Below are positions 1 through 64,000 of a DNA stretch of 64,000 nt, one piece after another. The stretch comes from Folioceros fuciformis (taxonomy: Eukaryota). Numbering within the stretch: position 1 is the stretch's first letter; each line of letters begins with the position of its first letter. Location: NCBI GenBank assembly GCA_049999805.1, contig JBNGIO010006246.1:275587-339586 (forward strand), in the 5' to 3' direction. A program made the position numbers and the translations under genes. Below the pieces are notes generated by a model, which made no database searches, was not told where the DNA came from, and saw only the letters and a list, made by a program, of their open reading frames with translations.

Positions 1-39
1 GCCTAGACGACATCGCTGCCTGCAAACTTGGATCTAAGG

Positions 40-215
40 AAGAAACAGGATTGGGAGATTGAGAAGGAAGGGGGAAAAGAGGAAGCGGGGACAAGGGGAG
101 AATGGAGGAGAAGGGAGGAAGGGAGGAAGGGAGGGAGGGAGGGAGGGAGGCGAATCCTCTAAATCACTCCATTATGGTTGGGCAGTTGTCGTTTTGAGGT
201 CCTTTTATATAATGA
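40..215 (-). promoter_or_regulatory. Possible TATA box plus CT-rich 5'UTR of a minus-strand gene leaving the window
   Basis: Minus-strand TATATAAAAGG near 201-212, followed by a long CT-rich tract (GA-rich on +, 55-150). Confidence 0.35.
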
Positions 216-1284
216 GCTGTCTAAGATTGATTCCACAGTAGTTGTGTAATATAGAATTGCCAACATGCGAGAAAGGTCACACCCATTGAGCCAAACCCTT
301 CACATTACTACACACTTACGTTGTATGGTTCGATGCCCTGCTAAAGCATGTCAAGGAATATGCAATATAGTTTTCCCTCGCTTCCTTCTTGTCATGCTTA
401 TTGTCCACCCTCCTCATGTCCGACGTCTAGCATAGATAGGCTGATGTTTGAGTTTCTCTAGGCACGGAGTGGGAGGTGGGCATCTGCTGGCCGGTGCATA
501 CACCCCACCCCTTGTCTAGAGAGACCATGAGTGCAGCATAAAAGTGACTTTGTACTGTGTACAACCATGGTTAGACCAAGAGACCTTTCCCTTCAGCAGG
601 AAAACTGATCGTGGAAGGTGATGTTCTACTTCACCACATGTAACCTGAACACAAAAAAACAATGCACACTGCTGTTCGGGATTCCTATCATGCGAAGGAC
701 GGTTAGCACCCCCCCCCCCCCCCGCCACTCCTATAACACTTTTCCTTGTTGTTTGAAATCACGATGACTGGCATGCATGGTTTGCCGCATAGGCTTAAAA
801 CATGCGTTGCTCACAAATCACCGACCATGCGTGAATACTACGTGTGATGACATTGGGTGTCTTACCACTCAGGCTAACCTTGTTTACCGGCCTCACTTTC
901 GGACAAAGGTGGGAAAAAGCCAAACCTAACATCATCATCGACCTCAATAGAAGAATATCGAACCTTTGCCACCCTTCATGCATATTCCCCCCCTTGCAAA
1001 TTTATTGTGTTTAATCCTAAATGGACTCACGGAGACATCTATCCCAAAAATAAGGGAATTGAGACTTTATTGAAAGACACAATGGAAAAAATCATCGACC
1101 CATAGAAAAGAGCAAAACAAACCACAAAGACTCCCAACCCACAAGGACTAGCCTCCAAACTCTAGAGCCCTAAATCCCATACATCTATTCTCTAACTCTG
1201 AAGTTCTTAATGTGAACATCATTATTGTTCAATATAGCTATACTCATCAACATAAGTTTCATCACTATAACAAAACTCATAAGA

Positions 1285-1805
1285 TTCTGGAGCTGCAGTT
1301 GGAGTAGGCCCTTCAACTGGAGCAGGTGCTAAACTTGCAGCTAGAGTAGGCCCTTCAACTGGAGTAGGTGCTAGACTTGCAGCTTGAGTAGGCCCTTCAA
1401 CTAAAACAGGTGCTAGACTTGCAGCTGGAGTAGGCCCTACAAGTGGAGCAAGACTTGGAGTTGGAGTAGGTTCTTCAACCAAAGCAGGAGCTAGGGCTGG
1501 AGTTGGTCCTGCAACTGGAGAAGGCCTTTCAATTGGAGCTAGAGCTGGACCTGTAGCTGGAGTAGGCTGTACAACTGGAGCTGGAGTTGGAGCTGGTCTT
1601 GTAGCTGGAGTTGGAGATGGTCCTGCAACATGAGCAGGCTCTATGATAGGACTTGCAGCTGGAGCTAAAGCTGGATTTGTTGCTGGAGCAAGCACTACAG
1701 ATGGAGTATGCACTACAGCTGGAGCAGCCACTATAGTTGGAGTAGGTCCTACAACTGGAGTAGGAGATGGAGCTGCACTTTGAGTAGGCCCTACAAATGG
1801 AGTTT
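1285..1805 (-). repeat. Coding minisatellite (ASLAPxPVEGPT / GPTPA repeats), AGP/mucin-like
   Basis: Repeated units such as gtaggcccttcaactggag and gctagacttgcagct. Confidence 0.85.
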
Positions 1806-2606
1806 GATTCGGAGCAGGGAAAACAATAGGAGTCGAAAATGGTGCCATTGTAGATTCTATTGCCAATGGTACTGGTGGTGCACTTGACAATGGTGGTTTA
1901 CTTGGAGACGCCTGCTTGGGTGTAGGAGGACTAGTCGTAATGTTTATGTGGATGTGAAAAATAAGATCAATGACATTCTTAGCAAAGATTGTTCCCTCAA
2001 AATGAAATTTTCCAAAACAAAGTTTGTGTGCAATAATTTTGTTTAATGCTTGTGATGGATGAAATGCATCCCACCAAGGAAGCTTCCTTGCATGAGCGCA
2101 AGGCGTGGTATCACGTTGACAAAAAGTTTTGCCATTAAAAGCTCCTCCACCACAACATGTAGTATTACTTTCAAATCCATGATTAGAAAGAGTTTTTATC
2201 ACATGGTGAGTAATCTGATAAGTAGGAGCCATGAATACTTTTGCTCCTTTCATTCCATCATCTTGTTCAAGCATATCCTTTATTGTAGCTAGAAGCTTGT
2301 TGTTATAACCTACAATCTTTTGGTTGATGTGACCCATACATTTTCCGATACATTTTTTTGAAGTATATGTCACATTATATTTTGCTAGTACAAAGGGCAT
2401 ACATCCCACAGGTTGTACCTCTGCTATGACAAACTTTCGCACTCCTATATTGTAAAAATCTTGAATGATATCTTTAAATTCACGTAGAATGTCATCTGTG
2501 AACTGGTCTGCTTTGCTCAATGTTGTTTCATTGCCGCTTGTAAGAAATTCCATCCAATCGTTGTTTCCTGTTGACAAATAAATTAGAGAATTGGCTACAT
2601 GGTGAG

Positions 2607-2977
2607 CATAATTTGTTGCATCACGTCAATGAAGCTGACTTAATGTATCCTCTCTGAAGTACATAAGTTGGTCCCTTAATGATATAACATTTCCAAATTG
2701 ATGTACACCTGTATCACGAAGAATACCGGATCTAGCTGACCTTAAATTAATACCCACACTAAGATTATTATTATGGGGATTTAAATAAGGACATAATTTG
2801 TTGCATCACGTCGAATGAAGTTGACTTAATGTATCTTCTCTGAAGTACATAAGTTGGTCCCTTCATGATATAACATTTCCAAATTGATGTACACCTGTAT
2901 CACGAAGAATACCGGATCTAGCTGACCCAAAATTAATACCCACACTAAGATTATTATTATGGGGATTTAAATAAGGA
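2607..2977. repeat. Tandem duplication, 2 copies of about 185 bp (2607-2791, 2792-2977)
   Basis: cataatttgttgcatcacg...ggatttaaataagga occurs twice, head to tail. Confidence 0.95.
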
Positions 2978-3289
2978 CGTGGGAGATGAGTCAAATTAAG
3001 ATACCCAGCTATGAAGTCAATAGCAAGCAAACCATTAGTATGTCGTCCTGTAGCTTCATGATGTGCAAAGTCTTGCCCAAATAGAGGGAAGTCCGCTCGT
3101 GCCAGCCCATGAGTATTCTGATGTTGATTATTACCAGCATCCACAGATGAGTCTCCAAAGATATATATACCAGTAAAATTCTTAGCCCTTATGCCACGTA
3201 AGTGACTTAAAACAAGCAAAAAACACGTAAGAAAAATAAACTTGCTCATGATGACGCCGTGCCTTGATAGTATATGTGCAGAACACTAG

Positions 3290-4655
3290 GATCCAAGAAA
3301 CCTTTGAATCTTATAACCTAGACAATTGTGTAGGTGTTGCTTGCTCTATAATTATCGTTGATGGAGAACTTATGTCTCTTATAAGCTCCTAGGAAAGCTC
3401 TCAAACTAACTTTCAATATGTCTCTAAGTGAGAAGTGAATTGTAATAGTTGAAAGCCAGTATGCCCATTTTATACTTGTGAATTTTTGTTTCTTGTTTAA
3501 GAATGGTTTACAATTATTTGCAGTCTTGTAATGTTCATGTTGCTACTGGAAGAATGGTTTTTGGTATTTGCAACCTTGTGGCCATCATGTAACTATCTAT
3601 AAAGGAGCTAACAATTCATATACATGTGGATCCATGGGAGCCATACACAACTATCTATATAGGGGTGCATCTATATCTCAAAAGAAGAACAATTGTATTG
3701 GAGTCTCTTAAGGATTGCTACCATTAAGAATGGTTTCTAATATTGCAATCTTGTGACCCTCATATGACCATTGGACAAGAGCTAACAATTGATATACATG
3801 AGATTTATAGAAACTTGCTTCTTTTTGAATAGTTAATAATTATGTGGATCAATGGGATGCATATACAATTATTTATACATATGGCACATCGGTACCTTAC
3901 AAGAAAAATTTTAATAGAGTTCACTAAGGGTTGCTACTGGAAGAATGGTTTATAGTATTTGCAATCTTGTGGTCATCATGTGACTACTTGTAAAGAAACA
4001 AACAAATTCTATACATGTATAAGATTTGTGAGCTTCTTAATAAGTAGTCAAATAATGGCCACAAGATTGCAAATACTATAATCTATTCTTGTAGTAGCAA
4101 CCCTTAGTGAACTCTATTAGAATTCTTCTTCTAAGGTATGGATGCGCCTTAGATAATTGTATATGGATCCTATTGATCCATATAATTGTCAACTATTCTA
4201 AAAAAGCAAGATTCTGTAAATATCATGTATACAAATTGTTAGCTTCTTAATAAATAGTCACATGATGGCCACAAGATTGCGCATACTATAACCCATTCTT
4301 ATGGTAGCAACATGACTGTTGCAAGATAGTTGTAAACCATTCTTACAGTAGCAAGATGATCATTGCAAGATTGCAAATAATTGTAAATCATTCTTATGGT
4401 AATAACATAACCGTGGCAAGATTGCAAATAGTTGTGAACCATTCTATAATAAAAAAAGTTCCACAATTATAAAATTGTGATATTGGCTTTCAATTTCTGT
4501 AATATTATTTATTTCTCACTTAGAGACGTGTCAAAAGCTAGTTTGAGATAATTACCGGGAGCTAAGGAGCATAAGTTCTCCAGCAACGACAATTATAAAG
4601 CATTGGTGGCACCTAGACAATTATGTAGATTATAAGATCCATACATTTTTGGATC
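3290..4655. repeat. Long imperfect palindrome / foldback with internal subrepeats
   Basis: Left arm (gatccaagaaa...gtctctaagtgagaa...) is the reverse complement of the right arm (...ttctcacttagagac...ttttggatc). Centre is tatacatgtata at 4010-4021. Confidence 0.9.
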
Positions 4656-6370
4656 TTTTTTTTTTTTTTATTTAGATTAGGTTAGCAAAAGCTAAGTACA
4701 AGAATACAAGGACAGAATGCTTCGACCTACATGTGTAGCCTAATTCCTATAGGTGACTTTGATCGAATGAGAAAGAGTAATCTTACCTTCCCAATGGACA
4801 TGAGTGATTGCATTGGCCCGTGCTTCCAAGCATAAGAAAACTAGCAACCTTCCACTTATTCCTTTCGAACTTACATGGAGTGGTCGTTTTCAAGCTTTCA
4901 AGCAAAGTAAGCACTTGCTTCAAAATGCCCCATAGTGTGGCAGTTCATAGTGTGGTTGTTAGCAGTTCCCTCCCTCCATAAACTATTGCAATCCAATTAC
5001 GCCAAAGACAGGAGAGTCAGGAACTCCACAGCAGCCCTCACCATTGCAAATGGAGTAGCGGTTTTCCCCCGACATTTGATTAGGCCAAAGAGGGTAGTCT
5101 ACTCTATGACAACTAGGTTGGCCATAGGAAAAAGCCCCTAAAGCCACCCTTAGAAACTTGCCTCCAGATCCTTTAAGCATACTTGCACTGGAAGAATATG
5201 CGTTGACTTTATGGGGGCATCACTATTGCACAGCCTATATGAACCCTTCCTTACCGTCACTAGCAAGCCATCCCTCATGTCAAGCAAGTTTGGAAGAAGC
5301 GCCATATTGTGATATGGATCTTAGGAGGATGCCCACCCACCATAGTAGTTGAATAGTTGACCTTTGCTGTCAGAGAGATACCTTAACCTAGGGGCCATTG
5401 GTTGGCGCCGATTGGATTTATGCAAGCGCACCAACCATTGGTAAATGTTTGCAGTTTGGGGGTTAAAGAAGGATCGAGGAAGTCCTTGTTGACACCTTGG
5501 ACGTTGAGGCTAGTGGAAGAGGCCAGGTCTCAATGCTAGTTCCCAATTCTCCATGAGTTGAAACCAATATTGAGTCTAAAGATGGCAGGGGGTAGTTTCT
5601 TGCTGCAGTGTTCTTCCTGAGTAAGCCAGCGCCCTGCCCTCGTGGCCATGGTCAAAATTGTTACGGGACTTAATGCCTTCCACCAGAGGTTTCTTGGATT
5701 TAGTGTTATGCAAATGCTATCAAGACAAGCTTTTTCTTCTTACCCGTTTTTGCCTTTTTTTGAGTCACTTATGTGGCGCATGGCTAAAACTTTTACTGGT
5801 ATCTTTACTGGCCAGGAGCGGGCTCCACCCGCCCAGGAAAAGCTATGGGAATTTTAAGGCAGGCCCCACGGGAAGCCCGCACCGCCTTCGGCTTAAAAGG
5901 TCGCAGCAGCCCGGAAGCAGCAAGCCCGACGTCCCAGGCGAAGGGGGCTGCGGATCACAGCAGACTGTCCAGATTTCTGGGGTCCTACACTCGGGCTAAA
6001 GCCAGCACGCGGTAGGGAAAGGGAGAGCTCGCGGAGGAGCGTGGCGCCCACCAGCAGCAGCTTGCGGTGCTCGTGGGGGTAGCTGCTGGGCTGCCGCAGC
6101 TTCACCGTTGCTTCACGAGGGGGTTGCTGGGGCTGGAGATGGTGTGCACATGGGCCGCTAGCGCTGCCTCTGAGTCCGCTTCTCTTCCTCCTGCTGCCCC
6201 GCCTTCGGATTCCTCCACTTCCTCTTCCCTTTGCACGCGTCTCTACCGCAGAGTGTTGGCCCTCACCAGCTGGCCTCGCGGTGGCGGTCTCTCGCCAGCT
6301 CCAGACCTGAGGAAGCCCGCAGCAAAGAACACGCTGTTGATGGCGGCTATAACCGGCTGATGACCATCTC
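4656..6370 (-). mobile_element. Degenerate LINE-like retroelement remnant
   Basis: Poly(A) tail on minus strand at 4656-4669, and a degraded zf-RVT-like peptide (KFLRVALGAFSYG...SICNG) near 4980-5160. The 5' boundary is uncertain. Confidence 0.4.
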
Positions 6371-7056
6371 GCTTGGAAACTGAGCTTGTTGCAAATGCGT
6401 CACTACTGAGTCATCGAAGAACAAAGTGACAAACTCTGGGTGCGCGTATGTGAAACAAGTTGGGCACCACATCAGTCGCTATTTCAGGATTGCGGGAACT
6501 TTTGATTTCTTCAACTCATGTGCCTCCTCCAGGCAAGTGCGATTTTGAGAATTCGTCTTGGCTTCTGTCGAATGGCAAGGCCTCTTCACGCGTCGGGCAG
6601 CCTACAGAGATAGGATCTGTGTGCAGATGCTACATCTGAAATAAGCATGTTAATGAACATGGATATAGATGTATGGTCGCTTGGACAGGGGTTGAAGATG
6701 GACATTTGCACACAACAATCGTGGGTTCGATGTTTACATTCGGACGAAAATTGGTGTGCTTACGCCGAAGTTGCAAATTTCGAAGAAAATCTTGGGAGTC
6801 ACAAATTTGATTTTTGCAAATTTTTAAGTATGGTTGGTAAGTCCTGTTTGTCGGACGAGTAGGAATTGTAGTTCACATGGATGGCATTTGCCTGTAATGG
6901 AGGATCACCCCGACCTACCTAAGGGACACCCTAGTCGGGGTGCGGTACACATGGCTGTAACTACCTTCACCACAAAGGAAGAAAGGCACTAACATCGCTC
7001 GAAACACAAACCTGTTGCAACACAAATGAGGGAATCCAGACAGGAGGCATGCACCA

Positions 7057-8973
7057 TCATATTTTTTTGGGCCAGTTCCCACCGATGAAGTCCAACGACA
7101 AGAATGGGGCCGCTTCCTTCTTGGTCAGAATTCTAGCCCAGGAAGGCCACGAGGTGGAGTTGGAGCCAGGCCCTGAACACTTGTATTCTCCGTAATACAC
7201 GGTCCTGCAAACGCACAGCCGCAGAGCAACTAAGAAAAAGAGAACACCTGGATGACATCTACATGCGAAGAGAGGGAAGATGGTAAGGAAAGAGTGTTTG
7301 TGGTACTCACTTCTCGCGTCCAGGAACTCCCCAATTGTACCATCCGCCGGGAGTGACAATGACGTCAATGTAACAGAATGAGTAGACAACCCTGGAATAG
7401 GGACCCCAGGCCCGGCCTAGGTAGAGAATGCCGGAGCCGTCAATGAGGCAGTCGATGAAGGAGAAGCCTGTTTTCTCGTTCTTTGTTAGTCTCTTCTGGG
7501 CTGTGAGCGAGCCGAAGGTCTCGGCTATGGCGTGCAGGTGGCAGCTCTGTCACAATCGTCACTTAGGATTAGCGCAACCTGGAGCGGGCTGCTTCTTTGT
7601 CTTATCCCTGAACTTGGGAGGACTCTGTATCACGCAGCATACGTTCATGAGGCACGAAGGGAAGGCCTGCGCATTGAAGTAGTACCTGGTAGATGGACTG
7701 TCCGTCGCCAAAAATGAAGTCGATGGAGCCTTCAATGTAGCAATTCTTGAAGTAGTGCCGACCTCTGTGGTCGTACAGAGTGTCCTGGGCACCGTAGAAG
7801 CCGCAACCGGAGAAGTAGGCCTTGTCCCCTGTTACCCGCAGCGCCACGGCTTGCTGGCCGACAGCTCCAGGAGGTGGAGCTGGGGCTGTGTTCTGCAACG
7901 ATACATCCACGTCAGTACCATCTCCGGTAGTGATCAGATTAATCACTGACCCCACAAGCTATAAGCGCATCGATCCACCAGCAACATGTCGTGATATGCT
8001 TACCTTGAAGTTAATGCCCTTTGCAACGAAGTGATCAGAGTTGACGGCAACGGAGGCGCTTCCGTAAGTGCTGAGATTTTGCTTGTCTGCCCCAAGGGTG
8101 GAGGCGGTGTCGTTCCACTCGATGGTGGTCAGGTGCCGGCCATCGCCTTGAAAGGTGATGTAAGGCTTGTTGGATGGAATAGTCACCTTCTCCCTACACA
8201 CGAACACAATTGCAATCTCAGGATATCCACTGTCACATAGCTTCCTCGCGTGGACATCGGCCAAGCAGCCCCAGCAACAAAATGCAGTAATGTCGCTTTC
8301 GACGTCTACACAGCCCCTCACCTGTAAATGCCCTTCTTGATGCGAATCACGACCCGCTTCTCATTGTGCTCGTCGACGCTGTCGACTGCGTCCTGCACCG
8401 TGCGAAATTTCCCACTTCCATCCTTGGCCACCACGATGCTTTTGCTTTTGCTCTTCTTACTCTTGCTCTTCTTCGGCTTCTGCAATGCTCCAGAAAAACA
8501 TTTTGTTAGTCTCGGGCACCTCCATCTTCCTCCTCACACACTGCAACAGCAACTGCCACGACAACCTCCCACAAATCCACACAACACTGGCGTACCTACA
8601 TTCACACGACTTACAACCGAGGCATTAAGATTCACCGCCAAGCCCGCACCTTACTCTTTTTCTTCTTCTTATTCGTTTTCTCCTTTTTGTCCTTGTCCTT
8701 GCTGCTCTCCTTCTTATCCTTGCTGGACGTCTTGGGCGGGCTCACAGAGAGGGAGAGGGGAGCAGAGTCCCCATCGGCATCCTTGTCCCCGGCAACGTAC
8801 AGCTTACTGTCGGGCTTGTACTTGGCGTAGTACTCGTCTCCGACCCCTTTAATCCATTTCTCCAACTTCTCCCTCTGGGTGGAGCTGGGGGCCTTGGGCA
8901 GGTTCGCCAGGACCTCACCCGAGAGCGTGAGCAAGACGCAGAGCAGCAGAAACAGAGGATTCCGACTCGCCAT
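7057..8973 (-). CDS. Pectin methylesterase (no PMEI pro-domain), multi-exon
   Basis: Signal peptide; motifs [61 protein letters not shown] and [11 protein letters not shown]. Confidence 0.95.
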
Positions 8974-11369
8974 CACTCCCGCTCGGATCACCCCAGCTCC
9001 GCAATGCGGCTTGCTTCGTCACGGTGACATTTCAAATCCGAGGCGTGACACTCTTGACGCAGCCAGGAGTCCCAACCCAAGACCCGGACTTTGCGAATTC
9101 GCAATCTGGCGGCTGTTGGAATTCGAGCGTCCCCGCACACTGACCGATACAGCGGAGTCCGAACGTCACGACGGGGACCGCCTACTTGTAGTGTGGAGAG
9201 GCCAGTTTCGCCGCTCGTGCAGTCGGCTGCAGAGCCATTATGGGTAAGGCGGGAACAGATATTTGGTTGCGCCAGCGGTTGGGAGGTTTTGCCCCTTTGT
9301 CTGCCCGCTTTTGGCTTCACGATTTCTATTGTGTATTTAAGAGCAGCGCTTATCCAGCCGGTGGAAGGGCAACTGCGGTCTGCACACTCACTTTTGCAGG
9401 CTGACTGATGCGAGGTCGGACTGGACACCACACCCACTTTATCCTTCGCGCTACAAAACTTTGTTTGAAAATCATGTATAATATGAGACGCATGGGTGTG
9501 CCTTGAGACCTTGGGCTGCCGTGCAGCCCGACAAGTGCCAAGACAGGTGTGTGGTGGCTCCTACCATGCCCGCTTCGTGTACACGTCTCCTCTTTCCAGC
9601 AGATAAAAAGAGAGCCAGTCCGTCTGCACTTGGTGCCAAGACTGATTGTGACTGCCCCGGTTGCCTCCGAATGCCATCGATGCAGTTTGGTGATTCCACC
9701 TTGTGCGTTATACAGCATCTTGATTGTTCCAACTGGAAGTTAGGATACCGCTTACGGTATTACTTGTGCATGGATGATTGGAGGGCGAGTTCATGGGCGT
9801 CTCCGAGGGAGGGAAGAGGGGGAGAGGGAGAAGAAGGGTTCGTACCGGTTTACCACAATGGGTTGTGATCTTGCCAATGCCAGTGACCGCAGTCGAGAAC
9901 GTGGGGAGAGTCTCCCCAGCCTGCTAGGTGCCCTCGCAATCTGGATTCCTGACACAAAACAAAACGGGGGTTCAGGAGTGGCAGCTTCAACATTATGGTT
10001 TTTAGAATACATGTACATCTGCACGTATACCACGCCTCTGGCTCCGTCAGAGGCAGTTAATACTGCCTGCTCAAATGGTGGTGTCCTATTGGACAAAATC
10101 CGTCTCAGGCATTGACTCTCTGACATGCCAGCCCATCACCGGCCGGTTTCCAGCAGCGCGGCGCCGGTTCCGGTTACACAGACAGTGGGCAGAGATACAT
10201 ATGTACATCTGTGTTGTATGTACATATAGATGGGAAAGTATCTGCAAGAGGATCCCTGAAGGTGTGTCAAGTCCAGGCTCATCCATCCACATGCCACGGT
10301 TTGGGCCACTTGGAGCAATCAGGGATCGGGGGAGGTAGTGAGTTGGGATGGCGTTTTGCGGTGTGGGACTCGGGTTCGTCGGGGAGAAGGTTCCTAGAAG
10401 AGAGGTTTGCATGTGTGACCACATGCGTGGCGACTTGGAGCACCTGTCCAGCAGTGACGCCATGGGCCATGCCCAGAACGCGAAGTCAGAAGAAAGCCAA
10501 AAGCATCTGGGCAGAGAAGGTTAAATAAGTACACTATCCGAGTCCGCCTGCGGCGGGTAAGCTGAGATGACATGGTGCGTACAGAGTTTGGTGCAAAAGA
10601 GTGGAAATACACATGATGCTTGCGTAGACGACAAGGACAGCGGATAAAGTATGTCACCTCTTACTACAGCTTGGCAGTTGTGCTGGAGGCGGCACTGCAG
10701 GCCAACACATAGCCCTTTGGTGAGGCCAACGAAAGTGGACTGTGTATGCAGTTGGCGGCAGGAGGCTTGAAGGTGCAGGAGACAGAGAAAAACTTTAGGC
10801 ATTATCTAACACAAAAGTTGTTACAGGATTGGAGGGGAGAAGCAGGACCCTGGAGAGGGCACCTGATATTTACGAGTATCGAAGCCCAACCGAAGCTGCT
10901 GTTTGACGTCTACACATACAGCAGAGCATCTTGCAATGGTCAGCTTTCGGCAGTTGAACCCACGGGGACATTGCATGCAGTGAACTTGTCCAGGCACAAC
11001 AGAACCGGGCGTGACGTCATACAAAAAGGAGAGGCTACGTGAATTGCAAAGTATTTCCTAGCGATTGTTTACAGGCTACTTGACGGGCCGACGAGTAATT
11101 CCTAAACAGAAACTAGGAACACATTGCACTGCGTGTGGCCCAGTGCGAACTATGACTTACGACAAGGCGACCAATTTTCCACACACATTTGCGGGAAGAC
11201 TGTTACGGGCGGGACGAGCTGATGATATGGAACACAAATTCACACATTTCGTCTAGGCACCCTCACCAACCTCAACCTGAAGATGCAAGAGGTATGTATG
11301 TGCAAAGTGATCGGAGGGGAAACGATGGCTAGCACCTCCAGGCTCTGCCACTCTCTGCACATGCCGCAC

Positions 11370-11705
11370 CACAGGCACATCACATCAGGTAGGAGAACAA
11401 GCATATTAGGCAGGTCAGGTAGGAGGGTTCATCAGGAAGGAAAGCAGCATATCAGGCACATCATCAGCTAGGAGGGCTCATCAGGAAGGAAAACAGCAGA
11501 CCAGGCACATCATCAGCTAGGAGGGCTCATCAGGACGGACAGCAGAACAGGCACATCATCAGGTTGGAGGGCTCATCAGGAAGGGGAACAGCATATCAGG
11601 CACACAAGGTAGGAGGAGGCCTCATCAGAAAGGAGTACAACACATCTGGCACACCAGGTAGGAGGGATCCTCAGAATGGAAAACACCACATCAGGCACAT
11701 CAGGG
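11370..11705. repeat. Degenerate tandem minisatellite of about 47-49 bp
   Basis: Six to seven copies of aggcacatcatcagctaggagggctcatcaggaagga... Confidence 0.85.
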
Positions 11706-12494
11706 AGGAGGTCAATCTCCTTCCATGAGACATGACTTTCCAAGGCCTCAAGGGCTTGTACGCCAGAGAGCTCTCACCCGCACCTGAGATCCCATCGCCA
11801 ATATTCCTCGCAACCTCAAACGTGATGCGGCTTCTGCGCTTCAATGACTGCATTTTGATCAACGTCCTCCGGCCTGCTGGTGAGGCCGGGTCTGCCCTAA
11901 ACAGGCCACCGGCCTTTGCTCCTTTCTCACGAGCGACTATGTCAATACAAGCAATCGATCAGCTCTTTCCCCGACAACCCCTTGATGCCGATCTATCTCT
12001 TATCTCTTTTCCCCCGAGCCCTCCCGTTGTATTGTGCTGATGCCCGCGAAATGCAATGAGAAGAGGGCGTGAGAAGAGGTCGACATGAGGGGCCAAGCGC
12101 TCTTTCAGATATCCGCAAGTCTGAACAACTCAATACATGGCGGAATGCCAAAGATACTCCTGACATGAAGTACTTCGAACTCATCGAGGCGCATTGAAAC
12201 GCTGCGGTGGGGCTTCCCCCTTTCAATAATTCACAAGGCTTTACTGGATCAAATTGACTGTCCACAACTATTCGACACCAGCTGGTTAAGCTGTAAAGGC
12301 TAATCCAGCATGAAGACCCAGCTCCCTGGCCCTTCACTGCGCTACTAATCGTAATCGGATACATAGACAGAGACATACACGGATGTGTGTACACATGGAA
12401 CACGCACACCTGACAGTTTGACGAAAACACAGCTGACGTGTACTAGTAGATGCATCTTGTCATCTACAGGGTCTGTACGGGGCCAACCTTACCA

Positions 12495-13909
12495 TCCACA
12501 AAATCCCAGTGCTCATATACGCCGTCAACGATGTCATAGTATGCGCCGAAGATCCTCAATCCACGCTCCTTGATGGCTTCGGTCACGAAGGGATAAGTCA
12601 GAAGATTTTTTAGCGAGTTGTTCACTGACGCCCTTGCAAGCAAATCGTGTTTGGCCTGGAAGGGAGCGTCCTCGCCAAGGTCCTGGATGGTCTTGGCGTG
12701 CGCATCCTCGCTGATCTTGATCCATTTCTCAACAAATTCGAAACTGCAAATTCGGGACGCCAGCCAACAAACATGTCAGGTTTCAGATACATAAGGGATA
12801 CTAGTCGGTCCCTAACTGTCCTAGACTGTGGGAAGGGGGTGAAGAAGCAAATGGAAATTTCTTCTTCACCTTTGCTTCTTTGCTCCATCCGAGTTGAGAA
12901 GATGGACTATACCCCCGCAGCTGTGGTGTCCAGTCACCAAAATGTATTGCGCCTTGAGGACCTTGACAGCGTACTCCAAGGCAGAACCGATGCTCGGTGT
13001 CACATTCCCTTCCTGCGTCATTTACAAGCGAATGCACGGTCAGGACCAGCATGATCTCCTTCCAGCAAACTCACATTCAGCCGATCTTCACAACCCGATT
13101 GACAGGGCAACTTCAAGGAAGCCACCTTCTCGGCGCTGTAGGGAGGCACCAGGTTGGCAACATTTCGAATGACGATTGCCTCTCCTGGCTGAATGCCAAG
13201 CAACACCTCAGGTGCAACCCGGGTATCCATGCAGGTCACGATGATGAACTGCACAGCATCCAATTCAGTAGCAATCCATTCAGCACAACAAAGGTCCAGC
13301 GGACTTGAGACACCTGGCCTGTCAAGTATGAGCTTGAAAACGTCTTGCAGCTGACAATTGCACAGTACTCACCCGTGGCCATTGCCCTGTCTTGAGAGGC
13401 TCGTACCTCTCACGTTCTTTCCTACACATAGACGGTGAATCCGTTCACACAAGTGAGACAACAATTCTCAAGACGCAGTGTTGAAGATTTGGAATCGAAA
13501 CAAATTGTGCTTAAACTCACAGGAATTTCTCTTTCCGGTACTGGTTGAATGCAACCTTGAGCTTGGCGAAGGGATCAGTGCCAGGGGGATCAGGAGCATG
13601 GACATTCTCCTTCTCCGCAACCGCCGCGGTAGAGGCCATTGAAGCTTGTGTGATCTACACACCCGACAAATGACATGAAGGAGGAGCAATCCTAATTAAA
13701 TTCTTAAAAGCAACGCTTCAGTCCACATCCGCACGCACATGGTGAAGAGCACTGAAAGTCGCAACACGACAGACGCAAACGAGACGCACACGGATTGAAC
13801 GGGACAGCCAAATTCGAATTACAGCTGGACAGGAGCAAAGAGCAGCGTCTCACGTGAAACTTGGACCAACGGAAGCAACGGCGGATGGTGTGAGCTTGAG
13901 CCCAGCCAT
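12495..13909 (-). CDS. Beta-carbonic anhydrase with probable plastid transit peptide; 3' end uncertain
   Basis: Exons encode GQWPR, TCMDTRVAPEVLLGIQPGEAIVIRNVANLVPPY, ALEYAVKVLK...VTGHHSCGGI and SVNNSLKNLLTYPFV...GAYYDI. N-terminus MAGLKLTPSAVASVGPSF. Confidence 0.85.
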
Positions 13910-14903
13910 GGCGCCTTATGTTGTGCATTTCGGAAAGAGGCACAAGGGTAACAAACGCTTCAACCTGAAGTGAACCTGCAACTCATTCCAGTCCAGATTC
14001 ACGCCACAGACACCTCCTCGCACACTTGGCTCCGTCATTCATGGGAATGGCAAGCAGAAACGCCGGAAACTATTCCCACAAATCTTCTCTTTCATCTTAA
14101 AGCGAGATGGCCTCGCCGCGCACGCGCACGCGCTTGGGCTCTGGCTCTAGCTCTGGCTCGCACTGTGGCCCTGGCTGGCCTCGCTACGGCAACAGAGATG
14201 CCACCGGCCTGCCGGTCCTCCTCTCTACACTCAGGGTCGCCAGTTGCTGTGGGGTCAATTACAGTTCACAGATATCCCAGCCCTATCCACCATAACGTTG
14301 TTTCACAAAATGCAACACTATGTATATTGTACACGCACAGACTTACACCTTCAGTGCTTTATCGTCCCTGTTCATACATATGTAGACGTAGGACCTGGAC
14401 AATATCGAACTTTGATATCGAACTTGGAAGTACTAAAGTCAAACCTAGAGATAAAAACCAACAATACGTTTGTTAGCAATGCCTAGCTAGCTTGCACTGT
14501 ACATTCAGATCTATGTCTGATTTCGGTGCTGAGGCCAACTCCACGATCCTAGCTTCATGTCGTTAATCAGAACAATGCATGGTATCGAACTGAAAAGAGC
14601 ATGGATTTGTCACACAACAATGGCTCAATGGAGCAGAGCGAGCCTGGGGAACCACCACCGTTATGACGAGCAGGAATGCAGGAGTGCTCAGTAGTTGCCA
14701 GCAGGAGCTCGCCATCCTATGCTTATCTATCAAATAAATCTTCCAACGCGTATTCCACCTCCGGATTGAATCAGCGGGCCAAACGTGCGCCCCAGTATCC
14801 CATTGGAGACCGGTATGTTACACTCGACAGCACTAGCACAAGGCTAGATCACCGGTTGTGCCCATGCTCATCGGAGCAATGCGCTTGCCCCGTCGGAGAT
14901 GCC

Positions 14904-17299
14904 TCAGTGAAAAGCCCAATGCTCGTAGTTTTGCAGACGCCTCTGAACCACACGGAAGTTCCCTATGGATGACAATATCATCAACACAACGCCCAGCACA
15001 GTAATAGCCTGCACCCACCAGCAGTGGGCAAGACGTCAGGATGGAGCACACACATCAGCGGGAATGAAAAGCAGCCTGTGCAACAAAACCAAATGTAGCT
15101 CACCCAGTTCACCACCCACATCAAACTGAGGGGTTTTGGTTTCCTGATTTTCAACCAAAGGAGACATGGCAACTGTGAAGCAGAAGTCAGTGCTTCATTC
15201 ATGGAAACATTCAACTGTGGTACGGAGAAGTAAGGCAGTAGAACGGCGCAAGGTGTTGTCACTCACAAAATATGTGGTAGGGGCGAAAAGTAGACCCCCC
15301 AAAACACCCAGCAAGCTGCCGAAGTCCGGAATCCCAAGAGCAACAAGGAGTACGGAAGCTGTCAAAACTTCCCACCTAATGATTAACCAAGGCAGGCGAC
15401 ACTTGCAGGGTCTTTCCAAGCATGTATGGTCAATACGGAAGTGATGGGACTCAAGGGTTGATCAATACCAATAAACAAGCTCCGGACTACCACCGGGAAG
15501 GAGTTCTGTACGTATCTGTTCCCATGTTGCCTCCAATTTGTACAGAAGTGGAATTTCTTTTGCAAGTTGTCCTCTAGAAAGTTATACACAGGTATTGCGA
15601 AAATCTGAAGGAGAAAGCATACGGTGTAGATGAAAAAAAGCATAAAAGCCAGTGCCAGACGCAATCAATACCCCGGATTGTAAAGCAAACTCTACAATGT
15701 TATGCAGATGCTCTTACCTGGTAAGTACCACATAGGTGCACGGCAAGCATGATACTTGCAGCAGCTGCTGCTTTTGGTCTCCGGTCAGCTAGAGATGAGT
15801 TGAGGTGTGGGTCTCCATAGCCCATGTGCCGGCATTGCAAATACCCAAGATCACCAAGCACATTGGTTACAGCTGCATGTCCAAGCGTCACATAGCCGCT
15901 TATAGCCACGGCGAAGTAGCAGATTCCAACCACCTGTACGGAAGAACGTGTTGTAAACGATGAACAGGACCTCATCTCAGTGCAAGATACAATATTTCGG
16001 TTCTCAATCTTACCGCATATGTTACAGAGATCCCCCATAGCATAGCCTTTTTCTTGCTGGGCATCTTGTCAGACGTCGGGATAGAGTCTTGTATCTCCAC
16101 CACAACGTTATGCCCCGCATAAGCATAGGCAATAAACCCCAGGGCAGCGAACGACGAAAATACATCGAAGTGATCCTTTTCACAAGATGGGAATGGTGCA
16201 GGCGCCTGGCTTGGAGCCGTGGAAGGATCGGAAATGGCGGCAGTGATGATGATAGAATAGCTAAGATCATGGAACAAGGATAGGTGCAGTCATTCAAACG
16301 CTTTAGACGGGTCAAAGAAGGGCAGGAGGAAAAACACTATTCTGCGCGAGAACAAGCCATAGCCCGAGCGATGGGTATGAAATTACGTACCATATGGACA
16401 TCAGTGCCGCTATGAAGGACACCATGGTTAAATGGGAGAAGTCTGGAATCTGACTGAGGATAAGCTGCAAAGAGGAGAAGACGACTATCCATGCTGCAAG
16501 TCCAAAAGGAGTGTTACATTGCCACTCCCCATTGCCATGCCAACCACGCGCGCATAGTATCTTATAAGCATTCAGAAGACAAGCTCCCCCTGCTACCATG
16601 TACACGATACACGTCCCGACGAAGACTACCAGCTGCATGGATTGAACAACATAGACCCCCTTCTTCCCAAACGCTAGTTTTGCAAGATCTGCGTACGTTT
16701 TGTAATACACAGGCCCCGGGTTGGGCTCACCCCCATCCCCATCACGTTTTCCGTCAGATCCGGGTTCTCCCTCACTCATTTCCACAAGTTGCCACAGAGA
16801 GAAACCAGTGATGACCCAGGAAATGAAAAGGAACAGGATTCCTCCAGTCCTGCATCATCAGTGCAACTGCAATGCTGAGCCAGACACCTCAGCAGCGAAC
16901 ACATCCACGCAAACTCCGGACATGCAGAGGCGAGATACACTTATACCATCTGAGGTGCCCCATGGCATCCGGCAGACTGAGAATCCCAACCCCAATAGTC
17001 GCTGTGATGTTGAGCACGGCAGAATGGAAGGAGCCGTAAAGCAAGGGACCCATAAGACTCTGCAGCGTCCATTTGCTCTGGCCCTTGGCTGGAGAGATTG
17101 GTCCAGAGGCGGCACTCTGGTCAGGGTCCGCCCAGAGGTCGGAGAGGAATATCTCCTGGCTGACGGCAAATGTCAAGACAGGTATCTGCGGGATCGCAAA
17201 ACCCACCAACAACACCAGCACATGGAGAGAAAGGACATACCTACTAGTCCACTGATTCGATAGGAGCCCCCCAGCTGGAAGCTCTATTGATGAAGCCAT
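14904..17299 (-). CDS. Divergent lysine/histidine transporter (LHT/AAAP family)
   Basis: Motifs [48 protein letters not shown] and LPCLLWLKIRKP. Confidence 0.85.
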
Positions 17300-17542
17300 T
17301 TCAGGCGAACTCTCGGCAGCAGTAGGTCACAAAGTGGGCATTGGGCAAGGAGGCAGCCGCTTTCAGTTACGCGAGAGGTTGTGGAGTCGTGAGTTGCACG
17401 ACATGGAATGAGGTGGAGCTGGGTGTTTGAAGTCGTAGTGTGCAGCTGCATTGCAGTTTGCGCACTCGCAAGCGTGTGAGAGCAACGTGGACAGCCATGA
17501 ACACGCAGGAGCGATAAATTAGTCTACACATACTGTATTTCC

Positions 17543-17670
17543 AGGGGCAGTTGCTTCTGAGGTGGTGGTCGGCACGGGGGCAGTTGCTTCTGCCTCTGGG
17601 GTGGTGGTCCATGCGATGCAGAGGGGGAGTTGCGTCTGCCTCTGGGGTGGTGGTCCATGCGATGCAAAGG
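17543..17670. repeat. Short tandem repeats (2-3 copies of about 35-45 bp)
   Basis: tctgcctctggggtggtggtccatgcgatgca occurs twice and cagttgcttctg twice. Confidence 0.75.
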
Positions 17671-18259
17671 CGAGAGTGCCTCATAGTCAGAGGTGTCCCA
17701 AAAGGTGGCGTCCTCTGCACGTGCTCCATCTACCTGAAAATAGCACACACTTCATTCTCATTCTCCGTGACTGGCTCTGGATGCCGTGGCCAAGTCACTG
17801 TTATTGTGGTCGCTTCCCTTCCCTCTGCTTCGCTTTCCAGGACACAGCATGTGTGGGGCAGCAGCAGGAGTTAGGACATGACACCCTCTACCTCGGAACA
17901 AACTGTCAGTTGCAAGGAAGCCGACATATACGGGTTGGATTAGAGCTTGCCATGTGGCCCCTGTCCCGTGCTCCAGGGAGCAACTGCAAAGACGACGTAC
18001 ATGAAAGGCAGAAGGGGATACTCATCCCATAAACAAGAATTCGTATTTACAACCACCTGTGAAAAAATAGCTCAGGTGGCAAGGAGTTTCGAGGCTCCCG
18101 TCGTTGAGAGTTTCGAACGGTTCAAGTCATTTCTCTAGCCTAGCCTAGACTAGGCTTAGCCAAGGCTCCAAATCAATCTTGCAATGGATGCCCACAATGC
18201 TCAATGGCCATACATTTGACTTCCGCGACACAAATACTCTACAAAATAGATTATTGCGG

Positions 18260-20491
18260 CTACTGGTAGAACCTGTAAGACGAGGCGTCAACTATGATGT
18301 TTCTCAATCCTCCAATCGCGGCGGATGACATGAGCAGAAATCCAAGGATGATGCAGATCTGCCAACAACAAGAAAACAACAGCATGGGCGTGTGTGAGTG
18401 AACTCAACTCGACTGAACTGCAACCTCGCAGCAGTGGAATATTTGCCAGCCACACGTGCACATGGGCCGACGGCGAGGTGCATGTTCTTGAAATGGCTTA
18501 CCCAATTAATGAACCAGGAAAGCCCGAAAACCCTTGGCTTCTTGAGAACCAACCAAATAATGCAAGGAAGCTGTGCACCACCGCAAAAATCCATCAAAGT
18601 GCAAGTCGTCAGTTCAACGTTGCCAGGAAGCAAACCAACTTCAGCTGAGGATCACGCCGGACTATGTTGGCACTTTGGCAAGTAGGTTCACTTACAAAAT
18701 ATGTTGTGGGAGCAAATGCAAAACCGCCTAAGAATCCCAGAAGGTCACCGAAGAACGGAATGGTGATGGCGACAAACGCAGTGGCAGCTGCAAGATGGAA
18801 AAAGAGGTAGGTGGTACACCCCAAACGGACACACACTCAAGACAAATGTACCGAGAAGAAGAATGTAGTTTCAACGCACCGACATAGAGAGATCGGGTAA
18901 CAAGTCGCAACGTAACGCTGGGAGTCATTCTGAAGTACTTCACTAACACAGTTTCCAGCATATCGAACACAGGCATGGCGTAGATCTATACACAGAGCAA
19001 AGGAGAGCACGTCTGTTAGTACAACCTAGGACCCGTGCTGACCCAATCCAACAAGGTGGGGTTTGCGTTTACCTGGTAGCTTCCGATAACGTGGATTGTC
19101 ACCATGAGATTGGCCATGAGGATGAGCCATGCAGGCCTTTGGAGTGAACTCAAGATGTTGTCTTCGACATCATTTCCGAATGCCCAATACCCTGCGATGA
19201 CGACGCAAAAGTAACAGAAGGCAACTACGGCGTATGCTACTAGTACACCCCTCCACATAGCCACCTTGGATGGCTTCTCGGGAGTGGAGGGGATAGTTGC
19301 TTGGATCTCCAGCACGACATTGTGGCCTGCGTAAGCAAAGGCTATTGTGCCCAGAGCATTGAATACATTGAAGACGTAGCTGGAAGTGGAGTGCCCAGGT
19401 GGCAGATGGTAATCCACATGATCAGCCCTGCCTTTGTGCACCGAGGCAACCCAAGCTATGGTGGAGTAACTGCAACAACAAGAACGAGGGAGGCACATGC
19501 AATCTCAGAGACAAGGAGACGAGCATGCGACACAGGTGAAGACAAGACAAACATGAAAGGCCCACCACTTGCCTCAGAGACATGATAGCAGCGGCCAGCG
19601 AGACCCCGGAAATGGAGTTAAAGTTGGGGAGTTGCGACAGCACGAAGTGCACCGAGGAGAAAACCAAAATAAAACAAGAAATCCCGAAGCTAGGAGTGCA
19701 CTCCTTCTTGTGGTGCAGCTCGTGGCAGATGAGCTTGTGGACGTTCTGTAGGGACCTGCCGCCCGTAACCATGTAAACGATGCAGACTCCGACCTCCACG
19801 ATGAGCTGCTGAGGCACCACGATCCAAAGCCCCAGCCTTTCGCCGAACGCTTCCTGTCCGAGCTCGTGGTAGCGGTCGAACCTCTTCCCCGGGACCATCT
19901 CATGCATCTCTACCATCTGCCACAGCGTGTAGAGGGTGATGACCCACGAGAGCACGAGCACCACCATTCCGGGGCCCCTGCAAAACAAGCGCTCAGCATG
20001 GTCGGTCAGACCATCCCCCCCCTCCCCTCCCCGCCGGCGTCACCTCGACAGAATTCAGCAGCGCGGCGCAGTGCAGCGCAAGGCCTCCCTGACCACTTAC
20101 CAGGTGAGATAGACCATCGCCTTGGGCAGCCCCAGCACCCCGGCTCCCACCATCGCGGTGACGTTATGGAAAGCGGAATACCACCACTTGGCATTCCGCG
20201 AGCCGGTGACGGGCAGCCAGTCATCTACGGTCTTGGTCCTCCCCCTTGCGTCCTCCACATGCTCCTGCCAGGATCCAGCAACGGGTTCAGGCACAAGAGT
20301 CCGGAGACAGCAGTCGCAACGAGGCTCCCTGCTCCAGCAACACTAAAAATGTTCCCGCCAGCTCCAAAGCGGGGCAGAAGGCAAATCCGCAGCCAGGCCC
20401 GTTCCCAGACCTGGAAGACAGCCGTGAACGACGGGCGGGTGTCCTCGGGGAGAGGATCCTTGGGCTCCCTGACCGAGCCCTGGCTCGCCAT
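18260..20491 (-). CDS. LHT1: Lysine histidine transporter 1-like
   Basis: Motifs [53 protein letters not shown] and [25 protein letters not shown]; ends DASSYRFYQ. Confidence 0.95.
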
Positions 20492-21419
20492 TGCGTCTTC
20501 GGGCGGCAGCAGCAGGCAGCAAGCAGCAGAAGGAAGCTGAGTCGCGCGCCCTTCCCTTGCTTGCCTCGAGAAGTCGCGGACAAGATGCAGCTGCGCAACG
20601 CTGGCCTACGGGGCTCAAGAGAAGCTGGAGCTGGAGGTGAAGCTGGACCTCGGCCGTGTCCTCCAACAAGTCCTCGTCCTCGTCCTTGAGCCGGCCAGCT
20701 GCCGCCCGCCGCACAGCCCTGTACACTCTCACCTTCCACTGAGAGAATAGACTTGCCCAAACGGGCTTTTATGAAACCCCCAAAAAAGGGCCATCTTCCC
20801 CGGTGGACGGTGGGCGGTGGGCGGTAGGCGGTGGCCGGTCGCCCGTGCCGGCCACGCCCTAGGTAATCCCGACACCGCAAACTTGTACAGTATGTGTATC
20901 GCCTGCATTAGGAGTGGAGTTGGCTTCACACACAGACGCGTCGGAAATAGGATTCGCCCAAGCCTACTGTACACACATACAGACATACATACATACGTAC
21001 ATACATGATACATACACACCGATAGCCGGTGGCCCGGTAATGTAAGTCTGTAGGAGCAGAAACAGTCAAGGCAACACCATACAGCAGATGTACTGAGGTT
21101 ATCACGTTGCAGTAGGAGGGAGGCCCCTGCGTCAATCGTGGAGCATGCACTCGTACGGAATATGCGGGTGGGCCCCAGCCTTTCCCCGCCTAGCGCCGGT
21201 GGAAAGTGGGTGACTCTCCCGTTTTCCATGTGTGCCTCATGGCCCTCATATCCCCATGCAACGGCCTCAAGTCGGTCATGGTGTCGGGGCTGCAAACTCA
21301 TCGTCATCAATACGTAACGGAAGGAAACCGGGGCGAAGGGATCGGGGTCCGGGTCCGGGTCCAATACTGTACCATTCATTCCTTCACCTACGAACTCCAA
21401 AGAGTCGTGTCCTTTTCCG

Positions 21420-21763
21420 GCTCAGGTTCGGGCCGAGCCGGGCCGACCCAAGCCGTGCCGGGCATGGCCGGACCGTGCCAGATAGGTTCGGGCCGAGCCT
21501 AGCGTAGCCTAGCCTCGCCTTAGCCCAGCTCAATCCAGCCTTTCCATTACTGCACTGCACAGTACTCAATGCACCCAGCCGAGTATGGTATGCACATAGT
21601 GTGGGCGTTCCGAGGCAGGTGTGCCTTGGAACATCAGAAAGCGGGGGTGCATACATTATTGTTACTATGTGTCAGGTATCCACGAATCCGAAGCGAGCCC
21701 GAGGTGAGCCCGAACCGAGCACGATGTGAGTCCGAACCGAGTACGAGGTGAGTCCGAACCGAG
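21420..21763. repeat. GC-rich repeat cluster: 22-bp tandem units with inverted GGTTCGGG/CCCGAACC motifs (MITE-like)
   Basis: About 3.5 copies of ccgaaccgagyacgaggtgagt at 21688-21763, and aggttcgggccgagcc twice at 21424-21500. Confidence 0.55.
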
Positions 21764-22258
21764 TGGGAAGGGGGAACCGGGCGTGGGCGGCGTGGGTGGC
21801 GTGTACACAGCTGCACAAGATCTTGTCGCTTCTGCGAGCGAGCTTGCCATTCCCTGGCGTTCATGCGCAGCTGGGTGGATCTTGCTGTCGTTGACCGGCT
21901 ATATTGGGTGAAGACCGCCCAACGCGGTGTCTCTCCATGTCCGTTTCACACGTGCCGAGCCGTGCTGCAGTAGCTCCTCTCCATCCACCACACTCCATAA
22001 CTGCGGATTAATACATGTGGAAATCCAGTGTCACGCGGGATGGTGTTCCCAGTTCACTTGGAAAAGCAAGTGCCCACATCCTCCAGATGTCAGCCCTGTT
22101 TCATCACGATTTGCGCTCTCTGGTTTCCATTACAGGCACTTGCTGATTCGTTCTCGAGCTTACTCCACAGACAACACACGTCCTCCTCGAGATGTGGCAG
22201 TTTTGGAGGAGTCTTTTGATGCGGTAATGAACAAAAAACTGTCGCTTTTTTCTCATCT

Positions 22259-22332
22259 GGTTTCGTGGTGTAGTTGGTTATCACGTCAGTCTAACACACT
22301 GAAGGTCTCCGGTTCGAGTCCGGGCGAAGCCA
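22259..22332 (+). tRNA. trnV-AAC: tRNA-Val (anticodon AAC)
   Basis: GGTTTCG...CGAAGCCA acceptor stem, anticodon arm TCAGT-CTAACAC-ACTGA, T-loop GGTTCGAGTCC, and a downstream T-run (Pol III terminator). Confidence 0.97.
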
Positions 22333-23253
22333 TTTTTGTGTCGTTCACACCCGGAGATGGGAGGAGGTCCTCACACCAGGGAGCTACACAGCTGCAGCCT
22401 GCACCATGAAACAACTGTGGAGCTCGTCACTCGGGTAGGCAGAGCCGGAGGAACGGGACAGAAAAGGTGCGATACGGCCATGGTCACCCTCCGTTTTGGC
22501 ACGTGATGGAGGTGGTGCCTGGACGTTGTTTGCAAGCGTGTTGAATGAAGGGATGAATGAATGAAGGCGTTGTGTGTCCGCAACATTTGGAAGGCAGATC
22601 TGTGCGTCAGCAAACGCGTGGATTCATTTGCAGACATAAATACGTTTGCATCGTGTGCAAGAGTCCGCGGTCCGCGGGTCCGGGAGTAGAGTGTACTTGA
22701 CGCTCGTGGTCCGCGTTGTCTTCCCTTCCCAAGTTCCCTTCCAAGGGAGACTACTAGGATTGCCAGAGACTGTACTGTATCTAATTGGGGAAAGGGTTAA
22801 AAAAGGAGAGGCGACGACGGGCTAACCTGGCCCGCGGGTTCCAGTGTGTGCGACACACCAATCCCGAGTCCTGATTCCTGAGTTTGGAGCTGAGCTGCCC
22901 TGACGTGCACCACCCCTTTTTCACCACCCCTTTTTGCACCACGAGATCACTCGAATTTGCCTCTGCCCTATCCAAGTGGCCCCGAAACCCACTCTCTACC
23001 CACGATTGAAGTACACGGTCCAGGGCCATGTGCCTCCTTGGACCCGGTCGTCGCAGTCACCTGTGCTTCATCAGGATTTGGGAATTTATGGCTCAGGAAG
23101 GAGAGCAGCCGCCATGTCTCTCCAGCTCTGTCTGCCCATTTTCCTGCCGTCGCCTCCTCTGGATCTACTGCGCCTCCAGCTCCGCCTCCCTCGACTGGTG
23201 GCACTGGCGGATTAGGTCGGGCGGAGGGCAGGCCAGGATTGTGGGTGGGAGGC

Positions 23254-25536
23254 ATGGAGTTCGTCAGTGGGGACAGGAACTTGTCAGGGTTCGATTCCGT
23301 CAAGGTAAATGAATTTTGCTGCCATCCGGTGTGGGGGCACGGAGACTGGATGGATGCATTCAGACTGCTCGTGAACTTGGACCAAGATTTCGGCTTGCCC
23401 GGCTGGGCGTGGAGTGTGCGTGGGTTGGGTTTTAGGAACGTGACCGATGGTTGGAAAACGATATGCACAGGATTATGTGGAGAGGGTCGGAAGCTCCTCC
23501 ACGCTGAAGAACATCGACGACTGGCTGCCGGTCACGGCTTCTAGGAATGCCAAGTGGTGGTATGCTGCGTTTCACAATGTTACTGCGGTGGTCGGCGCAG
23601 GTGTACTGGGACTGCCCCATGCCATGGCTCGGCTTACCTGGTACGTTTCCTTGTCTGTATACGCCACTGCGTGCACTCATGTTTAACTTCATTTGGATGT
23701 TCCCTGGCCTGCGTTGCTCACGTTCATGTCACTCAGCCCTGCTGGTTGGTGACATGCTGTGTGTGGCGCAATCCGTGCAGGGGTCCGGGTATCGTGATTC
23801 TCATTCTCTCTTGGGTTATCACTCTCTTCACCTTCTGGCAGTTGGTGGAGATGCACGAGATGGTTCCAGGCAGACGATTCGACAGATACCATGAGCTGGG
23901 TCAGGCTGCTTTTGGAGAAAGGTTGGGGCTCTGGATAGTGGTTCCTCAGACACTCACCGTGCAGATAAGCACGGACATAGTGTACATGGTCACTGGGGGT
24001 GCGTGTCTGCAAAACATTCATCGAAGTTTATGTCATTCACACGCTGCCCCCTGCCCAAAATTCGGCATTGCTCCTTTCATTGTCATCTTCGGGTCTGTCC
24101 ACTTCGTGCTTGCCCAATGTCCTAACTTCGGCTCCATCACCCTGTTCTCCTTGGCCGCTGCAGTCATGTCTATCAGGTAAGACTCCACCTAGATTTTACT
24201 GAACATTACTTCGTGTGGGAACGCAGCAGACGGACGTAGCCTGATGAAATTGTGCTGGCTTCCTGACAACACTTGCAGTTACTCAACCATTGCTTGGGTT
24301 ACATCCTTAGCTCGAGGCATAGATGAGCACACTAGTTACCATTTACCATCTCACTCGAGCGGCGCTTCCTCCACCGCAGACATTTTCGAAGCCATGAAGG
24401 CAACAGGAATTGTGGCTTTTGCTTATGCCGGTCACAGTGTGGCACTCGAGATACAAGCCCAGATTCCATCCACTCCAGAGAAGCCTTCCAAGACAGCCAT
24501 GTGGAAAGGTGTAATCACAGCTTACGTTATTGTTGCCTTCTGTTATTTTTCTGTCGCCATATGTGGATACTGGGCATTCGGCAATAAAGTGGAGGACAAC
24601 ATCCTTCGCTCCATCCAGCATCCTGTCTGGGTCGTCGTCACAGCAAATGCCATGGTGGTCATTCACGTCCTGGGCAGCTATCAAGTACGTCATCCACCAA
24701 GTGCTCAATCTTCCCATCACTCATTTTTCCGCCTCACTAACTTTCCTCTACTGCTCCTCATTCCCCTTTCACCCATTCCAGATGTATGCAATGCCTGTCT
24801 ATGACATGCTGGAGATCCTCTTTGTCAAATATATGCGATTCAACCCTAATTTTCTTTTACGTCTGTTTCTACGCTCTGCGTACGTAGGTGAGCGTAGACG
24901 ANNNNNNNNNNNNNNNNNNNNNNNNNNNNNNNNNNNNNNNNNNNNNNNNNNNNNNNNNNNNNNNNNNNNNNNNNNNNNNNNNNNNNNNNNNNNNNNNNNN
25001 NGACTTTGGTTTTGCATGAATGAAGCATATGTTTGTGACCTCGTATGCTAATGCAACTGGTTGCCTGTTTGCAGCCGCCACCCTTTTCATAGCCACACTT
25101 ATACCTTTCTTTGATGCACTTTTGGGTTTCTTCGGTGGGCTCGCTTTGGCTCCCACTACATACTTCGTGAGTATCACTGCATTCTCTTAAGACAATCATA
25201 CAACCTTGGTCTATGGTTCAATAATTAATTTGTCCTGTTCCTGTTTCCACTCTCTCTCAGATGCCATGCATAGTGTGGCTGGTCTTAAAAAAGCCTCGAA
25301 TTGGTAGTGTGTCGTGGATCGTCAATTGGGTAAGAGGGGGTCTTATTGTATATCATGTTGCACCAATGGACTGCCTAGTGATTCTCATTTTACTTGTATG
25401 CCTTGACCAACCCATCTTTGTGCAGGTTTGTATCATTCTAGGGGCTTTGCTCATGTTGAGTGCAACGATTGGAGGATTGAGGTCGATTTACGTAGATGCG
25501 AAAACATATAGAGTGTTTCACCGAAATCAGTCATGA
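23254..25536 (+). CDS. Lysine histidine transporter-like (second canonical paralogue)
   Basis: Motifs [41 protein letters not shown] and [13 protein letters not shown]. First exon [17 protein letters not shown] is inferred from a phase-0 GT/AG pair. One N-gap lies in an intron. Confidence 0.9.
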
Positions 25537-25749
25537 TGTTAATCGTGGATTACGTTTCCTCGTGTACGATTAAGGATTCCAATGTAAAACACAAATCATG
25601 TGAAGTAATATGGACATGTATATTGGGGCTTGGATTTGAGCGGATTATGTGTGGTGAGGACCTCCTGTTTTGGGAGTGTTGGTGGGTGGTAGAAGGGCGT
25701 GGTGCCCACAGTCATGAACGGATGCCAAGGTAGAGGCTCTCATTGGCCT

Positions 25750-25872
25750 TGCCAGGATAAACCGGGCGAATCCGTGCCCAATGGCCGGGATGGTACTGAT
25801 TCAGGTTACACAATACCATGCGGCGAAACGGCGTCCGCCCGGCGCAACGTTGTGTGCCACAGGGATAAGGTG
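25750..25872 (+). promoter_or_regulatory. Light-responsive promoter motifs (GGATAA, CCAAT, I-box GATAAG) upstream of Lhcb5
   Basis: ggataa near 25755, ccaat near 25778 and gataagg near 25864. Confidence 0.45.
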
Positions 25873-26001
25873 TCGCCGGTTTCGCCACTCCGGCCTCGCG
25901 ACATCAGGATTCAAGCTCGGCAGAAGCTGCGGTTGCAGCGGACGCTTTGCTGTGCTCCAGTCACCAAGCTTGGGATCAGCACACCAGCAAGCAGCAGCGC
26001 G

Positions 26002-27344
26002 ATGGCGGCAGCGTTGGCGGGATCGGCGTTGGGAAGGGCGGAGCTGCTGGGCCAAGCCGTAGTGGCTGCACCCGCCCCCGCCAAGGCCGCTGCCCGGGCT
26101 CCATCGCAGATTGTGTCCGTGCTCGGGAAGAAGAAGGCGGGCAAGGCTGCTCCCAAGAAGGCCGCGCCTGCCGATCCTGAGCTCGCCAAGTGGTATGGTA
26201 GGTGTCCGGCCGTCCACGCTTTGCGGTGCTTGCATTTGGTGATGGACAATGCAGGTTTGGTGACACGCGTGCGGTGTCGCCGGTGATGCTGTGCAGGACC
26301 GGANNNNNNNNNNNNNNNNNNNNNNNNNNNNNNNNNNNNNNNNNNNNNNNNNNNNNNNNNNNNNNNNNNNNNNNNNNNNNNNNNNNNNNNNNNNNNNNNN
26401 NNNTCATGTCTGTGTGCTCGCTCATTCTTGCCCTTCAGCTACGGGTTTGACCCCTTCGGTTTGTCGAAGAAGCCCGCGGACTTTGACCGGTGAGTTGTCG
26501 CACTTTCCCCTTCCTTCCTTTGCCGCTCTGGATGTGGAACGAGCTGGAAGGGAGCCTATGTAGGAAAGCTCGAGACTGTAGTGCGTGTGCCGACGGCGGA
26601 ATTGCTTGCACTGGCAGGTACCAGGCGTATGAGCTGATTCACGCACGCTGGGCCATGCTTGGCGCAGCTGGCTTCATTTTGCCCGAGGCCTTCAACAAAT
26701 ACGGTGCCTCTTGTGGCCCTGAGGCTGTTTGGTTCAAGGTTGGTGTTTGTGTGCCTTCCGACGGACGTGTACGAAGACTTTATCTGGTTGTGGATCTGAT
26801 TTTGTTCCTTGCACTGACAGACCGGCGCCCTGCTTCTTGACGGCAACACTTTGGAATACTTCGGCGCTACCGTGCCTGTCAACCTAGCGGTTGCTGTGAT
26901 TGCTGAGATAGTCCTCGTAGGTGGTGCCGAGTACTACAGGGCGACCAACAAGTCACCCTTGGGATCTGTAAGTCTGTTTCCAAGCCCGTCCTGCACGGTC
27001 TCTTCAGTTACTCAGTACTGTAGCCTGCGATTAAGCTGGCAAGGTTTCTGAAGAGTGTTCTCTGTGCCTCATCTGGCTTGACGCAGGACCTGGATAGGCT
27101 ACACCCTGGCGGTGCGTTCGACCCTTTCAATCTGGCCAAGGACCCGGACACCTTCGCTTTGTTGAAAGTGAAAGAGATTAAGAACGGAAGACTGGCTATG
27201 TTCTCCATGCTCGGATTCTTCATCCAGGCCTACGTCACCGGCGAGGGTCCAGTCGAGAACTTGGCCGCTCACTTGAGCGATCCTTTCGGCAATAATTTGC
27301 TGACGGTGTTGCAAGGTGGTGCGGAGCGAGTCCCGACCTTGTAA
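26002..27344 (+). CDS. LHCB5: Chlorophyll a/b-binding protein CP26
   Basis: Motifs [36 protein letters not shown] and [19 protein letters not shown]-terminus AERVPTL. One exon is partly in an N-gap. Confidence 0.97.
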
Positions 27345-27549
27345 ACTTCAAGCTCAAATATTTTTCTTTCGTTGAGCTAATCCTTCTTGGAGCTGTACAA
27401 AGCAATGGAATTGTGCCTGCAAAGCCCGCAGGTGGAAGAAACTTTTTGCTTCGTTAACTAAGACATCTAACACCCGTGGACTGGATTCTTCTCTAGTCCT
27501 GATCCAAGGCGCAGAATCTGTTCCTGGCCTTTCCCGATCCGATGACAGG

Positions 27550-30027
27550 CTACCGTGTTCGCATGTCCTGCATCATTTGTACGACAGTAATCATCTCCGG
27601 GCGTTGAGATGGTAGCACTTCTGTGCACCTTAGCGCAATACTCAACACGAACAGTATCTCTTGCCGAATGGCCTTCTTCAAACAAACACCCGATCGAAGC
27701 TCCGGATCAATTACCTCCTCAATGAGATCTACTTTCAAGTGCACTGATTCCTTTAACCATTTCACCAAATCTCTGTCCTCGTCGCACCGTCTTCCGCTCA
27801 AAAGCTCAAGCAACACCACTCCATAACTGAATACATTGCTACTTGGAGTAACCCGGCTCGTATATGCGTACTCTGCGCAACCCCACGATCACGTTCATCC
27901 GGGGATCCTCTAATACAAATCTATATCAAGGAGTGACTCAGACTTAGGATGAAAGCGTGGTGGAATACCTGGAGCGATGTAGCCGCTGGAGCTGGGAAAT
28001 GTCGCAACGGATTCTCGGTGCACCTTGGCTGGATCCAGTATCTTGCTCAGCTCCACGTCGCCAACTAGAGGCGCAAATTCTTCATCTAGCAGGATGTTGC
28101 TCGAAGAAATGTCCAGGTGCACCGTGGGAGGCTGGTAAGCCTGGTGGAAGAACGCAAGGCCTTGTGCAATCCCCAGGGCAATTTGATACCTTCTTTCCCA
28201 ATCTAAGGCCCATGCATCGGAATCCAGACACTGTCGGAGAGTGCCGTGCGCCAAGGTGTCCTTATACATGAGCAGCAACTTCTGGTTGAAGATGAAGAAG
28301 TGGACCGGGCGCATGATGTGCTTGTGTGCCAGCCCTCGAAGCGATTCCAGCTCGCCCGTGATGTGCTCCGCATGAGCTTCGAGTATGTTCTTGTCCACGT
28401 TCACCCTCTTGATCAAATACTGGTGATCGGATTCCAGCGCGCCCACGCGGTACAGCGTGCTGTATTTGTTGGCGCTCACGATGTCTTCCTGCTTGAAGAT
28501 CTTGTTCAGCTCGTCCTGCGCAATGGAAACATGTTCGGAGTCGTCGACGGACCTAGAGAAATTGAAGTCCTCGCTGTGGTGACTTGGAAAATCGCGGGGA
28601 GTTTTAGCATCTCCCTTCTGTGGAAACGATTGGTTGGATCTTTGAGCGGGTCCCGGAGTTTCCTGACCCGTCACCGGAGCTGGAAATTTGGACCTGCAGA
28701 ATCTGAGCAAGAAGAAGAGCAGGGTGAGCAGCATCAGGATCCCCAGCACCACAAACCCTGCGAACCCACAGGTCCCCTTCTTCTTCAGTGTGGCTCCAAC
28801 AGGGGATGGCGCGGCGGCCGGAAATTTGGCGACGTTCGCTGACAGCTTGCATTCCCGTAGCGGGGACCCGCGAAGGCCCCTGTTTCCACTGAAGCTGCCC
28901 GGGGGACTGGCAGTGAAAGCGGGGGATTCCGGCACAGGCCCTGTCAGCTGGTTGTTAGAGATGTCGATGAACGTCAGGGACGGCATTCGAGCAAGGTCTG
29001 ATGGAATGCTGCCGGTGAGCTGATTGTTCGAGAGATCTAGAACCTCGAGCTTGGAGAGAGTAGAGATGGCTGCGGGGATGGCCCCCGTGAGAGCGTTGGA
29101 GCGAAGGATCAGCCGCCGGAGGTTTTGGAGTTGTCCAATCTCCTGAGGAATATTCCCGCTGAAGCCATTTGCAGCTAGATTGATCCTAGTCAAACTGGAC
29201 ATGACGCCGAGTTGCGGAGGAATTGAACCTGACAAGTCATTGGAATGCAGGTCCAGCTTTGCCAGATTCTTCAGCTTCTGAAGCTGGAGCGGTATGCCTC
29301 CCGTGAGGTTGTTGAACTGCACATCCAGAACTCGCAAGTTGAAGCAGTTTGACAGACTAGCCGGCAAGCTGCCGTTCAAGGAGTTGCCTTGCAAAAGCAG
29401 GTGTGTCAGATTCACAAGATTTTCCAGTGTCTCGGGGACAACACCTTCCAGCCTGTTCCCGTTCAGATTCAGCATGACGAGATTTCTCAGCTGGCCGAGT
29501 GTGGCGGGAATGCTTCCAGTGAGCCCGTTGTTGGAAAGATCAAGAATCTGCAGATCGATTGCACCTGCACCCAGCAGATCATCTGGAATGGGCCCTGAAA
29601 ACTGGTTTCTGGACAGATCTATGACCGTGAGCGTGGTGCTCAGATTCGAAGGAACGAAACCGCTTAAGTTGTTGCCCGACAGATTGAGAAATCGAAGAGA
29701 ACTCAACCGACTCAAGTCAACTGGAGTGCCCCTGAGACCTTGGCCGGGCAAGGACAGGGAAATCACTGCAGATGTAGGAAGATCACAGGTTACCCCAAAC
29801 CAGTTGCAAGCTGTAGGGTCGGAAGAATTCCAGGTTGAGAAGAAAGACCCGCTGGGAACATCGACGACAGAGTTACGGAACTGCAGCAGGGTCTGAGCGT
29901 CTTCAGATTGTTGCTTGAGAACGACTCCTGCAGCAAATTCTATGCCCACTAAGAGTTCGAGGAAGGTGGCAAGTACTACGACGGAAGTAATGCCGTGCAG
30001 ATGAATGCAAAGTCTAGTTGCTCCCAT
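27550..30027 (-). CDS. LRR receptor-like kinase, PXC3-like atypical kinase domain
   Basis: LRRNT WxxxxxxACNWFGVTC, about 11 plant LRRs, TM segment, HLDISSSNILLD, GDVELSKILDP, GYIAP|EYAY; one intron. Confidence 0.93.
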
Positions 30028-30505
30028 GTTGCCAACTTGGAACAAGCTCTCACACAACAGTGGCAAAGGATATTGCACGCTCGTGAAATCGGCAGGCATT
30101 TGGATACCTTTGCAATTCGGGCTGAAGGACAAGGGCGAACTTTGTGTGCACACCGGTTCCAGGTCCCATGGTTACACCACGTGGCTGAAAAGAATAACTC
30201 AGCAGGCCGCGGCCGGCCTAGTGGCAGCAGGGGCCAGCTTGAGCTAGTGACTGCATGACGAGACTTAGAGTTTGGAACAGTCCCTAGCATTTCTCAGAGA
30301 TTCCCATGGCTGGGACCCATCAGCTCTGTGGGAAAAGTTATATCCGGTTTGTCTGCACTAAACCAAAATCGGAGTCAAGTACATCCGGAACAGCTAAAGA
30401 TGTAGCCCACCAGAAGATGCTGATGCTTACTTTGCATAAGCTCGACGAAGGATTGAGGAGCATCAATTGGTGGAACTGACCGCTGATTATCAAATTAAGA
30501 CTGCA

Positions 30506-32755
30506 TCAGGGCCTCTCGACTTGGAAAGGTGCTGCGTGGGAAAGCCACAGATCTTGCAGAAGTCAAAGTCACTTTGAAACATAAAAAAGGCCAAGGCATA
30601 GCGAGGAGACGTACCGGGAGGAGAGCGCTTGGAGCGACTAAGATACGATAAGCCGACAACACTGCATAAGAGTGCAACGATGCAGAGGCCAAACAGTGTG
30701 CTGTTTTCCAGTGGCTGTGGTCGCGAAGCCTAGCCAGAGGAAAAGGTTACTGATGGGGCATACTATTGCACATTGTGTTGATGCTAGGGCAAGGGAGTTG
30801 CGCACTAATACTTACCCTGAATAATATCCACCATAGCATCACATTTACGGGTGCTTGATACAAGGTCATGATGCCAGCTCGCCTGTCATTTGGTAAATAT
30901 CTGCAGACAGCAACTCTCATCACATCCCTGTTCGAGATGCCATTTGAGCGCCAGGAGGAAGAAGTACTTACATGCTCCTTAGGCGAGCAAGAGATGGCAA
31001 GACGACTCCGACGCAAATGTTGAACACGCAAAACACAAACACCAACACGTAAACCTCCTGCACAAGGTAACACTCGGAAACATATCAGGCCAATAAAAGG
31101 CTTTCATTGGGGATAGGCTAGCTACAAAACTGACAGCGCTTCCGTCGCCCTTTACAGACCTGATAGTCATAGGCAGCGATGAAAAGAGCACCAGCCGATG
31201 CAATAAATGCCCAAGGTAGGAACTTTTCAGGATGCATGAACCAAGGCCCAGACAGGAGACAAGCGGCAATTATGCTGCCAAGAATCATGGAAGCCATCAA
31301 CTGAGTGTAGATTGATCCAACTTGCACATGCCGACCATCTGCCTGATTATGCATTAGGGACAGGATAAATTGAGCCTTTGAAGAATTAATCACATACTAC
31401 ATGGCAAGTACACTAGAGTCCAACACACAACTGGGTGTCAGCCTGTATCTTTTCTACGATAGAAAGCTCACCACAAGCGTTGGAGTCCAGAGCAGCCAAA
31501 ACGTCGATACAGAGAGCTCAAAACTTGCTTGCGCGAACCCAAGAAGGAGAACGGTTCTGTCTGCACAAGGCAATGACTTGTACATTTTGATGACCACAAG
31601 GTTGTTCGGTAACTTGCTTGGGAGAAAGGAGAATGCAAGGAATCGAGACCTACCCTTCAGAGAGTGCAAGGCATGTGACGCTGATCTTATTACATCAAGT
31701 CGAGGAATGGTCCGATTCTCAGCCCATGTAGTTCCAATTAGCACGACACATAATCCTGTGAAGACAGCGGCGACAACGGAGGATGAGGGTGTATCGAAGC
31801 CATGAATTGTAACCAAAACATTGGCCACAGCTCCACTTCCGAGGCCCATGACTGCCCCACCAACTGTCATCACCCAGAATGTTGCTACAAGCCACTCTTG
31901 CTTGAAGCCCATCTTCACATAGACCGACAAGGGAGATATCAGCTCAACTGGAACCATCAGAGATCAGATAGCATCAAAGCTAACAAATTACCCTTAACGA
32001 CAAAGGCAACTGGGGACATAGAAGGTCACACCTTCTCGTGCTCTACAACCACCCAGGCCTCAAATGTAGATGAGAAAAGAGACGTAGCCACCCCGAGAAA
32101 TACGTGTGCAAAGCATAATGTTTGGAAATTACTGGACAAGCTGAACAAGCAGCCCACGTGGTGGAGTATCCCAAACACGATACATCCTCGTTTCCGACCT
32201 CTGCAACAACAATTGTCTCCCAGTGGATAACAAATCTCATCCAACTTAACAAGACGTAGAGTCTGCAACGAGATCTAGGAGCTCCTTACACAGAGTCAGC
32301 TACTGCACCAGCGAAAGTTCCGAATATGAGCGCACTGGCATGTCCGACTGCTAGCAGAAATGCAATATCTCTTCTATTCAGTCCATAGTTTTCATAGCGA
32401 TTCTCTCTCCACACAAACTGCTGCTGAAAGGCCACTGCATCCACAGATTCAGATTCATGTTCTCTCTCAGGATTGCTCGGTACCAGCATATCGACAAGCA
32501 CCTGAAATTCTTCGAGTGGAGCACAACAAAGACAATCATAGAGAGCTTACAGGCGGCAGCAAGGAAGGGCAGGAGGAAGGATTGCTGGAACGAAAAGAAA
32601 GAAGGAGGGAGGCGAGTCAGGCTAGCAGTCCGATCAAGAGGGGAGACTGTCCAGTCAGGCTTCAAAACTCTGCGTCCATACAGAAGCAACGTGCAGGCCC
32701 CTAATAGCCATCCGTAGAGCCAGGGCGGTCCTTGCCATTCCTCGTCGTCTTCCAT
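30506..32755 (-). CDS. Molybdate-anion transporter (MOT2/MFSD5 family)
   Basis: Motifs GAVADS, GRKRGC, TSLFSSTFEAWVVVEHEK, FELSVSTFWLLWTPTL and YLPNDRRAGIMTLY. Confidence 0.85.
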
Positions 32756-33597
32756 TGGAGCTGCGTAGCTGCCTATTTACTCAAGTAATCGATGTATCTT
32801 GAAAGCATCTGAACTTCAACCTGCGACAAGTTGCTTCTCTTTCCCGTTGTAAGCCTTGTCTTAAGAGGATGAGACTTTTGGCGGAGATACATGGATGGTC
32901 CACTTTGAGGATTGTGGTGGCCGATCACCATTACCCAGAGCTGTTATGGCCCTAACTCTCTCCCACTTGGCGAGAGGGGGAATCCTCGTGCCGATGGCGA
33001 TGGCTTTGCGTGCGGTGGAGCCGTACTTTGGGCGAAGTAACACTGGCTTCCTCATGGTTGTGTGTCACAGACTAGCACCGGGTTGAGAGTATACATGTGA
33101 GGATCGTCCAAAGCTGTGATCACTAGGTTGATGCGGGAGCTCAAGAGGAAAATATGAGGAGAGCGGGCGCTAGTGGCGAGAATTTGGTCTCTGCATGTCT
33201 CCGATGCCGGAGTTGCAGTGCCTCCATGCCTTTTGAAGTGTGGTCAAAGCGTCTGTCGAGCCTGCAAGAATCCAAACAGCCCCTCAGACGTGATGGGAGG
33301 CCGGGTAAGTGACACGGTTCATGTCACAGTTCCAGCTGGTGGTCTTTGAATTGCCGTGAGAGTCGAGGTGTCAATGTGTTCTGCTGGGTGGCAGATCAGC
33401 CAATTGTACAGGATGCGTTGTGGAAAATTTTTATGGCTGATCCTTCTCGCTCGGTGAACAACAGGTCGAACAAGGTAGAATTCTTTTTGCGAGCTAGTGA
33501 TGCCATACTTGTTTCAAAAGGTCCGAAAGCGAATGAGGCCTTGGCAATTCGTTGCATTGTTTACAGTTTGTCTGATCGCCACAGACAATCCTCAAAT

Positions 33598-36500
33598 ATG
33601 CCGACCCCGAGCACAGCACACCAAGAGAGGGCCTGTGGCTTGGGTCTCCTTCTAACCCTGGATGGGTTGAAACGAGGATATCAAGGAAAGAACTCCCTGC
33701 TGCTGCATCCACGGCGTTTTCCCCAAGCCCTGGCTTGCTCTCACAAAGTGATGGGCATCCCCCTTTCAGGTACCGCATTGTGTCGATGGTACTTTTGTAC
33801 TCCCTTTTTTTTGGGTTGTCGACTGACATGTCTGCTGGTTGGTTACGAACTCTGTAGGCTGGCAAGCGGGAACGATTTTGAAGCCTGGATCAAACTGTGT
33901 GGAGAGGGACAGCTTATTGAGGCTTTTGAGGTGTTGGACCTCATGGAACGGAGTGGAATTAAGGTACCAGCTGAGATGTTGCACCACCTTCTGAAGCAGT
34001 GCGTCAAAAGGAAGAATCTAGGAGTTGGCAGACGGGCCCATGCGCTCTCAACTAAAAATGGATACGAGTCAAATTCAGTCTTAGGAGCCCACTTCATCAG
34101 GTTATATTCTTTAAGAGGGGAATTGCTCCAGGCTGCTCAGGTGTTTAGCAGACTGCCTGTGCCAGATACATTAGCGTGGAATGCAATCATTTCAGCATAC
34201 AGTGAGAATAGACGAGCCTGGCAAGCGATCCAGCTTTATCATCATATGCGGCAATCAAACGTGAGGGCAGATGATTATACATTTGTGACTGTTCTGAAGG
34301 CTTGTTCGTCTGCGAGAGATCTATCTGCCGGCAAGCTGGTCCACTCGGATGTGATGGAGAAGGGGTGCAAGTCGAATGCGTTTCTTGATAGTATCCTCAT
34401 GGACATGTATTCAAAATGTGGGAGTTTGGAGGACGCTCGTCAGGTTTTTGACTCTTTGTCGAAGAGAGATGTGGTGACATGGACAGCCATGATTGCAGGA
34501 TATGCTCAGCGTGGAATTGGTGAGGAGGCCCTCAAGCTCTTTCATAGTATGCTGCAGGACCAGGTGACACCGGACAGCTTCACATATGTGAGTATTCTAA
34601 AAGCTTGTGCAAGCATAGGTGTGACACAACACGGTAAGCAGATTCATGCTCAGATTTTACAAAGGGGGCTCGAAACTGACAGCTTCATTGGGAGTGCCCT
34701 CGTGGATATGTATGCTAAATGTGGTAGCCTGGATGATGCTCGCCTGCTGTTTGACAGGTTGCCAAAGCGAAATGTGGTGACATGGAGTGCGATTCTTAAC
34801 GGATATGCCCAGCAAGGCCTTGGTCAAGATGCTTTCAAACTGTATGAGGCTATGAAACAAGAAGGCATCATGCCCGACAAGTTTGTCTTTGCCATTATTT
34901 TAAAAGCATGTGCTAGCATAGGAGCCGATCAGGATGGGCAACGGGTTTATGCTGAAATCATGGAAAGGGGACTGCAGGGGGAGGTGGTCGTTGGGAACAC
35001 CCTGGTAGACATGTTTGTAAAATGTGGCAACCTAGAAAAGGCCCGGAAAGTGTTTGACACCTTGCCAGTCAAATCCACGATGACATGGGGTACCATGTTT
35101 GCAGGATATGCTCAGCAGGGTCTTGGCCATGAAGCTGTCAAATTGTATAAGAGCATGCAACAGCAGGGCTTGGCACCAGATCAGGTAGCGTTTGTGAGCA
35201 TTCTCAAGGCTTGTGGCACCTTGGGAGACAAACAAGAGGGTCAGCAAATTCATGCTCAGATAGTGGATGCGGGGCTACAGGACAATGGATTTGTAGGGAG
35301 TGCCTTAGTGGACATGTATGCCAAGTGTGGAAGTTTGGAGGATGCTCGCAAGGTGTTTGATAGTTTACCCTCAAAAGACTTGGTCACATGGAGTGCCATG
35401 ATTACTGGATATACGCAGCACGGGTTTGGCCATGAAGCTCTCCAATTATACTTGAGCATGCAGCAACATGGCATTGTGCCGGACCATGTGACATTTGTGA
35501 CCGTACTGAAAGCCTGTAGTAGCATTGGTGCTATTCAAGAGGGCAAGTGGATCCACTCCCAAATCCAGGAGAGGGGACTTGCAGCAGATGTTTTTGTTGG
35601 GAGCACCCTTGTGGATATGTATGCCAAATGTGGCAGTTTGGAAGATGCTCAAGGAGTGTTCGACAGATTGCCATCGAAAGATGTGGTTACATGGAGTGCC
35701 TTAATTGTAGGTTATGCAGAACATGGACTTGGTGATGAAGCCCTCAAGCTCTATGAACGAATGCAACAAGATGGGATGTCGCAGGCAAATGAGGTCACGT
35801 TCACTGGCATTCTGAAAGCATGCAGCATCGTAGGAGACCTACAGAAAGTTAAGCAAGTCCATGCTGACATCTTGGACAGGGGACTGGAGAAGAGTGTGAT
35901 AGTGGGTAACACTCTGATTGACACTTATGCAAAGTGTGGGAGTCTTGACGAAGCCCGAACTGTTTTTGATGGGCTGTCAGAGAAGGATGTTGTGACTTGG
36001 AGTAGTATGATTGCAGGATATGCTCAGTATGGACTTGGTCTGGAAGCTCTGCAACTCTATATGACCATGCAACTGGTGGGAATAATCCCGGACGTTGTTA
36101 CAGCAGTGATAGCTGTAAAAGCCTGTGGCAGTGTGGGAGCCTTACATGAGGGCAGGCAGATCCATTCTCACATTGTGGATAAGGGTCTGGTGCAGGACTT
36201 GGTTGTAGGAAATACTCTGGTGGACATGTATGCTAAATGTGGGAGCCTCCATGAAGCGCGCACTGTTTTCGCAGAAATGCCAACTAGGGATGTTGTGACA
36301 TGGAATGCACTCATCAATGGGTATGGCCAACATAATGAGTATGCAATGGCCATTCAGTGTTTCAAGGAAATGCAGGAGGAGGGACTGGGGCCTGATGCTG
36401 CAACATTTACCGCTCTCCTGGTTGCTTGCAGTCTTGCAGGATTGGTAAGTGAGGGTAAGCAGTACTTAAACATGATGGTGGAAAAATACTCCATCTCCCC

Positions 36501-37188
36501 TGGAGTGGAACATTACACATGCATGGTGGACCTCCTTGGCCGGTCGGGGCACCTAGAAGAGGCAGAAAATGTGTTGCTCAATATGCCTCTAATACCAGAC
36601 AGCGTTGGGTGGATGTCACTGCTCAGTGCTTGTAAAACGCACGGGAACGTGGAGCTTGGAAGGCGTTGCTTCGATCAGCTGGTCCAGATTGACCCTCACC
36701 ATGCCGCTGCTTATGTGCTGATGTCAAATATATATGAGAGTGCTGGAAGGTGGAGGGATGTACATTATGTAGAATCTGTGAGAGAGAGAGCAGGGGCTCA
36801 GAAGAAGCTTGCGACAGCCTTTATTGAAGTGAACAATAAAGTGCATCAGTTCACAGTGGGGGCCGACAGGGCTGATACATCCGCGAAGCTGCAGAGTCTA
36901 AATGCAAGGGCGAAGGAGGACGCTGATGTGAGTTTGCAATCACTGTCTGATAAGGAGAGGGAGGATGCTCTTTGTGGGCACGCGGAGAAGTTGGCGTTGG
37001 CCTTTGGTCTTCTTAACACACCTGAAGGCGCAACACTGCTAGTGGTTAAGAATCTTAGAATGTGTCATCATTGCCACAGCGGGACTAAGATCATTTCCAG
37101 CGTCGAAAAGCGAGAGATTATTGTCAGAGATGCACATCGTGTTCATCACTTCCGGGGTGGAGTGTGTTCGTGTGGTGAGGATCGCTGA
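33598..37188 (+). CDS. PLS-class PPR protein with E domains and variant DYW (KP/HAE-type) domain; start uncertain
   Basis: More than 20 P/L/S repeats (LVDMYAKCGSL...), KKLATAFIEV, HAEKLALAFGL, KNLRMCHHCH and HHFRGGVCSCGEDR. Confidence 0.95.
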   Translation: MPTPSTAHQERACGLGLLLTLDGLKRGYQGKNSLLLHPRRFPQALACSHKVMGIPLSGTALCRWYFCTPFFLGCRLTCLLVGYELCRLASGNDFEAWIKLCGEGQLIEAFEVLDLMERSGIKVPAEMLHHLLKQCVKRKNLGVGRRAHALSTKNGYESNSVLGAHFIRLYSLRGELLQAAQVFSRLPVPDTLAWNAIISAYSENRRAWQAIQLYHHMRQSNVRADDYTFVTVLKACSSARDLSAGKLVHSDVMEKGCKSNAFLDSILMDMYSKCGSLEDARQVFDSLSKRDVVTWTAMIAGYAQRGIGEEALKLFHSMLQDQVTPDSFTYVSILKACASIGVTQHGKQIHAQILQRGLETDSFIGSALVDMYAKCGSLDDARLLFDRLPKRNVVTWSAILNGYAQQGLGQDAFKLYEAMKQEGIMPDKFVFAIILKACASIGADQDGQRVYAEIMERGLQGEVVVGNTLVDMFVKCGNLEKARKVFDTLPVKSTMTWGTMFAGYAQQGLGHEAVKLYKSMQQQGLAPDQVAFVSILKACGTLGDKQEGQQIHAQIVDAGLQDNGFVGSALVDMYAKCGSLEDARKVFDSLPSKDLVTWSAMITGYTQHGFGHEALQLYLSMQQHGIVPDHVTFVTVLKACSSIGAIQEGKWIHSQIQERGLAADVFVGSTLVDMYAKCGSLEDAQGVFDRLPSKDVVTWSALIVGYAEHGLGDEALKLYERMQQDGMSQANEVTFTGILKACSIVGDLQKVKQVHADILDRGLEKSVIVGNTLIDTYAKCGSLDEARTVFDGLSEKDVVTWSSMIAGYAQYGLGLEALQLYMTMQLVGIIPDVVTAVIAVKACGSVGALHEGRQIHSHIVDKGLVQDLVVGNTLVDMYAKCGSLHEARTVFAEMPTRDVVTWNALINGYGQHNEYAMAIQCFKEMQEEGLGPDAATFTALLVACSLAGLVSEGKQYLNMMVEKYSISPGVEHYTCMVDLLGRSGHLEEAENVLLNMPLIPDSVGWMSLLSACKTHGNVELGRRCFDQLVQIDPHHAAAYVLMSNIYESAGRWRDVHYVESVRERAGAQKKLATAFIEVNNKVHQFTVGADRADTSAKLQSLNARAKEDADVSLQSLSDKEREDALCGHAEKLALAFGLLNTPEGATLLVVKNLRMCHHCHSGTKIISSVEKREIIVRDAHRVHHFRGGVCSCGEDR

Positions 37189-37613
37189 GGTCATTCAGGC
37201 AGATGGTACATCTCGCACACGCCAGGGTGTACGCAGATCAAGGATGACACTTCATATTTCCAATGTCGGCAGACGGGTCGAGGACTGACCGATCTCTGGA
37301 CTTCGAAATCGTACACCAAATGATACGGTTGTGCCGTCAGGTTGCTAAATTGGATATTGTAACCTGCGGAGTCTTCGAAGGGCTTGAAGTGGAGAGGTGT
37401 TGCTTATTCAATGGAGGGAAACCTCAAACGTGTAAACAGAGTTTGCCGTGGGAGCTCTCTCCATGGACCTTCTGAAGTGTTTTAGAAGTAACGGACACAA
37501 ATTTCCAACCGAAGAGCACCCTCTTGTGATATTCATCTGTAAGATCTGGGTTCAGCTAGGTTGACATCTACCGCATAGCATCTGGTGCCCGTAGTGAAAG
37601 AACACGGAACGTC

Positions 37614-39563
37614 TCATCTTTGTTTAACACTTACAATGTGTTCCCATCGTCCATCAAGAGACGCAACCTGCTCCTTCTGAACAGGAGAGATGTGGACCCG
37701 CTTGTCAAGTACTGGGGCACTCGGCTTCTTCTTCACAGTTGCTATGTGCTCCCACTTTTGAGGTCCAGGAGCAGCTACCTTCTTTTGGACAGCAGCTACG
37801 AGGTCCCGCGTTTCAAGATCAGCAGCACTCACCGCCTTCTTCATAGTTGCTATGTGCTCCCAATCACCAGGCACGGGGGCAGCTATACTGTTTGATTGAG
37901 TCCCCTCGGCTGCTTTGGTCTCCTTCCCAAACCCACATCTTTTGTACATCAGCAGTACTGCCGTATCCAAGTCAGAATCTGGCTCCACCAGAATCTTTGC
38001 AGCCTGAGATTGAAGCCATTTGCCAACCTCTACCGCTGCTGGTACTGTACAAGCTTCTAGCAGTTTGATGAATGTGGTCTGTGTTGGTGTGTGTCCATCT
38101 TGTAGCATGCGAGGGAAGAGCTCATACGTTTCTCCGTACTCTCCGTTCAAAATATATCCTGCAATCAGCATGCTCCAAGTAACGACATTCTTGCGGGAAA
38201 GACTGTCAAATATCTGGCGGGCTTGTTGCATATTCCCAAAGCTTGCATACATGTGAATTAGATTGGTGCCAACACTTACATCAGTTTCAAGTCCAACCTT
38301 TCTGACAATAGCGTGGATCTGTGTTCCCTCAACAACAGCTGCATCTTTCGCGCATGCAACCAGTACTGCGCCGTAGGAAGATCGATTTGGGCGGACTCCT
38401 TCGAGCTGCATCTGCTGGAAGAGCTCACGAGCCTCCTTGCACAAGCCATACTGATTGCAACCTGAAATCATAGCTGTCCAGGAAACGACATCTCGTGTCG
38501 ACAGCTTCCTGAACACGATGTGGGCATCAAGTATGGCTCCACATCTAAGATACATGCATTGGACTGCAGTTCCCACGATAACATCCGACTCAAATCCCCT
38601 TTGTACAACATCTCTGTGAATCAGCTTGCCGTGATTCAAATGCCCCGCATCGGTGCAAGCATTGAGAACACACACATATGTGATCTTGGTTGGTTTCACA
38701 CCTGCACTCTGCAACTTCCGATAGAGTGTGAAGGCCTTCAAAGTATGCCCATTACTGGCATAGCCAGCGATCATTGCATTCCATGACACCACGTCCCTCC
38801 TCAGCATGCTGTCAAATACCTGGCGTGCTGCCTCTACATTCTGACATTTAGAATACATGTCAATCAGGGAATTCTGCACAAACTGGTTTAGATTAAGCCC
38901 CTCATCACAGATGAGCCTGTGAACTCGCTCACCATCCTCTAGACTTCTCAACTTTGCACAAGCGCTAAGCACAGAAACAAGAAGCTGACCAGATGGCTTC
39001 ACATCAGAGTCCTGCATCTCGAAGAACAAGTTCAACCCTTCTCTACCTTGATCATTTAGCACATAACCAGTTATCATTGCAGTCCAAGAAAACAAATTAC
39101 GCCTTTCCATACTATCGAATTCCCTCCGAGCACGCTCTGTGTGGTTGCAGGATGTGTACAAGCGGATGAGATTGTTCCTGAAATATTTGTTGGCATACAG
39201 ATTATGTTTGATCAACAACGTGCGTACCCTCTCGCCCTCTTTGAGCACTTTCCTTTTTATACAGGTCTGCAAGATCAGACCAATCGTCTCGCTGTCAACC
39301 TGTAGGTCATGCTCATCTATTAGGTTCAGTGCCGAAGCCAGCCTACCCTGGTAACAGAGTTTCCGGACATCCAGGGCAACCGCCCTTGAAATCTCTGTGG
39401 GTGCAAGCCCACCTATCAGCTCAGGACCCGACACATTTTCCACCTCATGCAGAACTTCTGTGGCCAGTGCTGCCCGAGCAGCAAATCCATTTGAGCCGAT
39501 ACCCTGCATCATGGGGCCTCTTGCATCCACACGCTGAAGCCTGACACATCTGACCAGTCGCAA
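37614..39563 (-). CDS. PLS-class PPR protein lacking E/DYW, with a repetitive C-terminal tail; true start uncertain
   Basis: PLS repeats (NSLIDMYSKC, DVVSWNAMIAGY); the tail has three WEHI-containing repeats. Confidence 0.9.
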   Translation of the reverse strand: MRLVRCVRLQRVDARGPMMQGIGSNGFAARAALATEVLHEVENVSGPELIGGLAPTEISRAVALDVRKLCYQGRLASALNLIDEHDLQVDSETIGLILQTCIKRKVLKEGERVRTLLIKHNLYANKYFRNNLIRLYTSCNHTERARREFDSMERRNLFSWTAMITGYVLNDQGREGLNLFFEMQDSDVKPSGQLLVSVLSACAKLRSLEDGERVHRLICDEGLNLNQFVQNSLIDMYSKCQNVEAARQVFDSMLRRDVVSWNAMIAGYASNGHTLKAFTLYRKLQSAGVKPTKITYVCVLNACTDAGHLNHGKLIHRDVVQRGFESDVIVGTAVQCMYLRCGAILDAHIVFRKLSTRDVVSWTAMISGCNQYGLCKEARELFQQMQLEGVRPNRSSYGAVLVACAKDAAVVEGTQIHAIVRKVGLETDVSVGTNLIHMYASFGNMQQARQIFDSLSRKNVVTWSMLIAGYILNGEYGETYELFPRMLQDGHTPTQTTFIKLLEACTVPAAVEVGKWLQSQAAKILVEPDSDLDTAVLLMYKRCGFGKETKAAEGTQSNSIAAPVPGDWEHIATMKKAVSAADLETRDLVAAVQKKVAAPGPQKWEHIATVKKKPSAPVLDKRVHISPVQKEQVASLDGRWEHIVSVKQR

Positions 39564-40579
39564 ATGTCAACCAAGCTGTAAGAAATCCAAAACCCCAGAA
39601 ACGGGTCAAGTCTAAAGACGTACCTGGCACTCAAGGCACCTTGAACTCCGCAAAGCACATTGTAGCAGGATGCATGATGCTGCCCAGAAACCCAAGCTCC
39701 AGACTGGAAAAACACAAGCCCACGGTGACAATCTTGAGTTGCGATGTAACCCCGCCTTCTGCCAGATTCAGGGTCATACAGTTCATGATTCATACCGTTC
39801 CCCTGTTTCGGCAGGTCCACACCAGTTGCTGCAACACATCTCCCCGCTTCTTCCTAGCTGCTTCAAGATCCAGACAGGCCAACCCAGTCCAGTCTCTAGC
39901 TAGCTGCGATAGCCGCCAACACTGCGTTAACGTCTCAAGTGGAACCGACATTGTAGGGACGATAAATGCCCTCTACTAATCCAGAAGAATGGTGCCAAGA
40001 TCGTACCATTACGCAGTTCATGATGCAAGACGGAGAAGCTTGAACCTTGAGTTGGCGGTTGGGACATAGTATGGTGTGGCGAGATGAAGCAGGTTGCGAT
40101 GTTTGCAAATGGGCCCGACTAGGTGATTGTGCCTCAGCCCCAAGCATAGCCGGATTTACTGTCCGGCACAAATGCTAGAGCTCGACTAGTAAGCGTTTCC
40201 CGAAATCCAGTCGTTGGTCGATCAGACTCAACAGAAAAGTTTCAAAACTCCTCACCGATTTGGGCCATAATCCAGTGTGGCACCCCATCTGAGTGCACCT
40301 TTGGGATATACCATTTCCACTATCTAATGGTTGTCAAACAGGATAGCAGACATGTCTGGAAAAAACGCACCGATATGGTCAATGGCCCGAGCTAAGTGCA
40401 GGATGAAGATGCTCAGCTCGATCTGGCATGCAAGGCAATCCCGGGTTCTCACAGGCCTACCAGACGTAGATCTCTTCACGACCCGCTCTGTCATATGTGG
40501 GTTTGTGAACGACTCTGTACGTGTTCTGTTGATCAAGCGGGGCATTCGACCATTTTCACTTTGTGTCCAATCCGCAAGA

Positions 40580-42860
40580 CTATGCTCTGAAATGTATTAA
40601 GTCGGGGTTGATTTCCGGAGGTGAGGGTCTCTTAGAAGGATACTCTTCCAGGGATTTCGACAGGTTTATTGCATCCGCTAAGTATGCGGCATACTTCCTG
40701 CTGGCACTCATCTCCTGCTCCAGCTCCACATAAATGCTGCGAGTTTCGTTGCCATGGAGTTGTAAGGATCCGGACTCCTCAGCCCAGATTTCTTCCAGAA
40801 ACTTGCAACTGATGTGGCATTCCCCTGCTGTGGAAGCGGCAATGGGTAGGGGCACGACGAGGGTATTCAAACACGAGTCCTTCAAGGTCCACTCTCCAGT
40901 GTACCAGTCGAAGTCGTACAAGGGCAGAAATCTCTGACCCTGGTCAGCGACGAATTCTATGGCCGACAGAATGAAGTGGAACTCGTCGTCGGTTATGAAG
41001 AAGCCGAAGCTGAGCCTTGCCCACCCAGGCTTCACACCGATGTGGCCCTGCGGTAAGGAGACACATCCCATTATTAGTCCAGGACTGTTGGGTGGTCAGG
41101 AAACATAGCAAAACATAGCAGATTCTTGTTCCGCTCACCTTCCTAATCGCTTCCCGAAACGCCAAGGATTCGTCGTCGTCGATGTTCAGTAGGTAGTGGC
41201 CGTAAGGTGCTGCACAGGCACACCCAGCTCTCGCTTGTATCCCAAATAAATCATTCAATAGCCTAACAACAAAACGGCAGTGTAAAGGTTTCCCAACAGC
41301 TATTCTGCTCTCCCCGATGTTGTCAGAGCAGGCCTCCAGCTCTCTGGAGTACACCAGAAACGACAAAATGGCACATCGTTTCACTTCGGTGTTGCCAAGA
41401 ATGTGAACATAGGGATTCTTCTGCAGCCTCCTGATCGCAGTTGTGATGAAGTAGTGTTCTCTTTCGTCGATAAGGTCATGACCGATGAGCTCTTTCACCC
41501 AGAAAGCTAGAGCTGCCCTCACTTTTTGCAGTATGGGAGGTGTACCAGCGTCCTCTCGCTGCTCGATATCTTTGGCATAAATAGTATCCTGCAGAAAAGA
41601 GGCAGTCACGTTGACAAAGCTATGATCAATGCGCATGCAGTGCATGTGTTTCAGGGAAGTAGTGCCCGGAGATCACTGTAACAAAACACCTACAGCCTCA
41701 CCTTGGCATGCATGTTGACGTAATCTACGGTTCCACCTCCAGAAGTTGATGGGGGAAAGTCCTTCAGTAGGTACAGATCCTTTGTCATGACCAGAATTCC
41801 AGGGGATCCAGGGCCACCCAAAAACTTGTGAGGGCTCAGAACCACCGCATCATACCCATCCAGCTGCCCAGCACGCATGTCGATTCTGACATATGGGCCA
41901 CTGCAAATTGGACAAGGCGTTATCAGACCCGCAAGAAAGCAAGAAAGAGGAGCACTGCTGCTAGTGAGTTTAAACGGAGGTGTTAAAAGGCATGCCTAGC
42001 TGCAAAGTCGAAGCAGGCAAAGGCGCCGTGCTCGTGTAGAATGCAGGCTATGGCACGCGTGTCTGTTACCAGCCCAGTCACATTACTGGCGGCAGAAAAG
42101 GATCCCAGCTTTGGTCTGCTTCGATAATTTGGATCCTTGAGGGCTGCTCTCAACTTCCTCATATCCAGGCCACTGCCATCATCATTCATAGGTATCTCTA
42201 TGACCTGCACTTCACGCAACGGAGTTTTGTTCATCCCAACTATTTTCTGGCTGCAAATGGCAAACTCTGGTGAAACCGTCATACCTCAGCCAAACTCTCG
42301 CGCCAAGAAAGCAGATTTGAGTGGTGTTCATATGGTCCCACAAACACCACCCACTTTTCAGCGTCAACCAGCATTTCCCCAACTCTTGAGGTCAGAATTG
42401 ACGGCACACATACTCCCAAGCATTCCTGAAGCCTTTTCAAAGCTGCTGTGGTCCCACTTCCACAGTAAAATATAGCTTCGTCTCGTGTGGCCCCAAGGCA
42501 ATGCTTAATGAAGTCGCTTGCCTCATGAGCAGCATAGGTCATGGCTTTCCCCACATGACTGTCTTCTGTGTGGGTATTGCCTGCGAGAACAGAAATTACA
42601 GAAACCAAGTTCATTGGCATCTTTCCTCGGTGCACAAGCGAATACTCCAATTTCCAGCAAACAAAGGCTGAATTAAAGTAGACGCACCATAGAATGGAAG
42701 TAAGGTCTGCGCTATGAAGTTCTCCACGTGGAGAAGGGGCTGGCCCGACGCTGTGTGATCCGCATAGGTGAGCAGCCGTGTGGTCCCAAATGCCGTCCGA
42801 AACTCTATTGCTCGTCCTGGAATTTGAGACCTTATCCAAGCACATGCAGCTGCCTCGCTT
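40580..42860 (-). CDS. PLP-dependent class V aminotransferase / cysteine desulfurase-like domain (C-terminal part of the ABCG fusion)
   Basis: Motifs YADHTASG, GNTHTEDS, EHHSNLLSWRE, FSAASNVTG, DFAA, SPHKFLGGPG, EDAGTPPI, QARAGCACA and KPGWARLSF. Confidence 0.9.
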
Positions 42861-43039
42861 GGTTTCTCATTCTTCCAGATAGGTGGCAGCAATTCATCAT
42901 TTTCCAGAGTCAGCTTGAGAGGCAACACAGCATCGCCTGCCGATGTTCTCCTTGTCAACCATCTCCCTTTCCAACGGGTCAAGGTTTGATGCGGAGACCT
43001 TGGAACGACTTTGCAACCTCTTCGTCTTGCTGAAAAGAA

Positions 43040-46000
43040 CGTGAGAGCTGGTCTCAAGTTCTCACTCAGCTTGACTGTGATGTAGAACAGGGCACGGTAG
43101 AGAAAGACTTGTATAAAAACGATACCCAGGTTCATCCATTTTCCCCGGCCATCAGGCACTTGGAAATCCCTGTACACTATGTCTTCTCCTCTGATCAACT
43201 GCTGATTCAGTGGATAACCTTTGGACTTGAACGTCAGTCCCAGAAAGTCGTTCTCGTATAACCCCTGCACCCATAGCACAGTCGGTAACACACGTTTCAT
43301 GACAAAAGCGTATAACTGCTGCGATCTGTCACTCCTGACCTGAAATCCGTAGGTGTGAAACGCAATGTATGACATAGGATACCGCCAGATTGGTTTAGGC
43401 AAATCCCGAGGAAGGCGGAAAAAGCCTCCATTAAGCATAAGGAAACCCTGCAGCACACGAGGTGTCATGCACGTATCTAGACTTCGAATGAGAGGGATTT
43501 TTTCAAGGCGTCTTGAGTCTCGAGGGGATATGTCTTGAGTCTGTCAAGATGTTCCGTCTCGCAAGGGGTTGAGTGGCGAACCTGAATTCCAGCTCCTACG
43601 ATGATTCCCATGAGGAAGTTTGGAATGACTGCCGAGATGGCCATCATCATGCCCTCCACGGCAGATGTAGTTGCAAAGATCACGAGGACGAAGTAAGAGA
43701 AGTGAATGATGCCCGGATGCAGGCCCACTAGGAAGTACATGGCCGCTCCGGAAACACAGGCAATGAGTAACAGAAACGGCAAAGAAGATAGGGTGTTGCT
43801 CATCACAAAAGCTCCAACTCCATAGTGCCCGTTGAGTCGCTCCCGAGAGAACACCTAGAACTCCCCCACATCAGCATCTTTCTTCAGAAGGAGAAACGTG
43901 AATTGGAACTTGACTTGCTGCAATAGCTCCACTTGCCTTCATCTCTTCTACGAACGAAGGGAATCCACCGATTGCCATGAAGGTCAGGAATGCAATCACA
44001 AATGACAAGCTTGAAGCTCTTGCCTGTGTGACGTTTCAGACATGTGCAACACTTTCAGCGAACACTTACAGCAAATGGCCTATCAAGTACCGTGATCTAT
44101 GGAACGGAAGAGGAAATCCAGATCGATAAAGCAAACTTGAGAGACGAATTCATGGATACCTGAATGGCATCGTAGTCGGTGCCAACATCATAGTATATAG
44201 TTCCAATGGCAAGGCACAGTGCAACGTACATCAAAAGGCGAAGCCAGTAATAGCCCAAATCTCTTGACATGTTTGTGAAGGACCTGCGAGTGAGTGTGTA
44301 GCACTGCATCAAGGCGTTTGCTTTAGTTCCGGCTGATTCCCACATTGGCCCATTCTGCAAAACAAGGTTGAATTCCAAGCGTGAACACTGCGCTCCTGCA
44401 CTCCAAGTCGCACAGATCTCAAATTGAAGTCTAGCAGTGTCCTTGAACATCACTTTGGAATCCAGATATAACAATACCGACCATCTCAGCGATCTGCCGA
44501 GCCTTCTCTTCAGCAAGCTTGAAGTAAGAGGACGTGCTGTAATTGGCCACAAGAATTTCCGTGCGTTGAGATGTGGAAATGGCACGTAGGGGTTGAGCTT
44601 GCTCAAGATCAATGTCGTGGTTCCCTCCAGCAACATCCTGCGAGCATTTCATCCAACAGTCCTAAGACACCGAAAGCGCTAGATATTTCAGCTAGCTGGC
44701 CGCGGGAAACAGGGAAACAATCTTTCACCTTCTGAAATTGGGCACTCGTTGGAATAGCTGCCGACACATGGTCAAAGTCCGAATTGATTGCGCGAAGGAA
44801 ATGATCAGCAGGATTGCGCCATTGCGGACAAGGTAATCCCACATCCTCAAAATGCTGCTCGAGATCGTAACAAGACACAGGCCAACAAGAAAGGAGCCTT
44901 CAGTATGATTGTGCATGAGGTGAGATGCTCTTGAACCGGCCGTGAAACTTTTACCTGGTGAGCTTCCGCAGCTGAACCGAAGTATACAGTCTTCCCTCCA
45001 GAGATGAGCAAAAGGATGTCGAAGAGTTCGAACACCTCACTGCAAGGCTGGTGAAGGGAGGTGATGATGGTACGGCCATCTCGAGCCAGATTCTTCAACG
45101 CGGTTGTCACAAAGAAGGCTGCAGCACTGAAAGTCTTCAAGCATTCAATTACGCAAGCTAGCACCATTCTGAATTGATTGCACTGCTACTTCAACGCGTC
45201 CTCAGATCATCCCAAACCAAATGCATGGAATCCAATGGCGCCGTGCGATGGAATGCAATCTCCGGACGTGTACCGTAGATACCTGTCCAAACCACTTGTG
45301 GGCTCGTCCAGAAGCAGTAATCGAGGCCTGGTGAGCAGCTCTAGAGCAATTGTCACTCGTCTCCGTTCACCACCACTTAAGCCTTTCATATGCCAATTGC
45401 CCACAGGGGTGTGGACAACATCACGCAGACCCATGTCGTTGATTGCGCTGTCGACAATGCCCATCTTTTCATTCCTTGACATCCCAGCCGGAAGCCGGAA
45501 GAAGGCACTGAACGTCAGTGTCTCCAAAACGGTTAGCGTTCCCAACAAGGTGTCGTTCTGTGTCACGTAAGCCTACAGTAACACACATTCTCCAGATTCT
45601 CAGACTTCACTTCGGCATCAAGACGATCCTCTGTGACGCGATGATGTGACATCCTCCGAATACAAATGCCCTCAGACTACTTTTGTCCCTCAAACCAACA
45701 ATATGTAAAACATCCTGCTCCACAAATCAAGACCACAAGACCGATCGTCCAAACACCTTACCGCAACACCGTAAGCAAGTCCCTGTCTCTTGCCATTCAG
45801 GAAGATGTCTCCTGTCTGCCTCACATTCTTGGACAGCCTCCCTACCAGTCCAACCACATCCGAGCCGGTGCAGTCAGTGGCAAACTTCCTTATTTGTCAT
45901 ATTCACTTCTTAGTGGACTGTAACAACTGATATCTTCCTTAGCCCCCATTTGTGTGCACAGCACCCCACTCCACGACTCAAACACCCTCAACAAACGTAG

Positions 46001-46238
46001 ACTTACCGGCCAGAGTGTCCAGAAGAGTGGACTTTCCAGATCCCGAGGGCCCCATTACAGCAGTAATGGTGCCAGGTTCAGCATAGCCTGTGAGGCCATC
46101 AATGAGAGTGTTCACGGTACCCCCCCAAGACACCGTGACAGACAGATTGGACCAAGCCAAGTAGGCACCCACTTCAACCTCCTTGCCTTTCCCTTTCCCT
46201 TTCCCTGTCCCCTTCCCTGGCCTCGGGCTGAGCTCCAT
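43040..46238 (-). CDS. ABCG half-transporter (ABCG11/WBC-like), reading on without a stop into the PLP enzyme
   Basis: Walker [76 protein letters not shown] and [17 protein letters not shown]. Confidence 0.95.
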
Positions 46239-47684
46239 CAATTTCCCGAGCACCAACAAGTCCTACTCAAACCTCTGACAGATCCGGGTAGCCTTTACAG
46301 GCGACAGCTTCACTTTCTGCATCGATCAAATTCAAAATGATGCTCGTAAATGAGGCTCCATGTTTGGAGATTCATGTCACCAACCGGAAGCAACCATGGA
46401 TCACTACGCGTAGCGTTATGTACGAAATTCTGAGACTCTAAAGCGCAAAGTTGACGACGGATGAACGATACAAGTCCGCAACAAATGGCTCGCTCACCAC
46501 CCTAAACATTTTATAGAATAATTACAATGTTCCTTTTTTCACAATTTCCTAGAAACCGTGTGAGTTCTCACTTTCTATGTTCATTGTTCAGCTTTATTTA
46601 AACCAGAAAACTAGTGCATTCTAAATAACCCTTAAGTTTATTCAAGCTAGATACCTAGGGCTAGGAAGTATCTGTTTTATGTCGGAAGAGTACATGTCTT
46701 TAAATTCTAAGATACTTTTCACATATGTAATAAATTTTCATACCCACTCCATAATATATTATAACTATAATTATAATTAAATAAATAAGATTAAAGATGA
46801 TTGGTTGCAGGATACCTAATACCTACTAATAAAGATTATGAGGAGAATTATTATAAAACAAAGATGTCAAACCCATATACCCTAAAAGTAAGGGGAGACA
46901 ACCTAACCAAATGGAGTAGAAAACATTTCAAATTATAAATGGTATATTTTATAGTTATAATATATATAGTTTAATATGGAGAAATCCCAAAAAATTCTTT
47001 GTTCACATTAACTTCTAAATGACAACTTGTATGGATCAATCACTTTGTCTCTATCCATTCTACTTGAACTAATTCTTGAAGATCTAAAATTTTGTCATGC
47101 TTCACTTATCTCATGATGCACATCTCTACCCATGCTCAATGTTGAGTGTCTTAGTTTACATCCTCCATGACATCCAAGCTTACAACCAAGTCTTGGTTTA
47201 CAACCTTTCATGACATCCTCCATTGACCACCAAGCTTAGGTATAGTATAACATTGTGAGCTCATAGTTTGTTGTGAAGTTTAGGGTTTGTAAAGTTAGGT
47301 TGTAGGTATAAATGAAGACACCTAACAAAGTAAGTTGTGAGTGGTTTCATACGTATGGCAAACCATGGGTGACCTATTTATATTTACTACTCTTATCTAT
47401 TTCAAAAGATATATTTTTTTGTCTCAAATTCGATAAAACTTCATCACCTATTGGTTTGAGATGCTACTAACAAGCTCCCCATTTGTGACATGGGGTGATG
47501 CTAACTGAGTGCATGAACCACCTGATTACAACCCATTGGGAAAAAGGTCTCGTAATGATTTTAACAAGTATTGTTTAGGTTCCATTTGAGTATTGCTTCA
47601 TAATATTTAGGGTAGTTTGAAGTCTTTGTAATAATGCTTTTAAATAACAAAGAGAATATAGTATGAATAGTTAGATATATAATC

Positions 47685-47765
47685 GGGTTTGGGGTTTAGG
47701 GGTTGGTTTAGGGTTTAGGGGTTAGGGTTTAGGGTTTAGTGTTTAGGGTTTAAACCCTAAACCCT
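47685..47765. repeat. Interstitial telomere-like (TTTAGGG)n tract with an inversion
   Basis: About 9 degenerate TTTAGGG units followed by AAACCCTAAACCCT. Confidence 0.85.
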
Positions 47766-48325
47766 ATTTTTAAAAATATAATATGAATACTCAGATATAT
47801 TCAACAATTGTCAATGAAGTTAATATATTCTGTAAAAATATATATCCTTTACTTTTGAAGAGAAAATATTTCTATCATCGAAACATGAGGTGAAAGTTTA
47901 GCTATATATGTGAGGATCGAACCTCACTTTGCGCAAGCGAGAGGTGGGTGATTGCAGTTTTTTGCAATAGTGTCATTTTGTTGGATAGTTTGACGTAGTT
48001 TTTCAAGATGACACTTGTTAGTTATTAGTGTCTCTCCTTAGTCTTAGTGTGTTTGTTTTGTTTGACAATGTGATTATGTTCTTGTGCTTCATGTAGAAGC
48101 AAGCACTCTTTGCTCGTGGAAAGCCGAAGTTCATTTTTGTGATTTGCTCAACAACCTTTTGTAAGTTGAAGGGTTTGGGATTATTGCGTGACCTTTTCGA
48201 GTTGAAACGTTTGCAGTTATTGAATGATTGAGAATGTGGTTTTTGTGTGTGCTTTGCATAGAGATAAGCATAATTATGGAGTTGATGGTGGATTTGCTTG
48301 CTTGTGCAGACCAGATTCGGCAAAC

Positions 48326-49108
48326 ATGCCCAAGAGAAGACAACCAAAATTTCATGAATATCTTCCTCCTGCGATTATACGAAAATTGTCCAAAGAAGAA
48401 CAAGCCAAGACTATCAAGGCTTGTCTGGAGTCCTTCTTGGACCTGACTCCCAAAAGAGAGTTTCCTCCCGGTAGGAATGAGAATGGCGATGGGTCGCTGG
48501 ATAATGATACCAAGCAGACCCAGTCGCTAGTCCGGGAGCAGGGGGCGAAAAATGAGAACGTTGCCGGCCATGGTGCAGGCGCCGTTGCGGATTCACAGCA
48601 CCAAGCTCCTCTGGATGGGTGTGACATGAGTCCGAGGAATATTCAAGCTTCTGAGTTTGAGGTGGGGATGCTGGACCCATCGGACAGGGAGGCCCGGCAA
48701 AGCCCGCAGATTCAAGTTCCGGATTCCGAAGCAGCTCAGGATATGGAGGGCATGGAAACAGACGGCATGTTTGAGACCCAGGCTCTTCCTCAAGCCACAA
48801 GCCCCATGGACAGTGGTTTTGCTGATTATGATGTGTTCCCTGCGCTAACAATGGGTGGAGATCACTTGGTGAGCGAGAAACTCTTGTCGGCAAACGGATC
48901 TAAAGTACAAGTACCGTCACAAGGTGGGGAGGATGCCAATTTGTTGAAGGTTCAGAAGTACCGGTTGGAGGAGCAGTTGCGAGAGATGTTATCCAGACAA
49001 GAAGCTATATCAAAGGAAATTGAAGCTACGCGCCTGAAGATTATGATTGCGGAGGCCGAAGAGGCAACAGTTGCTATCGATGGTGAGCTCCCAGGATCAG
49101 ACTGCTGA
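48326..49108 (+). CDS. Hypothetical protein with acidic disordered middle and C-terminal coiled coil; may have upstream exons
   Basis: Stop-free ORF (294 codons from 48224) and heptad-like KYRLEEQLREMLSRQEAISKEIEATRLKI. No family recognised. Confidence 0.5.
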   Translation: MPKRRQPKFHEYLPPAIIRKLSKEEQAKTIKACLESFLDLTPKREFPPGRNENGDGSLDNDTKQTQSLVREQGAKNENVAGHGAGAVADSQHQAPLDGCDMSPRNIQASEFEVGMLDPSDREARQSPQIQVPDSEAAQDMEGMETDGMFETQALPQATSPMDSGFADYDVFPALTMGGDHLVSEKLLSANGSKVQVPSQGGEDANLLKVQKYRLEEQLREMLSRQEAISKEIEATRLKIMIAEAEEATVAIDGELPGSDC

Positions 49109-49715
49109 GAGGATTCCAGACGCAACAACTGCGCCTCATCAGGCTGTTGCTGCTGTCTCGTTCTGTTGACGGTGTGGGAGGCGACGGGGTTGTAGCCTCC
49201 ACTGAAGATTAGAGTCGGGACCCGGGATCACAGGTTTATCCCGTAGTTGCAAGGCTAGGTTAGTTTGAGCATGCGTAGATGCTGTGGCTGGAAGACGCTA
49301 AGTGTGGTAAGCATCTTGGTGTAGCGCTCTCCATCTCAAACAAATCGCCTTGTGAAACTTTTGCTGTCGGTTCAAGTCGACTTCGTTCTGTACTCCCTTT
49401 TCGCAAGGCCAAGTCTGGTCACAGCTTGGAGTTTTGCGGGTCCAGCAACGCGCTAGAAAACAGAGCTGTGCGACGAAAGAGGACAAGATCATCGTCGAAC
49501 ACAAAGACGCAAAGCAGACGCATCTTCCTCTCATCGACCTCTGCTTGCCGCGTTGTGCTTGCCAGAGCAGCACGCTCTGCCAGCCCAATCCATTTGTGGC
49601 GGATGACAAATTCTCGTCCTTGTATGGAACCGTGAATTGTGAGACTGAGCTTTGGAAATCATCAGAACCTCTTGTGGCGTCCCAGGCCAGCCCTGCCGCT
49701 GAGCTGTAGCTTGGC

Positions 49716-51847
49716 ATGGCGCTGGAAGCTAGCGCTGCATCAGCCCGGCTGCTGGCAGAAGGGCCAGCGCTGGAGCACAACTCCAGCTACCACTCCATTC
49801 CCGTCCTCAACATGACCACGGCGGCATGGGCAGGCGTCGCGCTTATTCTCGCCTTCTCGATCGGTGTGGCCGTGGCCGGGGCCATCAAGCTGGCATTCGC
49901 CTTGCGGAGCCTGGCAGAGGAGAAAAAGGCCATGGAGAAGGGCCACGAAGCATCCCTGAAGCAAAAAATACAGCAGATCCGGGGATTTGAGTCTCCGGCC
50001 GGTGCGGTAATCCGGACCGCGCCTCCCCCCCGCGCGGAAGCTGTGGCCAGGGTGGAGAAGGCGTCGCCAGAGCGGACGCCATGGAGCTTCGGAGCACGGG
50101 ACATGGTGGCCGAGAATCGGTACAGCGCGGTGTACCGCGTGGTGATGCCGCTCACGGGGCAGGCCGTGGCCGTGAAGCGCGTGAGCCGATGCCTGTGCCA
50201 GCGAGCTCGGAAGGACGCGGGCCGATTGCTGCGGGAGGCCAGCGTCGCTCACCCTAACGTGATGTGGCCGACCGGGTTTGTGCTCGACAAGGGCCACAGC
50301 CTGCTGTTGCTCTACCCGGAGGAGCATATTGGGAGCGGGACCTTGCGGGATCTGNNNNNNNNNNNNNNNNNNNNNNNNNNNNNNNNNNNNNNNNNNNNNN
50401 NNNNNNNNNNNNNNNNNNNNNNNNNNNNNNNNNNNNNNNNNNNNNNNNNNNNNNCTGGTGAAGGTGGACAAGTCGAGGGAAAAGTATGCTCGCGGCGGGG
50501 CTCCTGCCGGTGCAGGCTGGGACGTGGAGTCTGTGCCTTCTGACATGTCGGATCTTAGCCTGTATCCGCAGTCCACTAGCTATGAAAGCTCGGCGATGTT
50601 TTCATGTCAGGATTGGAGTGAGTCTAGATCTGCGGCGGGTAGCACGGCCCTGAGAGACGCCAGGGAGTACTTGAAGCGCATGGCGGAGACGTTCCGTGCG
50701 AGGGAAGGGAAATACTACGAATCCGAGACGGAAGGGAGCATCATCTCGTTCCGTGTTGGCTCCAAGTTCACCGCCAATTCCACAGCGTCCACAATGTCCT
50801 GGCGTGACGCACAATCTGATGTTGAGTCAGTGCGGCACGAGTCCGGACACATTGATGCAGGGAGTTTCGAGCCGGGTGGAGTTTCCGTGGCAACGAGGAA
50901 GGCTACCAGCAGCGGCGAGTATTCTGCTTGGTATGGCCATTCTTCCTTCCACCGTTCCCCGTCTAAGGATCTCCCCAAGCTTGCTGCGCATATGGATCCC
51001 TACTCTACTCCGCCAACGACACGTTTCGAAGGAGGAAGTGCGACCGGCATGAACTGTAAGACGAAAAAGCATGAGAGTCGGATACAGATACCGAAGAAGT
51101 ATAAGAGGGAGGAGCATGAGGATTGCGATTTGTTGAATTGGAGGGCCAGGTTCCAGATTGCGTTGGGGCTGGCTCGGGGACTCGCGTTTCTGCATCACAA
51201 ATGCTCGCCCCCACTCATCCACCTTGACATCTCCTCCAACACGGTGTTTGTCGACAACAACAAGCAGGCCAAGTTATGCGACGCGGAACTCAGCAACCTG
51301 CTGGATCCAGCAAATTGCAGCGTGGAAGATGGAAACGTGTTTACGGACTGTGCCTCTGAGGGCTACGTAGCGCCAGGTATACATATGTGTACGCAGCTTG
51401 CATCAATCATTAGTCTTGTCTCGTTAGCTTGCTGCTGCTGCCAGATGCATGGCAGCAGATCAAAGCTTAACAATCTGATCCGCTGTGTGGTGCGCAGAAT
51501 GTGGAACCGACATCAAGGGCGTCGCTCGTAGCTGCAATGTCTACAGCTATGGCGTTGTACTGTTGGAGTTGCTCACAGGAAAGGAGGCCAGCGGCTACAT
51601 CGACCAGCACCACAAACACCTTGTGTCGTGGGTAAAGGCAAACGCAAGCTCACAGTTGCAGTACCATGATGCCATCGTTATCTTTGATGGAAGGATCACT
51701 GATGATATGGGCTGTCTTCGGCACATGCTGTCCGTTCTGCGGATTGCTATGCTGTGCATCAGCCCTGCATCATGTAGGCCAGATATGCAGAAGGTTGTAC
51801 AGCTTTTAGAGAAATCTGACTCCAGGGGAAGATTTCGGCGCAACTGA
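49716..51847 (+). CDS. Membrane-anchored PXC3-like kinase without ectodomain, with a large insert in the kinase domain
   Basis: TM segment; VAVKRV, HPNVMWP, GTLRDL, then an N-gap and Ser-rich insert, then WRARFQIALGLARGLAFLHH, HLDISSN, GYVAP|E, NVYSYGVVLLELLTG and RPDM. Confidence 0.8.
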
Positions 51848-52186
51848 CTTCCTGCTCGCCAGAACGCAGGCTTCACCAAGGTGGCCATGCTTCGGCTTTT
51901 CGTAGTTGAACTGCGCGTCACTCGTTCTTGGGGAAGCCAAAAATTCCGGCAGCGATTTGACTCGTCGGCCGCCTCAATTCCCACATTTTCTGCTACCCGA
52001 GCTGACTTTTAGAACCAACTGTGCGACACGTAAGTACCATGCCCCGAAGCCTGTGTGGGAATCCTTGGGGAAATAAGCAAGTGAGTAAAAAATTGCCTGC
52101 CACTCGGTCAATGGCAAGACTTGAACATTCTCTTCCTTGGGCGCGAGGCCGAATTTGAATAAACAAAGGAAGACAACTGGGTGCGT

Positions 52187-53994
52187 TCAGTTTCGGTGAT
52201 GCATTCGTCCGCTTTCGGACCCTGCAAATGGATCAATCGTGACATTGATAACCGCAGGTGTTCTTGCGGAGAAGGACTCTTTCAGAGCCGACTCTAGCTC
52301 CTCTGGCGTTCCTGCCAGATAGCCTTTCCCTCCAAAGGCTTCCATCATGACGTCATAGCGCGCACCTGGGACAAAGGATGTTGGTGCTGGATCGTCTTTG
52401 TGCGGCCCTGAAATATCTTCTGGTCGCCTGCGGTCGCCACCGTAAACTCCACCGTTGTTGAAAACAATGATGACCACAGGCAACTTGTAGCGCACTAGAG
52501 TCTGATGGAAGAAAACGAGGGATAAAAAATGTAAGACGCGATGTACGACACTCAACTACTGCATGACATGATCGATATTTACCTCAACTTCCATCGCACT
52601 GAACCCAAAGCCAGAGTCCCCTTCGACAGCCACAACCAGACGTCCAGGTGACACGACAGCCGCTGCAATGGCGTAACCTAAACCGACTCCCATGGTTCCC
52701 CAGGTGCCGGCATCGAGCCTTGTCCGGGGCTCAGTCTGCTCGAGAACTGACCTCCCCACATCCATAGTGTTGGCCCCCTCAGACACCAGGATCGGAGCTG
52801 GTGAGCCTTCGCCCAATATGGCATCTCGGATGATCCTCATGGGAGTCAGGAAGTTGAACGGAACAACGACTTTGGCCAGTGATGCAGCCATTCTGCTCTT
52901 GTTCACTTCAGTTTTCGACCGGACCTGTTGCACCCAAGGATGCCCACTTCCCAGCACGAATGGATCATCTTTCACGACCTTGTTCAGTTGCTGGATAACA
53001 ACTCTGGCATCGCCAACTAGTCCAACTGCGGGCTTTCTCAACTTTATCTCTGCTTCATCAATGTCGACCAGGATGAACTTGACATCCTTTGACCACTGCG
53101 GAGGTTCACCAAAATGTAGCAACCAGTTCAGACGTGCACCGACAACTAGGACCACGTCACTCTGCCCTACCACCAATGATCTGGCTGCTGCAGCAGAGAG
53201 GGGATGAGAATCAGGAAGCAACCCCTTCCCCATCGGAGTAGCCAAGAAGGGAATTCCCGTGACTTCAACAAATTGCTTGATGGCCCCCTCGGCCCTTGCC
53301 AAGGCAGCTCCTTTTCCGAACACAATCAAAGGCCGCTCTGCATTCTTCAGCAGCTCAGCTGCTTTCTCCAAGTCGGCAGATGGAACTTGCTTGGTCTCCT
53401 CTCTGGCCCATACTGGAACAAGTTTCTGAACAGAGCTCAGAAGCTTTTCTGCATCTTCCTCTGACAGCGTCTCATGTAGCACATCCGATGGTAAATCAAC
53501 ATACGTCCCACCCGGCCTGCCATCCACTGCAGCGGCCAATGCATCGGAGACAACCTTTGGGATCTCCAATATGCTCCTTGCCTTCCCAGAGTACTTCGAA
53601 AAAGGTTTCACGATTTCCACCTGGTCTAACTCCTGGAAATCGCCTTTTCCGACGTCCGCTTGTGTACTGGAACCGGATACCAAGACCAGGGGCCAAGTAT
53701 TGATGGTGGCATTACTAAGACCAGCCAAACCATGAACACAACCTGGCCCAGATACAGTGAGAAGAACACCAGGCTTGCCTGTCAAATAACCAGCCGCACC
53801 AGCTGCATACCCTGCAGATTGCTCATTGTGGAAAGCTATGAAGCGGACGCCTTCCTTCACCGCACTTGAAGCAAATGAGGTCACAGGAATCCCCACCACT
53901 CCAAACATGTGTTCCACTCCGGCCTTTGCAAAAGCCCGGGCTGCCACAACATTGCCATCCACTACTCTATGCTTGATCTCTGCCCCATTCGTTT
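52187..53994 (-). CDS. HACL1: Oxalyl-CoA decarboxylase / 2-hydroxyacyl-CoA lyase (TPP-dependent), with no own start codon
   Basis: Motifs MFGVVGIPV, FHNEQSAGYAA, GDFQELDQ, SEGANTMDVGR, RLDAGTWGTMGVG, EGDSGFGFSAME, NNGGVYGG and ESGRMHHRN. Confidence 0.95.
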
Positions 53995-54276
53995 CTGCAA
54001 CCGCTCAACACAAGAAATGACACTTCGTCAGGTAGCTGAATGTTGCAACCACACCACTTTCTACGATCCCTGCAGAATTCCGACAAGTGCCAGGACAAAA
54101 TACTGCCCTGCATGATGACCCTCAGGTGTCTGAGGACATAAATGTGTCCACCACATGTGCGTACCAATGCTCCAAAAACCCCGCCAGATACCAGGCTGCA
54201 GAGTTTACTCCAGATTGATGGCATGTTTACAATCGCTGAAGAACACCCCTAACAAGGTCTACGAAAAGCCAATCTG

Positions 54277-56225
54277 CTAACCTGTTTTTTCTTCTTTTTG
54301 AGAATCGGCAGGCGTAGGCAGGAAGTGTTCAGCAACCATGCGCCGCTGAATCTTGCCAGTTGCCGTCTTAGGAAGCTCTTCACCGAAAAACAAACGCTTG
54401 GGGATCTTGAATGGGGCAAGGTTGCTCCTTAGAAATTCCAAAATATCCTTGTCAGTGGCTTTTGACCCTTTAATCAACACCACTGCGGCATTCACCTGTT
54501 GCACGGTGTATTGCGAGTCAGTGGAAGCTGACATGTCTGCAAGCCCCAGTTCTAAAAAGTCATAGATAAGTCTTTGCGACGTTGAGAAGCTGTACCTCTT
54601 CACCGTACTTTTCATCTGGAGCAGCAAAAGTCACAGCCTCTGAAATTTTTGGATGCCTCAGTAGCACACCATCGACCTCAAGAGGAGATATCTTCTCGCC
54701 TGCAAAAGCGTAAAGTCAGCTGTGAGCTGTTTTTCAGCAATACCTTTACCATCACAACCTCAACATTGTGGCACCACTAGCTTACCACCGCGGTTGATGA
54801 GCTCTTTGATACGGCCAGTCAAGGTGAGGTAGCCCTCCTTGTCCAAAAACCCACGATCACCGGTATGAAACAAGCCAAACTCGAACGCAGACTTATTAGC
54901 TTCCGGATTGTTCTTGTACCCCTTGGTCACATTTGAACCCCGAATGCACACCTCACCCTGCTCTTCAGGCTTCAGAACGTTACCCTCATCGTCCAGAATG
55001 GCGAGTTCAACACCTACTGGTTTGCCAACTGTTCCCGCCTTGTGCGGTCCATGTGCCGGCAGTGGATTGGCAGTGATCTGATGACTGGCTTCTGTCATAG
55101 CGTAAGCCTCAAGCACCGGAGCCTGGAAAGCTTCCTCTAGCTTCTCCAACACCGCCGGTGCAAGACTGGAACTGCAGCTTCGGATGAACCTGAGCTTGGG
55201 ATATTCCTCCAGCGGTTTGCTCCTATGCAACGAGAGCAATATCTGATGGATGGTGGGAACCGCAGTGTACCAAGTAGCACGGTAGCCCTTTATGTCAGCC
55301 CAGAAGGTGGACGCAGAAAACCGACCTGCAGCTGGCAGAATTGCAGCCCCACCGGCCGCCAGACTCGAGAGCAATGCCGCCATCAGCCCGTGAACGTGAA
55401 ACAGAGGCATGACGATCAGAGTACGGTCAGACTCCGATAGATCATACGCTGCCTTGATGTTCAGCACTGACGTGGCCAAATTTTTTTGCGTCAGAGGAAC
55501 TCCCTTGGGCCTGCTGGTGGTCCCTGAAGTGTGGAGAAACAGCGCACCATCCTCCTCCTCAGGCTGCGGCCCTGCCACATCTTCACTCTCGGCTCCCACC
55601 TCCAGCCGTGCGCGGGACGAGAGGACGACATCCCCNNNNNNNNNNNNNNNNNNNNNNNNNNNNNNNNNNNNNNNNNNNNNNNNNNNNNNNNNNNNNNNNN
55701 NNNNNNNNNNNNNNNNNNNNNNNNNNNNNNNNNNNTCCCAATGCACCCCGGCCACCGGCAAGCCGAGTCTCGCAGCCGCAGCTTCAGCAGATGCGTTTCC
55801 CTCCTTCGCGGGGACCAGCAACAGCGACGACTCGGCATCCTTCAAATAGAACATGAATTCATCCTCCGTGTAGGCAGAATTGAAAGGAGCTGCGACCGCA
55901 CGAACCCGGATGGTTGCCAAGAACACAACCACGAACTACCCACAATGCACAAATCCGTCATTAGCACAGGCTCGGATCAAACCAATTATCCCACACTGGA
56001 GAGAGTCTTTGAGAAACCCACCTCAAGGGAATTGGGCAAGGCAAGCGACACCACAGCTCCAGGATTGACACCGACACGCCTCAGCTGGGCAGCAGCCTTG
56101 CTGACCGCAGCACCCAATTCGGAATGCGAGAGCTGGGGGCCTCTGGACGCAATCACAGCCGCATTTCTCGCGTGCTCAGCAGCAGCCTTCTCGAGCAGAG
56201 CAGTCACTGTGACAGCTAGTGCCAT
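54277..56225 (-). CDS. AAE3: Oxalate--CoA ligase (oxalyl-CoA synthetase)
   Basis: Motifs LFLHTSGTTSRPKGVPL, PLFHVHGL, RFSASTFW, WYTAVPTIHQIL, RFIRSCS, LEAYAMTEA, GRIKELINRGG|EKISP and LPKTATGKIQRR. Confidence 0.95.
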
Positions 56226-56674
56226 TGCGGAAGCCTCCCACTTCTACGGACGGGTCGCTAGGAAGGAGGCTATTTCAACCGCTCGAAAGACTGGAGGGCC
56301 TTCCAGGGTTCCTTTCGGTACCGGAGTATCCTACGCACCTGGCCTCCTCCTGTGCATGGAGGACAGGGTAATGGGGAACGCACACGTCATAATACGCATA
56401 TGGATATTTGAGGTAGATACCTTATGGTCCACGGGAGATAGTATTTCATTCGCCAATGAAGTAACGCCCCCTTCGTTACGCAGCGTAGAAGGAAGCAACG
56501 GCCTCGAATCNNNNNNNNNNNNNNNNNNNNNNNNNNNNNNNNNNNNNNNNNNNNNNNNNNNNNNNNNNNNNNNNNNNNNNNNNNNNNNNNNNNNNNNNNN
56601 NNNNNNNNNNGCTCCAAGTAGCCCGCCGTCCACTGACGACTAGGCTCCAAGTAGACTCTCACTGTCGTGCTGCT

Positions 56675-57205
56675 CTTTATTCCAGATACTTACAAAAGCT
56701 TTATTCCGGATACTGGTTAGGTTTATTCCAAATACTTACAAAAGAGCAATCTGACAAGCTTCCTCTTCAAACCCTCCACAGTTGTGTCTGAAGGCTAGGC
56801 TTCTCACTGAGAGCTATGTGAGAAGCACTGACAGCTATGTGAGTGTGAGAAGCACGGACAGCTATGTGACTGTGAGAAGCCCTGACCTCTCACTGAGGGT
56901 TTGAAATCTTGCTTCTCACTGAGGGTTTGAGGGGTTTGAGATCTTGCTTCTCACTGAGGGTTTGAGGTTTTGCCTTGAACACACATCCTTTGAGGTTTTG
57001 CTTGGAACACACATCCTTTGGAAAGGAGATTTTCCAAGAAGCATAGATATGTGAGATTTTCCAAGAAGCATAGATATGTGTTCCAAATGTGTGTTCCAAA
57101 GGCAGCTCTAGACTTAGTTTTCACCTTTCTACTTTTATTTCACTTGTATCATTACTAATGCGACCTTTCTACTTTCATTTCACTTGTACCATTACTAATG
57201 CGGAA
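56675..57205. repeat. Series of different short direct duplications
   Basis: tttattccagatacttacaaaag, agctatgtgag..gagaagc, tcttgcttctcactgagggtttga, gaacacacatcctttg, gagattttccaagaagcatagatatgtg and tttcacttgta.cattactaatgcg each occur 2-3 times. Confidence 0.85.
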
Positions 57206-57496
57206 CTTTCAAGTCACTCTCCGAAAAAAGCTCGACACCACGCTACATGTCCAAAAATGCCGGCACCACGACTGGGGATAGATCCCGGATCTGAAGTAGA
57301 AGCAATTACCACAAGCTAGGGATAAACCCAGGACACAAATCACTTCTATTTTATTGAGGTAAGCACCTCCAAGACAACTCAGACCGCCAGGTCTGTAGCC
57401 TCAACACGAACTAGAATGCATGAGTCAGCCCGAAAATTCTCTCGGCACCACAACGCTTTCAGTCAGGGACGCTTTGAAATCTCTAAAGCAAGGGGT

Positions 57497-58282
57497 TCAA
57501 GCATCGGAACCGGAACTTCTCAAGAACCACCCATTCTTGTCGGTCTTAAATCTCTCCTCTAGTACGTAGAACCTTCGCCTCCTGCAAAGAAGGGGTCTTT
57601 CAGTCTGTAAAAAAACGCACAAAAACTGGTTCAGGGCTGGATGTCTGGGGTGTTGTATACCTTGTGAAACTCGACCCACTTCGCCTGGGATTCCAAGTTT
57701 CTCCGGCACCACAACGGCCTAGAAGTCGACCTCGAGAGAGTACATGACTCTAGATCATAACCTTGAACCTGGAAATACGTCCTGTTGCAAGGACTGTTCA
57801 GATCGATGAGCAAAACTTTGTTTTGATTCACAGGATTTACCACATGCATACATGCATTCCCCGGGTACGCGATTGCTGACATGAAACCAGTAGGTGATCA
57901 GTCGTTAAGGACGGATACGATGGAATACCTCTGGTGAGAAGCACAGATGCACGTGTAAGGTCTTGGACATGGGAGCAGTTGGGTTCTCTGGGGAAAACAA
58001 CCGCTTGTTAAATAAGCTCGTCAGACCAGTACCTATAGGCACGTAGCAGATTCGGCGTCGTCCGCGAAGGCGAAAGCCAAAAGCTCCGTCGGGAAAGGTC
58101 AGGACTTACGAGCAAGGCAAGCCAGGTCTTGAACGCAGGTCGGCAGCGGGCTGCGCAGCCACCGGCTACTGCAACACCACCTTCTCATCCAATTCCTCGG
58201 GCAAAGTGAGGGAGACCTCGCGGCGCACGACAGCGTCTGCCGCTGCTGCGCTGGTAAAGCCGTCTCTGAGAAGACTGTCCAT
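57497..58282 (-). pseudogene. F-box gene relic
   Basis: LPEELDEKVVLQ*P followed, after a frameshift, by KTWLALLVSPDLSRR; downstream VVNP segment; contains stops and frameshifts. Confidence 0.4.
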
Positions 58283-58861
58283 CGTTCTCGTCACCAAAGA
58301 GATCCTCGGCGACCCGTCGAGGGCACTCAAGCAGCAAATCTTGAGGCCACTCAACCCTCGACCTGGGCAGGTTGTGTGATGCGGAGTCTATTCAAGGGGA
58401 AATTTGTTAGGGGGCCGCCATCTTCCTTACGCCCCCCTGGGGCTGGACGCTAGAGCTACACCTGACAGCCCAGACCCTGTCTCAGAACTGCACGAGAAAT
58501 AAATTTGGCAATTCTTTCCAGGGAATCACAACCACCCTTCCTAGGCCGACCTTCATTGCATTGTGTCATCTTCTGAAATGGCATCCCCATTCTGTTTCCT
58601 CATCTGCAAACTTGGAAACCAAGACAACGTGTTGGCAGGAGTCTTGCCCTGCTGCTAACCTGGGCCAGGCACGGCGGCAGGTTGCCGGTGCCATGAATTG
58701 CTGAAGGGTTGCACGCCGAGTGGCGCCGGGTTTGGCTTCCCAAACCCCCCATCACATCAGCCTCTGTGCTCGAGCTCGCTGGTTGCGTCCACAGCCGCTG
58801 GCTTTGAGCTCGAGCCCCGTCCCCTCTGATAGCATCCACAGCACCGCCAGCCACACTCGCT

Positions 58862-58870
58862 AAACCCTAA
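58862..58870 (+). promoter_or_regulatory. Telo-box (AAACCCTAA) upstream of eIF2-gamma
   Basis: Exact motif; telo-boxes are typical of plant translation-machinery promoters. Confidence 0.45.
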
Positions 58871-59206
58871 ACTGTGTAAACTGATATTGTCTAAACCCAG
58901 TTCTGAACAACCGGCCGGTGTGACACGCGATGTCGGAAAACCGCGACGGAAAGCATTTGTACTAAAAAATGTTTTTTTTGGGTTCGTTGTTTGTAGGGTT
59001 AAGTGTTGGCGTGGTTGGCCTTGGGTTAAGTGTTGGTGTGGTTGGCCTTGTGGTATACCATAGAGAGGATACTCCAATGACATGTAGGTACTACCAGTCG
59101 CTGCTTCTAAACGCTTGTTAGGTCTACTCTTGCCTGTCGGCTGGGAAGCGAGCTGGTCTTGAACATCCCTCGCAGGTCACAGCAAGGGACGTCAAATTGT
59201 TCCACC

Positions 59207-60598
59207 ATGGCGAAGCGCGGGTTGATGGAGCAGGATTTGAGCAAGTTGGAGGTGGATAAGCTGCATCCGCAGTCTCCAGAGGTGATCTCCCGGCAAGCAA
59301 CGATAAATCTTGGAACGATCGGGCATGTGGCTCACGGGAAGTCGACAGTGGTGAAGGCTATCTCGGGGGTGCAGACCGTGCGATTCAAGAACGAGCTGGT
59401 TCGGAACATCACTATCAAGCTAGGTTATGCGAATGCGAAGATCTATGTCTGCGAGAATGAGAACTGCCCTCGGCCGGTGCGTTACAAGGCCTACGGCAGT
59501 GGCAAGGAGGACAGCCCACTGTGTGATGTGCCTGGGTTTGAGACCTCTCGGATGAAGCTGTTGCGGCATGTGTCTTTTGTGGACTGTCCTGGACATGATA
59601 TTCTCATGGCTACTATGCTTAACGGTGCTGCCATCATGGATGGGGCCCTGCTGCTCATTGCGAGCAACGAAAGCTGCCCGCAGCCGCAGACTTCAGAGCA
59701 TCTGGCTGCTGTGGAGATCATGCGTCTCAAGCATATTATTATTCTGCAAAACAAAATAGATCTTATCCAGGAAAGCGTGGCGATGAACCAGCACGAGTCC
59801 ATCCAGAAGTTCATTCAGGGCACTATTGCAGACGGTGCTCCAGTGGTGCCAATATCTGCACAGCTGAAGTACAATGTGGATGTTGTTTGTGAGTACATCG
59901 TGAACAGGATTCCCATCCCGGAGCGAAATTTTGTTGCTCCACCAAACATGATTGTGATCAGGTCCTTCGATGTTAACAAGCCTGGAGCTGAAGTGGACGA
60001 TATTAAAGGAGGAGTTGCGGGGGGCAGCATTTTGAGAGGTGTGCTGAAGGTGGGGCAGAAGATTGAGGTTCGGCCAGGACAGGTGACCAAGGATGAGAGT
60101 GGCAGTATCAAGTGCACCCCTATTTTCTCGAGGATCATCTCCCTGTATGCGGAGCAGAACGAGCTCCAATTTGCGGTCCCTGGTGGACTCATTGGTGTTG
60201 GCACTACCATTGATCCCACTTTGACTCGTGCTGACAGGCTGGTTGGTCAAGTGCTTGGTGAGGTTGGGGAGCTACCAGAAGTTTTCGTTGAGCTGGAGGT
60301 GAATTTCTTTCTTCTTCGGCGACTGTTGGGTGTGAGGACCAAAGGCACTGAGAAACAAGGGAAAGTTAGTAAGCTAGCAAAAGGAGAGGTGCTCATGTTG
60401 AACATTGGGTCCATGTCAACTGGCGCACGGGTGCTGGCCGTCAGAAATGATCTTGCTAAGTTGCAGCTCACTTCACCAGTATGCACGAGCAAGGGAGAGA
60501 AGGTAGCCCTCAGCAGAAGAGTTGAGAATCACTGGCGATTAATTGGTTGGGGTCAAATCCAGGCCGGAGTACAGCTCGACATTCCCCCAGTAGCATAG
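59207..60598 (+). CDS. EIF2G: Eukaryotic translation initiation factor 2 gamma subunit (intronless CDS)
   Basis: Motifs [48 protein letters not shown] and WRLIGWG. Confidence 0.98.
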
Positions 60599-61350
60599 CC
60601 GAGTGAATCACAACCTCAGCAAATCGAAGCAGAAGACAGGACCGGACAAACCACAGGTTTTAGGGCTTTACTCGTTAGGTAGTATGTGGATAGGCCGAGA
60701 ATTACTCGGTACAATTTTTGTGAAGTGGCGCAGGAGACCTGGCTTGGTGTGTGTTTCCTTTGATCAAGGCTATCTTGAGTTCATTTTTGTTATGTTTGTG
60801 TTTGATGTTGCCGGAGGATTGAGCATCCCTGCGTTGGTGATGGCTTGGACGCTCAACCTGGGCTTGCGCTTTGGTTCCAACCCGAGTTTCTCCCCGTTTT
60901 CTAGGGGAGTTTGCATGAAGACCACGGGCTGTGGGTGAAGCTACGTGGGTGGGTCTTCAACTTCACGTTCAAAGATACCTGTACGAAGTCGTTGAATCCT
61001 TGGGCAGTAGGAGGCGTGGACATCATTTGGACTGCACTGCCGTAGAAACGCTCCCCATTGCATCGAAAATACCTAAAGGGACAAACGTGCGCCACAGGCA
61101 ATGCGTTTTTCCTCGCATCAAGCGGGAGAGTTATAATAGAGGAATGGAATGGTACACGGGATTCAGCATTCACTAAGCAATCTACGAACCTCCAAATCTC
61201 AGATACCCTAGTAACACAAAGTGACGCGATGGTTACAAATCAATACGAGACTGCACAGCGCTGGCTACATCGGGATGAAGGTCGCTAAAATAGATTTTGG
61301 ACAGGAAAAAAAAATCTGAAAAGCCCAGCCTTGGTGGACTCCACAGTTCA

Positions 61351-64000
61351 TCATACATAATGGTACGAAAACTTCTTCTTCCCAAACAAACTCTTCTTCC
61401 AAGGGGTGGATGCCGATGGTTTGATGATATCTCCAAGGATACACAGTACCTGCATTTGCGTGAGCACGGACACGACATCAGAAGCTGAGCGTGCACTAGC
61501 TGATCACTGATGTGCTGTGCTGTCCGCTCTGATCTGATGGGAGAGAAACCAGAAAAAGATAAAAAAACAAACCTCACTAAATTCAGGTCTCTGTTTCGGG
61601 TCATGATGCCAGCACCGTTCAGCAAGTGCAGTCAGCTTTTCAGGCACAACGGAAGGCATCACGGGCCTTAACTGCCTGGCAGGTGGAATTCGCAAAGTCA
61701 CACATGTGGATAAAACAACAAAGGCCCGAGACATCAGGACCAGAACACCTCGCATCAAATTTTGCAGCAAATGAGTCGGACAATAGGGTACATGTACAAA
61801 CCTTTGTACAACGCCGATTGCAGCCTGCAGAGGCGTCAGGCCCGAGTAAGGTATTTCTCCAGTGACAACCTCCCTGGTGCAAGGGCAAAACAAAACATTA
61901 TGTATGTTGCAAGGGAAAAGCACAGCAATAAATCGCGAGGCGAAAGGAGACTACACCTCACCAGATCATTATCCCGTAAGAGTACACATCAGCCTTGTGG
62001 TCATACGGCTTGTGCTCTAAGACCTGGTATCCAAAGCGTTAAGCCGAATCAGGAACCCTGACAAAATTTGATTGAAAGTGATGAACCAAACCACTTCACA
62101 TGCAGAATAAATACCTCAGGAGACATCCATCTATACGTCCCCGTTTCAGCAGTCATTTCCACAGGCCAATGCCCTGATCCAGAGCTTCCCACAGTCGATG
62201 GCTTCAAGCGAGCTACACCGAAATCACACACCTTTACCACCTGGAGAAAAAGCACATCCTAGGAAGTTAGGAAGCCCATGGCACCGTAAAATTAACCACA
62301 TTGGAGGCAAATGTCCGGCTGTTGACGACAAACATTACGAACTGAGAACATTTCTCACATCATGCTCATCAATCAAAAGGTTTGCAGCCTTCAAGTCTCG
62401 ATGCACAATCCCTCTCCTGAAAAAAGCAATAAGTTCTGTCATTGTGGAGAAGAAAGAGATCAGGCGCCGTGCCAGTTTCCAAGCAGCCCTCTTCTAGCAG
62501 TATCCATCAATGGCGTTTACTACCTGTGGAGGAAATCCATTCCCCGTGCAGCATCTCTCAAAACCTTTACAGCTGAAGAAACATCCAAGCCACTCCCTCG
62601 AGCTTGCATCATATCTCTGACACTGGAATGGATACAATACCACAAACAGATTGAACAACTCGTTCCGATGGTAAACTGGCACCTGGGAGAGCTAAAACAG
62701 AGCACCTTCTACAGGATTGCATTCAGGGACAGCAGAATAAAATAATTACCTTCCACCAGACATAAGCTCGGTCACTATACAAAGCCTGGGCCAGCAAGAA
62801 CATGCTCCAATAAATTGTACTAGGTTCTTGTGGCGGACCAGTCTGCAAAAGCAAACAACAGAGACCACAGGTCAACAGCACTCTTCTAGATTGCTGTCTA
62901 AGTTAAAATGAAGCACGAAAAAGAGGATCACCACCTCATGATTGAAACTTCCTGCTTGAACATCTGCAAAAGCTCGGCAGCTGGGGCAGCTCGCAAGATG
63001 CCAGAATCCACATCGACATCTCCATCCAGCAACATGATCTTAATGGCAACATCCTGGCTGAGATATGTGCCTCGATAGAGGCGGCCTGAGGAGCCACCAC
63101 CCAACCTTTCGCCAATCACGAGCTGCACACATTTGGAAAGGAAACAGATAAATAAAAACTTACTCTGCACACACGGTGGAGTAAAAAGAGGAAAGTACAT
63201 CAGTTTTACAGCCTTTGAGGAATCCAATTGTATCATAAAAACGATTGCACGAGAAGGGGGAAGGTAATACATTGCTATAATCAACTGCCCAATCCTCATA
63301 CGCTATTGCTTCGGCAGCAGTCCGCAACTGAGCTTCAGTGGAGAGTTTTGAGCGCAAAGGAGGTGCCAAACTAAGCTCAGAACTCAAAGTTCTTACAAAT
63401 GCTTGCCTCAGTTCCTCGGGCTGTAAGGAAGTCAAGGAGAACATAAGCTCATGGGAGTGCATAATCACTGAATCTTGATTCACTTGCACATAAAGAAGGA
63501 TAAATTGGGCACTGACCTCGTCTCCCGTCCAGCCCTCAACAACAAATACCTCCAAGGCCATGCCGTCTACGGTGCTAAAAGCATGGGCTTCCTGCACATT
63601 CGTTACACCAAGTGAGGGCACGCGCAGTATGGGAGATTTTACCGTTGCAAGCCTCCGATCCAACACCAAAATCGCCAAGACAAAGGAAGATGGAGATGGC
63701 TATCACCTTTATGTTCAGTTGAAGGGAAATGCTGTTCAAAGCTGACGTGAAAAGCTTCAGAATGCCAGGCCGGTCAGAGGCAGCAAGAGTTATCTCATAG
63801 CCGTAAGAGGGACTTGAATCTTCATGTCCACTGGAATAGCCTTCATCATCAATCTCTAGCGGATTCGTGAAGGACCCGAAAGTGGGCCTAGAGAACGGAG
63901 ATGCTGATCCAGGAGGTGTGTTCCTAGAAGCAGGACCACGAGATCCGGGAGATGCTCGGGATCTTGCCTGCACCCCAGCTGGATGAACCTTGGACTGACT
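61351..64000 (-). CDS. ACT-domain Raf-like Ser/Thr/Tyr kinase (STY8/17/46-like), 5' part outside the window
   Basis: ACT motifs [11 protein letters not shown] and [10 protein letters not shown]; kinase motifs [39 protein letters not shown] and [11 protein letters not shown]. Confidence 0.93.

What the first reader, a model, noticed from the sequence alone, without database searches (positions are those of the whole stretch)
40580..46238. ABCG half-transporter fused in frame to a complete PLP-dependent class V (cysteine desulfurase-like) enzyme
Seen: one exon (43264-42688, minus strand) encodes the last ABCG helix ([28 protein letters not shown]), a basic linker of about 60 aa, and the start of a class V aminotransferase (WIRSQIPG...YADHTASG...LPFYG). 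It has no stop codon and no in-frame Met after the TM helix. The next GT-AG intron joins in phase to GNTHTEDS. The enzyme keeps its PLP lysine (SPHK) and a RAGCAC cysteine loop, and the ABC keeps Walker A/B and the signature motif. Known: plant half-size ABCGs normally end shortly after the TMD, and both half-ABCGs and fold-type-I PLP enzymes work as dimers. Inference: a transporter-enzyme chimera that may make or modify a metabolite at the membrane and export it. I do not recognise this architecture as described.
Basis: partly seen in the sequence, partly recalled or inferred. Interest (0 to 1): 0.88.

Follow-up and report, generated by a model that had tools for sequence, protein, structure and literature searches.

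The report
ABCG transporter fused to PLP enzyme
One plant-type gene appears to join a membrane export pump (ABCG half-transporter) to a vitamin-B6-dependent enzyme in a single reading frame, an arrangement I could not find described, although a full-length transcript from this organism itself has not been seen.

Summary
On the minus strand, 16 exons (46238-40580) give one open 1305-codon frame. It reads ABC ATPase, six membrane segments, a basic linker of about 70 residues, then a complete class V PLP enzyme.

Exon 11 (43264-42688) carries the last membrane helix, the linker and the enzyme's conserved start, with no stop. RNA contigs confirm 10 of the 15 introns exactly.

- A contig from the same organism (X1, 0 mismatches in 2391 nt) runs unbroken from 43135, just before the last helix, through the linker and all enzyme exons into the 3'UTR.
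- A contig from a relative about 92% identical (X2) splices ABCG exons 9 and 10 onto the whole of exon 11. Its only indel there is an in-frame 3-nt insertion.

Exon 11 looks like an ABCG terminal exon merged with an enzyme first exon.

No fused protein turned up in the databases: 0 of 120 and 0 of 150 listed hits. No paper turned up in five searches.

Still open: no transcript from this organism itself links the ABCG exons to exon 11, so an internal start giving a membrane-anchored enzyme alone is not excluded. The enzyme's chemistry is unknown; it is SufS-like but falls far below the family cut-offs.

Verdict: probably a real, lineage-restricted fusion gene with a new domain architecture and untested function.

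The parts
40580..46238 (-). Whole coding span of the fused gene model: 16 exons, 1305 codons plus a TAG stop
   Evidence: coordinates only, frames and splice sites printed; tblastn of the model back to the window finds only this locus, so there is no paralogue in the window.
46007..46238 (-). Exon 1: start codon, a Gly/Lys-rich low-complexity N-terminus and Walker A (GPSGSGKS)
   Evidence: translation. The start codon and introns 1 and 2 are not among the joints listed.
45283..45572 (-). Exon 3: Q-loop, ABC signature (LSGGE) and Walker B (LLLLDEP)
   Evidence: PF00005, 55 bits (cut-off 25); the best solved relatives are ABCG25, ABCG2, ABCG8 and ABCG16. The intron 3 joint 45126/45283 appears in X2.
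43340..44354 (-). Exons 7-10: membrane segments 1-5 of the ABC-2 type membrane domain
   Evidence: PF01061, 53 bits, on exon 9; hydropathy peaks at residues 385-410, 418-442, 462-491, 494-519 and 518-544. Joints for introns 6, 7, 9 and 10 appear in X2. The GC donor of intron 8 (43936) was not seen in RNA.
42688..43264 (-). Exon 11, the junction exon: end of the ABCG loop, membrane segment 6 (residues 617-639), the linker (about residues 645-714) and the first 52 or so conserved enzyme residues
   Evidence: X1 record 2 covers 43135-42687 with 0 mismatches. X2 record 7 covers 43263-42687 and is joined to exons 10 and 9.
42851..43063 (-). Linker, about 71 codons. The first 46 residues are strongly basic (11 K+R against 1 D+E). 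It has no stop and no Met.
   Evidence: It aligns over its full length, with two 1-residue gaps, to the unnamed fragment P0121. X2 shows an in-frame 3-nt insertion at 42893.
43133..43135 (-). ATG of Met617, directly before membrane segment 6. The 5' end of X1 contig record 2 lies exactly here.
   Evidence: The context is weak (T at -3). An out-of-frame ATG with a strong context lies 4 nt upstream (43139) and opens a 25-codon frame.
43298..43300 (-). ATG inside intron 10, in frame with exon 11. It is a possible start codon if a transcript begins in intron 10.
   Evidence: No RNA evidence for or against.
40580..42580 (-). Exons 12-16: the rest of the class V PLP enzyme, including the YEHHSN, SPHK and RAGCAC-AAPYGH motifs, the KPGW block and a C-terminal extension of about 150 residues
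   Evidence: PF00266 on exons 12, 13 and 15. (family-invariant motifs present). X1 record 2 confirms all 5 introns here, including the GC-AG intron 41995-41901.
40259..40579 (-). 3'UTR, at least 321 nt
   Evidence: X1 record 2 runs on to 40259.

Best explanation
This is one gene. It was made when the terminal exon of a half-size ABCG transporter gene merged with the first exon of a class V PLP-enzyme gene lying directly downstream. The merger removed the transporter's stop codon, the spacer between the genes and the enzyme's own start.

The product is a 1305-residue polypeptide in this order: cytosolic ATPase domain, six membrane helices, a basic flexible linker of about 70 residues, then a complete PLP enzyme of about 590 residues. 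In solved ABCG structures the chain leaves the sixth helix on the cytosolic side, and the tail here is rich in Lys and Arg. The enzyme should therefore hang in the cytosol under the membrane, next to the ATPase domains.

Half-ABCGs and fold-type-I PLP enzymes each work as dimers, so one homodimer could satisfy both. The inferred function is that the enzyme acts on a small amino-acid-like substrate, most likely by sulfur or selenium C-S/C-Se cleavage of the SufS/CsdA kind. That chemistry would be physically coupled to ATP-driven export through the ABCG pore, either supplying the cargo or removing a by-product.

Shown: the open frame, the intact motifs, the transcribed linker, and the spliced ABCG-to-junction-exon RNA in a relative. 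Inferred: translation as one protein, topology, dimerisation, chemistry and coupling.
For: (1) One frame with one stop across 16 exons. Ten of 15 introns match RNA joints exactly.

(2) X1 record 2 (2391 nt, 0 mismatches, same organism) covers 43135-42687 without a gap and splices on through exons 12-16. The linker therefore holds no intron, frameshift or assembly error.

(3) X2 record 7 (800 nt, a relative with 47 mismatches over exon 11) joins exon 9, exon 10 and the whole of exon 11. Its only indel in exon 11 is 3 nt, which adds one codon.

(4) The enzyme cannot be made whole in any other obvious way.
- No Met lies between 617 and 779.
- Met779 lies inside the conserved domain.
- Met617 has a poor context and is preceded by a strong out-of-frame ATG.

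(5) The ABCG has no stop of its own.

(6) Both exon 11 borders are the usual ones of the parent families. ABCG fragments P0123 and P0188 begin at the same ...YEN(D/E)F... point. Enzyme fragments P0121, P0122 and P0198 run out of frame right after ...LPFYG.

(7) Both halves keep their family features.
- Walker A, signature and Walker B are present.
- There are six hydrophobic segments.
- The PLP lysine aligns with the SufS ...SSHK... lysine.
- The motifs invariant in 9 plant and 2 bacterial homologues are present, apart from one Gly-to-Ala change.

(8) Of the 38 listed coding differences between X2 and the window, 23 are synonymous and 15 are not. Forty of 172 differences were listed, and none falls in exon 11.

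(9) P0121, an unnamed 129-residue fragment, is 48% identical over the alignment. It matches the linker end to end, and its first residue aligns 2-3 residues after the last helix. That fits the same fused exon in a more distant relative.
Against: No RNA contig from the window's own organism links ABCG exons 1-10 to exon 11; the only bridging contig comes from a relative. A de Bruijn contig can merge overlapping transcripts, as the read-laying output itself cautions.

The same-organism contig starts at 43135, exactly on the ATG of Met617. An in-frame ATG also exists in intron 10. A shorter, enzyme-only mRNA is therefore conceivable.

No full-length fused protein was found in any database searched. 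All 120 listed enzyme relatives are stand-alone.

The X2 letters inside the linker were not shown, so I could not check that the relative's frame is open or measure selection on the linker.

Nothing bears on function. The enzyme family reaches only 96-133 bits on the SufS model against a cut-off of 475, and the cysteine at the SufS catalytic position is not conserved in the family.
Confidence: 0.62

Rival explanations
1. The locus yields two products. The enzyme is mainly expressed from an internal start site in intron 10 or early exon 11, as a stand-alone protein of about 690-745 residues. Its N-terminus is the former sixth ABCG helix, now serving as a membrane anchor, with the start at ATG 43300 or at Met617. 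The long fusion mRNA is rare, tissue-specific or absent in this organism.
For: X1 record 2 begins at 43135, on the ATG of Met617. ATG 43300 in intron 10 is in frame with exon 11 and has a G at -3. This genome packs transcripts tightly: the X1 contigs of this gene and its neighbour end 51 nt apart, at 40259 and 40208. A compact internal promoter is therefore not far-fetched.
Against: A contig end is not a transcript start; one search says contigs cannot show one. A transcript starting at 43135 would have no leader. One starting a little upstream meets a strong out-of-frame ATG at 43139 first. In the relative, exon 11 is spliced to exons 10 and 9. The ABCG half would be left without a stop codon, yet it keeps all its motifs.
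Confidence: 0.22
2. The fusion is an evolutionary accident with no function. The ABCG lost its stop recently, and the read-through product is non-functional, unstable or degraded, or the ABCG half is decaying.
For: The architecture appears in no annotated proteome searched. Its distribution looks narrow.
Against: The arrangement is shared with a relative about 5-8% diverged at the nucleotide level, where splicing is kept and the exon 11 indel is in frame. All ABC and PLP motifs are intact. Listed substitutions in the enzyme exons are mostly synonymous, 23 of 38. P0121 suggests an older origin.
Confidence: 0.12
3. The fusion is an assembly or sequencing artefact: a missing base or collapsed sequence in the linker wrongly joins two separate genes.
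For: Nothing specific. It is the generic worry for a surprising open frame.
Against: The X1 RNA contig matches 43135-42687 with 0 mismatches and 0 gaps. The relative's contig is colinear, with only a 3-nt indel. X1 may come from the same project as the assembly, so it is not certainly independent.
Confidence: 0.03

Closest known systems
Plant half-size ABCG (WBC-type) transporters, e.g. Arabidopsis ABCG25 (PDB 8i38) and ABCG16 (8wtm)
   Same: The ATPase domain comes before the membrane domain, with Pfam ABC_tran plus ABC2_membrane. There are six hydrophobic segments. The best solved matches to exon 3 are ABCG25, ABCG2 and ABCG8. The last-exon boundary and the start of the tail (...ENLRP...) match those in fragments P0123 and P0188.
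   Different: Relatives end 50-57 residues after the last helix. Here the chain continues for about 665 residues into a PLP enzyme.
Stand-alone plant 'Aminotransferase class V domain-containing protein / probable cysteine desulfurase' of about 600-660 residues, e.g. Selaginella SELMODRAFT_91270 (P0005) and Diphasiastrum O6H91_21G047700 (P0045)
   Same: Exon 15 is 50-62% identical to them. They share the conserved start (C-x-W-[IL]-R-S-Q), all the invariant motifs and the long C-terminal extension. The first-intron position after ...LPFYG is also the same.
   Different: They start with their own Met and a variable 40-110-residue N-terminus with no membrane helix. All 120 of the 120 listed hits lack any ABC domain. 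No function is given by the sources. I did not find a paper on the family, and I did not search for one specifically.
Type II cysteine desulfurases / selenocysteine lyases (SufS, CsdA)
   Same: They are the nearest solved structures and the nearest curated models. The PLP lysine aligns. The EHH-x-N motif is shared; the SufS version of that motif is recalled, not tested.
   Different: Scores are 96-133 bits against a cut-off of 475. The cysteine at the SufS catalytic position is present in the window and in 1 of 9 plant homologues, and in 0 of 2 bacterial ones. The family instead has an invariant G-G-C-x-C-A-G-P-Y-G-H motif after the conserved Arg, plus an extra C-terminal domain of about 150 residues.
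ABC transporters with a built-in enzyme domain, e.g. bacterial peptidase-containing ABC exporters (C39 peptidase plus ABC) and peroxisomal ABCD transporters with acyl-CoA thioesterase activity (both recalled, not tested here)
   Same: The idea is the same: a transporter polypeptide that also processes its cargo.
   Different: The ABC subfamilies, the enzyme folds and the position of the enzyme all differ. None involves a PLP enzyme or an ABCG.

Membership tests
ABCG half-transporter (reverse-topology ABC, Pfam ABC_tran + ABC2_membrane) | Nucleotide-binding domain N-terminal to the membrane domain | tested here: met
   PF00005 hits exon 3 (55 bits, cut-off 25). PF01061 hits exon 9 (53 bits, cut-off 26.9). 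The order follows from the coordinates.
ABCG half-transporter (reverse-topology ABC, Pfam ABC_tran + ABC2_membrane) | Walker A, Q-loop, ABC signature, Walker B and H-loop all intact | tested here: met
   All are read directly in the translation: GPSGSGKS...VTQ..., LSGGE, LLLLDEP...LHQP. The motif definitions are recalled.
ABCG half-transporter (reverse-topology ABC, Pfam ABC_tran + ABC2_membrane) | Six membrane helices with a long loop before the sixth | tested here: met
   A Kyte-Doolittle scan with 19-residue windows finds six hydrophobic segments. The sixth lies at residues 617-639, after a gap of about 70 residues. This is a crude method, not a topology predictor.
ABCG half-transporter (reverse-topology ABC, Pfam ABC_tran + ABC2_membrane) | Polypeptide ends with a short tail after helix 6 | tested here: not met
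   There is no stop, and the frame continues into the PLP enzyme. Relatives stop after 50-57 residues.
Aminotransferase class V (PF00266), fold-type I PLP enzymes | Match to the Pfam model over the domain | tested here: met
   Tested exon by exon only. Exon 15 scores 28.9 bits and exon 13 scores 22.4 bits (cut-off 21.5). Exon 12 scores 17.6 bits, below the cut-off. Together the hits cover profile positions 29-342 of 371. The spliced protein could not be submitted whole.
Aminotransferase class V (PF00266), fold-type I PLP enzymes | Schiff-base lysine | tested here: met
   The lysine of ...LSPHK... aligns with the lysine of ...LSSHK... in B. subtilis SufS chains (E 0.14 for the 66-residue exon alone). 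It is invariant in 12 of 12 aligned family members.
SufS/CsdA type II cysteine desulfurase | Score above the curated NCBIfam cut-off | tested here: not met
   Stand-alone homologues P0005 and P0045 score 96 and 102 bits. Bacterial homologues score 132-133 bits. The cut-off is 475.1. Window exon 15 alone scores 31.8 bits.
SufS/CsdA type II cysteine desulfurase | Catalytic cysteine in the ...G-H-H-C-A... loop | tested here: inconclusive
   The window has a Cys at the aligned position (...PLHC...). Only 1 of 9 plant and 0 of 2 bacterial homologues do. A different pair of cysteines (G-C-x-C) is invariant.
Long (550-660 residue) class V subfamily of plants and bacteria (unnamed) | Invariant blocks YEHHSN, SPHK-x-x-GGP, LNDLFGIQAR-G-GC-x-CAGPYGH and KPGW-x-R, plus the C-terminal extension | tested here: met
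   All blocks are present in the window model. There are two conservative changes, R-A-GC and CA-A-PYG; the latter also occurs in P0003.

The most novel reading that the evidence does not exclude
The fusion is a true 'Rosetta stone'. A widespread but uncharacterised 550-660-residue class V PLP enzyme family, present in land plants and bacteria, normally works together with an ABCG-type exporter. In this lineage the two have been welded into a self-contained dimeric machine. That machine would carry out PLP chemistry on the cytosolic face, for example release of a persulfide or selenide, or formation of a sulfur-containing metabolite, and pump the product or its acceptor across the membrane. 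This would be the first ABC transporter with a built-in PLP enzyme.
Probability: 0.2. Interest if true: 0.85.

Novelty: new variant of a known kind. Interest (0 to 1): 0.6.

Why it matters
Both halves belong to well-known superfamilies, but I found no record of them in one polypeptide.

If the protein is made, it gives a concrete, testable functional link for a conserved plant and bacterial PLP enzyme family that has no assigned role. It would tie that family to the membrane and to an ABCG exporter.

It would also add a new kind of cargo-processing ABC transporter. ABCGs in plants export cuticle, sporopollenin and hormone-related compounds. An attached C-S-lyase-like enzyme would point to a so far unrecognised substrate class.

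If only the short form is made, the locus is still a neat case of a transporter helix recycled as a membrane anchor for a soluble enzyme.

Tried and rejected
**Own-organism cover of the ABCG exons.** X1 has no contig at 90% likeness or more between 43178 and 46128, apart from a 40-nt low-complexity match at 46178-46217. The tool says a hole proves nothing and that contigs resembling human DNA are filtered. I do not count this either way.

**RNA holders.** No RNA holder is listed on record. X1 and X2 are labelled 'RNA?'. I treat them as RNA only because their contigs skip the introns.

**Searches for a fused protein**
- Junction exon against longer proteins: 854 candidates, none significant.
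- Junction exon against proteins of near length: 104 candidates, none significant.
- Exon 15 against longer proteins: 2205 hits, and 0 of the 120 listed carry an ABC domain.
- Exhaustive HMMER with the junction exon: 177 hits. All 150 listed have a single matched stretch, and the longest protein is 764 residues.
- ESM Atlas: no usable hit.
- Metagenome scan with the exon 11 + P0121 alignment: 88 pattern matches, none confirmed.
- Metagenome scan with exon 15: 559 relatives, of which the best 80 loci were kept, at most 58% identical.
- tblastn of model residues 1-715 against those 80 loci: hits in 10 loci, all generic ATPase-domain matches of 23-31% identity. There were none to the membrane domain or the linker.

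**Bacterial gene neighbourhood as independent support.** Five loci (L076, L059, L075, L060, L043) share an ABC ATPase about 3 kb upstream of the enzyme on the same strand; L080 has one about 4.5 kb upstream. In L076 the upstream genes are an ABC ATPase and an ABC-2 permease. A LigD primase-polymerase gene on the other strand lies between them and the enzyme. L059 has the same ORF layout. Five loci sharing one spacing look like one lineage. I rejected this as evidence.

**Other steps that gave nothing**
- Whole genome: not held.
- The spliced protein could not be handed to Pfam, the fold predictor or the complex tools. Domain calls are therefore per exon, and nothing was folded.
- Literature: five searches returned 0, 0, 9, 0 and 5 papers. 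None concerns such a fusion, judged from listings and abstract starts only. No paper was opened.
- By eye, the ends of the ABCG tails of P0188 and P0123 resemble the window's ...DAVLPLKL... stretch, which would put the seam near residue 695. MAFFT did not align them that way, so I make no claim.

Full report
**1. What is in the sequence**

Reading the minus strand of 47000-40000, I took exon borders from the ruler and joined 16 exons by coordinates:
- E1 46238-46007, E2 45841-45762, E3 45572-45283, E4 45126-44955
- E5 44854-44729, E6 44637-44482, E7 44354-44160, E8 44023-43937
- E9 43854-43582, E10 43447-43340, E11 43264-42688, E12 42580-42285
- E13 42204-41996, E14 41900-41702, E15 41588-41139, E16 41047-40580

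The result is 3918 nt, in frame throughout, with one stop at the end, giving 1305 residues. Thirteen introns are GT-AG. Two have GC donors, after E8 and after E13. The finding's coordinates (40580-46238) are exactly this coding span. tblastn of the model against the window finds no second copy.

**2. The two halves**

- ABC_tran on E3.
- ABC2_membrane on E9.
- Aminotran_5 on E13 and E15, above the cut-off, and on E12, below it.
- Nothing on E11 or E16.

The translation shows Walker A, the signature motif, Walker B and the H-loop. The best solved matches to E3 are ABCG25, ABCG2, ABCG8 and ABCG16. A hydropathy scan gives six hydrophobic segments, the last at residues 617-639.

The enzyme half aligns from about residue 713 to the end with stand-alone plant proteins of 599-662 residues. 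It keeps every block that is invariant in 9 plant and 2 bacterial homologues.

**3. The junction exon**

E11 starts at the point where ABCG last exons of other plants start; fragments P0123 and P0188 begin at the same ...YEN(D/E)F... It ends where first exons of the enzyme family end; fragments P0121, P0122 and P0198 all run out of frame right after ...LPFYG. E11 therefore looks like an ABCG terminal exon welded to an enzyme first exon.

The stretch between helix 6 and the enzyme's conserved C-x-W-[IL]-R-S-Q start is about 71 residues. Its first 46 residues carry 11 K+R against 1 D+E. Related ABCGs have tails of their own, 50-57 residues long, that begin with the same ...ENL(R/G)P.... Stand-alone enzymes have variable N-termini of 40-110 residues. 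The linker can thus be accounted for by remnants of both.

An open, in-frame 70-codon spacer is expected by chance at roughly 0.035 x 1/3.

**4. RNA evidence**

Two runs hold parts of the stretch. Their contigs skip introns at the model's borders, so they are RNA-derived.

X1 matches the window perfectly.
- Its record 2 (2391 nt, 0 mismatches, 0 gaps) starts at 43135.
- It covers the rest of E11 without interruption and splices through E12-E16, using the GC-AG intron after E13.
- It ends at 40259.

X2 is a relative, 5-8% diverged in the exons.
- Its record 7 (800 nt) joins E9, E10 and the whole of E11, with joints at 43446/43581 and 43263/43339.
- Its only indel in E11 is 3 nt behind 42893. 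On the coding strand this duplicates a GAT codon.
- X2 also shows the joints of introns 3, 6, 7 and 12, and shifted versions of introns 13 and 14.

In all, 10 of 15 introns are confirmed exactly. Introns 1, 2, 4, 5 and 8 are not among the listed joints, and 10 records were not shown.

Of the 40 listed X2 differences (out of 172), 38 are coding: 23 synonymous and 15 not. None of the listed ones lies in E11, so selection on the linker could not be measured.

**5. What this does and does not show**

It shows four things:
- The linker is real sequence.
- The linker is transcribed in one piece with helix 6 and the enzyme.
- The linker contains no intron.
- In a related organism, ABCG exons are spliced onto it.

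It does not show a transcript from this organism that carries exons 1-10 together with the enzyme. X1's lack of contigs over the ABCG exons is not usable as evidence (tool caveat).

X1's contig begins exactly on the ATG of Met617. I examined whether an enzyme-only protein could start there.
- Met617 has T at -3.
- A strong-context, out-of-frame ATG lies 4 nt upstream (43139) and opens a 25-codon frame. That is a poor design for a start.
- The next in-frame Met (779) lies inside the conserved domain.
- An ATG at 43300 in intron 10 is in frame with E11. It could serve a transcript that starts in that intron. There is no evidence for such a transcript.

Overall, the fused protein is the simplest way for either half to be made whole.

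**6. Distribution**

No fused protein was found.
- The 120 best of 2205 enzyme relatives are all stand-alone, 267-914 residues and 50-62% identical.
- The 150 best of 177 relatives of E11 each match either the ABCG part or the enzyme part. The longest is 764 residues.

The exception is P0121, an unnamed 129-residue fragment from a 7291-nt contig. It aligns from 2-3 residues after helix 6 through the whole linker into the enzyme start. It is 48% identical over the alignment, with two 1-residue gaps. The window, P0121 and P0122 also share a 1-residue insertion and ...ASGQPL... that the vascular-plant proteins lack. P0121 may be the same fused exon, called from its first ATG, but I could not fetch its contig.

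Two metagenome scans gave no fused locus.

**7. The enzyme's nature**

The nearest curated models and solved structures are type II cysteine desulfurases (SufS, CsdA). Scores are far below the cut-offs, at 96-133 bits against 475. The PLP lysine aligns with that of SufS.

The SufS catalytic 'HC' aligns with ...PLHC... in the window. That cysteine is present in only 1 of 9 plant and 0 of 2 bacterial homologues. From memory, a similar R-x-G-C-x-C motif carries the persulfide cysteine in the NifS-like domain of molybdenum cofactor sulfurase; this was not tested.

The family is therefore best described as an uncharacterised class V subfamily resembling desulfurases and C-S lyases. It is found in plants and bacteria and has an extra C-terminal domain of about 150 residues.

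**8. Mechanism proposed**

By analogy with solved ABCG structures (established knowledge), the chain exits helix 6 into the cytosol. The Lys/Arg-rich tail agrees with that. The enzyme would therefore be tethered beneath the membrane by a flexible linker of about 70 residues.

One homodimer would satisfy both the half-transporter and the PLP fold. I infer coupling of a PLP-dependent reaction, probably on sulfur or selenium, to ABCG-mediated export. This part is inference only.

A bacterial neighbourhood with an ABC-2 operon about 3 kb upstream of the enzyme in five loci was examined. I discarded it as lineage-specific, because an unrelated gene on the other strand lies between.

**9. Literature**

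Five full-text searches returned no paper on an ABCG-PLP or ABC-desulfurase fusion. I saw listings and abstract starts only and opened no paper. Supplements are closed, but none was needed.

**10. Verdict**

- The fusion gene is probable (about 0.6). A two-product locus is the main rival (about 0.2).
- The architecture is new as far as I could search, and its function is unknown.
- Interest is moderate to high. It is held back by the missing full-length transcript in this organism and by the narrow known distribution.

Noticed in passing
window 37614-39566 (-) and 40007-40259: The next gene downstream is a 650-codon open frame rich in PPR-like repeats. An X1 contig of 3721 nt ends at 40208, only 51 nt from the 3' end (40259) of the fusion gene's contig. 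Transcription units are therefore packed very tightly here.
   Followed up: no
window 41995-41996 and 43936-43937: Two of the 15 introns use GC donors. The one after exon 13 is confirmed by an X1 RNA joint (ends CT..GC on the + strand). The one after exon 8 was not seen in RNA.
   Followed up: partly
window 46178-46217: The Gly/Lys-rich N-terminus is encoded by a GGGAAA-like simple repeat. This repeat also matches unrelated, highly covered X1 contigs (record 3, depth 143, 2 mismatches). Cover there says nothing about this gene.
   Followed up: no
window 46001-48000 and 2001-4000: There are AT-rich blocks (GC 0.37 and 0.36) against about 0.50 elsewhere. The first lies directly upstream of the gene's start codon.
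   Followed up: no
L076 4593-10783; L059 4382-10780: Bacterial members of the same long class V subfamily (554-561 residues) sit about 3 kb downstream of an ABC ATPase + ABC-2 permease operon. A LigD primase-polymerase gene on the other strand lies between, and an aldehyde dehydrogenase lies after. This is probably lineage-specific synteny.
   Followed up: partly
window 43405-43631 (X2 only): X2 holds a higher-depth contig (bin depth 16.3) that matches exon 9 and then continues into a different exon-10-like sequence (loose end at 43581). The relative therefore expresses at least one paralogous ABCG. X2 cover of the other ABCG exons may partly come from paralogues.
   Followed up: no
one search hit list: Several plant genomes carry many copies of the stand-alone enzyme: at least five different listed proteins in Macadamia integrifolia and five in Nelumbo nucifera. 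No Brassicaceae entry appears among the 120 listed. This may hint at lineage-specific expansion and loss.
   Followed up: no

Follow-up and report, generated by a model that had tools for sequence, protein, structure and literature searches.

It was asked whether the oxalyl-CoA synthetase (AAE3) and oxalyl-CoA decarboxylase (OXC) sequences that lie next to each other in Folioceros fuciformis represent two genes or a single one. The window analyzed comprises 64,000 nt of contig JBNGIO010006246.1, in which the locus extends from position 56225 to 52187 of the minus strand. Both coding regions are located on this strand, and 282 nt were measured between the AAE3 stop codon and the large OXC exon, in agreement with an earlier note on this DNA that had described them as co-oriented, about 280 bp apart and spliced into one polypeptide of roughly 1,100 aa. 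Judged from sequence comparisons, AAE3 and OXC very probably constitute one gene with six exons, whose spliced product is predicted to be a bifunctional protein of 1132 residues (Table 1).

Table 1. Predicted features of the AAE3-OXC gene in the window; a slash marks the splice point
Feature	Positions	Strand	Characteristics
Coding exon 1 (AAE3 half)	56022..56225	-	ATG 56225-56223, 68 codons, donor GAG/GTGGGT; Pfam AMP-binding positions 1-58
Coding exon 2 (AMP-binding core)	54786..55935	-	P-loop TSGTTSRPKG; phase 1 end, donor GTG/GTAAGC; Pfam E 1.1e-63
Coding exon 3 (hinge, AMP-binding_C start GEKISPLEVD..)	54596..54699	-	Pfam AMP-binding_C positions 1-27; gap-free junctions vs P0001
Coding exon 4 (remaining AMP-binding_C, ..PKTATGKIQRR..HFLPTP, and first 9 linker residues)	54282..54495	-	Phase 1 end, ACA G/
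Linker intron, 287 nt	53995..54281	-	Donor CAG/GTTAGC, acceptor TTGCAG/
Coding exon 5 (12 linker/N-terminal residues, TPP_enzyme_N, TPP_enzyme_M, first part of TPP_enzyme_C)	52583..53994	-	Donor GAG/GTAAAT; Pfam
Intron, 81 nt, within ThDP-binding motif GDSGFGFS...NNGG	52502..52582	-	Gap-free junction vs P0001
Coding exon 6 (remaining TPP_enzyme_C)	52187..52501	-	End ..GRMHHRN, stop TGA 52189-52187; Pfam TPP_enzyme_C positions 67-151

Without splicing, the AAE3 frame ends with GAA AAA ACA GGT TAG. The GT of the donor (54281-54280) directly precedes the stop codon (54279-54277), which is supplied by bases 3-5 of the donor and the next base; the stop thus lies within the donor site, as had been claimed. 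The acceptor TTGCAG in front of 53994 and the intron length were likewise found in the sequence; a candidate alternative acceptor is situated at 53980/53979. If 54282 is joined to 53994, a single frame of 1132 codons is open from the ATG at 56225 to the terminal TGA. At the join it reads ..QKEEKT-E-TNGAEIKHRVVDGN.., which is the in-frame junction proposed previously, and the junction-spanning stretch of the predicted fusion protein is ..EEKTETNGAEIK.. Hence, the same position encodes Gly and a stop when unspliced and a split Glu codon when spliced. The assertion that the OXC exon lacks a start of its own was also borne out: an in-frame TGA (54007-54005) is situated four codons upstream of the acceptor, and the first in-frame Met (..VEHMFGVVG..) lies inside the Pfam match to TPP_enzyme_N. 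The Pfam domains of the joined product follow each other in the order AMP-binding, AMP-binding_C, TPP_enzyme_N, M and C. Exon 1 is preceded by an in-frame stop just upstream of its ATG and its N-terminus aligns with those of relatives, while exon 2 contains a mask of 100 N (55636-55735). Phase compatibility of the two exons is by itself a 1-in-3 event; it is the evidence from relatives, not the phase match alone, that lifts the fusion above chance. Two properties of the linker intron count against the fusion, its length, which is about three times that of the other introns (81-100 nt), and the T at position +3 of its donor. The intron gave no match in an Rfam scan of the whole 64-kb window and folds no better than shuffled sequences (z -0.10), indicating that it does not contain a structured RNA. 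The sole Rfam match in the window is a tRNA at 22259-22332.

The fused reading is supported because the spliced product aligns over its whole length with three bryophyte fusions. A single BLASTP match connects residues 4-1132 with residues 3-1102 of the Sphagnum fallax protein P0001 (73.0% identity), and the identities to Calypogeia P0002 and Marchantia paleacea P0003 are 71.6% and 71.3%, respectively. Against P0001, the alignment is free of gaps at all four exon junctions outside the linker, and the Glu at the linker junction pairs with a Sphagnum Glu. The fusion is carried by at least three named bryophyte species, S. fallax (BDL97_09G066300, 1102 aa), Calypogeia fissa (1105 aa) and M. paleacea (Mapa_006291, 1101 aa), all with the domain order of the window protein and annotated under generic names only (hypothetical protein, unnamed protein product). 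The window protein exceeds these three by about 30 residues, which form an insertion in the AMP-binding core; part of this insertion is covered by the N mask. The locus itself is absent from the protein collection, both as fused and as separate proteins, the best identity being 81%.

A survey of AMP-binding and TPP_enzyme fusions, recommended in the earlier note, revealed them in bryophytes, streptophyte and green algae and the red alga Galdieria. According to Pfam annotation, PF00501 occurs together with TPP domains in 44 of the 120 listed proteins (831-2370 aa), and in 43 of them AMP-binding precedes TPP in an alignment that spans the junction. Fused proteins (P0008, P0010) are also among the 50%-identity representatives searched with the OXC exon, and a eukaryotic ESM Atlas cluster of 51 members contains AMP-binding and TPP_enzyme_N in 100% of them. 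Such models might be artefacts of annotation or read-through, in which predictors joined adjacent genes and no fused polypeptide is made. Different pipelines do yield fused and split models within Sphagnum, and a full-text literature search returned no biochemical report of the fused enzyme. However, uninterrupted fused frames are also present where joining by a gene predictor played no part, on contigs the size of an mRNA or in de novo assembled transcripts: P0005 (a TRINITY ORF marked complete), P0022, P0037, P0013 (1093 aa, contig of 3524 nt) and P0032 (1095 aa, contig of 3422 nt). The recurrence of the architecture from red algae to bryophytes and a low-complexity linker that is free of stops in every case also speak against an artefact, as does P0113, an OXC-AMP-binding protein with the same logic as the window protein but the reverse order. 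P0113 can be regarded as an independent fusion event because it groups with opisthokont HACL-type sequences in the tree. An artefact is thus considered highly improbable.

The existence of stand-alone forms in close relatives also counts against the fusion. The OXC proteins P0131-P0133 (569-570 aa) have their own Met and derive from contigs of 2.2-2.9 kb, the AAE3 proteins P0392 and P0393 (521 aa) end with ..HFLKTAA followed by a stop, and the Sphagnum locus is annotated as split in other models (P0124, P0395). Together with the stand-alone OXC and AAE3 of all listed vascular plants, these models favour two tandem genes, of which AAE3 would end at its TAG and be polyadenylated in the spacer, while OXC would possess its own promoter and the ATG at 54224. 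The earlier note had found no ATG in the spacer that splices into frame. This did not hold, since 11 stop-free combinations of an ATG and a GT reach the acceptor at 53994 in frame. The likeliest combination, ATG 54224-54222 and the donor GGA/GTAAAC (54209/54208), is open and would give MPSIWK-TNGAEIKH...; OXC would then begin with a mini-exon of five codons (MPSIW) spliced to the same acceptor (MPSIWKTNGAEIKHRVVDGN...). Its N-terminal extension of 17 residues before DGN matches the length of stand-alone plant OXCs. On the other hand, MPSIWK is unlike the N-terminus of any relative, and the mini-exon donor has an A at -1, where all five homology-supported donors of the gene, that of the linker intron included, have a G. 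Since this ATG follows the AAE3 stop at a distance of only 52 nt, an independent OXC gene would need a promoter and 5' UTR that overlap with the last exon and 3' UTR of AAE3. Moreover, ADSQKEEKT, the part of AAE3 that extends past the end of the Arabidopsis protein, matches in length and composition the linkers found in fused relatives. Tandem genes are thus unlikely, and so is a mini-exon of this kind.

The N-terminal half of the predicted fusion is, by its sequence, an ANL-type (AAE3/Pcs60-type) oxalyl-CoA synthetase. Pfam places AMP-binding and AMP-binding_C on the four AAE3 exons, and the P-loop as well as the catalytic-Lys motif PKTATGKIQRR are present. The best solved relative is an oxalate--CoA ligase (PDB 5ie0, E 2.1e-143), and LsOCS of Lathyrus (6QJZ) matches with an E-value of 1.6e-138. 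In PMC8905533, the oxalate pocket of AtAAE3 is described as V215, H216, C288, S289, A313, M314, H319 and K500, with S289 and H319 being specific to the AAE3 oxalyl-CoA synthetase subfamily. HMMER alignments to 5ie0 revealed that all eight residues, including Ser289 and His319, are identical to AtAAE3, and they are invariant or nearly so across 34 fused proteins. In this comparison with AtAAE3, the window's N-terminal half resembles both Arabidopsis AAE3 (PDB 5IE0/5IE2/5IE3) and LsOCS in the entire pocket. What separates it from them is its continuation: the two stand-alone enzymes (514-521 aa) end at the ..HFLPTP position of exon 4, to which the Arabidopsis C-terminus (P514) aligns, whereas the frame in the window proceeds into the linker and a second enzyme.

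For the C-terminal half, the large OXC exon has the NCBIfam oxalyl-CoA decarboxylase as its best family. With 474 of about 575 residues, this exon alone scored 507.6 bits against the equivalog NF006721, whose curated cut-off is 557 bits, and the full ortholog P0001 reached 641.6 bits. The motifs FHNEQ, GDFQELD and GDSGFGFS...NNGG can be read in the translation; across the 34 fused proteins, little or no variation was seen at the ThDP-activating Glu, the DFQE motif and GDS...N. Like the OXC enzymes of Arabidopsis and bacteria (PDB 2C31, 2Q27), it comprises three ThDP domains, and it is 68-78% identical to the listed stand-alone plant OXCs. By contrast, Arabidopsis OXC, a stand-alone protein according to PMC8004701, and the bacterial enzymes have their own start codon. 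PDB matches of the exon belong to the OXC/HACL family (E down to 3.3e-131) and bear both activity names. The sequence does not safely separate OXC from 2-hydroxyacyl-CoA cleavage. Since its fusion partner is an oxalate-specific ligase, decarboxylation of oxalyl-CoA is more likely than a 2-hydroxyacyl-CoA lyase activity, and the linkage of the two lends support to the view that plant homologues named "2-hydroxyacyl-CoA lyase" act on oxalyl-CoA.

In a bifunctional enzyme of this type, the main mRNA would lose the linker intron, a splice presumably used in F. fuciformis. The N-terminal half would convert oxalate, ATP and CoA to oxalyl-CoA, AMP and PPi, and the ThDP-dependent C-terminal half, connected through a flexible stretch of about 21 residues, would release formyl-CoA and CO2. 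The fusion may fix a 1:1 stoichiometry and co-localisation of the activities and possibly allow the hand-over of oxalyl-CoA, though channelling between the halves is purely speculative. If OXC self-associates, at least two synthetase modules would be brought along. The fusion offers a natural scaffold to test whether tethering speeds CoA-dependent oxalate breakdown, a pathway with relevance to low-oxalate crops and to the defence against fungi that secrete oxalate.

The linker has 21 residues in the window and 18-21 in bryophytes; those of the 43 fused relatives range from 9 to 65, with a median of 25.5 for all 44 proteins including the one in the window. In an AlphaFold2 model of P0001 (mean pLDDT 85.0), linker residues 516-532 have pLDDT values below 50 and no secondary structure, and the linker is thus predicted to be disordered; the pTM of 0.61 means that the relative placement of the two halves is not confident. 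At the corresponding Sphagnum junction, a stand-alone AAE3 model of S. jensenii ends with ..KESTSG and a stop, the S. fallax fusion reads ..KESTS-E-DINANKK, and a stand-alone OXC model of S. balticum starts with MPEDINANKK. This parallels ..EEKTG plus stop and ..EEKT-E-TNG in the window, the conservation of the intron position being deduced from a comparison of alternative protein models, not DNA. It is conceivable, if somewhat doubtful, that the stop inside the 5' splice site (ACA G/GT TAG) is a conserved switch with two outputs. Splicing would yield the bifunctional enzyme, while intron retention or intronic polyadenylation would yield a complete stand-alone AAE3 with one additional Gly. Such a switch would have been kept since the lineages of the window and Sphagnum diverged, because the Gly-stop/split-Glu junction also appears in the Sphagnum models, and it could be the intermediate by which vascular plants obtained two separate genes.

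Among the listed proteins, vascular plants have separate AAE3 and OXC genes. In the tree, the window OXC falls within the land-plant clade (SH-aLRT 100), and the fused forms are paraphyletic to the stand-alone OXCs of vascular plants. From these sequences, fusion appears to be the ancestral state of the green lineage, with a later split in vascular plants, a distribution that suggests a clean case of gene fission. The AAE3-OXC fusion itself is not new since it is already contained in public annotations of mosses, liverworts and many algae, and the reservation about novelty made in the earlier note applies. A search of openly readable full texts returned no paper that describes a naturally occurring AAE3-OXC fusion; in the accessible portions of oxalate-enzyme papers, "fusion" or "fused" is used exclusively for tags (His, GFP or SUMO). 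The accessible text of PMC9090294, whose tree includes OXC of Physcomitrium and Chlamydomonas, has no word starting with "fus". The locus also serves as a warning for annotation, as whether it is split or joined varies with the pipeline, even inside the single genus Sphagnum. Finally, P0044 and P0045 are fusions of a CoA-transferase III (Frc-like) with OXC, in which an oxalyl-CoA-making enzyme is likewise joined to the decarboxylase, but the partner differs from that in the window.

Oxalyl-CoA synthetase (AAE3) and the ThDP enzyme oxalyl-CoA decarboxylase (OXC) are very probably encoded by a single gene on the minus strand (56225-52187), predicted to be a bifunctional AAE3-OXC fusion. As the earlier note had stated, both parts are co-oriented and about 280 bp apart (282 nt). 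Pfam assigned AMP-binding and AMP-binding_C to the four AAE3 exons and TPP_enzyme_N, M and C to the two OXC exons. A 100-N mask (55636-55735) lies inside AAE3 exon 2, the reading frame being equal on either side. The AAE3 frame ends with ACA GGT TAG, the GT at 54281-54280 just before the stop, so that the stop codon falls within a donor. The OXC exon is preceded by a TTGCAG acceptor with an in-frame TGA four codons upstream, and lacks an in-frame ATG before the conserved core, its first in-frame Met falling within the N-terminal ThDP domain. Those of these features that the earlier note had described were confirmed. Removal of the 287-nt linker intron (54281..53995; 54282 joined to 53994, phase 1) yields one open frame of 1132 codons, whose product gave a single whole-length match to each of three bryophyte fusion proteins, P0001 from Sphagnum fallax (73.0% identity), P0002 from Calypogeia fissa (71.6%) and P0003 from Marchantia paleacea (71.3%). 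Frame and matches support the bifunctional gene that the note had proposed.

Features of the AAE3-OXC locus and of neighboring genes in the window
Feature	Position	Strand	Remark
AAE3, coding exon 1	56225-56022	-	translation
AAE3, coding exon 2	55935-54786	-	translation
AAE3, coding exon 3	54699-54596	-	translation
AAE3, coding exon 4, unspliced frame	54495-54280	-	stop TAG 54279-54277
OXC, first exon	53994-52583	-	translation
OXC, second exon	52501-52190	-	stop TGA 52189-52187
GDSL lipase	1225-2625	-	
tRNA gene	22259-22332	+	sole Rfam match at gathering score in the window
Amino-acid transporter	23545-24801	+	
LRR receptor kinase	27913-30171	-	
PPR protein	33313-37185	+	1291 uninterrupted codons, E and DYW deaminase domains at end
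Second PPR gene	37617-39566	-	650 codons, convergent to the 1291-codon PPR gene
Aminotransferase class V fragment	40947-41672	-	
Protein kinase, receptor-like type	49710-51847	+	convergent on OXC end
eIF2 gamma	59111-60595	+	

The main rival explanation, a tandem pair of genes in which OXC begins at a mini-exon at 54224, is unlikely. Contrary to the statement of the earlier note that no ATG of the spacer splices into frame, 11 stop-free combinations of ATG and GT reach the 53994 acceptor in frame. The best of them, ATG 54224 with the donor GGA|GTAAAC, would give MPSIWK-TNGAEIKH... This donor has A at position -1, while G was found in all five homology-supported donors of the AAE3-OXC gene (GAG|GT, GTG|GT, GAG|GT, CAG|GT and GAG|GT), and the AAE3 stop is only 52 nt away from this ATG. 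For the fused product, an alternative in-frame acceptor, GGGGCAG|AG (53980|53979), is located 15 nt downstream of the one at 53994; if it is used, the linker would be five residues shorter.

The best solved relatives of the AAE3 half in the PDB are oxalate--CoA ligases: 5ie0 from Arabidopsis (E 2.1e-143), 6qjz from Lathyrus (E 1.6e-138) and 8aff (E 5.1e-89). According to PMC8905533, the oxalate pocket of AtAAE3 comprises V215, H216, C288, S289, A313, M314, H319 and K500, with conservation of S289 and H319 restricted to oxalyl-CoA synthetases. In alignments, all eight of these residues are identical in the window protein. AtAAE3 terminates with P514, opposite ..HFLPTP of the window, whereas the window AAE3 frame continues for ten residues (ADSQKEEKTG) up to its stop. 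The OXC half matched the OXC/HACL family in the PDB, and its top-scoring family was the NCBIfam oxalyl-CoA decarboxylase equivalog. The large OXC exon alone reached 507.6 bits, below the cut-off of 557 because about 100 residues are missing, while the ortholog P0001 scored 641.6 bits.

The Sphagnum locus provided an unplanned control on the junction, since it was annotated as fused by one pipeline (..KESTS-E-DINANKK) and as split by others (AAE3 ending ..KESTSG*, OXC starting MPEDINANKK). In both Sphagnum and the window, reading through the intron yields Gly and then a stop, splicing a split Glu codon, and the Sphagnum Glu aligns opposite the window junction Glu. This implies that the Sphagnum intron would occupy the same place and phase as the window linker intron. 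The donor-embedded stop common to both could allow an AAE3-only and a fused product from one gene. The four other exon junctions were gap-free in the alignment to the three bryophyte fusions. The window linker has 21 residues, bryophyte linkers 18-21 and those of 43 fused relatives 9-65 (median 25.5 including the window row); Ala, Pro, Ser, Gly, Lys and Glu abound in the relatives' linkers. An AlphaFold2 model of P0001, based on an alignment of 34 fused sequences, showed two well-folded halves (mean pLDDT 85.0), with residues 516-532 below 50 and without secondary structure; given a pTM of 0.61, the relative placement of the halves is not fixed by the model. Across the 34 sequences, the catalytic residues show little or no variation in either half.

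A search for longer proteins with the OXC exon (8000 candidates scored, 123 matches) revealed PF00501 together with TPP families in 44 of the best 120 listed, as counted from a precomputed Pfam column; P0036, containing AMP-binding_C only, was left out. Identities of the fused proteins to the OXC exon were 78% (Sphagnum fallax), 75% (Calypogeia fissa) and 74% (Marchantia paleacea). Also among the listed fusions are six Closterium entries, the chlorophytes Trebouxia, Coccomyxa, Chlorella, Micractinium, Chlamydomonas eustigma, Chloropicon, Ostreobium, Polytomella and Auxenochlorella, and the red alga Galdieria sulphuraria. Entries with EukProt handles presumably represent Mesotaenium, Spirogloea, Chlorokybus, Chromochloris, Botryococcus and Galdieria phlegrea. 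The survey suggested in the earlier note thus found the fusion in bryophytes, Closterium, many chlorophytes and a red alga, and stand-alone enzymes in lycophytes, among the matches listed. By alignment, AMP-binding precedes TPP across the junction in 43 of the 44, confirmed by Pfam coordinates for the fused proteins P0001, P0003, P0008 and P0033, and the ESM Atlas contains a eukaryotic cluster of 51 members with this architecture. That the fusion is an annotation artefact in all species is very improbable: even though pipelines disagree on Sphagnum, several fused ORFs span mRNA-sized contigs or are TRINITY ORFs labelled complete, so at least some species do produce a fused mRNA. The earlier note had cautioned that novelty would fall if the fusion were already widely annotated in bryophytes; the Sphagnum fallax, Calypogeia fissa and Marchantia paleacea fusions are in public annotations, so novelty is low, the sequence reading itself being correct. 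No description of a natural AAE3-OXC fusion was found in full-text literature searches.

At near lengths, the OXC search (424 matches at E <= 1e-150) gave only TPP-only proteins among the best 120 listed, including stand-alone OXCs of lycophytes, ferns and seed plants. Likewise, the best 120 of 1418 AAE3 matches (E <= 1e-100) were AAE3-only proteins, including stand-alone forms of the same three groups. No match in these two or the long-protein search exceeded 81% identity; hence the locus products, fused or split, are absent from the protein collection. The closest OXC and AAE3 among the matches listed were P0121 (81%) and P0388 (75%); each lies on a single 10527-nt contig, so AAE3 and OXC probably adjoin in the nearest relative.

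A quick IQ-TREE analysis of the OXC part covered 51 hand-picked rows. Besides the window, these comprised 27 of the 44 fusions, 15 stand-alone proteins (14 from the near-length search and one fungal TPP-only protein from the long-protein search) and eight others. Starred branches of such a search are less trustworthy than those of a careful one. The tree agrees with the species tree and places the window OXC inside the land-plant clade (18 rows, SH-aLRT 100), where it forms a separate branch of a polytomy that also includes liverworts, mosses, a lycophyte and the euphyllophytes. Fused algal and bryophyte OXCs are paraphyletic to the stand-alone OXCs of vascular plants, for which an ancestral fusion with a later split is the simplest reading, although gain versus loss depends on the root, placed on bacterial OXC. 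The stand-alone OXCs P0131 and P0132 adjoin Sphagnum and have matching stand-alone AAE3s (P0392, P0393), thus there may have been an additional split within mosses.

The one fused protein with reversed domain order is P0113, an MMETSP transcript of 1127 aa (TPP domains 15-541, AMP-binding and AMP-binding_C 609-1098). In the tree, the OXC part of P0113 clusters with HACL-type sequences of animals and fungi, and the protein therefore appears to be an independent fusion of the same two enzymes. Further OXC fusion types among the listed long proteins (P0044, P0045, P0030, P0064-P0120 and P0047-P0063; domain coordinates checked for P0044 and P0030 only) comprise CoA-transferase III (Frc-like)-OXC (metagenome proteins), formyltransferase-OXC (a TRINITY transcript), GntR/FCD regulator-OXC (many bacterial proteins of 882 aa) and TPR-OXC (Aspergillus and relatives).

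The gene content of the window is ordinary for land-plant nuclear DNA; both PPR proteins are typical land-plant organelle RNA-editing factors. With only about 340 nt between the kinase and OXC stops, the 3' UTRs of these two genes must be short or overlapping. Ns total 500 within the window; a second 100-N mask (56511-56610) precedes the AAE3 start codon by about 290 nt and probably falls in the promoter or 5' UTR. Close to the AAE3-OXC gene on its upstream side, at approximately 56750-57150, repeated short peptide strings in translations of both strands (e.g. HIYASWKIS, twice) indicate a short tandem DNA repeat.
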